Shown here piece after piece: positions 1 to 64,000 of a stretch of DNA of 64,000 bases; positions within the stretch are counted from its first letter, which is position 1; each line of letters starts with the position of its first letter. Origin of the DNA: Balamuthia mandrillaris (Eukaryota); assembly GCA_031835245.2 (NCBI GenBank), contig JAVKOQ020000015.1, positions 1 to 64,000 on the forward strand. Direction: 5' to 3'. The notes under the pieces were generated by a model. It made no database searches. It was not told the origin of the DNA and was given only the letters and a program-made list of their open reading frames with translations. Both the position numbers and the translations under genes were made by a program.

Positions 1-3000
1 TTATTTAATTGTAAACTTTATGTTCTTGTCAAATATTCTATTTTTAAAATAAAAATATCAAAAAACATTAAGTTTTTCACCTTTCTTTTTTTTTTTTTAA
101 GCAGTAAATAAAGCATTTCAGCAATGCAACACCTTGTTTGTGTTATTTTAAGACTATATCTGGAAAGTATTTTTTAGTTCTGTTTTTTAAATTTATTGTG
201 AGAGTGAATTATTTTGTTTTTGACTTAAATAATTAATTTCTCAAGTACATAATGTTTTCTAAGGCTTAAACCAATTGTATTCAATTTTCCATAGCCTGGA
301 ACATAGATAAGTAAATTTTCATAAACATAGCTTGTTTAGTTGTAGACTTAGCTTTTAATCATTTGTTTTTTTTTTTAACTTGGATAAAATTGCTATATTT
401 AAAAAAAATTTCAAAAAAAAATCACTCCAGAGTCAGGTTGTCCTTCTAAGTGACTACTCTTCTCTATACCAAACAAACCTTTCCAAAGGAACCCAATCTC
501 AATGCAATATTTCAACGGATATTTCCTTCTTCAAGTGAATGCAGGAATGAGAAGCGGGTGGGCCCATGCAGCCATTTTGTCTTAACGGAAAGATATGGCA
601 AGGCAGTGCCCCTGTCCCAACAATTTCCAGCATTGTTCTTTCACCAGTACTAAATGCTTTCAATTATTGGTTCATATGTAACAACGTAAGCCAATCAATC
701 AATTGAACGACCTAGGTTAATCTCCCCTTCTTTTCCCTGGAGCTTTCGAAAAATATAATGTTTTTTTCGCCCTTTTAAATAGTCATCCTTCGATAGCGCC
801 TTTCTATTATGGTTTTTCGGTTATTTTCTGTCGACATGTCTACAAAAATCCAAAATTTAACTCCTCAAACATTTTTTTTACAATTAAAGTTTATTTTTTT
901 ATTTTTTCACAAACAGTTCACACTTTTTCCACTTGTTTTTCCCCTCTTATTTTTTTAATTGTGTTTTTTCTTTTACAAAGTCTTTTTAAGTGAATTTTTT
1001 TTTTATTTTCTACCAATATTTTATGTCAACAACAATGCTACCTTCAACTTCAAAAAAAGTACATTGTTCACTTTGTTTGAATTTGATTCCTTGTCCTCAA
1101 TCAAATCAACTTTTTTGTAGCAAAAAATGTAAAAGGTTTGTTTATTTATTTTAAAAGTAATTTTTTTTGAATTATTATTTCTTATTCATTTTTATCTTGC
1201 TTCAAAGATCCTTTCACACTCAACAAAAACAAAAAATGATAATATCATCTGCATCTACTTCTTCTACAACTTCAACTTCCACCTTGAAATCATCATCATC
1301 ATCATCTTCTTCTTTTTTTTCTTCTTCTTCTTCTTCTTCTTCTTCTTCTTCTTCATTCATTCCCATTTTTTATGATGACAATGATGCTTTTAATTTTGAA
1401 GAAGATAATGATAGTTTTTTTGCAACATCAGATGAAGAAGAAAAAGAGAAGGAAAGAGAGACCAATAATGATGATTTTTATTTTTCTTCTTCTTCTTCTT
1501 CTTCTTTTTCTTCTTCTTTAATAGACTTGACTACAACATCAACAACTCCAACAACAACTTCTACTCTTTTCATTGATTTGGTAGATTGTTCTTCTTCTTC
1601 TTCTTCTTCTTCTTCAGAAAGTGAAGCAGAAAATGAACCAACAAAAACAAAAAGAAAAGAGAAAGTACAACCACAACAACAATCATCACAAGCATTACCA
1701 ACCACTACCCCATCAGCAAGAGTGTCTCGAGCTATTCGTATGCTTCCTTCTTTAATGTTAGAAAGATGGGAATACTTGAGTGCAACTTCTTCATGATGGA
1801 GTGATTCAACTTTGCGAAAACATGCCTGGGCCAGATTGATTTGGACAGCATTTTGTGATAAGTGGAAACTTGAACCTTTTCCTTTGGATGCAGATAAACA
1901 TCATCTTGGAGCATTTGTGGAATGGTTGGTGATGACTGTTGGATATGCTTTGACTTCAGCAAAAGATGTTATTGTGGCAAGTTTGTATCATATTCATATG
2001 GAAGAAACAGGAGGAGAGCAAGTACCACAAAAGATACAAGATACTGTGAATTTGGCAGCAAAGAAGTGCAAACAACGTGCTCCATCTTGTACAAGATCAG
2101 GAAGAATGAGAGATGCTTGTTTGAGGGATGATGTGATTCAAATCATAACGATGATTCCGGATGGTAAACGCAAAAAAGCAAGAGATGCCAGTTGTTGGTT
2201 GCATAGTGTAAGCACTGGAGCTAGAGCCATCACAGCTTCCAACATTCTTCTTGGACATTTTCAGAACTTCATCATCCAAGATCCCTCTGATCCTCACAGT
2301 CTCTGCTTCTTTTCACTTCTTCATCAAGTTACCAAAGGAAAACCAGGAGATTGGAATCACATGATTACTTTGGAAGGCTACCTTCATCCTCCTCCTCACA
2401 TCAACCCCACAGCTGACTTCATCTACTGGCTTAATCTTCATCTTCAAGAAACTCATTCTTTATGCTTAGAAGAGTTTTCTGCTTGGAATCTTTCTCCTCA
2501 ACAACAAGCTACTTCTTTGTGGGGACTGAGCCCTGATGCTTTGAATGCCAGACTGAAGAAATGTGCTAGCCAAGCCAACTATCCTCCAGGCCTCTTTACT
2601 TTCCATTCTTTGAGAGCTGGTTTCATTTGCACTGCTTTGATCAAGCAGGGTTTGAATGACAGTCAACAAAGAAATGCAGTACTGGAATCTACAGCTTTTA
2701 TTGCTGGTTGGCAGCCTTATGGACGTTCTCAACAACGTTATGTGAAAAGCACTGCTATCAAATCCATGGTTGCTAATAGATTAGTTTCTTCCTCAGGTAT
2801 TTTATTTTTTCTTTTTTTTTTAATTTGAGAAAGAAAGAAAAACTTATCTTACTTTTTATTTTCTTTTGCACATACAATCAATTAGGTGAAGCCTCTTCAA
2901 CCAGTTTGATGGATCCAACTTTAGTTACCAAAGAAGTATTTCATAATTTGAAAGAACCTTTGACTTCAAAGTGGTCTTTACAAACTAATTATGAAGCCTT

Positions 3001-4000
3001 TTATGACAAAGTTATGGAAAGGTTGGTGTATTTTTTACTTTATTATTATTATTATTTTGTTTATTTTGTTTATTTTTCTTGTGCTTAACTCACTCATTTT
3101 ATTCATTAATTTTTATTTATTTTAGATTCCAAAGCAGAACTGATTTATCCAAGTCAGATCATGCTAAATTATGCAAGTCTTTATGGCAAAAGTGCTTACA
3201 TGCATGGATAGACAATCATGAAGATGAAGTTGAAGAAGAGATGAGCCAGGAAATGGAAGCATTCAAGCAAAGAAATAACTCTCAAGATGCATCATCACCA
3301 CCACCACCACTTAATCACATCAAAACGATTGTTGGAAGAAGACATATTGCAAGCTTGTTGGCAGGCAACTTTCAACTTTTAGATGAGCTTTTGGAAGCAT
3401 TCATAGAACCTGCATTACCTCATCTACAAAACCATTCACCTTTGAAGCAAGTACCTTACAAAAAATGAAAAAATGGACCCTTTCAACTTCAAACTTCTAC
3501 TCCAAGAACTCGCATCAAAACTTCCAATCATCGTCAACATCAACCTTGGAGTGATGAAGAAACAAAAGAGTTGATTCATTTGCGTCTTCATAAAAAAGCT
3601 ACTTGGGTTGAGATTGCATCAACTTTACCTCAGCAACTCAGGACAAATGTGGACTGCAAAGACAAATGGAGAAACTTAATGCTTAAGTATGGTAGTGAAA
3701 AAGCTATTTGTCAACATTTTAATATTTGATTTTGTTTGTTTTTTATTTTCTATTTTCATGTTGAAATGTTTTTATGATATTAAGTTTTTTTTTATGTTGT
3801 TGTTATTTCTTTATCTTCAACATTTTTTTCTTAGTATTATAAAAATATTTTAACAAAACTGCCTTTTTATTGATATTTACAACTTTAGAAAAGATTAAAA
3901 AAAATTTCATCACAATATAAGTGTATCTATTTTAGACTTAGTTTTTTATGATATTTCTTTAAGTTACAAGGAGAGGCTAGCTTAGGTTTAAGAGTACTCG
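1..4000 (+). mobile_element. Putative Crypton-like YR element 1 (AT-rich; left end not defined)
   Basis: AT-rich block carrying YR copy 1. It ends in TAGGTTTAAGAGTACTCG immediately before telomeric repeats, where base composition changes abruptly. Confidence 0.6.
1023..3729 (+). pseudogene. YR-telobox copy 1: N-terminal CxxC...FCSxxC zinc motif, tyrosine recombinase, C-terminal telobox Myb domain; two in-frame TGA stops
   Basis: Exons 1023-1135, 1208-2796, 2886-3021 and 3126-3729 join in frame through GT-AG introns. YR catalytic motifs: GAR (box I Arg), QVTKG (Lys), FHSLRAGF (HxxR), IAGW and QRYVK (Tyr). The last exon reads PWSDEE...TWVEIA...RTNVDCKDKWRNL. In-frame TGA at 1794-1796 (copy 2 has CGA/Arg at the aligned position) and at 3466-3468. 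Confidence 0.88.
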
Positions 4001-4020
4001 CCCCTAACCCTAACCCTAAC
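4001..4020 (+). repeat. Interstitial telomeric repeat C(CCCTAA)3C
   Basis: cccctaaccctaaccctaac, the complement of TTAGGG repeats. Confidence 0.9.
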
Positions 4021-6786
4021 CTAGCCGACGTCGCATTCCCGCTAGCAGCAGTGGCAGCATCGCGAGCAGTAGCCAGGAGAGCAGCCAGCCCAGCGATGCT
4101 TTGGCCCGTGAACGTGCTGAGCTTAGTCAGCTCATGTTTACTGCCACCCAGACCTCGGCAGAACTCATTTTAAACAAAGGTACTATATTCAACTAACCCG
4201 TTGGTTACACCACCACCGCACTTTAGGGTTTTTATTTTGTTTGTTTGTTTGTTTGTTTGTTTGTTTGTTTGTTTGTTTGTTTGTTTGTTTATTTGTTTGT
4301 TTGTTTGTTTTGTAGCATTTCATTGGTTGGTTTGCATTGTAACTTAAGGCTTGTATGTTTCCAGTGGCTGCTATTGGTAGCCCAGAGGCCGAGGCTGAGA
4401 TCCTCAGCAAATTTAACCCCGGCAATCGTGCGTTCTTTTTAACCCTTTATCTCTCTTTTCTCTTTTCCTTTTGTCCATCATTGTTATTTATTATGGTTAT
4501 TGCTGTTGGGGTTTTTGCTTTATTTTTTGGTTTCCTTGTGTGTAACTGAGCCTCTTTGTTTTTCTTTCTACCTACCGCCGACCAATCAACCAACCAACAC
4601 CCAACCAACCAGACCCTTGGAGAGTACATCTCAGGATAGGTGTCTTGAGCGGTAACACTCGCTTAGCCACACTGCAAGCCTTGCTAAAGGCAAAGCAAAC
4701 AGCAGTCAATGCAGCAGCAGCGGTGGCAGCAAGTTCAGCATCGCTATCCCCTGCTGCTGCTGCTTCACTTGGCCTACCTTCATCATCGCAAGAGAGCTCC
4801 ATGCCTTCTGGTGGGACCATCAGCAGCATTCTCTCCACTCCTCCGTCAACTCCGCTGAGAACCACAGCCATTGTAGCTGCCTCGCCGACTAGCCCCTTCT
4901 CTGCCTCTTCATCAGCTGTTGCTGCCTCTTCTCCTCAGCAGCAGAGGGTGGCGGCAAAGTTGTCGGACAGCGATCTTAACGTGATGTATCGTTCGGCTAG
5001 CGATGTAGTACGGTGCTATCACCTCGCCGGCGAGAATGGCGCATGGTTATCACCCGTCATGCCCATCTACGGTAGATTTTTTAATATTATTCATCTTCTA
5101 TCACTGCCAGTGCATCAGATTGTGTCCATGGTGGAAGATCCCAACACCAAAGTGAAGCCCCGAGAATGGTCATTTGCAGACACGTTGCTGAAACTGGCCA
5201 ATGCCGTGCAACTATCAAAAACTGAGTATGTTCTTCTTTTTGTTTGTTTGTTTATTTGTTTGTTTGTTTGTTTATTTGTTTGTTTGTTTGTTTTATTTGG
5301 CTGGCCCTTGGTTATCTGACCTAACTACCTCTCAACTTACTGCTATGTGTATGTGTTGTGTTGCATTGTCAGTGCAATGGATCAGATTCAAAGTAACAGG
5401 GCCTTGAAAGTGGCACTTGCTGCTGCAGAACATATTTTCGATGAGGCCAAATCAAAGAAAAGCCTACCTCCACGGGAGACGCTCCCCTATTTTGTGCTCA
5501 CCAAACAGGATTTGCCAGCAGCTCATGCGAAATCCTTTACACTCAACGCTTTTCGACAAGATCTCTCCCTGGTGGAGCATATGTCCATCGATGTTATTTC
5601 CCAACTGGCAGCAGAGAACCGGGGTCTCATTTCGAAAACCGACTTTCATCTACTGCACCCCTTGGCTCCAGCCATCCAGAAGCAGTTGGTGTTTTATTAT
5701 TACATTCCCATGGTGGTCAGCCCTCCGTCTGAAGTAAATACAGAGCAAAGCAAAACCTTTCTGAGGTTTTGTAGACGAAAGGTCCATCCGTTTATCATTA
5801 TCTATTTGTTTGTTTGTTTGTTTGTTTGTTTGTTTGTTTGTTTGTTTGTTTGTTTGTTTGTTTGTTTGTTTGTTTGGGTTGGTTGCTTGGTTGTTCAATT
5901 AGTGGTTGGAAGGAAAGTACTAACTCTCTCTTGCTCACTTTGGATGGCTGCAGGCCCAGAACGAGGGAATCATCCAGGAATTGGGTGATATCATGGCCAA
6001 TGGCTTACGCTGCCATGGCAGCATCGTTGAAGGACCTTGGATCGTCAACGGTCTGGAAAATCCACGGTGGAAGTGGCTGGCGCAATCCATTCGCAAAGGT
6101 CATTGGGATGTGTTGCATCAAGCCGCTCTTGGTCTTGATCGTGGCAAAGAAGTCTTGCCGCCGATGGATTCATCACAACAACAACAACCGTTGGATGCTA
6201 CTTCCTCCCAATCTAGCAGTAGCAGCAGCAGCAGCAGCAGGTTTTATGAGACACCAACTGGAAGTTGGATCCGTAACCTCATTAACGCTGCAGTGTATAG
6301 CATTCTGAAGGAGGTGCCCTCCTCGGATGAACGGCGCAACCGCAAAGGACGCATTTTTCAGGGTTCCTTCACCCGGGAAGAACTGTTGTTAGTATATAGA
6401 CAACTCCCTCTTGGCCTGCAGAAACTTTTTATGTTATTACGGGCCAAAACTATCCAGTATGTTGCTTCTCTTTTGCTTGGTTGCTTGCTTGCATGCAATG
6501 CAAGACATGTTATCCTTGCCGCCTCTCTATATTCCCTTTGCTTGTTTACTCACTCACTCGCCCCCTTGCGTGCTTGCTCATAGTGATAGCGCAACACACG
6601 AGGAGAATACCCGTTTGCCACCGCTGCGCCAAGAATGGTTGAACGAGTCATCTTTGGCAGATGCCCTAATGTCATCTATCCCCTCAAAGCCAACAACCAG
6701 CAGCCATCGAACCAAAGTGCAACAAGAGATGATATCAGAAGGAGGAGAAGAGGAGGAGGAAGAAGAAGAGGAAGAAGGTGAAGAGC

Positions 6787-6818
<32 letters not shown>

Positions 6819-7650
6819 GAAGCAGTAGTGATGGAGGAAGATCCAGAAGCCTTCTTACATCCCCCATTGGACCGCCAGCAATTAGAGCAGGCAGCCCGAA
6901 TGGAAGCAATGGTAGAGAAGCAGTATTCTGCCAAGGAAAAGTTGTTCCAATACCGTATGAAGCTAACCCATTATTGTCCTCCTTTTACGGTGCAAGAAGC
7001 CTTGGCAGAGAACGCGTTGAACTTTGCCAGTCTGAAATCCTTGAAAGGCATGCGCATTTCTACCAGCATCAACCTTTCTGGACCTTTGGAGGATGTCAAG
7101 CGGTTGATGCTTGCTGTTCGTCGCTGCTTGGTGAAGGAAGCGCAACAACATAATGCTCCGCTGGAGTTGGATCCTTTGGATAGAAAGCTCTGGAAGACAC
7201 GCATTCGTCATCCGGTTCGTTCTCAACTGGAGCGAGTGTGGCCGCACATCACACTGGAAAAATCCAGGAAACCTGAGCGACGGCAAAGCAAAAGCAAAAG
7301 CAAAAGCAGCAACAGCAGCAGCAGCAGCAAAAGCAAGAACAAGAGTAAAGCTAGCAGCAGCTCTGCTACCGCAAACATGCCAGCAGACCCGTTATACAAT
7401 GCAGCTGCTATTGTGCATGTAAAGGACTTGCCTGAGCTGGATGCTATATCACCACTCGCGGCTGATTGGTAAGTTGTTTGTTTATTTGTTTGTTTGTTTG
7501 TTTGTTTGTTTGTTTGTTTGTTTGTTTGTTTCATAGGAAAGGAACAACTCACCACTCACTACCAACCTCCTCCCACTTACTTTCCTTTTAACATTTTCTC
7601 TTTCTTTCTCTCTCTTTTTCTTTTTCTTTGTTTCTCTTTCTTTCTCTCTT

Positions 7651-7694
<44 letters not shown>

Positions 7695-9371
7695 TCTCTC
7701 TTTCTCTCTCTGTCATTCTCCAGGGATTTACAATATGTGGATCAATTGGATAACAAAACATGGCAGCCTATCCATACCACCTCTACCCAAGTCGGCAATA
7801 CAGAAATGAAGAGGGAAAAGCATCGTGCCAAACGCCATTCTGTTAGGCACCAAAAAGCCATGGACAAGCTGGCTCAGAAGAGCAGTGAGCTGCAGCAAGA
7901 TATCTCTGTTGATGCCAGCCCCTGTATTGACTTGACAGAGTTTTTTGGGCCTGACCTTCGCTCTTTTGCTGCTGTAGACCAGAGTAGTTTGGATGATGCG
8001 GAGTTTAGTCTCGATGATGGCAGTATCCTGGGTGGAGGTGGTGGTGGTGGTGGTGGCGGTGGTGATAGTGGAAATGCTACCTCAGCTGGTGTGTTCGCAG
8101 ACACAATGGACCTAGCAGCAACAGCAGAAACAGCGCAGCAAAAACCAAGCTCAACAAAGCGCCCAAGAGCTATGTCTTCCTCTGCTGCCTCTTCCTCTCC
8201 TGTGACAAGCAAGAAGCCACGGAAGGCAGATGATGATCAACAGTTGTTGAAAAAAAAGAAAAAAAAGCAGCAGCAGAAGCAGACACAGAAGGACAAGGAG
8301 AAGCAGAAGCAAAAGCAACAGCAGCAGAAAAAGAAGAAGGAGAAGGAAAAGGAGAAGCAAAAGCAGAAGCAACAGCAGCAGAAAAAGAAAGAGAAGGAAA
8401 AGGAACAAGAGAAGGAGAAGCAGAAACAACAGCAGAAAAAGAAACAAAAGAAGACTATGGCCACCGAGTCAGAGGAGTCCGAGGCCTCATCCGCATCAGA
8501 GGCATCAGATAAGTCGGAGGAGTTAGAGACCTCATCTGAGTCAGAGGCATCAGATAAGTCAGTAGAGTCAGGCAAGTCAGAGGAAGAGGAGGAAGAGGAA
8601 GAGGAAGAACCCAAGAGGACAGAGAAGCCTGCAACTTCCACCAAGTCTACTGCTCCTAGCATCAGCAGCAGCAGCAGCTCCTCAGATGATGATGATGATG
8701 ATGAGATGGCCAGTCTCATGAGCCTTGATATCACTAATGTAGCAGGTAAGAGGCGCTCACGTTTGGTGTTACTTACAACAACTCACATATGCATTAACCA
8801 CACTTGCATGCATGCATGCATGCATGCAGATACACGTGATGGTGCTGGAGATAGCAAAACAAAGTCAGATATCCCCAACAAGACAGCTCCTTCAACAGGT
8901 GCAATGGTGGATAAAGAGATTGATGATTCCATACTGATAGACGTGTTAGAATGTATGTATTTTTATTTTATGTGTCTATTCGAGTTTGGTTCTCTATCTG
9001 TCTGTCTGTCTGTCCATTCGTCCGTCAGTTTTTCTACTAGCTTTGTGTTTTGTCTTTGTTTTGTTGGTTTACTGGTTTTCTGTTTGTTTGTTTGATGTTT
9101 ATTTGTTTGTTTGTTTGTTTGTTTGGTTGTTCTCTTCCTCGTGGTGTTTTTTTTTTGTTTTTGGGCTTTTCAGTTGCAATTCTATGCTTATGCAGTGGCG
9201 CTCCGTCGGAGCGGCAGCTTTTTAGCTCCAGTTTTGTTCTTATTATTATTTGTTTTTTTGTTGGTTGCCTTTTTGGTGTTAATTGTTTAGCGCTCCAGTG
9301 GAGCGCTATCTTTTTGGTGTTTGTTTACACTGTTATGCCTTTGTGATTTCTCATTCAAGCCTTACTGATTT

Positions 9372-9403
<32 letters not shown>

Positions 9404-9475
9404 CTAGTATCAAAAAAACCTGCTAATGACCCAGCAAAACAAGTAGCAGCAGCAGCAGCACAAAATGAAGATGAG

Positions 9476-9507
<32 letters not shown>

Positions 9508-9796
9508 AAAAGAAAAAGAAAAAGAAAAAGAAGAACCAAAAGCAGCAGAAGCAGAAGCTGGCGAAAAAAAAGCAGAAAAACAGAAAGAAGAGGAAAAGAC
9601 AAGTGCTACCAAGAGCCCTAGCAGCAAATCTACACGCAAGGCTGCAGCTGCTGCTCAAAAGGCTATTGCTACTGCTGCTGCCAAATCATCTTTGCAAAGA
9701 GCTGCTGCTGCCGTGGCTACCTCATCTAGCAGTAGCAGCAGCAGCAGCAGAAAAGGAGCCACAACTCGTTCACAACGCCGTAACTCAGGCAGGTGA
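4020..9796 (+). CDS. Unknown multi-exon protein (S/A/Q/E/K low-complexity tracts), apparently 5'-truncated at the telomeric repeat
   Basis: The frame PSRRRIPASSSGS...DALARERAELSQLMF runs back to the TAA of the last CCCTAA with no ATG upstream of this segment. Later exons overlap ORFs 4645, 5347, 5981, 6411 and 7494. The last exon ends SGR-TGA at 9794-9796. Introns are (TTTG)n-rich. No domain recognised. Confidence 0.6.
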
Positions 9797-10364
9797 TCTC
9801 TTTCTCTTTTTAGTTAGTTATATTAGTTTGGTTGTTTGAGAGAAAGCTTGAGTTAGTTGGTTGATTGGTTGGTTGGTTGGTGGTAATAATACTGGTTAAA
9901 CAATGGATGGATGGATGGATAGATGGATGGATGGATGGTAGAGTAGTGATGGTGGTGATGGTAAGAGTTGTTAAGCATAGCATGGTGAGTAAAGGAGTGA
10001 GTGACATGACAAACAAGCAAAAACAGTAGTTAGTATTGTTGCAAATAATAATACTAATAGACAGACAACAAGAAATGTAAATAAACAAAGAATGAAAAGG
10101 CAATTATAAAAATGAATCTCCTACTACTGCTAGATGTAAAAAGGGAGAAAGAAAGAAAGAAAGAAACGACAAGAAAGAAACGACAAGAAACAATCAAGAA
10201 AGGAAAGGAAAGGAAAAACAAAAACAAGTCTCCAAATAGTTCTCATTCTTTATTATTATCTATATCTTCATTCATCCATCAGACTAGACTTACTAACTTC
10301 GTGTTTCTTTTGTTTCTAATATTTGTTGTTTGTGTTTGTGTTTGTGTCTACAATTTACTTGTTT

Positions 10365-10366
<2 letters not shown>

Positions 10367-10399
<33 letters not shown>

Positions 10400-13367
10400 A
10401 CAGAAGATAATATATCTATTCCTGCTGTCTTTGACAAACCATCACTACTAAACAACAACAACAACAACAACAAAGAGGCAGCAATAGCAACAACAGTAAC
10501 AGCAATAGAAGAGGATGATGAAGTAACGATTGTCTCAATATCATCACCCTCATCCTCATCAACAACATCTTTCAATCATCACTTTGCTCCCTATCAGGCT
10601 CTCAACACTCGGTCATTCGTTCGCAAGCAGTTTTTGGATCATTATTTGTTAAAAACACCACCACCAGCAACTGTTGTTGCTTCTGCTCCTGTTATTGTTG
10701 TTGATAATCCTGCAGAGCTTTTTTCACCTCCTCCGTTTTCTGCATCACCCTTTTCATCCACTACCACCACCATCACCGCCACTTCATCATTTACTCAATC
10801 ACAACCACAACAACAACAACAATCTTTAGAAAGGATGACCTCTTCTTCTTCTTGTTCTTCTTCTTCTTTTTCTTCTTCTTCTTCTTCTTCTTCTTCTTCT
10901 TCTTCTTCTTGTTCCCCTTCTTCTCCTCCTCCTCCTCCTCCTTCTTCTTCTCTCCCTTTTTCTCCTCCTCCTCCTCCTCCTCCTTCTTCTTCTTCTTCTT
11001 CTTCTTCTTCTTCAAATTCAGAGTCCTTTGTCTTTGAGAACAATGACGGTGATGTTATGGATAGCAACGGTGATAGTAATTTATCAGTATCATCATCATC
11101 ATCTTCATTAAGAGGAAGAAGAGGAGGAGTAGAAACAGAGGAAGATGCAAGAAGCAAAACAACAACCCCACCAACATTGATTGATTTGTTATTGTTGACT
11201 GAAGACGAAAAAGAAGATAAAGAAGAACACAAAGAAGAAAAACAAGGAAAAAAGAGAAAAATAGAGAAACAACAAAATAGAGCTAGAACAAATAATGATA
11301 ATGATGACGATGATACTACACATGGCAGCAGTAGTAGTAATGGTGGTGGTGGTGATGGTGGAGGAAGACGTCTTTCTCGTGCTATCACATTGATGAACCG
11401 TTTGACAGAAGAGCGGTGGACAGAGTTGACGGCAGTGACGAGTCGATGGAGCCCTTCTACCCAACGTAAACATGCCTGGACTTTGGCCATCTGGGAAGCA
11501 CATTGTGCGCATCATAAATGTTTGCCAGCTCTTCCTTTGAATCTCCAACGTCATAACGTAGGAGCCTTTGTTCAATGGTTGATTTTGGATGTGGGTTATG
11601 CCTTGAGCTCTGTGCGCAATGTCATGATTGCCAGTCTTTATCGTTTGCATGATGAAAGTATCCAACAACAGCTTGACTCCCTTTCTGCATCCTCCTCCTT
11701 CTCCTCTTCTTCTTCCTCCTCCTCCTCCTCCTCCTCCTCTGTTTCCTCCATGATCTCTTCAACTTCAGCATCATCATCATGTACCACTTCTCTCCCACCT
11801 TCTCCTTTATCCAGAACCCTTCTTGGTGATGGTGTCACTCGAGCAGCAACAACAGGAGCGACAAGATGCACTACAGCACTGACAACAACCTCAGACCATG
11901 CTTACTTGTTGTTGCTAAAAAACCAAATGGATGCCATCAAAGATCAAGTCAAACAGGCCATTCGACATTGCAAAAGAGCCAAACCCTCCTGTTCTAGCAA
12001 ACAATTGTGCAAAGACGCATGTTTGTTAGATGATGTCTTACATATTATCGCATCCACTCCAGATGGACTGGTGAGCAAAGCTGCTGAAGCCAGTTGTTGG
12101 TTACACAGTGTTTGTACTGGTGCCAGAGCCATTACAGCTGCAAACATTCGTTTGGGTGATATTGTGGCATTTCGACCTAAACTTTCATCCTCCTCTTTTA
12201 ACAACAACAACAACAACAACAACAATAATGACAACATCAGCTGCCATCACCAAGAGGATGCATTTTCTGCTCCTCCTCTTTATTTCCTTTCGTTGCGCCA
12301 ACAAGTCACCAAAGGAATACCAAATCATTGGAATCATGTCGTTACATTTGAAGGTTATTTAACACCACCACCACCACTACCATCATCATCATCGCGAGGA
12401 TCATCTTCTTCACCATCACCATCACCATCATCACCACTTAGGACCGCTGCTGCTACGACCTCTGCTGCTGTTACCACCCCTGCTGCCACCACATCAACAA
12501 CATCAACACCAAGCATTTGTCTTGGAGATTTTATTTACTGGTTAAACAAGCATCTGTTATGCAAGCATGGTTTGGATTTGCGCGAGTTTCACAACTGGCG
12601 CTTAACAGATACACAAAAACAAACATCATTATGGGGATGGTCACGCGATACTTTAAATGCCAAGTTGCAAGATCGGGCTGTTCGGGCTGGTTATCCTGAA
12701 GGATTGTTTTCCTTTCACTCCTTGCGTGCTGGCTTCCTTTGCACTGCCTTGATTTTGGAGGGACTGCAGGAAGGTCATAGTCAGAACAATGTACTGGATA
12801 CTACTGCCCTTATCGCAGGTTGGGTACCTCGTGGTAGATCCCAGCAAGTCTACGTCAAGGATACATTAAAACGTGCTATTGTGGCCAATCGCTTGGTCAG
12901 CAATGTTACCACCACTCATCCTCATTCTTCTTCTTCTTCTTCTTCTTCTTCATCATCTTCATCCTCTGTTGCAACTACCACTGCTGATTATCATCCCCCT
13001 CGACATTGCGGTTCGTTACTGCTCATCTGATTTTTGTTTTTTCTTTTGTTTTTTCTTTGGCTGGGCTGGCTGCCTGACCAGCGTCAATAAATCACCACCA
13101 CCACCACCACCACCACCACTATCACTTGATGGACTGACTTGCTCTCTTTTTGGTTCTTTTTATTCTCACTCCCTTGTATACATACAGTTATTGCTCCAGA
13201 GCTAGTTACCAAAGAAGCATTTCACAATCTATCCCCAGATGCTTTGCAACAATCCAACTGGTCTGCAGATACCAACTATCAGAGTTTTATTCATGCTGTT
13301 CGCCAACGGTTTGTTTGTTTGTGTTTGTTTGTTTGTTTTGTTTGCATAGTATCCACCACCATCACCA

Positions 13368-13431
<64 letters not shown>

Positions 13432-14589
13432 TTATCTATTTATCTATCCAGTCAGTTTTTAGCTTGTTTGTTTGCTTGCTTGCATTCAAAAATGCACCCT
13501 TAGACCTAGCGCTCAGCTAGAACGCACAGGTTTATTGTGACAGCAGCAACATTCATAGTCTAAACAATAATTGTTATAATTGGTCTTAGTTCATTTGTTC
13601 TTCTTTTGACATTCACTCACACTTTGTTTTTTGTCTCTTTTCCCTTTTTCTTTCTTTTCCTCTTTCTTTCTCTCACTTTCTCTTTCTTTCTTCTTCTTCT
13701 TTTACACTGCTTCTTTAGGTGGTTCATGAAACGAACAGATTTGCCAACCAAAGATCAACAAATACGATTTTATCGCTCCTTGTGGCTTGAATGTTGTACC
13801 GCTTGGGTAGAAAATCATCCAGATGAGTTTGACAAGGATGTGCTAGCTGAAGCTGCAGCCACCTATGAGGCCAAAAACAAATCTCCTCTTCGTTGGCCCA
13901 ATATTCATCGCCAGCTGTGCCGTCAACACATCTCTGGCATTCTACAAAGCTTTTTCAGTGGCTTAAATGAGCTGGTGGATGAGTTTGTAGCTCCTGTACT
14001 TCCCAAGTTGGTCAACGGATCACCCATTCACAAAGCATTCCTCACCTCTCGTCAAGAGCAATCATCCTCCTCCCTTGCTTCTCTCGATGCTGATGATGAT
14101 GACAAGAGTCCTGACTCAAAAAAACAAACACCACGACGACAACGACTTCGCAGAGCGCTTCAGCGACAACAATTGTTATCCAATCAACTCAAATATCGGA
14201 AGAATGGCCATCGGCAACGGATCGCTTGGCAGGCACCAGAAATCCGTAGACTTGTCACTTGGCGCTTGCGTGATGGATGGTCTTGGTTGGAGATTGCCAA
14301 ACACTTGCCTACCCAACGTCGAACCAACAATGATTGCTATGATAAATGGCGCAATCTCCTCACAGAATTCTCCAACAATCTGGACGCTTTGAAGGTCAAA
14401 TACTTGGTGGCCCACGATGAGGACTTTGACAAATCGGATGATGATGATGATAATGACAACACTTCCTCCCCATCATCATCTCCTACTTTTACTACCACTA
14501 CAGTTATATCCATCTTGGATGAAGAGGAAGAGACAGAGGAGAATGATGATAAAGATGATGATGATGATATTATGATTATATCTTGTTAG
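10367..14589 (+). CDS. YR-telobox copy 2: tyrosine recombinase plus telobox Myb domain; reading frame intact, start codon uncertain
   Basis: Exons ~10367-13010, 13188-13308 and 13719-14589, with two introns at positions equivalent to the last two introns of copy 1. Motifs: GARAITAANI, QVTKG, FHSLRAGF, IAGW, QVYVK. Myb: AWQAPE...WSWLEIA...RTNNDCYDKWRNL. The first in-frame ATG within this stretch is at 10835. Confidence 0.88.
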
Positions 14590-14703
14590 ATTATATAGGT
14601 ATTTTTATACGAAAATTGAAAAAATTGCTACTTTGACCCACTTTATCCGTTAGACTTATAGACTTAGAGTTTTATAGAATGGACCATGGGGAGTTGAATG
14701 CCG

Positions 14704-14732
14704 TAGGTTCTGAGTACCCGCCCCTAACCCTA
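14704..14732 (+). other. Conserved element-end motif plus telomeric seed (TAGGTTCTGAGTACCCG-CCCCTAACCCTA)
   Basis: Closely matches 3983-4012 (TAGGTTTAAGAGTACTCG-CCCCTAACCCTA). Confidence 0.8.
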
Positions 14733-17700
14733 TTAACGTGACTCTCAGCAGCACCGTTAGCTCGGGGATGATACGAAGAGATGAAACGATGGTCAAATCC
14801 AGCTAGGTTCTTGAAAGCGGTCAATACAGCATTGGCAAACTCTGTACCATTATCTGATTGAATGATTTTGGGAAAACCAAAATCGCAGATAAACTGGTAT
14901 AGAACTTGAGCAGTGGCAAGAGCGCTTTGGTTGGAGAGAGGTCGAAGAAGAGTGAAGCGAGTGGCCATATCAACTAGTACCATCACATAGGAAAAGCCAT
15001 GTTCGTCAGAAGGAAGAGGGCCGAAGAGGTCGATAGCAATGTGGTCAAATGGATAAGTAGCGGTGATGGTCTTCAAAGGATAAAAGCCATGTTTAGTCAC
15101 GTTGAAGTGTCGGCAAGCATCACAAGAGCATGTGACGAAGTGACAGTCAGAGCGGAGAGAAGGCCAGAAGTATCCTTCATTCCAAATTCGATTGAAGATA
15201 TGGGAGGCACCTTCATGAGTTTCAGAGTGAAACTTTTGAAGAAGTTCTTGTTGTTGTTCCAACGAGGGGGCAGCCTTATTGTGGAAAGTCTTGATAAAGG
15301 CAGAAAGATCCTTCGACGGAGAAGAAGGAGGAAACTGATCAAGCTCAATCTGAAAAAGAGACAAGAGGGAAGATGACTCAGGTGCAGACAAGGCAGAAGG
15401 CGAAGATGAGGAGGTCTTAGGAGTCAGAGTCTTCGCAGATTGAGGGATTATCGGCCTGGTTAAACCAGCCGAACCATCCTCTTCCCAAAAATTCTTCGGA
15501 TAGAGTCGAGAGAGGCAGTCTTCAAGGATCATTTTGATTCCAGGACGATGGACAACGTCGAAGTTGTACTCGAGGATGATGTAGGCCCAGTTGTTAAGCA
15601 TATAATTGGAATGCTTGGAAGTGAAGAGATAAGTGAGAGCCTTGTGATCGGTGAAAAGGGTAAAGCGGCAACCATAGAGCCAGCACCAAAATTGCAGAAG
15701 AGCAAAGACAATGGCAAGGAGCTCACGTTTCGTAGCTGGATAGTTGCGCTGGGCATCGTTGAGTGCACGGCTAGCAAAGGCAATGTAGCGACGTTGCTTG
15801 TCCGGGGTCTCTTGGTAGAGAACAGCACCAACACCATTCTGGGAGGCATCAGTTCCAACGAGAAAAGGGAGATCAGGAGCAGGAATGCTCAAGACAGGAG
15901 GCGAACTGAGGATGCGGCGAAGAGCATCAATAGAAGCTTGACAATCAGCAGTCCAGAAGGGTCGGAGATCACGGACGTATCGAAGAGCGTCAAGAGGAGC
16001 CGTAAGGCATGCAAAACGAGGGATGAAAGGCCGTAGAAAGTTGGCGAAACCGAGGAAGGATTGCAACTGCTTTCCAGTAGTAGGAGTAGGAAAGGAGCGA
16101 AGCGCAGACAATTTGTCCCAATCAGGGGCGAAGCCGGTGGAGGAAACAATGAATCCAACAAGCCTGATTTGTGTGAAGCCAAAATGACATTTCTCAGTTC
16201 GAAGACGAAGGCGCGCGTCGTTGAGAGCAGAAATAACAGCACGAAGATCATGGATATGATCATCGAGAGAAGAAGATGACTTGGTGTGCACTAGACAATC
16301 ATCGATGTAGTGGGCAGAACAATCGCGTAGTTTATTGAGAATGATGGTCATCAGACGCTGCATACACGAGGGAACTGTCTTGATGCCAAAAGGAGCACCA
16401 CGGAACATCCAATGCTTGCCTTTCCAAGTGAAGGTAAGTTTGGGCTGGTCTTCGGGGGCGACAAGGATTTGGTTGAAGGACCAAATAAGATCTAACGAAG
16501 AAGCCACAAAGAAACCAGCAACACGTTCCACAATGTCAAGGATGGGGGGAATAGGGTAGATGTTATCCACCAAAACAGAATTGATAGCTAGAGGGTCAAT
16601 ACAAGCGCGTACTGCAGTAAGTTGACCAGAGGCATCCTTTTTGGGAACGGCTAGGATGGGACTGTTCCAAGGGCAATTGTCCGGGGCGGGAATGATGACT
16701 TGATGCTTGGCCCAGGATTCAATTTGCTCATCAACAGCAGCGTGGTAGGCGTGAGGAAGGGGGTACTGGTGTCGGAATATGGGTCGATAATTATTCGTAT
16801 TGAGATGCAAAACAGCTTGATGAAGAGGAGAAGAAGGCCCAACTGGAAGCTGTTGGTTAACGTCCAAGAGGTCTTGAATAGCATTGACGATACGTTGCTG
16901 CTCGGACGGAGGAAGAGACTTCTCACGATATTGCTCAGGAGTCGTGACATTGGAATCGTCAGGAGGCGAAGGAGAAGTAGAAGGGAAATTGATGGGAATA
17001 CCACTAATTTCGAGGCCCAATTTCTTCAGCATGTCGCAGCCGAAAATGACTGTTTCACTCTAAGAGAGCGAAAGGATGCGGAAGTGATGACGGAAACGAA
17101 GCTTTCCACATGTGACCGGAACAGAGAGGGCTACGCCATGAGCTTCTGCTACTGAGTTGTTAGCGCCAAGGGTCACGGAAGATTTCAATGGATGAAATCG
17201 GACGTGGAACTTCTTAGCAGTCTCCAAGTAAATAAATGAGCGAGAAGCGCCAGTATCGAGAAAGGCGGATACCGGAAGGCTATTAATCAAGGCAGGCACA
17301 CAGATTTTGTCGAAAGAAGAGTCATCGTTGTTGGCGTCGAGCTGAAAAAGAGAATCAGCTTGGAGCTCCTTGATAGCGCGATTGTATTCCTCATACGAAT
17401 CATCAGTATGAAGAGCAGACAGGGAATCGCCAGAGGGTTGCACAGGAGGGGTAGGAGTCGAGTCGTCAAGAGAGTTGAGCGAAGCTGGCGGCTTCTTCTT
17501 AGGGAGCGGGCACTCATTGGAGTAATGGCCTTTCTGGTTGCAGTTGTAGCATGTAATGTGGCTCTTGGACTTTGTTGCTGGGGATGGTCCAGAAGAGGAG
17601 GCACCAGAAGGAGAAGAAGAAGTACCGGATGATGATGAAGAGGTGTAGGCCGAACCATTGGGCTGTTTCCTGTGTTGGAGCACATGACAGTCGGACGTGT

Positions 17701-18979
17701 CATGTCCAAATGTCTTGTGGACCTTACAGTAAGGTCGTTGCATCTTCTTTTTGCTACCATCATCAGTAGGAGTCATCTGATCGGGGTCCCGGAGGTCGCT
17801 TTCAATCGCCAGGGCGATGTTGATCGCTTCATCCAAGGAGCGAGGAGCCTTTGAGAGAACAGTACCAATGTAAATTCATCAAATGTCCTTAGGAAGCGCC
17901 GACCGAAACTTGTGCAGCAACGCAGGAGTAGATAGCTTGTTCACCATCTGGTCACAAAGGGAACGAAGACAATCACCAATAGCACGAACGGTCTCACCAG
18001 GTTTGGCCTTGAAACTGTGGTACTCATCCTGAAGCTTGGATTCGTACTCCAGAGACGTAAAGTGATCCAAAAACTCAGCACGAATGTCTTCCCAGGTCAT
18101 GTCAGAAGCCAAGGTTTGCTTTGCCCAGTGGAAGGCATCGGGATCAGTGATTTGAGAGACAAGAGCAAGGTACCAAAGATCTGGCAGATAACGATTAACT
18201 TCGAGGATTGTTTTGAAGCGCTCAAGGAAGGAGACAGCGTTGTGTTTTGCAGGATTGAATTCAGGGAGTCAGCAAGGCAAAGGGAGAATGGTTGCAGACG
18301 ACTAAGAAGAAGAGGGAGACGGGGACAAAGAAGCAAAAGCAGGTCGGACTCGGAATGACCACGGAAGCACCATCGAGGTGGACAACGTTGCAGCCATTTC
18401 GGAGACAGAGAGGATGTGTCGCCGGAGTTGAGGCACAGCGGGAGAATCATCAGAAGAAGTCTGTGAATCTTGGTCAGGAATACGCAGTTCAGAAGTTCTC
18501 TCTACAAGAGCGAAACACGCAGTCAAGTCGTTTAATTCTTGCTGAAGGGTATCCACATTAACAGAAGGGTCCAGAATCTGGACCTGCAGTTGTTCTTGTT
18601 GCAACTGAAGAGCTGAGTACGGATCAGCGTTGAAGCCCAAAGGATTTGGCCGTGGTTGAGCGGCACTGGTTGAACCAGAAGGAGTCACCATTTGCAGCAT
18701 AGAAGAAGCCGAACCACCTACACCTGAGGCAGCTGAAGATGACGAAGAAGCAGCCGGTGCCGAAGAAGCAAGAGATTGTTGTTGAAGAAGAGATTGCAGT
18801 TGTATTTGTTGCTGCTGCAGTTGCTGTTGTTGCTGCTGCAGAAGTGCCAAGATTTGTTGTGCGGTTGTTTGCCAAGAATCTATGGATGACGAACCACCAG
18901 CAAAAGTAGGCGGTTGATTTGTGTTTCCCGTTGCCGTGCTTTGTGGCTGTTGCTGTTGTGTCTGTTGCGAAGCTTCCAT
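14733..18979 (-). pseudogene. gag-pol polyprotein in a single reading frame with five nonsense codons
   Basis: Starts MEASQQ at 18979 and stays in one frame. Stops: TAG 18302, TGA 18269, TGA-TGA 17876-17881, TAG 17060. Confidence 0.85.
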
Positions 18980-19626
18980 CACCAAATAGTTTGACTCTCC
19001 AAAAAAAAATGTTAGAACCTGAGCATAGAACCAAGACAGGAACCAAGAGAAAGATGGGAGCCAAACGTATTTAATGAGAGGAAGAAAACAAGTGTGTTTG
19101 TGAGTGTGTTGTTTCTTCGTTTGTTCGTCTGTGTGTTCTTGGTTGTGGGAAAAGTATTTATAGTTGAGAAGGCAACCAAGGAAGGAAAGGGGCTCGGGGT
19201 TGGGGAGTGACTTCTTGGTTTCTTTGTTCTTAAGTTCTAGGCTCGGGAAAGTTCCAGGGAAGGCAGGAGAAAGATCTTCGGAATGGCTTGGTGTCGACAT
19301 AAAAGATCGATGATAGCTGACGTGAGATTGTCGACAGAAAAGAGAAAAGAAACGAAGAAAGAAACGAAGAAAGAGTTGGTTATGTTGGCAGTTGCCAACA
19401 GATTTAGATTTTAAATTTTAGAAACTAAAATAGAAAACTAAAATCTGCTTGAGGGGGATTCATGAAACTGACCAATAGGAAAAAACTCCCACATTACCAA
19501 GATCATGTCCTCTCCCCTCTCTTCTCTCCTCTCCTCCATGGCTATTATTGGCTTTCCTAATCGGGACGCTGATTATCCGTCCTCGGTGGATATCCGGGGG
19601 GATAAGCATAGCGATCGGATAACTAC

Positions 19627-19634
19627 CTTATATA
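19627..19634 (-). promoter_or_regulatory. TATATAAG box, possible 5' LTR promoter
   Basis: Reverse complement of cttatata, oriented towards gag and embedded in a cluster of GGATA/TATCC palindromes. Confidence 0.4.
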
Positions 19635-19674
19635 GAAGTTATCTGCGGATATCCGCTTTATCCCGCCGGCAGAG

Positions 19675-21250
<1,576 letters not shown>

Positions 21251-21354
21251 GTATCATGATCTTTTTCTCAGCAAAGTAAAGAAAAACAACAATATGAGCA
21301 TGGGAACACCAGTTCAGCTGTCAAAATCCATGTATGACTAAGGTGTACAAAGAG

Positions 21355-24147
21355 TTATTCTTGCACAACCATTGGTTCAACCAGCATTTGTACTTCCTTG
21401 AGGAAGGAAAGCAATTGGTCAGTTGATTGGAAATAAAACATTTGTGGTAAGTGATGAGTACCAGGCAGGAGGTCTCGAATTTGTTTCCTGAGTGATTCAT
21501 AATCTCCCTTTTGGGCAGTAGTCAGCATGGAGGACCAAATTGTTGGTGCCAAATGGTAACGCCAAAACTTGATGATCTTTTCTGCCTTCTCTTCTACACG
21601 TATTTCCTCAAAGGTGGTGAAGAATAGAGTCTGGAAGACACTCTTCACTACCATCTCTAGGTCATGAGCAAAGGTAGATTCATAGGTCTTATTCAAGTGC
21701 CAGCACTGAACAACATGCTCTGGGGCATATTGCAAGGCACCAGAGAACTTCACCTTTTTTCCCACTTTAGTTGCACAGCCCCAGTCATTAAGAAATACCT
21801 GATGAGAGGTGTCATAAATTCAATGGTGATGACGAGACAAAAACACAAGGGGTAGTGTAGTTGAACAAGTCGGCTAATGTTAGTTCCAGTCACACGGCAA
21901 GAAGGAAGAGAACAGAAGAAGAGAGAATGAGGACAACATTACCGTTCCAGTGTCTAGATGTCGAAAGCAGTTGGATAGACGCACGTCCCGATGGACCAAT
22001 CCATAATTGTGGTGGACCTGCTCAAGAATATCCACCAGTTGACAGAAATCATCTGCCATGGCAAGCATTGTCTGGTGGTCGTGGCCCTGTCAGTTTGAAA
22101 ATAATAAGAACTGATAATGATAATGATGATAATGATAATGGACATACAGTATTGTGGTTGGTACAGTGGGAAAGCCGAGAAGCAAAGTGTCCTCCGACAG
22201 GACTAAGTAACAGCACAAGCTGCTCCTCATCATCAGCAACGAGTGTTGGGACCGAAGGCACCAAGTCTTGGACCTCCTCCAGGCAGCGTTTTTCATTCTG
22301 CAAGTAATATAAATTGTCCGCCGAGTTGAACCTTTTAACGACCACTGTATCACCTATTACCATCATGATCATCATCAGTAATCATGAACTCATCTATTGT
22401 TGTTTGTTGTTGTAAAACTCGGGGAAATACCTTTGTACTGGCCGCTGTACACGACAGCAGACCCGCCAATGCCAAGAAGCTCATTCATGATGACTGGCTC
22501 TTCATCGATGACGATGTCTTCTGGTAAACCGTGTGCTGCTTTGTTGCTCTGAAGCAGTCCTAGTAGCCACTTGCCACCATCGCTGTGTAGATGAAGGATG
22601 GGGCTCTCGGTCCACTGATCTGTGGTTGAGAGCTTCTGTAGACGGAAGAACTGGATTAGACAGCCATCCGTGAGGAACCCATTCACCACACTACGGTAGG
22701 GCTGGTATTCAAGCAGGAGCTCTTCGAGGAAGGAGTGTAGATGACCCTTCTCAGAATCGTCAAAGTCCTCCTTTGTTGCTGTACGCCTTGCTTTGACATC
22801 ACCCAGCAATGTGATGTAAAATATGCTCTTTGGTTTGTCCTTCAAGTAGCCCACAACGTCTGGCTTGCGCCTGCCGAAAGACACCTTGTTGTAAGTATCC
22901 ACCAAGGTGACAGGCAGATCCGGAAAGAGCTTCACAAGGAGCTTCAGTTGACTTGACCAGTAGGGCTGAACGACCTTACTTTCAGACGCGCCTGCGTCAG
23001 GATACCCACGAGGAGGAAATAATGGTTTACCCCCCTTTGCTTTTCGTTGGTTGCGGCGGATAGGGAACCATGGCTCAACCACTTTGTTCTTCACTGGTAA
23101 TCGCTGGTATCTCTCTGCAAAAGTTGACGGAGTACTCCCTGGTGTTTTTGTGGTTATTATCATCATGTGGTTGCTTGTAAAAATTCAAAGTGAAAAGGAA
23201 GTAATGGGTATGGACGCACGTTCTGTCCTGTCCCTGTGAGTGGCCTTTTGCATTTCGCTTGTGGCCGTTTGCATTTCGCTTGTGGCCGTTTGCAATTCGC
23301 TTGTGGCCTTTTGCACTTCGCTTGTGGCCTTTTGCACTTCGCCCATCATTCTTTCTTCCAGCCGTTTAATGTCTAGAATGCATTGACACAACATCTTAGG
23401 GACAAAAAACACATAAAGAGTCAGAGGGAAGGGTAGGAACCTACCGACATTAGTCACAGGCCGGAGTGGACTGCCTGTGGCAGGTGTTGGATCTTACCAG
23501 TGAAAAGAGGCAAGTGGTGAGAAAAGGACAAGGTTGTGGAAAGGTTTGGTGAACGGAACAAGAGGAGGGAACGCTCACCTTTGCCTTTTTCTGGTAGTAG
23601 GCTGGGGGGGTTCACATGGAGATTTGAAAAGGGAGCCTCTAGACCAGAGCTAGTGGACGCGGCAGTACCACGATCAGTCTCTTTTGCGTGTTTGTTTGTT
23701 TTTTTTTTTTTTTTTTTGGTTTGGTTGGTGTTTTAGTTCTACTGCACCACCATAATGACCAACAAAACCATACCATAATGTTCTTGCAGCCTTTCAGTGA
23801 GGGTGTTGAGAAGAGCATGCAACTTTACTTGTCGCTGCACAAAGGAGGGCAATAGGGCTGTAGCCGCGCTGCGCAAGTGCTCGTCCGAATACGTCAGTAT
23901 TTTCTGCTCTAACTCTTGTATTTTCTGCTCTACCTCCTGGATTTCCCTCTTCACCTCCTGGATTTTTTGCTCTACTTCCGTCTTTATGGCCTGGCTGCTC
24001 TTCACTGGCCCCTGCATCCTTGCGATCTTCCACAGTTCGTTTGAACGCTTGATCTACGTGTGTTTTCCTGCTTTTGTCCTCATAGTACAGATCAAGGGGA
24101 TTTTTTTTTTGTCGAGCAGGAAGCGGAGGTGGTGTAGACGGCGACAC
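21355..24147 (-). CDS. Crinkler/CR-effector-like protein: coiled-coil N-terminus, PD-(D/E)xK REase domain, protein kinase
   Basis: REase: RKPDVV...LGDVK...GFLTDG. Kinase: LGIGGSAVVY, VVVK, NE, VHRDVRLSN, NDWG, HDLE. Multi-exon; the start is uncertain. Confidence 0.75.
23240..23343 (-). repeat. Five 21-bp coding tandem repeats (heptad of the EVQKATS type)
   Basis: Variants of gtggccttttgcatttcgctt, five copies. Confidence 0.9.
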
Positions 24148-24230
24148 GGTTTTGTATGGGTTTCCCTGCTAAATTGAACAGCCCTGGTTGTTCAACTTAT
24201 TTGTCGACATAGGAAGGGGAAACAACGCGG

Positions 24231-24761
24231 ATGGCCGACAAGAAAGAGTACTTCCGTCTGTATCGCCAAAAGCAGCGGGCTCAAAAGAAACGGCAAAGGG
24301 AGGAGAAGGAACAAGAGGAACAGCAGCGACAAGAAGAAGCTCAGGAGAAACTTGAAAGAAGGCGAGCACAACAAGCCGCATCAAAACGGCGACGCCGAGC
24401 AGCTTCTTCTGCAAGTTTATGCTTGTCCTTGCCCTCTACTTCGCCCTCGCCCTCGCCCTCGCCCTTGCCCTCAAAGGAACAGTGCCAGCTCCAGAAAGAA
24501 AGAAAAACGACGGAAGCAGATGGCCAAGAGCAAACGGCGTCAGAGAGCTCAGCAACAACAAGAAAAGGAGGAACAAGAAGCCAAGACACGGCGAAAAAGG
24601 CAGCTCCAGAAAGAAAGAAAGCAACGCCACCGAAACAAGTGCCTTTCAACACTACTTGCAGCATCACAAGCCACGAGCCCATCCGCCTTCCTGCTCTGCG
24701 CCTTTATCTCAGCTCCTTCTTTTTCCGTAGGTGCAACCCACCGCGCTCCTCTGCAGCGTGA
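24231..24761 (+). CDS. Small basic/charged hypothetical protein, divergent from the CR-like gene
   Basis: ATG-initiated 176-aa ORF (MADKKEYFRLYRQKQR...), followed by AATAAA-containing repeats. Confidence 0.4.
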   Translation: MADKKEYFRLYRQKQRAQKKRQREEKEQEEQQRQEEAQEKLERRRAQQAASKRRRRAASSASLCLSLPSTSPSPSPSPLPSKEQCQLQKERKTTEADGQEQTASESSATTRKGGTRSQDTAKKAAPERKKATPPKQVPFNTTCSITSHEPIRLPALRLYLSSFFFRRCNPPRSSAA

Positions 24762-24905
24762 GAGCACAAAAGCTGCACTTCAATAAAACTCTTCTCAGTT
24801 TGGGCACATCCTCAGCACTTCTCACTTGCTGTCCTCTGCAGCGTGAGAGCACAAAAGCTGCACCTCAATAAAACTCTTCTCAGTTTGTGCACATCCTCAG
24901 CACTT
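24747..24905 (+). repeat. 74-bp direct repeat, two copies (24747-24820 and 24832-24905)
   Basis: Two copies differing by two mismatches; each contains AATAAA. Confidence 0.9.
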
Positions 24906-25759
24906 ATGAAAATTCTAAAACGCCCTTCGAGTATGGGACGAACCCGAGCAGGCCCCCTTAACGAGGGTAGTGTACGGAACGTTCCATTCTCTCTCTCGTA
25001 ATCTTCGGAAATGCTCTAGGTGTATCTTTCAACTTTTGCCATGATCAAGAACAAGATTTATGAGTTAGAAGAAGAGCAAGAAAAGGTAGAAACAAGATGC
25101 ACACCCCACCCGACTTGATTTTCCTGATTTTTAACACCAAGATGGTGGGTAGTTGGTTGTGGTCGGGAAGAAGTCCAGTTATCAGCGCTGGCGCTTACTC
25201 AACAAAAGCAATAGATCACCCTCCCGATTCGTCCAACCTGGAGAAGGACCGACGGTGCCAACCCTTCAATTCGTTGAACAAAGCCTTTCTTAGTTTTTGC
25301 TCCATCCTTTCGCCTCTCTTCTTTATTTAAAACAAATAGTGCCTTACGCTGACATTGAACTTGACTTTTGTTCAGAGAGGAATGAGGCATGGCATAGAGA
25401 GAGAAAAGCTGCGGGAGCCCAACGGCAAGTTCGAAGTCCTTTGGGACACTGCTAACGCGGTGAAGTAGCGGGTGGTTGCTTTGTTCCTTGCTACGTCGCT
25501 CGCTGCCTGTCATTAAGGAGGGAGAGAGAGAGGGAGAGAGAGAGAGAGAGAGAGAGAGGAGTGAAGGCAGTTCGTGGCAGTGGCGTATACGTCACACAAC
25601 TTTTTTTTTCCTGCTTCCATTCCATTCACCCTCCCCACCAGCCAAACGTGCAGGAGAATCAATCAATCAGCTTCCGGAAAAAAGGAACGAGAGAAAAAAA
25701 AAGGGGGGGGGGAGGTTGATAGGAACAACAACAAGGGGGAGGGGGAGGCACCAGGTTCC

Positions 25760-27950
25760 ATGTCCCTTGGTCTGTTGCTTCGTTCAAACGGGGAAGGCCT
25801 TTATCCGTACCCCTCGGTCAATCCAGCGAGCGTTGGAGCCCCACGGAGCGTTATTGGGGCAACAGCTGACACCACCGCGCCTTCTCCTTCTCTACGAAGA
25901 TCCTCTCGGAACAGAGCACCCGCCATGAGCAACAGAGGCGTCGCTCCAGCTGCGACCGAGGGCAGCCCTTCCCCTTCTTATGGCAAGCCCTTTTCGGAGG
26001 AGCACGAGCTGGAAGAGGAGAGCCTGCTCTTTGAGAACTGGCGAAGAGGGGCGGAGCCCCTTTGGAAGACCTTGCGCTTGGAGCACCTCAGAAAACAGCG
26101 CTCTGGGCAGCATCAACAGACCCTAAAGTCACACAAAGAGGAAAGGCAGCAACAGATTTTGCAACGCATAGTGGCTACCAGGAAGAACCAAGGCCTTCCA
26201 CCGTTCTTCGCTGTTATTTCTGGACCCACCGTCCGGCCTTATCGCATGGAAGAGCTGAGTTTAATCGTTGGCCGCAACACTCCCTCCAATCGGGTACCGA
26301 AGAGACCCTTCCCATTCATTGCTTTTTTTTTCCTCTATGATTCTCCTCTTCTGCTCGTTCTCGTTGTAGTTCTCTCGTTCTTCTTTTGGTTGTTCTTTTT
26401 TTAAAAAAAAAAACAAATCTACACCTTGCAGGCAGCCCAAGTGAACTTAGGGACAAACAACGGACGGGTGTCAAGGGAGCACGTTCGTTTGTTTTATCAC
26501 AAGGGACAAGGCTGTTACTGCGCCATGAACCTCTCCAAGAACGGTTTCTTATTGAAGCACGGCCAGAGGTGGAGCAAGGTCTCCGCTGTGGGTGTGGCCA
26601 TGCCTTTGAGCAACCCTGCTGTACTAGACATCGAGGGCACCCTCCTCTACATTCAAGTCTTTTTCGTTGTCAGCAACAGCAACAGCAGCAGCAGCAGCAG
26701 CAGTTCTTCTGCCTCTCTCCTTGAAGCCAAGAGCAGTGGAGGTGGCGGTGGCAAAGCTACCTCATCTTCCAACAAAACCAAACGCTATCGCCTGCATCCT
26801 AGCCATGGAGCTCACCATCAGTTCTTCACCAACGAGTACTTTGATGCTGATATCAACGGTGGCCACAGGGAAGACATAGAAAGCGTTGCCTTCCCGCAGC
26901 CCATCGATTTGTCGGCTCAGCTCTCCTATCGCGACCACAGGCAACGCCCCTCCAAGAAAAAGCAAAAGAAGAAAAAAGAGGGAACAAAAAGCAAGATTTC
27001 CTCCTTATCATCTTCTTCTTCTACCGAGGACGGGGAGCCAGTGGGTGAAGAAGATGAGAAAGAAGAGGAGAATATTTGGGGCTCGATTACAAAGTCAAAA
27101 CAGACGATTCACCAGAGCAAGAAGAGCAAAAAAGCACGCAAGTCGTTCGAGCCTAGTCATGAAGGCCATGATGTGGAAGCATCTCCGCCACGGAAGAAAG
27201 CGGCCACTGGCATCACCTTTTCACAGATGATTCAAACGGCCTTGCAAGAAATGGGTGGATCTGCCACTCAACCGGTTATTACCAAATACATTGAACAAGG
27301 TTCTTGCTCTATCTCATTTTGTTTCTTATTTTCTTCTTCTCGTGTTCAGTTTCCTTTTCATTGTTGTGGCTGCCCTCTTACACAATATTGTTTGTGTTGT
27401 TTTTCCAAAAAAAAAATGTACATATTTTGCAGAATATTCGGAGGAGATAGCAGGCAAGCGAACGTGGAAAAACTCTGTAAGTGGAGTTCTCTCTTCCTCA
27501 AAGCTTTTCATTCAAGAGCCGTTGATTGGACAGAGTGGCAAAAAAGAGCGCCAGTCTCTGTGGAGACTGCGCGACTATGCTGCCAAGTCCACCGCTGAAG
27601 ATTCTGGTTCGTTGGCACCACCTAAAGCAGATGGAGAGGAAGAACACAAGGAAAAAGAGGAAGAAGGAGAAGTAGAAGAAGCGGAAGATGGTGGAGCACC
27701 AAACGAAGAGATGAGTATCGTTGGTGCAAAACGAAAGAGAGAGGAATTAGCAAAAGAGGAGGAGAGTGATGGAGACGGTGACGCAAACAAGACAAACAAC
27801 GAACAAACAGACGATGAAGCAGATGGCACCACCGCTAGTGAAGAGGAAGATGAAGAAAGGGCGGCAAAAAGGGCGCTTGGAGCAGCAGAGAGTGCAAGTA
27901 ATACTGTCACAGATACCACCACCACCACCAACGAGCCGCCAAGGACCTAA
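25760..27950 (+). CDS. FHA domain plus forkhead (winged-helix) transcription factor, Fkh/FOXK/Fhl1-like architecture
   Basis: FHA: IVGR...VSREH...NLSKNG. Forkhead: TFSQMIQTAL...TWKNSVSGVLS...F...SLWRL. Two introns (~26295-26430 and ~27300-27432). Confidence 0.8.
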
Positions 27951-28116
27951 CCACTTCCCTATTAACTGCAAACATTAACAGACCACGCTCACAAGCTAGA
28001 GCGGGAGTAGAAAGGCACATCACTGCATCGTCTATATTTTGCAAAGTGAACAAAAAAAACAAGACATTTGCGGAAACTTTTGTAGAAGAGTCCAAAAGGA
28101 ACAAGGAACAGCCACT

Positions 28117-28843
28117 TCACTGCTGGTTCGTCTCATCTGTGCTCCTGCCTCCTCGAAGAATATAAACGTCGGCTGTTTGTGTTAACAAAAACAGAGTGAG
28201 AAGGAGAGGGATCAGCCCAGCTCAGAGGGATTGTTTGAAAATACTCACATGGATTAATGCGTGAGGCAATGAATTGTTGCTCCCCCACTTTTCGGGGGTA
28301 GCTTTGTAGCTCTCCCCGCACATAGATCAAAGCCCTTTTTCCAATGAAATGAAAAGAGAAACATGGGCCAAAGTTAAACTGAGTTTGAGAGGGACAGTTA
28401 GACAATAAGATCTAAGGACAAGAAAATACCCAGGGCGCAAAGTCAAGCGCTTTAGATTTGAGAGAACACCCGGATGCGTAACCTGGATCTTGTGACTGTG
28501 AGCAGAAAAAAAAACGGTTGTAAGGAAAAAAAAACAATGCGCGGATTCGAAGGTGTAGCAAGGAGGGAAACCTGTCTGTGCGGTCACGTTTCTCGCCACT
28601 TGCAAGAGAAAACCTCTTATGAGTGTAAAGTGTAAAGCTCATCCCCTCTTTACCAGTCTGAGAAGTAAAGGTTGTGGGCTCCTTCGAAAGCCGTCCAACC
28701 AAGGTCACGCTATTGATCGGGGGTGTCCAGCCATAGGAAGAACGGTTGGTGGGCACTTGTCCAGAAACGGGCGCAGCTTGGCCCTCAGCACATCGCAAGA
28801 CAAGCGATCGGGGAGCAGATAGAGAGGTCACTCGGCGCCACAT
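28117..28843 (-). CDS. Mitochondrial-type single-stranded DNA-binding protein (SSB)
   Basis: Arg/Ser-rich presequence-like start MWRRVTSLSAPRS; INSVTLVGRLSKEP; ALIYVRGEL. Multi-exon. Confidence 0.8.
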
Positions 28844-29314
28844 CGAAAATCGAAAATCGAAAATCGCTACCAACAAAAAAAAAAAAAAAAAGGCTTTGTC
28901 TTCCGACCTTGCACAAGTCGTGCACTGCCTCGAATTTTACGCCCAAAATTAGACAGGCTGACGTAACTAAAAATTCTAGGTATTGATCTGAAGATGATCT
29001 TTCAAAATTTTCCTAGTAAATTTTGTCCCTTTGGAAAAAACCAGGAAAAAAAAAACAAAATGAGTTCTCATTGGTGGAAATCGAACCAACCAGAGGGCTC
29101 AACACCGAACAACCCCCTTAAATAATGCTAACAAATAAACGAGGGGAGGGACACTGAAAAGTTTAACGGCTTTAAACGAACACTATTTTTTTTTCGTCCT
29201 CGCAACAGCACTACTCTCTCTGCACCCCTCGTCTTGGGTTTTTTCTGTTACCACGCAAGTAAACTCCACTCACTCGGGGCCGCGTACCAACATCAACAAC
29301 AATAAAAAAAAAAG

Positions 29315-30529
29315 ATGCCCAAGAAAAGGGAAGAGAGCAAGGAGAAGGTGGAACCGACAAGGGAGCTGCCGAAACGCAAAGCCCGAGAGACAAAATTGGA
29401 CTATGATGAGATGTACCGACCCTTCACCGACAGGCTGAAAGCTTCCAAGAAGATCCGAAAGAGAAAGGTGGGCACCAAGACCAAGAAAAAGATCGCCAAA
29501 CCTACGCCCACGCGCAAAAGCCGTCCTACTTACGAGGTCATGGTCGCCCGCACCCTTCAAGAATTGGCTCAACGCAACGGCTCCTCCTTGGTTGCCCTGC
29601 AGAACGCGTTGGAGGAGACCTATCCCCTCCCTGACAACTACAAGATCTACTTGAAGCAGGCCCTCAAACGAGGGCAGGATGAAGGTTTTTTCGAGAGGAT
29701 CCGCGCCTCTTACAAGCTTACCTCGCGAGGAAGATCCCTCGCCCGCAAAGGAAAGAAGAAGAGGACCACCAGATCTAAGTCCCCTTCCAAGAAGAAGAAG
29801 AAGACCTCTTCCTCTTCCTCCTCCTCCTCCTCCTCTTCCTCTTCCTCCTCCAAGTCCAAGAAGAAGAGCGAGAAGGAGAAGGGCAAGAAGAAGAAGAGCA
29901 GGAGCAAGTCCCCCTCCAAGAAAACCAGCAAACCCTCCAAAAAGATCGAGAAGCCCAAAGCCTCCAACAGTAAATCCAGTTCTTCTACTAAAAGCTCTTC
30001 TCGAAGCAGATCTTCCGGAAGCAGCTCTTCTTCTACTTCTTCGTCCAGCAGTAGTAGTACTAGCTCTTCTGCTGCTCCTAGAACTACTCCCGTAAGTCCT
30101 CTTTTTCCTTTGTTTGAAACTCTTTCAACTCAGTTTCTTCACTCTTCTCTCTCTCTCTCTCTCCCCTCTCCCTCTTCTCTCTCTTCTCTCTCTTCTCACT
30201 CTTCTCTCTCTTCTCTTTCTCTCTCTCTCTCTCTCTCCCCCTCTCGCCGGACACACACGATTGATTGAACTTGCGTCGTTATTTTACAGGCGGGTTACAG
30301 TTTCAAGTGGCAATATCAAGAAGGCACCGTCTACAAGGACTATGAAATTAACGCTTCGGACGTGGTGGAGGGAGCCTACCAGCACTACCTGAAGAATCCC
30401 GGCATGTGCGATGTACGTTCCGTACACAGCGGTCAGTGGCACTACCAAGTTGACTTCCTCAACTTGAAACAAACGAACATCCAACATGAAAATCATACCG
30501 TCCGTTCCATTCGTCGTGTTCCCTTCTAA
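29315..30529 (+). CDS. Linker histone H1-like protein (H15 domain, K/S-rich tail) fused to a C-terminal WWE domain
   Basis: H15: PTYEVMV...RNGSSLVAL...LKQALKR...SYKL. After the intron at 30092-30289: FKWQYQEG...YKDY...VVEGAY...YQVDFLNLKQTN...RSIRR. Confidence 0.82.
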
Positions 30530-30720
30530 AAGCTTGAACTTTGTTCTATATTTCTTTCAAACGAAATCTTGTTTGTATAATTTTTTTGTTGTGTGCGTTC
30601 ACTTTCTTTCTTCCCCCTCCTTGTTTTACTCTTCGTGGTTACCCCTTCACGTAAGAGGCGAAACAACAAAGTACACAACCAAAGTCTTTTATTCATTTTG
30701 AAGGGAAAAAGAAAAGAGTA

Positions 30721-33281
30721 TTAGCAGGGTTGCTCTTCCCACAACTGTATTCGACCTTCGTCATCGTAGACGGCAACGGCTTTCTTGGACCACATCCGTG
30801 ATACACTGATGGAACACGTGATTGGAATGGTGGTAACTACCTCCTGCATGGACTCACAAACTATCCGTTCGATGAGCTTGGTTTCATTGACCCAGTCCGC
30901 TGTTTCGCTCACTTCTAGCAGAATCTCGTCATGTATAAAGCCCACCATACGAAAACCGACTTGTAGTAAGTTCCACATCGCTAGTTTTGCCCCATCCGCA
31001 GCCAAACCTTTGTTCAAAACAGTAGTTAAGAAGAGAAAGAAGAAGAAGAAGGAGAAGGAGAAGAAGAAGAAGAAGAAGAAGAAGAAGAAGAAGAAGAAGA
31101 AGAAGAAGAAGAAGAAGAAGAAGAAGGAGAAGAAGAACAAGAAGAAGGAGAAGAAGAAGGAGAAGGAGAAGAAGAACAAGAAGAACAAGGAGAAGAAGAA
31201 GAACAAGAATGCGCAGCGAGGAATAGGGAGAAGGAAGTAAAAGGAAGTGTTCTGATGTTGTTTACAAACCAGAGAATGGCGTGTTGCAAGCCTGCGTGAA
31301 GCTGACTTGTCCTCGTATGCGCCCAGTAAGAGTGACCACATCCCGTCCAAAAAGAGTCCGTGCCAGCCTTTCATTGCCACAATAATCGCTCTCCATCAGG
31401 ACAGATAAGGTCTGAGGGCGTTGACATAAATGTATCAAAGAATTCCATACTTTCTGCTCCCAGAAAGATAGCTCCTCTTCCTCTTCGTCCTTGGCCCGTT
31501 TCTTTCTCCTATGCTTCCCGTTCACTACATTTCTTACAGCCACTAAGCGAGCACGATAGTGATGAGTAACCGAAAGAAATGGTAAGGTTCAAAGTGGTAA
31601 TGAAGCGGGAGAATAGATTACCAAGGAGGCTTGGGGTACGGTCAAGACCAAACACTTGGGATATGTCTTCGGGTGAACAACCAAGAGCATTAGCTAATGT
31701 TTCGAGTTCACAATCTTCCAGATAATAAGAGAGTTCCGGATAAACTTCTTGAATGAGTCTTCTTCTAAAGTGTGACGCTTCTGCATTGGAAGGTCAGAAA
31801 CAAAAAAAAAAAAAAAAAAAAAAAACTCACAGAAAGAACAGAACAACTTACCGCGTATATTGAGAGTAACACCATAAGCATTCTTTGCATATTCTTTCAA
31901 TCCACGTGAACTAAGCCCACCAGGAATACCAAAATTGATGGCTTTGGCGCGTTGTCGAAGGTTTGTGTGCTTCTCTTTCAGGCTAGCAGATGCAGTTTCT
32001 TCTTTCCATGACATAAACTCTTCTAATGACACACCCTCAAACATTGCTGCAGTGAAGCAATGTGGGTCCACACCTGAACGAATGACATCTGCGAGCACCG
32101 AGAAGCCGAACCGTGCCTCGCAAACAGCCGCCAAAGTGCAAAGCTCGATGTAGGAATAGTCAACAGCAACCATCACATGTCCTGGTGACGCCTTGTGAAA
32201 TCCAAAAACAAAAATAAAAAAGGAAGAACGTTCAAGAAAAGAAGAGCAAAGAAAAGTAGAATAAGCACAATCAGCATGTTTACGATAAAAGAAGCAATTC
32301 TGTAGGTGCAAAAAAGCGAACCTTGAAGAGTTCTCGGAATCCACCGGCTCGTGGAGTTTGTTGGATAGGAGGTTGGCAGGCTGTAGCTCGTCCATTGCGT
32401 ACCATCACTGTATATCTTGGATGCACTGTGTCGGCCTATGAAGCATCAATCCAACACAGAGAAAAAGTTCAATGTTAAACAGAAGAGAATAAAAAGGATG
32501 AGAGAGAGATAAAATATACATTGATGTGATCCATGAAAGACGAATGATGGGCAGCTTGTTCCATCTCTACCCAAAGCTTCACGAAAGGATGCAACTCTGA
32601 AATTTTGGCCCATGGTTTTATAGAAGTGGTAACGCGCTTGGTCTTTGCCGTCTTTGGAAGAGCGACAGGGATGGAGTGCTCCTGCTGCACTTCCTTCTGA
32701 GCTTTCATTAGAAGTTCTTGCAAACGATCCTTGATAACGCTGGGCTTGGTCGTGGGAAACCGCGATGGAGAGAGCGCTTCCATCAACATAGAAGCCGTTG
32801 ATGCGACTTGGTCTTCCTCGTCGTCGTCTTCAGACTTGGTATCGTTGACACATTGTTCTTGTTCATTGCTTTCTTCTTCACTTTCCTCCCCATTTTCTGA
32901 ACGTTCAAACGCTCTATCATCTTCATCGCTCTCATCACCAGAGCTAACTTGTTTCTTTTTGCCTAGTTGTGATTTTTTCGTGTTGTTGCTGTTCTTCTTG
33001 TTTGCACCAGTGGCAGATTGCTGGCTATGAAAGAGCACACTGAATTCAGGGTGTTCCAATAACTTACTGCTCGCATTTTGCAAACGGGCTTGCAGTGAAC
33101 GTCGCATCTTTATGATTCCTGCTACATCCATTGCCATCCCATTCATTCTCACTTCAGCTAAAACAATACTGGCTTTTACTTGAATAACTTCGCTCAATGG
33201 ACCATAAACCTTTAGTGTACCGGTGGTATCAAAGTTAAATATGAATCATAACGAGAAGAAGCAAAGAAGAAGAAGAAGAAG

Positions 33282-33313
<32 letters not shown>

Positions 33314-34007
33314 GGGAAGAAAACGTAAGTACTTGAGCAGCATTGGTGAACATCTCATTTTGGTGAAGTTCCATATGCTTCATCGCGCGCTGATACATGA
33401 CCGAGTAAACCAATCGCACACAAAAGACCTCGCACAGTCCTAGAAAATAGGCACCACCTTCAACATTCTCTCTTCCTTCCTTCCTTGCAAAATTACTGTT
33501 ATTTTAAATCGTAAAGACGGGTCAATAGGAGAACACTTCCAGAAGGAAAGTAGAAGAGGTCGAAAATAAAAATAAGTAAAAGAAGAGGCATTGAACGGAC
33601 ACGTTGTCGGGAATAGGGGTCATGGAGTGAATGTTGGGATGATGCCGATATCTGCCAGTTTCTTCAAAAGCAGACATGAACGGCTCAACACAATCCTTTT
33701 GGATGTCATGTGACAATCGGTACTCAGCTAGCCGATCTTCCAAGATCTCTTCCAGTTCTCTTTCTTGGTGTTGATCCTTCTCTGCCAAGCTACATGAAAT
33801 AATTCGTTGGCTACTTCATTTTGTTGCTCTGCACAACACAGAGAGAGAGAGAGAGAGAGAGAGTTTTACCGCAGTAAACAATCCAACAAAACAATATCTC
33901 TAAGGCGGCCTTGGTTGGCTATTTCCCACCAACTTTCCACAGCCTCTGATTGGCCTAGCATGGGAAATGTAAACGCCAAAGAGCACAGAAGATAAAAAGA
34001 TGTATAG

Positions 34008-34052
<45 letters not shown>

Positions 34053-34611
34053 TTAGCTAAGGAAATAAAAGCAGAGAAGATCAACAGCAGTGAAGGAAGC
34101 GTTTAACCTTGGCACTCCAAGATACGTTTAATAAGATGAAAGTCTACAAAGGCATTGTGGCAGACAAAACAGTAGCCCGCTTGGTGGAGTTGAATAAAGC
34201 GAGCGACGTCTTCCCTACCAACTACGTAGTGCTCCTCCCCTACATTTCAATGCATATTTAAAGTAAATCATTATTGTTACATGAGAGAGAGAGAGAGAGA
34301 GACGAGAGAGGGAGAGTAAAAAGACCAGAGCTGACGGCGATGAACCACACGCTACTGTGGGCACGAGCAAAGCGGCTCTCATCCAGAAAAATATCGAGTT
34401 CAAAAGCCTGTTGGTTCTCCTGCCAGAGGCCTTCCTCCACTTTCTGCCTGTTGGCCGCGGTGTCCCCGTCGCTGAACTCGCTGAGAAGAAAGACCTTCAG
34501 CGCCACATACTTGTGATCCGTCGTGCCTGTTGCTTCTGGCGTGTCGGTGCCTCCGAGCCTTTGCCCTTGCCACTTGCTTCCCGCTTTCATTTGCATCCCG
34601 TTAGTGCCCAT
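30721..34611 (-). CDS. Family A DNA polymerase, probably organellar
   Basis: Motif A AVDYSYIELCTLA, motif B RQRAKAINFGIPGG, motif C FIHDEILLE, plus EVRMNGMAMD and an exonuclease-like VCHNAFVD segment. Many introns; the start is approximate. Confidence 0.88.
31030..31210 (+). repeat. (AAG)n-rich intronic microsatellite
   Basis: Read directly; lies within a PolA intron. Confidence 0.9.
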
Positions 34612-35152
34612 TCCCGCTGGCTCAGTCACTCGAACGGAATGAAACTTTCTTTTTGTTTCTAAATTTTTCCAGGAAAAATGTCGACACAAAATAATTTCGT
34701 GACCCTTCATTAAGCGAATCATTTTCGAAATTGTTCTAAGAAAGATTTCGTTTGCTCCGTCACGAGACAAAAAATTTCTTTCTTTTTTGCTCTCGTGAAC
34801 CACCAACAAGACAAAAGGGCAAAACCAACACGGGCCGCACGCGACAGTTCCCTAGAGGGTCTTCTCCTTCCACCTTGCACACGCCTTGTTCGAAACCAGC
34901 TACAAGAAAAGGGTAAGCTTTACAAAGTTTTTGTGTTTTAAAAAAATCATGTTTGATTCACCCTTATTATAATTAAAAAAAAACGTAGCAGGAGAAGAGA
35001 TAACCTGCTGTAATCCCAGTAAACCAAGAAAAGAAGGTTTGTTTAGTTCAAAGAACTACGGTAAACGCCTTTTGTGATGGCTAACAAACCTTGTGTGTTT
35101 TGTTTGTTTGTATTTTTCCCCTCCCAATCTTTGCAGTAGTGCACAAACAGAA

Positions 35153-35476
35153 ATGGCGAGAACAAAACAAACGGCCCGCAAGTCCATCATTTCTCCTCAG
35201 AAACCTGCGGTGGAAGAGCCTGCTGCGCCCATGACGTACGTTATTTCTTTTTTTCTCGAGCACCGGGAAGGTTTGGGCTCTAACCTTGTAAAAACAGCGC
35301 CGAGCAACAGGCACTCATAGAGGCTGAAAACGAGGCAAGGAACAAGTTTGCAGAGAACCCCAACTCTTATGACCTGCGTGACCCTCACTTGCTTCTCTTT
35401 GATGTCTTTGATGGCTCTCATGACTGGTCCTTTACGGAGCAGACCAGTGAGGAGGTACGTCTGATCTCTATTTGTT

Positions 35477-35515
<39 letters not shown>

Positions 35516-35830
35516 AACAAGGCGCTCTTTGCCAACAACCAACAGAAAGCTGTCCCCAAGATCTTGACCCAGTGGCAGGATACTTCTTTGAGTGGCAGCA
35601 CGATAGTGCCCAACTTTCAAACCTTTGAGAGCAACTGGGAATCCTTCACCAATGGTATGTTCAAGGGCTTGGACTGGAACAACGTCTTTGTAGCTGGAGG
35701 TGCCGTCTTGGCCAACCTCATCAACCCAGATCATACTGGTACCCTCGGATATCAGTCCTCTGATATTGATATCTTTCTTTATGGCATTGATGACCAGTAT
35801 CGAGCAAATCAAAAGGTCCTCCCTCCCTTT

Positions 35831-35866
<36 letters not shown>

Positions 35867-37071
35867 TCTTTGAAAAAATTAACCGTGCGTGCTAACATAT
35901 CTGTTTACAGTTGAAAGAAATCTACGAAGTGGTGCGAAGAAACACAGGAGTACAAGAAGAGAACATCATTAAGACGTTGCGTACGGTGACCATCATCAAT
36001 TCCTACCCTAACAGGCACATCCAAATCATTTTGCGACTTTACAAAAGCCCAGCTGAAGTGTTGTTAGGCTTTGATATTGATTGTTGCACTTTTGGTTTTG
36101 ATGGCAAGAACGTGTGGGCTATGGAAAGGGGTTATCGTGCCTTGACCAAACGCTACAATCTGGTCAATCCGACTCGTCGCAGCAGCACCTACGAAAGCCG
36201 CCTCCTCAAGTACGCTAAAAGGGGTTTTATCGTGGCTGTACCAAACTTGGATAAAGCTCGTGTGGATAAAGATAACTTATTCCAGAAAAATGCGTGGGAG
36301 GCTAGTGGTTTGGGAAAACTTCTTATCTACGATCATCAATCCTCCAATCCTTTTGCTTTCGGCGGGTAACAACTAATATCTCTTAGAATTCTTTCTTGTT
36401 CTGTATTATTTTATTCTGCTGCTGACACGTTTTTATTTTCCTTCTTTTTTTGTTTTTTCACAAAAAAAAAAAAAAAAGCTTCCGAAGAAGAGGGAGAAAA
36501 GCTAAAGAAGATGAAGAGGCATCAGATTATAATCCCGAGGTAAGCATACCTTGGGGCCCTGGTTGGTTCGTTAACAAGATCATGGCCAAGTTGAAAGCTC
36601 AACAACGAGCCCATTACTTTGCCAATCTTTTCCGTGCCAAGAAGTACGGACTTTCCACCTCTGACGTGCAAGAGAATGATTCTACTCGCCTCTTCATTGG
36701 TGACGTTTCTGCTGTGTTGGACAAAGTCGATTGGGTCACCCAGTCGCCTGCCTACCAGGACATTGACCAAGACTTCAGAAGGAAGAAACTGTTGACAGGT
36801 TACTTTCTTCGAATGCTGATCGAATTTTTCGGAAAACTAACCATTTTTTTTACTTTTTCTGCCTTCTGTAATTCACACTCTTAGGCAGTTTTACTCCTTC
36901 GCTGAGCTTGCCTTGGGAGGATGGTGTTTACATTGGAGCACCCTCTACATCGCTTTCCGCAGTATCTTCCTTTTCTTCTCCTGTCAAGTCCTCTGAGGCT
37001 TCAACATCTTACCGCTTCCCAGTTTCTCCCAAGCCTGTATCTGCTGCACCTGTAAGTTGCTTCTCTTGTTT

Positions 37072-37111
<40 letters not shown>

Positions 37112-37952
37112 ACGAATGTGCCTAATTTTATTTTTTAAAAATTATTATTCATTGAACTAGTCCACTCCGCCAAGTCAGTTTATCTCCAGGAATCAGCAAT
37201 TCAAGCAAGCAAGAGAAACCGGCAATCTAAACTTGTTGACTCCACCCCAGTCTCCAGCAGCACCAAAGACTTCCTCCTTTACCATCGCTTCCGCCGCCTC
37301 TCCATCCCGCGTAACCACAGAGGACTTTTTCGTGCCGTTGTCTTCTTCGGCAGTGGATGCCTCTCCCACTTACTCCACTGCGGCAGCTTCGTATGCGCTT
37401 GATGTGTCGGCCTTCCAGCCAAAACCGGCCTCCGCCATAACGAGCTTTGTTGGCGACTCGTCATCGTCATCTTCTAACATAGATCTTTCTGCGTTTGGAC
37501 CTACTGTATCCTCTGCTCCCTCGTTCTACTCCATTCCAACTGCTAGTAGTGCTGCTTTAACGACGCCTTCTTCTCCTTCTGCTTTTGGTGTTACTTCTGC
37601 TTCTACTTCTTCTTCCACGACCACTGGGCTTGGCTTCAATTATGCTCAACCAGCTCCTTATAATTCTTCTTCTTTCTCCTCTTCTTCTGCGAGCGCGAAT
37701 CTCTTTGGACAGGCGGCAGCAGCACTTGCCGCTGGACACAGAACCGGCGAAGATCTCAAAGGTCCCACAAAGATCCTTTTGTTGCTGTCACGGGCTTACA
37801 AAGAGGGCTGCATCAATGAGGTAGAGAGGCGCAACCTTAAGGACCTCTTCATTCGCGAGAACGAGGTGCTCACCGCCGCTGCTGAAGTCTACGAGATTGA
37901 TGGCGACTGGGATGAGCTTGTGGACACCTTCCAAAGGATCGCTCAACTGTGA
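35153..37952 (+). CDS. Nucleotidyltransferase-like protein with an N-terminal histone H3 tail mimic
   Basis: Begins MARTKQTARKS. NTase-fold motifs FVAGGAV...SDIDIF, QIILRLY, GFDIDCC, RLLKYAKRGF, then an S/A-rich linker and a small helical C-terminal domain. Confidence 0.75.
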
Positions 37953-38100
37953 TAACACTCTTTTGCGCAAGGAGTGTTTTCTGGCAGAGATTGCCTTCCC
38001 CTTGGTGCTTTACTTGCCTCTGTCCAGAGACCCACTCCTTAAGTATAATTTTTCTTATTTTAAATAACGATTGTTTTTATGCACATTCTTGCCTCCTCTT

Positions 38101-41100
38101 CTACAAGAGCGCCGAGGAGGATGAAGCAGGAGGCAGAAGAAGATGAGCCAAGTAGCCCACTCTTTCTCTTCCGCCCATCAGGTAGAGAAAACCAGCCTCA
38201 TCAAAGTAGAACATCTGCTCAAAGATGAACAGCAGGTTATCCTTCAACAAACGTGCCGTGAGCAACTTATCCTCTCCTTTGGGGCAGTGCGCCAACGTCA
38301 ACCCGACATGCCACCGCTGTAGAGCGGGATGCCATCCTCTGGTCTCGTAACACGGCAGATGGAACGGCACGTATCCTCTGCTGCCTCGTTCTTCTGCCCC
38401 GTGCGATGAAGGATATTCCCGGTGTTGTGGTTCTGCCATTTGTTCATGTGGATGTTGGTGTGGTGTTACTGCCCAAGTCCTACTTGTTGCTCTCTTTCGT
38501 CTTTGTTGTTGTGTTTCGTCTGTGTTGCTTGTGGTGCTAGTGTTGTGTGATGCTGTTGACCCGGTGTTGATAATGTCTCTATCAAGCCAATGCTGTGCCC
38601 TTGAGTGCAAAAACTGCACCAGGTAAACGCTCCACTCTCCCTCTGGAGGGCGTCGTCCTGATGCTGTTAGGTCTCCTCCTTCTCTTCGCTTGGCCGAACT
38701 TCCCAGCGATAGTGCTGATATCCGAACGTGCTTCCCACCACCAGCTGCTTTGTCACCTTGTCCCGCTCCTTCTTCTTTTGTTCCTTTGTCATTTTCTTTC
38801 TCCTTTTTGTCCTCCTTATTTCCTGGTGTTACATCTCCATCTGTTTCTTTATGTTCTGCACTGCTGTTGTTGTTTGTGCCGGTTAACAGTGGTGGCCGTT
38901 CCCTCCATTTCCGCTCTACCTCTCTCAACTTTTTCCACAACATGTCTTCCTCCTCTGCTTCGTTTTCCTCCATCGATAAATAGGTCTGCCAGTCTTCTCC
39001 TGACGATCCTGCAGAGACGGAGTGTTGAGGAATTGCAAGCCGATGGCGACTGCTCGCCATGATCAAGCTCTTCTTGTGGATGACCGCCAAGACGCTCTCT
39101 CCTTTCCCCAACCACTGCCGTATCCTATCCACGTTCGTACTGTGGTTGTTGCTTCGCTCCTCTGCTTGTTGGACGGTGATAGGAAGTGGAGGCAACATGC
39201 TGCTCTCTCTGAGCAACAGTTTCTCTTTGGCCGGAAACCATCCTTGAAAAGTGTGTGTCTGGTCTCTACCGTCTTTGACCTGGAGGAGCTGTTCTTCCGA
39301 CGCACCTTCGTCTTTCTCCTGCGTTGTGGCCTTTTCTATCTCTGACAATCGTTCTCGCCACCATTGCATCCATTGTGGTGGTTTGTTCTTCTCCTCCTTC
39401 GATGATTTCAAGGATGATGCTCTGCTGTCTTTGTGTCGAGCAAATGGAGAGTACGGTATTGTACCCTCGTCTCCATCAGGAGATGAAGAAGGGCTATGGT
39501 GATAATAATCTCCCCTTGCGGAAATGCTTCCTCGCAAGAGAAACGACAAGCCATGTTGTGGTTGTTGGTTGGTTGCACCTCCCAAGTCGTCTCCTGGTTC
39601 TTTCATCCATTTGCGAAATCCTTTTAGCAAGCTGATGTTGTAGCTTCCTTTCCGCACGATACCAGGTTCCCTCTTGTCTTTCTCCTTTTCTTTCTCTTTC
39701 TTTCCACCAAAACTGTCCGTTATCACAAAAGCTGGTCGAGTGCTGTGAGTGTTACTTGCGTCGCTTGGAGAACGATCGCCATCTTCAGAGTTGGCAACGG
39801 CTGAACCTCCTCCCCATGCTTCAACGGCTTGTCTTACTTTCTCAGCCACGTCCGCCTCCTTCAACTGTTTCTTTGGCTCTTTCTCTTCATCGTCGTTGAC
39901 ACCAGTCAACGCAGAGAAGACTCCCGCTCGTCTACGTTCAGGGTCCAGCACCCTTCGTTTTCTCTCGACCGCTTTCGCTAAAATGCTTCCTTCTGTGAAG
40001 GTCCGTTGCGCATCTCCTGTGGCATACAGTTTGTAGGTGTCTTCATCCGAAAGGACCCAACCCTCATCTTCCTTGTCTTCCAGGGCGTTCGGGGAGGTCT
40101 TTGTCAGTTCTGCAAGCTTGTGAGTTGTTGACGGACTCACTGTAGAGGAAGTAGAGGAGGAAGGCGCAAGAGCATCCCAGCCATCGAAAAAGTCATCATC
40201 CAGATCGTTCCAGCCCTCAGCCTCCTTCTTATTGTGTTCCTTACCCTCTTTTGCAGTTTTCTGGCCGCTGTTGTTATCCTTGTTGTGCTCCTTCTTCTCT
40301 TCTTTCTTTTTGCGAAAACTGTTTCCTCTGCTTTGTTGCAACCGTTTGACTCTTTGACTGAGTTCCAGCCATTCGGCCACATCGTCTTTGTTCATCGTGA
40401 CCTCTTTTCCTTCTCCATCTACTTCTTCCACCTTTGCCAACCTCCATTTGTCTCCCCAAACCGCAATATCAGCGCTGGCTGTTTTCTCCTTGTCTTTTTC
40501 TTTCTTCTTGCTGCTGCCTTTGCGATGTTTGGCGCCACTTGCTCCCGAAGGAAGTGAACTGCCGGAGCTGCTATCGTTGTTGCTCGAAGTTCGAGCTCTT
40601 CTTCGAGTAGTGGTGCTGGTGCTGCTGCTCCTCAGCCGCCGCTGAAGGTTTTGTTTGTCTTCTCCAGAAGAACTACTCCCTTTCGCTGTTTCTTCCTTTT
40701 CGTTATCTTTTCTCCTACCGCTTCGCTTCAAGTTAAGGGGTTGCTCTTGTGTTGCCGGTGTATTGGCGAGTTGAGAGTTGAGCGTTGTTGGCTTTGTTGG
40801 GGTCTCTGCAAGCGTTGGAGGGACCCCTACGCTAAGCGTTCTGCTATGTCGCTTGCTGCTGCTGTGACTCCTTCGATGGGACGCCGGGCTGTTGCTGTCC
40901 GTTCGAGAACGGCGGCGTGCACTCCGCTCACTTACATCTTTGGATTCGCCCTCTTTATCTGACCCTTCGTTGGAGTGGGTCTGTGAGTGGTGAGAACGTT
41001 GAGGGTGAAGGCGAGAATAGGAAGCTTGGCGACGATGTTTCTTGTGTGGGTCTTTGAGGTGTTCTCCTTCACGGTTTTTGCCCTTGTGGCTCCTCTTCTC

Positions 41101-41922
41101 GTGCGGTGACTCCACCACAATTCCAGCCCGTTCTTTGGCAAGAAGCGCAGCAGTTTGTTCTCCATCATCGAGCTCAACGGCACCTTCCACAACTTCTTCG
41201 TTGGTAGTTTGGTCAGGTTTAGCCTTCCGAACTTGGTGACAATGTCCCGAGTTGTCGTTTACGAATGTAGAGGTAGAAGGTGAAGGAGCATCTTCAGGAC
41301 CGTTATTTCCCTCTTCTTTTCCCAAGTGCAGCAAGACAATAGGCAACAAATCCTCTTCCTGCGTTTTACTTCGTTCCTTTCCTGTGACCTTCGTTAGGCT
41401 CTGGTGGTTCTCGTGGTTATTTTTCAGGCCTAATGGAGGGGGCCTTGGTTTAGAATAGGGGTTGGGGGAAGCTCGGGAGTTGGAAAGCGACGACGAGAAA
41501 GAAGAGCAGGCAAAGGCCGGTATTGTGGGCACAGAGGAGGAAGAGGCGGTCACCGGCACCCCACCCTCGCTCTGCGTGCGTCTAAACTTGGCTTGTTTCT
41601 CTTTGGCCACGGTTAACTCTCTCAACTGCTCCTCCGCCACCCGTTTAAAGAAGGTAAGGTTCCGGAAGAAACGTCTCTTGCGCCCTTCCTCCAGATCTCG
41701 GTCCGAAGGCAGGAGAACTCTGGTGATGGTGGTAGAAGGGGAGCTGCCCTCGATTCCATAGTCCAGTTGAATGTCCACCACGTCTCGGAACCGAAGCCGA
41801 CCTTCCGCAGATCCTTGTTTATGCGTGCGTTTGTTTGAAATCATTGGGGAGGAGGAAGCGCCTGGATCCCCGCTTTCCTCAGAGCCCATTATTTCCTTTG
41901 AGAGAGCATCTGGACTATTCAT
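38101..41922 (-). CDS. Large intronless hypothetical protein (1273 aa, mostly low complexity)
   Basis: Uninterrupted 3.8-kb ORF with an ATG start; divergent from COPA. Confidence 0.75.
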   Translation of the reverse strand: MNSPDALSKEIMGSEESGDPGASSSPMISNKRTHKQGSAEGRLRFRDVVDIQLDYGIEGSSPSTTITRVLLPSDRDLEEGRKRRFFRNLTFFKRVAEEQLRELTVAKEKQAKFRRTQSEGGVPVTASSSSVPTIPAFACSSFSSSLSNSRASPNPYSKPRPPPLGLKNNHENHQSLTKVTGKERSKTQEEDLLPIVLLHLGKEEGNNGPEDAPSPSTSTFVNDNSGHCHQVRKAKPDQTTNEEVVEGAVELDDGEQTAALLAKERAGIVVESPHEKRSHKGKNREGEHLKDPHKKHRRQASYSRLHPQRSHHSQTHSNEGSDKEGESKDVSERSARRRSRTDSNSPASHRRSHSSSKRHSRTLSVGVPPTLAETPTKPTTLNSQLANTPATQEQPLNLKRSGRRKDNEKEETAKGSSSSGEDKQNLQRRLRSSSTSTTTRRRARTSSNNDSSSGSSLPSGASGAKHRKGSSKKKEKDKEKTASADIAVWGDKWRLAKVEEVDGEGKEVTMNKDDVAEWLELSQRVKRLQQSRGNSFRKKKEEKKEHNKDNNSGQKTAKEGKEHNKKEAEGWNDLDDDFFDGWDALAPSSSTSSTVSPSTTHKLAELTKTSPNALEDKEDEGWVLSDEDTYKLYATGDAQRTFTEGSILAKAVERKRRVLDPERRRAGVFSALTGVNDDEEKEPKKQLKEADVAEKVRQAVEAWGGGSAVANSEDGDRSPSDASNTHSTRPAFVITDSFGGKKEKEKEKDKREPGIVRKGSYNISLLKGFRKWMKEPGDDLGGATNQQPQHGLSFLLRGSISARGDYYHHSPSSSPDGDEGTIPYSPFARHKDSRASSLKSSKEEKNKPPQWMQWWRERLSEIEKATTQEKDEGASEEQLLQVKDGRDQTHTFQGWFPAKEKLLLRESSMLPPLPITVQQAEERSNNHSTNVDRIRQWLGKGESVLAVIHKKSLIMASSRHRLAIPQHSVSAGSSGEDWQTYLSMEENEAEEEDMLWKKLREVERKWRERPPLLTGTNNNSSAEHKETDGDVTPGNKEDKKEKENDKGTKEEGAGQGDKAAGGGKHVRISALSLGSSAKRREGGDLTASGRRPPEGEWSVYLVQFLHSRAQHWLDRDIINTGSTASHNTSTTSNTDETQQQRRKRATSRTWAVTPHQHPHEQMAEPQHREYPSSHGAEERGSRGYVPFHLPCYETRGWHPALQRWHVGLTLAHCPKGEDKLLTARLLKDNLLFIFEQMFYFDEAGFLYLMGGRERVGYLAHLLLPPASSSSALL

Positions 41923-42519
41923 TTCTTTGTTCTACCAAGGTGAAATGTCCAAGCAAAGAAGGGAAAGCCCTTCTTCCTCCTCTAAGCGCCGTTCACCGAG
42001 AAGCTATGAATATCGCCCCCGCTGCGTGCGCGGGAGGGGGTGGAGTTCAACGATAACTTAACGCGGAGAAAACGCTGAAAGATACGTTAGATATATAGTG
42101 GGGCACGCGGTGTGCCGATTCGCCTTTCTTTTGAAAAAGGCCAAACTTACCAAATTTAGAAGTAATGTTTTCAAATATCTGAAAAACGATTGGTTGGAAT
42201 TTGGTATTCTTTTTTTTTTTGGCCTCAACTTGTGAAACACTTGACGAGGGCATGAGTCGACGTGTCCATTTGGTCCGAATAAGGAATTTGTCGACAAATA
42301 TGACCAAAAAAGGAAGGGCCGAGCAAAAAAAAGAGAAACCACAAAAAAAAAAGAAAAACAAAATTTTTTTTGGGGGGAAAGAAAGGGGGCCAAGCGAGAG
42401 CGAGACAAGGCTTTGCAACCACACAGAGAGAGCCTCCATCTCGCACACCTTTTTTTTTGGGGAGCTCACGATTTAGTTCTGCCAAACTTTGCTTGAGATC
42501 GCAACAAAACAATTGGAGG

Positions 42520-44007
42520 ATGTTGACCAAACTGGAGACAAAAAGCAATCGAGTGAAAGGATTGGCGTTTCATCCCAAGCGCCCTTGGATCCTTGCCAGC
42601 TTGCACAACGGCCTCATTCAACTTTGGTGAGTAGCCTCACAACCAACTTGATTTCACACTGTCTTTTTTGTCATTCCTTCATCTCTTCTCTTTTTACTTT
42701 CTCTCTCTCTCTCTCTCCCCCTTCCTCTCTCTCTCCCTCTCGTCTCTCTCTCCCGTCTTTCTCTTCTGTCTCATCTCTTCTCATTTTTACTCGTTCACTG
42801 TCTTCTCCTTTGATGCTGATCATCTCCTTGCTTTTTTGCTGAACCAATCATGAAAACAACAACAGGGACTACCAGATTCGGACACTGCTGGAGCGCTTCG
42901 ACGAGCACGACGGCCCCGTTCGTGGCATAGCCTTCCACCACAGCCAGCCCCTCTTCGTCTCTGGCGGTGACGACTACAAGATCAAAGTATGGAACTACAA
43001 GCTGCGCCGCTGCCTGTTCACCCTGCTGGGCCACCTGGACTACATACGGACGGTGGAGTTCCACCACACCTATCCTTGGATACTGAGTGCCTCCGACGAC
43101 CAAACCATCCGCATATGGAACTGGCAGTCGAGGACGTGCATCGCGGTGCTCACTGGCCACAACCATTATGTCATGTGCGCTCAGTTCCACCCGAAGGAGG
43201 ATTTGGTGGTGTCGGCCTCCCTTGATCAGACGGTGCGAGTGTGGGACCTCTCTGGTCTGCGCAACAAGACCGTCTCTGCGGCGCCCCACTCCCCTGCCAT
43301 GGGAGGCGGGGATGACAGCCTGAGGCTGGGACAGAACGACCTCTTTGGCAACCCTAGCGTGGTTGTTAAGTACGTGCTCGAGGGACACGACAGAGGCGTC
43401 AATTGGGCTGCCTTCCATCCTTCCCTCCCTCTCATTGTGTCTGGAGCGGACGACCGTTACGTCAAGCTCTGGCGCTACAACGACACCAAGGCCTGGGAAG
43501 TCGACACGCTTCGTGCTCACTACAACAACGTTTCCTGCGTGCTCTTCCACCCTCACCAGGAGCTCATTCTGAGTAACTCTGAGGATAAGACCATCCGTGT
43601 CTGGGATATGTCCAAACGCACTGCCATTCAGAGCTTCCGCAGAGAGCACGATCGCTTTTGGATCATGGCTGCGCATCCTGAGAAGAATCTTTTCGCTGCG
43701 GGTATGTTATTTTTGTCTATTTTTCTTATCCCTTTCTCTTTTAACTTAGTTGCTAAAAATAACATGAAATAAAATAGGACACGATAGTGGTCTTTTGGTA
43801 TTCAAGTTGGAGAGAGAGCGCCCAGCCTACGATGTGCACAAGGGAGTATTATACTACGTCAAAGACCGCTATTTGAGGACTTATGAATGCAGCAGCACCC
43901 GCGATGTGCCTGTACTTGCTATTCGTCGTAACAGCACAAAACCTCCTATCTCCCTTTCATACAACCCCGCCGAAAAGGCAGTTCTTATTTGCTCCGTACG
44001 CGTTCCT

Positions 44008-44062
<55 letters not shown>

Positions 44063-47046
44063 CTAGAATGTCCCTCATTATCTTTCGGTAGGATGTGGAG
44101 GGAGGTTATTATGAGCTATACAAGGTTCCTGCTGATGGCAAAAGCAATGACTCAGTAACGCCCAAGAAGGGCTCCGGTTTGTGTGCTGTATTTGTGAAGC
44201 GCAACCGTTTCGCCGTATTGGATACTAAAACTCAAATGGTTACTCGTCGTTCTCTATCTCTCATTATCCACTCTTTTCTGATTCGAAAAAAAAAACAAAA
44301 ACAGATATGGGTCAAAAACTTGAATGGAGATGCCACCAAACAAATCCCATGCCCAGTTCACACAGATTATATCTTCACCGCAGGTTTGGGTTGTGTGCTC
44401 CTTCGCTCGGATGACAGGATGGTACTCTTTGATTTGCAACAGCGCAGAAAGTTGGGAGAAATCCCCACCTCTACCTCCATCAAATATGTGGTTTGGTCTG
44501 AAGATACTCGTAATCCTAGCGTTGCCCTCCTCAGCAAAGACAGTACGCCTCTCTCCCTCCCTCCCCTCGCTGCCTGTTCTCTTTTGGGTGGCTAACTAAG
44601 TGTTGGTACAGCGGTGATACTGGCTGATCGAAAACTGGGACAACTATGTACCATCAGCGAGACAATTCGTGTTAAGAGCGGTGCCTGGGATGAGAACGGA
44701 GTGTTTATCTACACTACTCTTAACCATATCAAATATTGCCTACGCAACGGGTACTTTATCCCCTCTTTATCTTTTTTTTTTAAAAAAATCTTTTCCCTTC
44801 TCTGTCTTACGGTTCCTTTGGCACCAAATAACACAGTGACCATGGCATCATTCGCACTTTAGAGGCGCCAGTCTACATAACAGCAGTACGCCGCAATAAA
44901 GTCTATTGCTTGGATAGGGAAGGCCGTAACAGGGTAATCATCGTGGATAATACTGAGTACATGTTCAAGCTGGCCCTCATGCAACGCAAGTACGGAGAGG
45001 TGCTCAACATGGTGCGCCCTGGGCAGAATAATCTTGTCGGTCAGTCCATCATCGCCTACCTCCAACAAAAGGGCTTCCCTGAGGTAGCCCTCCATTTTGT
45101 CAAGGACGAGAAGACCAAGTTCAACTTGGCACTAGAGTGTGGCAAGATTGACGTGGCCACCACCTGTGCCAGAGCCCTGGATGACAAGGAGAGCTGGCAT
45201 CGCTTGGGGGCGGAGGCCTTGAGGCAAGGCAACCATCAGGTCGTGGAGATTGCCTACCAGAGGACCAAGAACTTTGACCGCCTCTCCTTTTTGTATCTGA
45301 TCACGGGCAACACGGAGAGACTGGGCAAGATGTTGAAGATTGCAGAGATGCGTCAGGACACCATGTCTAGGTTCCATAATGCTCTTTATCTTGGCGACGT
45401 TGCCGAACGTGTTCGCATTCTTGAAGAAGCTAATCAACGTAAGTGAGCCTCTTACTTCTCGCTTCTTGCTCTTTTCTCTTCTCTCAACATTATCCTGCAT
45501 AAACAGTTTCCTTCGCCTATATCACTGCCGCGACACACAACTTGACCGACCAAATGGAGAGCCTCGCACAGAAGCTGGGCGGCAACCTCCCTGAAGTTCC
45601 CGACAGCAGCGAAACGCGGCTGCTGCAACCTCCCATCCCCATCATGCGCAACGAGACCAACTGGCCCCTCCTTACCGTCTCTCCCGGCTACTTCGACAAC
45701 CTGGAAGACCACGCCGCTAAGTTTGGCGGCGAGGCCATCTCAGCTGCCGAAGACGTGGATGCTGCCGGTTGGGATGAGGATGCAGGTTCTTCCTCTGCTC
45801 TTGCTGCTGGCGCTGATGATGGCGATACAGCGGGTTGGGGAGACGACGAGGACGTTCTCGGTGAGGGAGAAGGAAGCAAAGCGGCTGCCGCAGGCGAAGA
45901 AGAAGAAGGCGGCGGTTGGGGAGACGACGAAGAGCTCGCCGGCTTGGACGAGGTGGAAGCCTCCTCTGCCTCCTCCAAAGATGCCTTCTTCGTGGTGCCC
46001 CGCCACGGCCCCTCCGCCAGAGAGACTTGGATCAAGAGCTCAAAGCTGGCAGCCGACCATGCCGCCGCTGGCTCCTTTGAGACCGCCATGGAGCTGCTCA
46101 ACCAGCAGGCCGGCATCGTCAATTTTGAGCCGCTGAGACCCTTCTTTATGACCCTTGCCACGGCCGCCTTCTCATCCTTCTCTGCTGTCTCCTCCACTCC
46201 TTCTTTGCTCTCTCCTATTCACCGCAACTGGAACACCGGTGCCAACCTGCAAAAGGACGGCCAGCCAGTGCTCTGCTTAAAGCTGCAGCAGCTAATTGAC
46301 CGATTGAAGGTGGCGTATACGGCCACCACCAAGGGACAGTTTGGTGAGGCTCTCGCTCATTTCCAGTACATCATGCATGCCCTTCTCTTTGTAGTCGTTG
46401 ATTCCAGACAAGCTCAAAACGAGGTTTCTTTCTTTCTGCTTGTTTTCCTTCTCCTCCTCTTTCCACTTCCTGTCCAATCATCTCACAAAAGAAAAACTGA
46501 AACATTGGGCAACAGGTAAAAGAGTTGTTGGAATTGTGTAAAGAATACGCGACTGGTCTTCGCATAGAACTCTCCAAGAAAGACTTGCCACAAGGAGCCT
46601 CCTCCGCCGTTCGTCAACTGGAACTGGCCGCCTACTTCACCACCTGCAAGCTGCAACCCATTCATCGCATGTTGACCCTGCGCGCCGCCATGAAGGCCGC
46701 TCACCGCGTGAAGAACTATGCTACGGCCGCCTCCTTTGCTCGTCGCCTGTTGGAGCTGAACCCAAAGCCGGAGATCGCGAACGAGGCTAGAAAGGTCGTT
46801 AAGTTTGCGGAGAGCAATCCCAACGACGAGCATCAGATCGACTATGATGAGAGGAATCCCTTCGTGGTGTGCAGCAGGACATTCACCCCTATTTACAAGA
46901 ACAAGCCCACCGTCTTTTGCCCCTATTGTAATGCGGCGTACGTTCCTTCGGAGGCGGGCAAGTTGTGTCTCACGTGCAATGTGGCCGAGATTGGCAAACA
47001 GGCCACTGGTCATAAGGTCCTTGCTGTTGGAGGCAACCGTGATTAG
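42520..47046 (+). CDS. COPA: Coatomer subunit alpha
   Basis: [33 protein letters not shown]40 repeats, [26 protein letters not shown] and YDERNPF. Confidence 0.98.
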
Positions 47047-47309
47047 AGTTACCTCTCCTTTCGTTCTTGTTGTTGTCCTCTTTTTTATTATTTTTATTTT
47101 GCAATGCTCCACCACTTGTGTTATTTCTTCTTTGTCGTTGTTTGCTGTCGTTCATAAGTTTCAAAACCTCATCTGCCCCCATTCTTCTCTCTCTTCTCTC
47201 TCTCTCTCTCTCCCCCCCCTCCCCTTCTCTCTTACTCCCTCTCTGGAAAGGAATTGACAACTTCACTCAACTCATGTGGGGTGACCGCAAGTTGAAGGCG
47301 AAAAATGCT

Positions 47310-49169
47310 TTATTGCAAGGAAACTTCCAGCAAGGGGCTGTGGAAGCAGCGCTGGCTGCAACACAACAACTCCCACCACACTTTTCTTTCCTCATCCCAA
47401 AACCTTCTCACCACTTCCCTTGCTTCCCCTTTCTCTTCTCTTCCCTCCTCCGCCTCTTCTGCTGCTGCTGCTTGTGTTGATCTCTGACCTCTGTTGGGCA
47501 GGTCCTCCTCCAATGATCTGCCCTCTTCATCGTCAAACTCCAAAAACAGCTGTTCACAAACATCACATCTTCTTTGCAACCTTTCCAGCCGTTCCTTCAC
47601 TTCTTCGGGCAGCACCACTGCTCCACCCTCCACACTTTCTTTCTCTTCTCTTTGGTCTTCCTTCCTCCCTTTCTTTTGCTGATTTTGCAGAGAAGAAGAA
47701 GCAGCAGCACAAGAAGATGAAGTAGAACCAAGCCAAGCAAAGGGAAGGTCTGGCACAAGGGCCAACAGGCCTGTGGGCAAAAGCTTGTTCCTCAGCACTA
47801 CCTCTCCGCTCAAATGCCACAAACTTTTCACTGTGGTGTGGTTGTTCCTGAGCGGGGATTCCTTGGGCTTCCCTCTCTTCCCCTCCTCTTGCTCTTCATT
47901 CTTCTCCGCTTGTTTAAGCTGTGCTTCTTGCTGGTGAAGAAGTTGAGAGGAGTGCGTTTGCATGCATGGGAGAAGACCGATTGCAGAGAAGGGCAGTGCT
48001 GCCAATGGATTTTCCTCCAGGTTGCAGTAAGTGAGAGCGGTGAGTTGGCTAAACTCTCTCGGCAAAGAGCTCAGCTGGGTGCTGCACAGCCAGCAGTGGG
48101 TGAGGGCAGTGAGCTGGCCAAACTCTCTCGGCAAGGAGCTCAGCTGGTTGTATGAGAGGTTGCAGTCAGTGAGAGCGGAGAGCTGGCCAAACTCGCTCGG
48201 CAAGGAGCTCAGCTGGTTGTTGGAGAGACAGCAGAAAGTGAGAGCACGAAGCTGGCCAAACTCTCTCGGCAAGGAGCTCAGCTGGTTGTCGGAGAGGTCG
48301 CAGCAAGTGAGAGCGGAGAGCTGGCCAAACTCTCTCGGCAAGGAGCTCAGCTCGTTGTTGGAGAGGTCGCAGTGGGTGAGAGCGGTGAGTTGGCTAAACT
48401 CTCTCGGCAAGGAGCTCAGCTGGTTGCTGCACAGCCAGCAGTGGGTGAGAGCACGGAGCTGGCCAAACTCTCTCGGCAAGGACGTCAGCTGGTTGTATGA
48501 GAGGTGGCAGCAAGTGAGAGCGGAGAGCTGGCCAAACTCTCCCGGCAAGGCGCTCAGCTGGTTGTCGGACAGGTTGCAGCAAGTGAGAGCGGAGAGCTGG
48601 CCAAACTCTCTCGGCAAGGCGCTCAGCTCGTTGTTGGCGAGGTTGCAGTCGGTAAGAGCACGGAGTTGGTCAAACGTTCTTGGCAAGGAAGTCAGCCTGT
48701 TGTTGGAGAGGTCGCAGTGAGTGAGAGCGGATAGCTGGCCAAACTCTCTCGGCAAGGAGCTCAGCTGGTTGTTGGAGAGGTCAGAGACAGTGAGAGCGGA
48801 GAGCTGGCCAAACTCGCTCGGCAAGGAGGTCAGCTGGTTGTTGGAGAGGTAGCTGCAAGTGAGAGCGGAGAGCTGGCCAAACTCTCTCGGCAAGGAGCTC
48901 AGCTGGTTGTTGGCGAGGTCGCAGCAAGTGAGAGCGGAGAGCTGACCAAACTCGCTCGGCAAGGAGCTCAGCTCGTTGCCCATGAGGTTAAATACAGTGA
49001 GAGCGGTGAGCTGACCAACCTCTCTCGGCAAGGAGGTCAGGTAGCTCTGGGAGAGGTCGCAGGTGGTCGAGTGTGCGAAGCGGTGGAACATGGCGGAAGG
49101 GTAGGGAAGGCCTTCCTCCTCCTCCTCCTCCTCCTTCTCCCATCGTGGTCTTCTTTCCGTTTCTTCCAT
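47310..49169 (-). CDS. Leucine-rich repeat protein (~15 x 23-aa LRRs) with a C-terminal BC-box-like motif and a Cys-rich motif
   Basis: LSSLPREFGQLSALTxCxLxxNQ repeats, then VKSLWHLS and CDVC...LCCSQRC. Intronless. Confidence 0.9.
   Translation of the reverse strand: MEETERRPRWEKEEEEEEEGLPYPSAMFHRFAHSTTCDLSQSYLTSLPREVGQLTALTVFNLMGNELSSLPSEFGQLSALTCCDLANNQLSSLPREFGQLSALTCSYLSNNQLTSLPSEFGQLSALTVSDLSNNQLSSLPREFGQLSALTHCDLSNNRLTSLPRTFDQLRALTDCNLANNELSALPREFGQLSALTCCNLSDNQLSALPGEFGQLSALTCCHLSYNQLTSLPREFGQLRALTHCWLCSNQLSSLPREFSQLTALTHCDLSNNELSSLPREFGQLSALTCCDLSDNQLSSLPREFGQLRALTFCCLSNNQLSSLPSEFGQLSALTDCNLSYNQLSSLPREFGQLTALTHCWLCSTQLSSLPREFSQLTALTYCNLEENPLAALPFSAIGLLPCMQTHSSQLLHQQEAQLKQAEKNEEQEEGKRGKPKESPLRNNHTTVKSLWHLSGEVVLRNKLLPTGLLALVPDLPFAWLGSTSSSCAAASSSLQNQQKKGRKEDQREEKESVEGGAVVLPEEVKERLERLQRRCDVCEQLFLEFDDEEGRSLEEDLPNRGQRSTQAAAAEEAEEGREEKGEAREVVRRFWDEERKVWWELLCCSQRCFHSPLLEVSLQ
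48010..49065 (-). repeat. 69-bp coding tandem repeat array
   Basis: Near-identical DNA units (gagctggccaaactctctcggcaaggagctcagc...). Confidence 0.92.
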
Positions 49170-49696
49170 GCGTCCCCTTGAAAGTGGGCGCAGGACTAAA
49201 GCGGCTCAATGCTTTGATCGGTTACTGAAAGTTTCAAACCACCAATCAAAAATCAAAACAGGAGGCTTATTGTATATATTATTTCAATATGAGGAGTCAC
49301 AGACATAAGTTTGAGGAGGCAGGTATTCGGTCGCACTGAGACAAAGGGGGCGTGACGTGTGTTCCTGATTTTGTCTGCCTCATGACTTGCCGCAAGTTCG
49401 ACGCCAGGTGTTCGCGTTTTTTTTTTGGGTGACGATATGAGTTAGAAGATAATAATCGTGTCGTCATGGAAGAGAGAAAAGTAGCGTTGCACCAGGAGGA
49501 GAGGAGGTAACCCCACACACAAAGGAGTCCCTCTTGAGCGTGTGTGCAGCATCAGATTCACTCTTTGCTTTATTTATTTATTTATTTGGCTGGTTTGTTA
49601 TTGCTTCTCAGTCTCTTCTCTCTGCTTTCGTTTGCTGTCCATCCTTATCCGCTTCATCTTTGGCTCTGCAGATCCACACCATCGACAACCATAACG

Positions 49697-50510
49697 ATGT
49701 CGCAGACCACCACCACCACAACACAACCAACGCAGGAACAACAGCAACCACAACTTAGAAAGCCAGTCTGTATCCTTTTTCTAAACTGCTGCTTTTCCCT
49801 TTGAAGCTATTTTTTCGCCCCACAATCGATAGTTGTTTTTTCTTTCTACTTCTTCTTTCCTTTCTCTCTCTCTCCCTGTTCAAGTTTCAAAGGTGGAAAG
49901 TCTGCAGCCAGATTCGATCGGACACAACTTGGTCCTCAAGGTGGTCAGCTGTAACGTTGTTGTGGAGAAGGTTCGCACTGATGGCACCAAAATTCGGATC
50001 GCAGAGGCCAAAGTTGGCGACGAGACCGGCTGTATCACTCTCACTGCTCGAAACAGTACTACACCACTCCTCTCTGCTCTCTCTCCTCTCCACGTCTTCT
50101 TTCTTCTGGCAATTCTGTTCCGCTCTTCTCTATTCTCTCGTTCTGCTCCCTGCTTTCTCTCCTCTTGCATTTTCATTTCTTTCTTCATGTCGCTTCTTTC
50201 CTCTTCTTCTGGTTCTGGTTGTTCATTCACCACTTGTTCTTGTTCTTCTTCTTCTCCCTTCCTTCTTTCTTCTCCATCTGACGGTAATGTCCTCCTCCAA
50301 CAAGACCAAATAGAGGTGGTGCAACCAGGACGAACCATCATTGTGCGCAACAGCAGGATAGACATGTTCAGGGGTGGCTTCATGAGATTGGCCGTGGACA
50401 AATGGGGCAAACTGGAGGCCGCCGAGCAACCCGCTCCTTTCGAAGTCAACACAGACAAAGACCTTTCCGGCATCGAATACGAGCTCGTTGATGACCACCT
50501 CCCTCACTAA
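49697..50510 (+). CDS. Small OB-fold nucleic-acid-binding protein (At4g28440-like)
   Basis: LRKP..KVESLQP..GHNL.LKVV, IAEAKVGDETGCI, RNSRIDMF..FMRLAVDKWG, LSGIEYELV. Two introns. Confidence 0.85.
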
Positions 50511-50547
50511 ACACTTTTCTTTTTTTCCTTCGCGTCAGGAAAGACCC

Positions 50548-50584
<37 letters not shown>

Positions 50585-50850
50585 AGAGAGAGAGAAACGA
50601 GAGGGAGAGACTTGCCAGGGAAGAAGGAAAGGAGGGCGGGGGAGAGAGGAGACGAAGGGATTTGTTTTTTTTTTTTTTTTTTTTGAAGGAAAGAGGGACC
50701 AAGACCGTTTGGAGGAAAAAGAACGCTTAACCACGAGAAGGGCTCATCGTGGAGAAAACGTTTGCTCTGTCCTCGTTTTGTTCTTTGATTTTTTTCTTGC
50801 TGCTACTAAAGTCTCTTTGCTGCTTGCTGCTGAAGGGTCACAATTTGTCT

Positions 50851-51640
50851 TTAGATGCGCTTGGCAGAGACGGGGATGGAGAAGGCAATCCTGTCAAGAT
50901 CCCTTTGTCCTTGTTGTGTGATCCTGCGGCCACTGTTGATGAAAGTAGAAAAAGTGTAAGAAGTCATCATCAATTAATCAATCACGGTACAAAAGATACG
51001 AAAGTAACGGAGGATAGAGAAAAAGGAAGTCAGGAGAAAAAGGGGAAAGAACACAGAGGCGAGGAATAAATAGAAAAGAGACTAAGAGTGAGAGATTGTA
51101 CCCCTTGGGGTCCTTCTCAACAACTCGGATCTTCTCAAGCTCGTGGAGAATGTGGCGGGCAATGGAGCCAGAGCTGATGGCGAAGTGGCTAGGGCAAGTT
51201 CCGTTGTTCTTCCTGCCACCGTACACCTTCCTGAAGGTACCAACTCCCATACCTCCGCGGAGATAGATCTTGCGGGCCATGGAGGCTGAGAGATAGGAAA
51301 GATGGAGGTAAGAAAAAGAATACGCAAGGGACAAAAAGGAGAGCAGAGGGGAAGAAATGGAAGGCGAAGAAAGAGGAAAAGGGCAAAGTGTAGATGAGAG
51401 TGTAAATAGGGGGAAAAAAAGGGAGGAGGGAAAAATCAAAAGATTAAAGTAATCACACTCACCAGCACGAATGTAATACCAGTCGGGATCATAAGGAGAA
51501 AGCTCCTTGTAAGAAGCAGTCTTGACAAGATCTACCCACTTGGGGACCTGGAGCTTGCCAGTCCTCTTCAAGTGTTGAGCGTAAGCAACAACAAACTCAT
51601 TGGGAGGAACGTCCTTGACGGTGATGGCGGTCTTCGACAT
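50851..51640 (-). CDS. RPS19: 40S ribosomal protein S19
   Basis: TVKDV...WVDLVKT...[22 protein letters not shown], and a last exon [16 protein letters not shown]. Two introns. Confidence 0.97.
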
Positions 51641-52464
51641 GATGATCTTTTTTAGCTTTCCGAGTAGCAGCGGTGTTCACGGACAAAAAAATCAGAGTCC
51701 TCTCTCTCCTCGTGGTACGAAGGTCCTACGCGATTGAAGGCAGCTGTGAAGAAAAAAAAAGTTAAAAAAATTTCGTCAAAACCAAATAAAAAAACAAGAA
51801 TTCATCTTCCCGGAGTTTAACCCTCCTGTTGACGTCACTTAACCAATTGCCACGGGTGAAGATCAAAATAATCTCCGCTGTGAAATTTCAACTCCCAACT
51901 TCTGATCTTGTCGACACCATGAATCTAATGATAATAATTCAAACTTTAATTAATTGGACAAATAGTTACATATTTTCGGCGGGTTTTCGACGGCAAGACC
52001 CCTTTGACAAGGAGTGACACCGTTCAAGGAACCAGAGCACGAAATCTGTTTTTGGCCCACAACAACAGGTTTACCGGCCCTCCTCCTGCGTGGAGGGCGT
52101 GGTTCCCGTGCCCCGGACCTCTCCCCCAAATTTCGTAAGACGTTCCGCCCAAAGTGAAGCCACCCTGCAGCATTCCCGCCTATTTTCTCCGTTCTTTCCC
52201 CCGGATAACACCCGCATCTCCTCCTCCTTCCTTTCTTTCCCCATGAGAGGGAAGAGAAAGAAGGAAGAGAAGAGGAGAAACTTGTTTTTTTCCTTTTTTC
52301 CCTTTCTTCTTTGCCACATGCTTTGCTTCTTGTGCTTCTTTCTTGAAAAGAATTACTATGAAGAGTAGCACTTAAGGCAACAACCTCGACGACGTTTCAC
52401 CTTTTGCATTGCCGTAACGTTTTTTTTAAAAAAAACTCCAGTCTGAAAACAAGGACAGAGAGGA

Positions 52465-52726
52465 ATGCTGCGGTTCGCTTCTTCCTCCTCCTCCTCCTCG
52501 TCGTCACCCATATGCCAGCCCTCCGCTCTTCACCGCAGCGCAACATGTTACCATTCGAACGCAAAGCTGTTGTTCTGCCTCTGTATTATTTGTATCATTC
52601 TCTCATGTGCTTCCTTGAGCTCTGCTCAGCTCCTCTTTTCAGGTACGTTTTTTTCTTTCCTTCTTTCTTTCCATCTTTTTCGCCTTCTTTCTCACCATCC
52701 TTTTTTTTGTCTTTCGCCCTTTGCTA

Positions 52727-52770
<44 letters not shown>

Positions 52771-54711
52771 GTCTTCTTTTTACCACCAAAAAAAAAAAAA
52801 AAAGGACCTTCATGGCAGGTACTTCGAAAGGACGGTAGCGGAGCAGTAGCCAGCGCCTTTCCATCCTCCGCTTCCTCTTCCTCCTCTTCCTCCGCTTCTT
52901 CCTCTTCCTCCCTCCCGTCCAATGACTTCACCACGCAAGGAAACAAGGAGCCAACAAGGTGGGAAGCCACGGTCCAAAACTGGTTGGACAAGATCAGCAG
53001 CGACTGGTTGGTCAGCTACGACGACCTCGTCGGCGAGTTGTTCCATCGCCGCGAGGAGGAGAAGGCGAAGCGAACGCGCTCGTCCTCGGCCATGTCCAAA
53101 GGAGCCAGCTGCGCGCCTCACTGCGGTTTTGTATTTGTGTTCACGCACCAACCATCGCAACAACTTCGCAACGTTTTTGAATTCACGGTAAAGAGAGCTT
53201 CATTCTCTTCTTTCTCTTCTTCTTTCGTTTTCCACTTTCGTTTTCTTCTTATAACCTTTCTTTTATGTTTTTTCTTTTTAAAAACGAATAATAGGGTAAC
53301 CTTTTAGCAAGTTTCTTCGAGTTGCAAGAGGAGATACCGGTTCTGGTTCAGGCGGAGATGATGCCAGAGGGCATCCTCGCTGGAGCCGCTCCCACTCGTC
53401 TCCGACAACATCCACACAACTCCAACGAGGTCGTGGTAGAAGCGCTGTATCGCCAGATAGCTGGTCCACAGCGAGGGTAAATTTCCATTCATGCTTCTCT
53501 TCTTCTGTTTTTATCTTTTGCTTCTGTTCTAATACTGTAACTTTATTTCTTTCACATTAAAGTCCTGCCATTGATGTAGTCATCAACACGGCAGAAACCG
53601 ACTTTTACTACGGCTTAGACGGAAGACCTTCTCCTGGGAAACTCGACTTGGTTTGTCTCTTTTTGTACTCCTTCTTTTCTCTCTTTGTTTTGCTCATCAG
53701 ATCTACACAAACAAAAGGTAACGGTTTTGTTGCACGAACTTTCTCATGGCATGGGATTCGCTTCATGGATCCGAAACGGAAATCCTATCACGATGCTACC
53801 TCCGCTTCCTACTTACTCTCTTCCACCTCATCTCTTCTACGCCTTTGATGAGCGGTTGAGAACACTAGTGGATGAAGAGGAGGAGGCCATGGGCGAGAGA
53901 AGCATCACCTTTGCGGAGGCTCGATCGACCACCCTTGGCTTGAACTCGTTTGCAAAAAGCCAGGACGTTGTTTATGAGTCCCCTTCGTTGGAGGGACATC
54001 TTGTTCATGTGTACGTTTCTCTATCCTTGTTTTTTCTGGGAAAGAAATGACTCACTCTCAAAAATAATGAAATGCAGATATTCACCAAGCAACTACATGG
54101 AGGGAAGCAGCCTAAGCCACTGGGACGAGCATGAGTACCCCCCAGGTGATGCCAATGCCCTCATGACCCCTTATCTGGACAGGGGGGAGGTCATCCACCA
54201 CATCGGCGGCTTCGCTATCAAAGCCTTCCAAGATCTGGGTTTCGTCATGCGCAACTGCTCCGCCTACACGACTTGCCAAGAGTGCGTTCAGCGGTTTTGT
54301 AGGTGGTGCTCTTTGGAGGATGAGGATGGTGAGCCTCCTTTGCAGGATGGGTGCTCGGCTTCAGGAAAGGGACGTTGTGGAGATCCACGAGCTGCTCCCT
54401 TTTTCAACCATGAATGCGAGTCGGAGGTGGCGACGGATGACGGCGAAACGCTGGTAGATTTTGATGCTTACGACCCAACACCACGCTTCGATGCGAGCAC
54501 CATCACTCTTCCTTCTGACGATTCTCTCTCGGACTCTCATTCTCCCGGCGAGGACTCCTCTTCTCCTTCTTCTTCCACAACCAACCAAAACGAAAGCGGG
54601 TTCCTCGATGAGGAACCCGTGGCATCATCGGATGCTTCTTCTGTTTTGCTCCCTGCTCCCTCTCTTCTTCTACTGCAATTCTTTTCTTCTCGTATTTATC
54701 AAACAATGTAA
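52465..54711 (+). CDS. Secreted or surface zinc metalloprotease-like protein with a PSI-like Cys-rich domain
   Basis: Hydrophobic signal-like segment; VLLHELSHGMGF (HExxH); GSSLSHWDE; ALMTP; CSAYTTCQECVQRFCRWC; hydrophobic C-terminus. Confidence 0.72.
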
Positions 54712-54916
54712 AGAATGTAAAAAATGTAAAGTGGATTTTTTGATTTTCAATTGGACCGATTAATAACCACGTCGACGTGAAGTTATTTTCACGACGACAT
54801 GAAAATATTTTCAAGGAAGAAAACAAATTTTTGGTTGATGAAGAAAGAGACAAGAGAAGAGAAGAGAAGAGAAGGAAGAGAAGAGCCACTCCTCTCTTTG
54901 TTTAATGTGTGCCTAA

Positions 54917-57900
54917 ATGTTTGGTCGCACGGTCATAAGCGGCTATTATGAGGAGGATGACCAAGCTGAAAGCGACTCGGGTGTGGAAGGAGGAGGAGGA
55001 GGAGGAGGAGGAGGAAGAGGAAAACTCACAGTGCCTACCAGCGCGGACATCACCGTAACCACTACAAGCGAGGATGAGGAGGCCTCCTCTGATCTGCCGA
55101 GCAAAGGCCTTCATGAAGGAGAAGAAAGTAGTGATACTGAAGAGGAGGGGGAAGAAGAGGAGGAGGAGGAGGAAAGTAGCGACCTGTCTGAAGATGAGGA
55201 CGAGTCTACGGAAGAAGCACAAAAGACAGAAAGAGAAGGAAGCGACGCTGAAATCGATGAGAAAGAGGAGCAGGAGTGGTTCGTCAACACCGGCAACCTC
55301 TACTACAATCCTCACTGCTACACAACCACCTTTGACAACATGGAGGAGGAGGGCGGCTCCTCCATCGTAGCGAGCCCCACGCTGCCGTCCGTTACCGTCA
55401 TTCCCAACAAACGCTCTATGCCCGCATACCCACTCAAGGGCGAGGGCGAGGACGAGGACGACGACGGATACTTTGACTTTGAAGAGCATGAAGAAGAAGG
55501 GGAAGGGGAAGAGGAGGAAGAGGAAAACATGGATGGAATGCAGGCAGTTACATATGAGGAAGTCTTTGTCAGCACCGAACACAAACCACCTTCTCCTCAA
55601 AAAGCAAAAGAAAAAGGAGAAGAAGGAGAAGAGGAAGAAGGGAGTGACGGTGAGGTCGGTGAGGCTCGTTATTACGACGTAACAGCAACAACCAGCTACG
55701 ACGTGGTTGCCACCTCAAACGCCTCTCCAACTGACGGTTACTACCAAGAGGAAGGAGAAGATGAGGAGGAGGAGGAGGAAGGAGAAGGAGGACACGCAGA
55801 TGGACAAAGAAAAGGAATGATGAAGCGAAGACAACAACTGCGGCAAACACAACGCAGTTCTAACGAAGACATACACACGAGACACAACAACAGCAATATC
55901 AAGAGCAAAACCGGGGCACTACTGTTGCGGTCCAGAAAGAGAAACAAGTCTGTAACAGAATTGCAACAACCAACAAAGTCAAGAAGAGGGAGTTTATCAT
56001 CGCCGATGGCAGCAAGAAGGGCGTCGGTAACAAGAGCAAGCGGAGAAATCGAGCCTTCTTCCTCTCCATCTTCAAAGAACATGAAAAAGATGGAGAAACG
56101 GCTCGAAAAGAAGGAACAGCAGCAGCTCGTCAAAGTCGGAGCAGGTAGAAGAGGCGGTCTTCACCTCCGCAAGCACAAGTTTGGTAAACGACCTTCTTTC
56201 ACTCCCGCACCCTCTTCCGTTGGTGGAGCAAACGCAGGAGCAAGCGGCAGTGGAACGTCAGGCGGATACTATGATGAAGATGAGGAGGAAGATGGAGAGG
56301 GAGATGGTGGAGAAGGGGATGACTATGCAAGAAGTATGCCCACCGAGGAAGAGAGGCTGGTAGCGGTTGGCGACCTGGCCAACAGTGTTTGGAACGAGCA
56401 CTTCCAGCGGCTCATGTCACAACCTGTCGACTCGGAGGCGAAGTTTCATGAATTAGCAATGTTGGCCCATGATACGTTCTTATCTTCTTGTTGTTCTTGT
56501 TACAAACTCTCCTTCCTTCTCTCTCTCTCTCTCTCATTCCTGGATGTTGGGACTAAGACCTTTCAAAAACAACACACTTTCAACATGCGGCAGAGGTATA
56601 TGGAAAGATCATCATCAGCGAACAGTACATTCCGGTCCACGAAAAGACAATAAAGCCTTTGAACCTGGGAGGTATCGCTGGCGGAGACAAATATGTCTGC
56701 AGGGGCATCCTCTTCAAGTATGCCATTGACAAAGAAATGCGAAAAGGACTTTGGATGTATGGTGATAAGTTCCCTAACCACGCCTGGGCCATGAAAGCTG
56801 CTGGTCACGAGCTTCGTTCTCTTGCTAGAATCATTGGTTTGTGCTCTTTTAAATGTTTGCATTTATCTGGGCTTATTGTTTGTTAATTGTTGTGAGTAAC
56901 AGATAGCGGAGGTGCAGCTGGTGAGTCTGTTGCGGTACCGTTAATGACCCTGATTGACTACAGAGGTTATCGTCTTGTGGCAATGTCTCTTCTTCCAGTT
57001 GCAAAAGACACTCTTTGCTATGGGTGCTTCCTTCTTCCTTCTTCTGATGTGTTTTCTACTTTGTATAAAAACAATATCTGACATTTCTCTTCACAGTTCC
57101 TCTGATGGAGGTATAACAGTCCATGCGGACTATCCAGCGTTTAATGCCAAGTTCAGGAGAATATTTCAACGTCTCAACCTAAAGGCTCATCGTGTGAAAA
57201 ATGTTACCCTCTATTCGTGCGGAGACATCGAAGGTCATTGGGGCTCTGATGGCAAGCTATATCTTCTCGACTTTGCTCGGCTCTATCCTCCTGGTTTGAT
57301 CCTTTTCATTGTTTTCGTTTGTTTTTCGTTACTTCCACATCTTTCCGTTTCTTTTTGCTTGGCTTACTTTTTTTCTGTTCTTTTGTTGTATCTTCGTGTT
57401 TCTTATTGTTTATTTGTTGCATCGAAACATGCAGAAAGCGTTAAAGTAAAAGAAGAATATTTTGGAGTGAAGGAACGACGAGCAGTCTTTTACAAGCTGC
57501 TACGGCCTGAGCTCGTGGCATCCAACACAGTGCCATTGTGCTCCGATGCCTTCACTGGATGGCTACTCCGTGATTCCAGCGTGGTACAACACAACAACGA
57601 GGTAACTCAAGCCACTCGACGGCTAATGAACCATGTTATTCCTCAGCTGGCGTCCCGGCTGCAACTCAGCGCTGTCAAGGAAAAAGAGCGTTATGACTCT
57701 GCCTTTCATGTAAGCCTTCTTCTCCTTCGTGTTCTTCGTGTTCTTGTTCTTGTTCTTCTTCTTCCGCTGCTGTTCTTGTTCTTGTTCTTCTTGTTCTTCT
57801 TCTTCTGCCCTCTTCCTTCCTTCCTTCCTCCTCTCCTTCCAAATAACCTCTTTTTTGGTTTCATTAATGTAATGTAATGACCAGCAAAAGAATGTGGATG

Positions 57901-58083
57901 CGGAACAATGTGGACTTTCAGTAAGAATTCTGCATAGACGATTGATGAATGTACTGCACAGCATGCATGCTTGCGGCGTAAACAGGAGGTATTTGGGTGT
58001 GCTTCGTACCCACATTGGACGTGGTGACAACTCTAAAGAAGGCGTTTATAGCGTCTATGAAGGGTTGCTTCTAACTGAGGTTC

Positions 58084-58159
<76 letters not shown>

Positions 58160-61100
58160 TCTGTTGCGCCTTACTATTTGCACTTCGCCAAAAAAAAAAA
58201 CAGATGCTGGCGCGAGTTTGTAAGGACATTATAAGAGCTCTGCTCCGCGAAAAGATGAAGGAGCTTAGGGTACCTTCATCAGAGCCCTATCGACAACTAG
58301 TACTAGGCGTTTTTAACCTCTTTTCTGGCGCCTCCATCCATTCGTACGCTTTTTGGACTTCCAACAAACCTCCCAAAAAACTTCATAAATCGTTACATCC
58401 TCAACCAGGCGCTTCTTCTTCATCAATCTCTGGAACAAACAACAATTCTTCTCCATCTTCTAACAACGCAACTTCTCCGCCAACTGTACAATCTTCATCT
58501 CCTTCCTCCACTTCTTCACCACCCTCTGTGCCGGCATTAGAACTGGCGGGAGGCATCGAATACTACATCCACAAACTTTGTAGAATGAAGGAGAAGGAGA
58601 AGAAAGAGCGAGGCATTTGGACTGGGCTGATGGATATTGTAAAGGAGGTTAGCACCAAAGCGACAGCAGAGTCAGGCATTGCTCGTCCTTCTTCATCTTC
58701 GTTTTCTTCATCACCGTCATCCATTTTGTCATCATCTTCATCATCACTCCCAATACCAACAACAGCATCTCTGGATTCATCGTCAACACAACAATTTCAG
58801 AACGCAGATAAAATTATTCGCAGTGAAGAAGGGCAAGAAATAAACAAAAAGAAGGATAAGGAAAAGGCAGAAGGAGAAGGAGATGGCGATAAAGGAGAAC
58901 CGGCGGCGGCCACGACTGCAACAAAAGAAGGAAAGAAACATAAGAAAGAAAAAGGGCAGTTGGACAAGAGATCAAAAGATGAGAAGAGGAAAGACAAAGA
59001 GGAGAAAAGGAGGGAGAGAGAACAGGAGCGAGAAGAAAAGAAACGAGAGCGAGAACACGAAAGAGAAGAGAAGAAGCGAGAAAAGGAGGAAAAGAAGTTA
59101 AGAAAATTGGAGCAACAGCATTCCAACAAGAAGAGCAAAAAGTCTTCTTTGTCATCAGCATCAACAACAGTTCCTTCCAAGAAACTTAAAAACAAAAGCA
59201 ACAAGCATAAAAATGACGATACAACAACAACAAAGAATAGCGAAGCAAGTTTCGAAGACGACGACCATATGGCCACAACAGAGGATGATAAAGAAGAGGA
59301 AGGTGTTGGCGGAGGCGAAAGATACGCCCAGGACTCGAACGAAATCGACGAAATAGCGGAACTTTTGCTTCCGATGAAATGTTGTTTGCTGGCCAAGTTT
59401 GGACTGCAAGCTTTGAAGAAAGAGGAATGGGGTCAAGATGCTAACGAAACGGGAGAGAACGAACAGCGGCAACAATCAAAGAAAAAGAAGAATAAGAAGA
59501 AAAGTAAGAGCGAGAAAAAGAAGGGAAACAAGAAACACAAGAAGGAAAAACAGCCCCGAAAATCGAAGAAAAAGAAGAAAAACAAAAAGCAGAACGATGA
59601 AAGCACTTCTTCCTCCTCACTGCAATACCCTCTATTCTATTTTCAGGGTTTACTCTTCGTGCGACTTTGTGAGATGTTGGGCATAGTGCTTGCGGACCAG
59701 CCTCAAATCTTCGACGTGTTGAATGGAAGTCCCTTACCGCCTCGTATTCCTTTCTTGGAGAATCCGTATGAGTTCCTTGAACCACACTTACTTGAACTCT
59801 CTGTCAAAGGTGTTTATTTCTCTTTCTCTATCTTGTTGTCTCGTCTTCATCTTCCTAAGGACACTTTGTCTTTTTGTTCATATTCTTATGCGCGTTACCT
59901 TGTCTCCTTCATCTCAGGAAAGAACATTCCGCTTGTGCCAAGCTGTGAAGCATTTGCTCTCTGGAAAAAGTGTTTGAGATTGGAGCAACAGGGCATCCTT
60001 CAAACAAAACAACGCAAACGAGCGGCCCTTCTCCATCAACTCTTGCAACAAAATTACAACGCGTCCAACAGAGATGCTGCTCAGCATATACAAAAAGCTT
60101 CAGACAGTTCGAGACGTTCTGGATTTTCTCTTGGCTCTTTGTTGTCTCGTCGCGCTCCTCCAAGAAGACCTCTCTTTCTCCCTGGTTAAAATGCTTTTCC
60201 TTTCTCGCTCTGTTCTCCTTTCTGAACTCTCTCTCTTTCTCTCTCTCTCTCGTTCTCTCACATATTAATCGTATGTATCCATCGAACTTAATAGGGGGCA
60301 TGGTGCTAACAAATGGCCAACAACCAACCAATCTATCATCTGTCCAAAACTTGCAACATCCTCTGTCATCAGCTTCTGTTAACATGCGTGGAAGCGATAG
60401 TTCTTCGCTTCCAACTCTACCAACCACAGCCACAACTTCTTCTTTAAGCGGAGGACAGACGTTCATATGGCAATGCTTTGGCAGGAAGAAAGTCAGATTA
60501 AGTGTGTCGATGCTAGAGAAAATCGCGCGTTTGCTTCAGTTTGCAAGAGAGAAGTTACGACTCTCTCTTCAAAGCCTGCCCGACAGCATTCAGACGCTCT
60601 ATCACTTGGCGGAGATGGAGTACTGGTTGGCTGCTCATTGGGTCGATACTCAGGCACTCAGCAATTCTCTTCGTGCTTCATCTTCGTCCGCTTCGTCGTC
60701 TTCTGCTTCCTCTTCCTTCTCATTTCCAGCCTCTTCTACCTCTTCCTCTACCTTACTTGGTCTTTCTGGGGAACGCACTGTATCTCATTCATCGTTCCTT
60801 TCTGTTGTGTCCAGCCTTAATGAGGCCACAACCAGAAAACATCACTCCTCAACGTTGTCATTGTCCACAATTGCAGGAAACACCGAGCTGAATGACGCTT
60901 CTTCTCCTTCCTCCATTGCTTTTGCTCCCTCATCAGTTGGTGTGTTGGAGAAGCAACAAGTTCTTGTCAGAGACTTTTATGCCTCTTCGTTGCGATACTA
61001 CAAACAAGCCATTCGAAACATCAAAGTGGCGAAGCTAAAGTTAGAGGAGGACAGTAGTATCACGGTTGCTCACGTGCAGAAGCTGAACGAGGCCGAACAA

Positions 61101-63985
61101 CAGATGTTCTATCGTGCTCACCACCGATGCTCTCACCTTCTCTGCGAATGGGCTGTTTCTCCCTCCGACTTGTACGATTCCTTTCTTTACTCATTGGCTT
61201 TTTTTTTTTGCTAACTTTTCGTTGTTTTCCTCGCTTTGGGCAAACAGAATAAAGTTTAGTGCGCGAGAAGAGAGAGAAGACTATTTACTGAAAATGGCGG
61301 CCAAATATTTCTCAAAGATGGCATTCATATGGCAGGAGGTGGTCACGACGCGTTGGAAGAAGGAAATAGAGCGCGTATTGACTGCTATTCGTACTCTTAA
61401 GTATGTGGAGGTGGGTCGTATCGTCGCAGCAATCTTGAAGATAGAGACTATTCGTCGGATGGAAGACCAACTTCGATTCGCGCCGTACGTAGAAGAAGAG
61501 AAGAAGGAAGAAGAGAGTCGAGTGACGGAAGGAGCAGAAGAAGCAAAGCAATCTACGACAGAAGGGAAAAAGAACCTACGCACTAAAATGAGAACACTGG
61601 CAATGAAAAGAGACAAGAAACAATCCTCTTCTTCTTCATTATTACCATCGGATGAAACGAAGCGAGAAGGAGTTACAACTACAGCCAAAGTAGCTGCCAC
61701 TCTCAAACTCAACATGGAGAAGAGGAACAGCGTTCCTCAAATGGAAGCCACAACAACCGTGACAACATCTACAGAAATAACGATCCCGACGATAATAACA
61801 ACCTCCCCACCAACAAACAACCCCACAGGCGGAAAGCATCACTCTATCGCTGCAGAAGAGCATACAAAGGCACAAGAAGCAAATGCAGAACAAGAACAAG
61901 GAGGCGAAGACGCACAGGACTTTAGACTACAGTTTTACGGACAGGAGATATTGTTGAGCTCCCAAACGTTTCGTTATTTGGCGGTGAACTCCGATGCCAA
62001 CGCTTTGGTTCTTGAAAACAAGGCAAACCATCGATGTGTTTTCATGTTGGAACGGGTTATGCTGATGAACACAGATGAGGTCCCAACGGAGCTTCGAGTT
62101 GCTGTGCAGATGATGGAAGAGAACGGAAATGCAAACGACTTGAACACGGATGACGGCAGCAACGTTGGAAGCACTGCCAACAATAGCAACAAAATCGATA
62201 GTGGGAAGTGTTCAATTTGGGTGAGACAGAAGCAAAACCTTGCGAGAGAAGACAATAGCGAGAGAAAAACGGAGAAACAAGGAGAGAAAAATGAACGATC
62301 AACCAATCCGCAAAAAGTGTACGTGGCATTGAGGAGCATGTACTGTGGAAAGTATCTTTGCGTGAGCGAAACAGGAAAACTGGAGCTGAGACATAGAAGA
62401 GAGATACTGAATAAGTGGAAGCAACGCAAAGTGGTCGTGGAGTCTCATGAAACTTCAACAACGAACACCCCTACTGTCAAATCTCGAAGGGGTTCTTCAG
62501 CAGGAACTACTCCATCAGACAAAAAGAAGAAGACTACGACAAAGAAGGCAAAGACCTCTACTAAGAAAGAAAAGAAGCAGAGGCCTAGTGGAGAAGAACA
62601 CACTCATAAGAAAAAAGTGGTTGGAGGAGTTGGAGGAATCAAAGGTGTAGTAAATCGGTCTAAAGAAAGAAACAGGAAGAAGGGAGGTGCCACCATTGCC
62701 GCCGAGAGCTTCATCTTCTCGGCTGGAACAGAGTTGTTTGAGTTTCGGTACATACCCATGCAGGTCAGAGATGGCATTCGGCGACGATACACCTTGGTTA
62801 GCGTTTCCACTCAAAAGTATTTATTTGCACACAAGCACAGTATGGCTGTTGGTACGCCTCTCTCTCTCTCTCTCTCTCTCTCCCTATTTTCAAGCGGTTT
62901 CTGATTCTATCGTCTTTCTTTACTATTACCAGGAATCAAAGATAGGTTGAATAATGCATCTCGTTGGCAGCTGCAACCTGCTGACAGCAACAGAGTTCAT
63001 ATCCGCTCCAAAAAGTACAATTCCTACATCATATGGAATGATACAGGCTTTCTCTACTGCACAGGCAACATGCCTTTCTTTCGCGCTACTTTCTTTCTCG
63101 AACCCGCAGCGACCAACTATACTTCTTCGTCATTCATGCCTTCTTCCTCTAGTTCGCATCGTCGTACCCCTTCATTCTCTTCTCTTCCGTTTTCCTCTTC
63201 TTCTGCCTCATCTGCTCCTTCTTCTCCTGCTCTTCTCTCTCCAACCATTGCACCTCTTGTTAAAAATGCAACTGCTATCCTCTCTCCTTCCTCTCTATCT
63301 TTTGATGAACCCAAAACCTCTGCTCGCCTATCCTACCAAGTTCACAACATCAATCCAAAAGACGGCAGTTTTATGCCGTCTCCTTCCTCACGACAACAGA
63401 ACTGCATCAAACTTGCGCTGCGGACTCATAACGGGAAATACTTTCATCGCACTTTTAAAACGGAGAGCGATAGTGAGCCTCATTGGTTTTCGCAGTATTA
63501 TCCCTCTTCCTTTGTCCGCCTTTCCAATGGAGCTTATTTAACGTATTCCAAGTTTCAAGTTACGTTCTCCTGTCTCTCGTTCTTCTGTTTTTGTTGTCTT
63601 ATTCTTCTCTGGTCTCGTTCTCACCCTGAACTATGCTTCCTTGTGCTAATGAACAATGCATAAAACACAGATAGGGGAAAATCAATATTTGGCCACAACC
63701 AAGACTGGACTCCTCTTAGCCTCCCACTGTGAAGACCACAACCGAACACCACCATCCACTGCTCTCGTCGAAGAGGAACAACCAGGAACCAGCATCAACA
63801 ATTCTCCCTCCCCGCAACAACGACCAAGAAAAGGAACTGTCCCAGATGATGAGTCAGCAATGGAATGGGCCGTGTTACCGTATGACGGACATTGGGAGGC
63901 CACTTTGTTGGAGCTGTACAGCGAGTTGGAGGCCGTCTACAACCTCCCTGTTCACATTAGTCGCAACAAGTACACCGGTTACTGA
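54917..63985 (+). CDS. CLU (clustered mitochondria) domain protein with an acidic N-terminus and fascin-like C-terminal segments
   Basis: GGIAGGDKY, KAAGHEL, IDYRGYRLVAMSLLP, DIEGHWGSDGKLYLLDFARLYPP, LLRPELV, HACGVNRRYLG. C-terminal VALRSMYCGKYL and LALRTHNGKYF. Confidence 0.82.
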
Positions 63986-64000
63986 CGACTCAACTGAAGG

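Follow-up and report, generated by a model that had tools for sequence, protein, structure and literature searches.

The window, by which we mean the whole stretch of 64,000 nucleotides of Balamuthia mandrillaris contig JAVKOQ020000015.1 that was analysed, holds two tyrosine recombinase (YR) genes on the plus strand. YR1 (1024..3729) comprises a zinc-finger exon, a recombinase core and a Myb domain and is interrupted by two in-frame stops (1794-1796 and 3466-3468); YR2 (10367..14589) contains introns and has its Myb domain at the C-terminus. The catalytic residues R, K, HxxR, W and Y are present in both, their core segments are about 53-60% identical, and no reverse transcriptase (RT) was detected in their ORFs by Pfam. 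The YR1 core occurs letter for letter in the Balamuthia protein P0029 (compared by eye) and a partial model, P0016, is 97% identical to YR2. No distal element end of YR1 was seen within positions 1-1024, and for YR2 neither a zinc-finger exon of the YR1 type at the N-terminus nor a distal element end was found. A third copy, YR3 (19678..21250, plus strand), was recognised by self-BLAST as an internal fragment of a YR2-type copy without the recombinase core and without the element end described below (end A).

Between YR1 and YR2 lies gene X (4022..9796, plus strand), a multi-exon gene without a Pfam match, whose frame starts right at a telomeric tract and whose relatives are three Balamuthia gene models with 83-98% identity. 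Gene X may be a captured, 5'-truncated segment or the cargo of a 10.7-kb YR2 element. Splicing of gene X to YR2 via a donor near 9792 was rejected on the grounds of a phase mismatch (judged by eye) and a stop at 9794-9796. Further right, a DUF6826 fragment (22393-23184) marks the boundary between the repeat-rich left part of the window and ordinary genes (forkhead-like, histone H1-like, DNA polymerase A, COPI alpha and S19e), and a long leucine-rich-repeat ORF (47313-49205) is built on a 69-bp-type tandem unit.

Next to YR2, the minus strand carries a truncated Ty3/Gypsy LTR retrotransposon (14733..19400), delimited by Pfam matches, its translation and the loose ends of contigs. This copy retains a 5' LTR (19011-19400), gag, protease and a pol with in-frame stops, and the pol frame (14675-17059) matches the RT, RNase H, integrase zinc-finger and rve families, the integrase core being cut. 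Positions 14721-14732 read CCCCTAACCCTA and Gypsy sequence runs from 14733 onward. In translation the pol frame ends ...HPRANGAAESHVN and continues as RVRGG, with two bases of the N codon at the join contributed by Gypsy and one by the beginning of a telomeric tract (14722-14732). The initial annotation had the integrase cut exactly at this telomeric seed, which is where we find the break, and it correctly read the integrase (...ANGAAESHVN) as passing into the tract; the sequence beyond, which it called unrelated, belongs to a 21-mer common with the end of YR1.

Copies were compared over positions 13700-19700 using contigs and RNA reads from four of the 19 listed sequencing runs. Intact members of the Gypsy family diverge from the window at exactly 14733, without telomeric sequence. 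One contig from run X3 matches 14733-16243 and then continues for 787 further letters away from the window sequence, and three X7 contigs and five X16 RNA reads have a non-telomeric, integrase-like loose end at 14733. The tract is thus absent from intact Gypsy copies, which rules it out as a part of this family; the breakpoint that the initial annotation wished to see fixed by alignment is exactly 14733, and intact members do not carry the tract at the same position, the one finding that it had named as contrary to its reading. Its claim that the remainder of the integrase and the 3' LTR are absent also stands for the 64-kb window, where neither another copy of the LTR nor an integrase tail of the chromodomain type was found, the query for the latter being the paralogue model P0013, which is not a proven tail of this Gypsy family. 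In P0013, a Balamuthia model, the annotation fuses an SH3/chromodomain integrase tail to a paralogue of gene X, which indicates that chromovirus-type Gypsy elements exist in Balamuthia. None of the contig pieces from the four runs crosses 14732/14733, so the junction is known from the window sequence itself.

On its other side the Gypsy copy adjoins a 274-bp repeat with GGATA-rich inverted motifs (19401..19674, without strand assignment), which is cut at 19674, as marked by loose ends in X3 and X7. The repeat is joined to the YR3 fragment, continues differently in other copies and resembles a terminus of some other DNA transposon. It separates the 5' LTR from YR3 and rules out an insertion of Gypsy straight into YR3. 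C>T and G>A dominate the differences among the X1 and X7 copies over 13700-19700 and both stops in YR1 are TGA, a combination that suggests methylation-driven repeat decay. The ratio of YR2 depth to LTR depth varies widely from run to run; in X1, the depth of the 3' part of YR2 is far above that of the Gypsy internal part, which we do not take as copy number.

The tract beside the Gypsy break, TAGGGTTAGGG (14722..14732, minus strand), amounts to about two telomeric units, and a second tract of 3.7 units (4002..4023, minus strand) lies between gene X and YR1. The Balamuthia telomere repeat is given as TTAGGG, with a mean of 90 repeats, in the available text of bioRxiv 10.1101/2025.02.25.640156. 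A perfect telomeric run of 11 nt has a probability of ~3e-6 at a given base and is expected 0.18 times per 64 kb. The window contains two such runs (4002-4021 and 14722-14732), both at the ends of recombinase elements. The 21-mer GAGTACYCGCCCCTAACCCTA occurs exactly twice in the 64 kb (3992-4012 and 14712-14732), just downstream of the YR1 and YR2 genes, and had no match in 100 shuffles; together with the run statistics, this rules out a tract arising by chance. The G-rich strand points away from the retained Gypsy DNA, as in a telomerase-healed break and in agreement with the left chromosome end proposed initially. The 21-mer common with the YR1 end marks element end A of YR2 (14712..14730, minus strand), a predicted recombination core made up of a telomeric arm, GGGTTA (14730-14725), a 7-nt spacer (14724-14718) and an inner arm, GTACTC (14717-14712). 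End A of YR1 (3992..4010, minus strand) has the same succession of arm, 7-nt spacer and inner arm.

The full-length YR1-type paralogue P0033 has a confidently predicted fold (pLDDT 87) whose best match is Cre (E 1.9e-6, TM 0.62 by target). Among 78 aligned relatives the catalytic R, K, R and W are invariant, and H and Y are at least 90% conserved. The YR1/YR2 products are Cre-like tyrosine recombinases to which a Myb domain is added at the C-terminus (YR-Myb). A profile search returned 729 clusters (50% identity) at E < 1e-3 and 228 at E < 1e-30; Myb was matched in 37 of the best 150 clusters, and in 33/70 of those long enough for one. No RT family was matched in 33 long relatives, and none of 32 pattern matches in viral contigs was confirmed as a relative. 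The telobox motif of telomere-binding Myb domains is VDxKDKWRN. In a single-stretch comparison, the YR1 Myb best matched TRF2/TRF1 (about 20 bits vs 10-14) and the YR2 Myb alone gave no match; the family Myb profile scored higher against generic c-Myb repeats (38 bits) than against TRF1/2 (about 27 bits).

A metagenome scan recovered 32 related loci, with at least two perfect telomeric units in 24 of them. Nineteen apparently come from one host with genetic code 6 and TTGGGG repeats, so the loci are not independent; the rest form about six groups. Some hosts have TTAGGG as the flanking repeat, and another has TTGGGG. In the code-6 host, six complete units (2873-3192 bp) stand head-to-tail in arrays of ~3 kb units, and both ends of the units adjoin telomeric hexamers, as variable TTGGGG tracts of 2-8 repeats. 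A single unit, whose copies in L011, L012 and L013 are 99.9% identical, has three different downstream neighbours, the order of units being shuffled between arrays, and in L013 each unit contains one long YR-Myb ORF and no RT. Comparison of the first and last 150 nt of the six units gave a longest match of 8-11 nt, AT-rich, and thus no terminal inverted repeats or long direct repeats. L001 and L003 are 99% identical, L003 having three TTAGGG units at one end and L001 at least 19 at the other, where they run off the contig. No such tract was present in L006, L008, L028, L029 and L005, and that of L002 is degenerate. We consider it very probable that this element family targets telomeric repeats.

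End A reads GGGTTR, seven bases and nWAC on the G-strand in 11 of the 14 distinct junction types, both window ends included, against a background rate of 2.6% for nWAC placed equally far from the last repeat. The pattern was first spotted by eye, and the set of junction types is without L031 and L032 (GC above 0.7, weak matches). L007, L010 and one L018 tract are off the core spacing; the L010 tract, which is part of an inverted self-duplication, may have arisen in assembly. The arms of L002 mirror each other perfectly, as a 6-bp inverted repeat with the 7 nt between them, and YR sites are described in the available text of PMC3212892 as having a segment of 6-8 bp flanked by inverted repeats. 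If, as this anatomy suggests, crossover takes place inside the seven bases, the 8 nt beside Gypsy, TAGGGTTA, would derive from the target and telomeric DNA would predate YR2 at this site.

Several features of individual metagenome loci were recorded alongside. In L007 (3332-3671) the gene orientation is window-like, with a C-strand tract downstream of the ORF, an end off the core spacing and a tRNA-Met gene about 250 bp past the tract. L004 (3900-7256) encodes a 1119-aa relative among satellite-like repeats, 7.7 kb from a TTAGGG tract at the contig end. Seven apparently non-element flanks in the code-6 host (the contig starts of L009, L012-L015, L023 and L024) have TA just before the T/G run, in varying registers, and may be healing sites of programmed breakage. 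The Myb domain reads RTNxDCKDRWR beside TTAGGG vs RTxxxVRxRAR beside TTGGGG; with one TTGGGG host and with L007 breaking the pattern, this co-variation is not evidence of co-evolution between Myb and repeat, and we rejected that idea.

A broken gene, two or three repeats and an element end stand together once more in a Balamuthia gene model, and a further host shows the same arrangement. The YR1-type Balamuthia cluster has 17 members on at least 15 contigs, and three of the 15 listed YR1-type models (P0033, P0034 and P0035) run into end A. The P0034 frame crosses end A and then three repeats before it enters a Ras domain midway (Pfam positions 75-161 of 162); an open frame of 87 codons in L003 leads to three repeats followed by end A. 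P0041 is joined to a DEAD-box domain without the first 91 profile positions, and P0015 and P0042 to an exon of another YR subfamily; P0034, P0041 and their sister models are predicted gene models, known here from protein alone. Repeat number and junction register vary between cases, and the differing registers fit untemplated repeat addition, not a fixed recombinase cut.

The 14733 junction is most likely a fossil chromosome end. The history that we favour, with about even confidence, is a break and telomeric healing followed by insertion of a telomere-targeting, Crypton-like transposon. The chromosome would have broken within the Gypsy integrase at 14733, and the broken end would have been capped with new telomeric repeats. 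Into this new telomere the YR element would then have inserted itself close to the proximal edge, some two repeats away from the break. The enzyme is envisaged to excise the element as a circle, whose core site (arm, 7-nt spacer and nWACTC arm) would recombine with a telomeric repeat with the help of the Myb domain, so that the repeats on the Gypsy side would derive from the telomeric target and not from the element. YR2 would later have lost its distal end and become joined to the gene X segment, which would then itself have broken and, once healed, taken up YR1. Two former chromosome ends would thus lie nested. We favour this order because the family lies in telomeric repeats, with the right polarity and with the anatomy of a core site. 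Insertion near unique sequence and unstable tracts, as in MoTeR elements, would account for the shortness of the tracts and for YR2 being without its distal end.

Three points complicate this order. The last letters of Gypsy are ...GTTAA and the first of the tract are TAGGG, and the intact copies lack that first T, so that there is no primer-template pairing at the seed. A telomerase primer paired with its template and ending in that A would go on with GGG; judged by this behaviour, the homology-free, out-of-register join counts against telomerase healing. Further, YR2 has no distal end next to repeats and so may not be a complete inserted unit. Lastly, two units are far below the mean telomere of 90 repeats, and selection or targeting must be invoked.

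The main rival, possible though on balance doubtful, is telomere capture, in which YR2 came from another telomere whose short proximal tract broke; end joining or break-induced replication would then have attached the freed element and its tract to the broken Gypsy, with no telomerase acting at 14733. The blunt, homology-free, out-of-register join fits capture as well as healing, YR2 is without its distal end and adjoins a repeated segment, and MoTeR relics with partial telomere tracts are read as such events in the available text of 10.1101/845669. Two breaks are needed per event, however, and the architecture recurs across several loci and hosts, always with the polarity of an end, and is tied by L001 and L003 to a long terminal tract. 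Of the two origins that the initial annotation offered, break, healing and YR insertion is thus the better supported and insertion of the YR element into the retrotransposon is disfavoured; it left out capture of an element already carrying its tract and, having seen the YR copies, missed that they belong to a telomere-targeting family with a conserved end.

Direct insertion is less likely than capture, and we regard it as improbable. Here an element with two or three repeats on its circle would have entered the Gypsy integrase and other genes, later elements would have piled into the repeats, and the Gypsy remainder would have been pushed left of the window. The tract is indeed the minimum common to the YR1 and YR2 ends, YR1-type copies lie on at least 15 contigs, some beside cut host genes, and the left end of the array lies beyond the window; yet repeat number and register differ between junctions, as they would not after a fixed recombinase cut. 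Moreover, no Gypsy remainder occurs in the 14.7 kb to the left, and the repeats at the next tract (4002-4023) stand again beside a truncated gene, gene X and not Gypsy, which disfavours direct insertion. It is also rather improbable that the YR-Myb enzyme itself joins a telomere-capped element, via two or three repeats, to arbitrary internal sites and discards the distal arm. Were the enzyme to make chromosome ends in this way, the Gypsy integrase, gene X, Ras-RapGAP and the L003 ORF would be products of transposon-driven fragmentation and capping, and the Myb helix would be tuned to the repeat of each host. An assembly chimera of repeats at 14732/14733 is least expected, and we think it very unlikely: the region is repeat-rich, no listed contig piece crosses the join and the best run contains only 0.58 of the sampled words, but there is no common sequence at the join to mislead an assembler, and the same architecture is found in the independent records P0034 and L003.

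No account of a telomeric YR-Myb element came up in a literature search that did not reach Repbase Reports or most subscription journals, and the lineage of telomere-targeting YR-Myb DNA transposons is probably undescribed. Target-specific DNA transposons are described as rare in the available text of PMC8869645. Were a DNA transposon of 3 kb with one gene to recombine into telomeric repeats, it would represent a minimal integrase specific to telomeres. Each insertion preserves a former junction of unique DNA and telomere, so the elements would record past break-healing base by base, and de novo telomere formation in protists would become directly countable from such junctions.

SART and TRAS are telomere-targeting retroelements, and to our knowledge the telomere-targeting elements known so far are either retroelements (TATE, MoTeR, SART/TRAS) or large viruses. 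According to the available text of PMC6681497, TATE of Leishmania braziliensis is a YR element that forms tandem clusters at a fixed position in telomeric hexamers. The elements described here likewise encode a YR and form tandem clusters within telomeric hexamers; TATE is a retroelement, whereas the complete units here have one YR-Myb ORF with no RT detected, and no DIRS/TATE-type RT ORF was found in the L013 units or in the 33 long relatives. In endogenous nimaviruses a YR is tied to insertion into the host telomere motif, with concatemers or episomes across the tract (PMC10871703, available text). The association of a YR with telomere-motif insertion is common to both; pemoniviruses measure 300-360 kb and have arm-binding YRs, in contrast to the 3-kb single-gene units here, and 'myb' has no occurrence in the available text of that paper. 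MoTeR1 of Magnaporthe was found inserted one and five repeats from telomere-adjacent sequence, tracts of three or more units are unstable and break, and truncated relics end in one or two repeats and become internalised (10.1101/845669, available text). MoTeR elements thus resemble ours in forming arrays in telomeres a few repeats from unique sequence, but as non-LTR retrotransposons they use a different enzyme class.

Cre (PDB 1pvr, 2hof and 1crx), the best fold match of the predicted P0033 at about 12% identity, is without the helical extension and the Myb domain and acts on the symmetric loxP site. Cryptons have a single YR gene, and a circular intermediate has been proposed for them (Kojima and Jurka 2011, PMC3212892); CryptonV targets microsatellites (PMC8869645), in each case as given in the available text. 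For the YR-Myb elements no circle junction appeared among the copies compared over 13700-19700, a stretch with one element end. Unlike Cryptons as described there, the YR-Myb family has a C-terminal Myb domain and not GCR1_C or DUF3504, neither of which was matched in Pfam searches of the Balamuthia models and long relatives ('myb' does not occur in the available text of PMC3212892), and its units lie between variable telomeric tracts in tandem arrays, not beside a fixed 4-6 bp repeat. As in Cryptons, there is a single YR gene with an added DNA-binding domain, no RT or RNase H and no terminal inverted or long direct repeats. The YR-Myb element would therefore work like a Crypton, a likeness drawn from gene content and ends.
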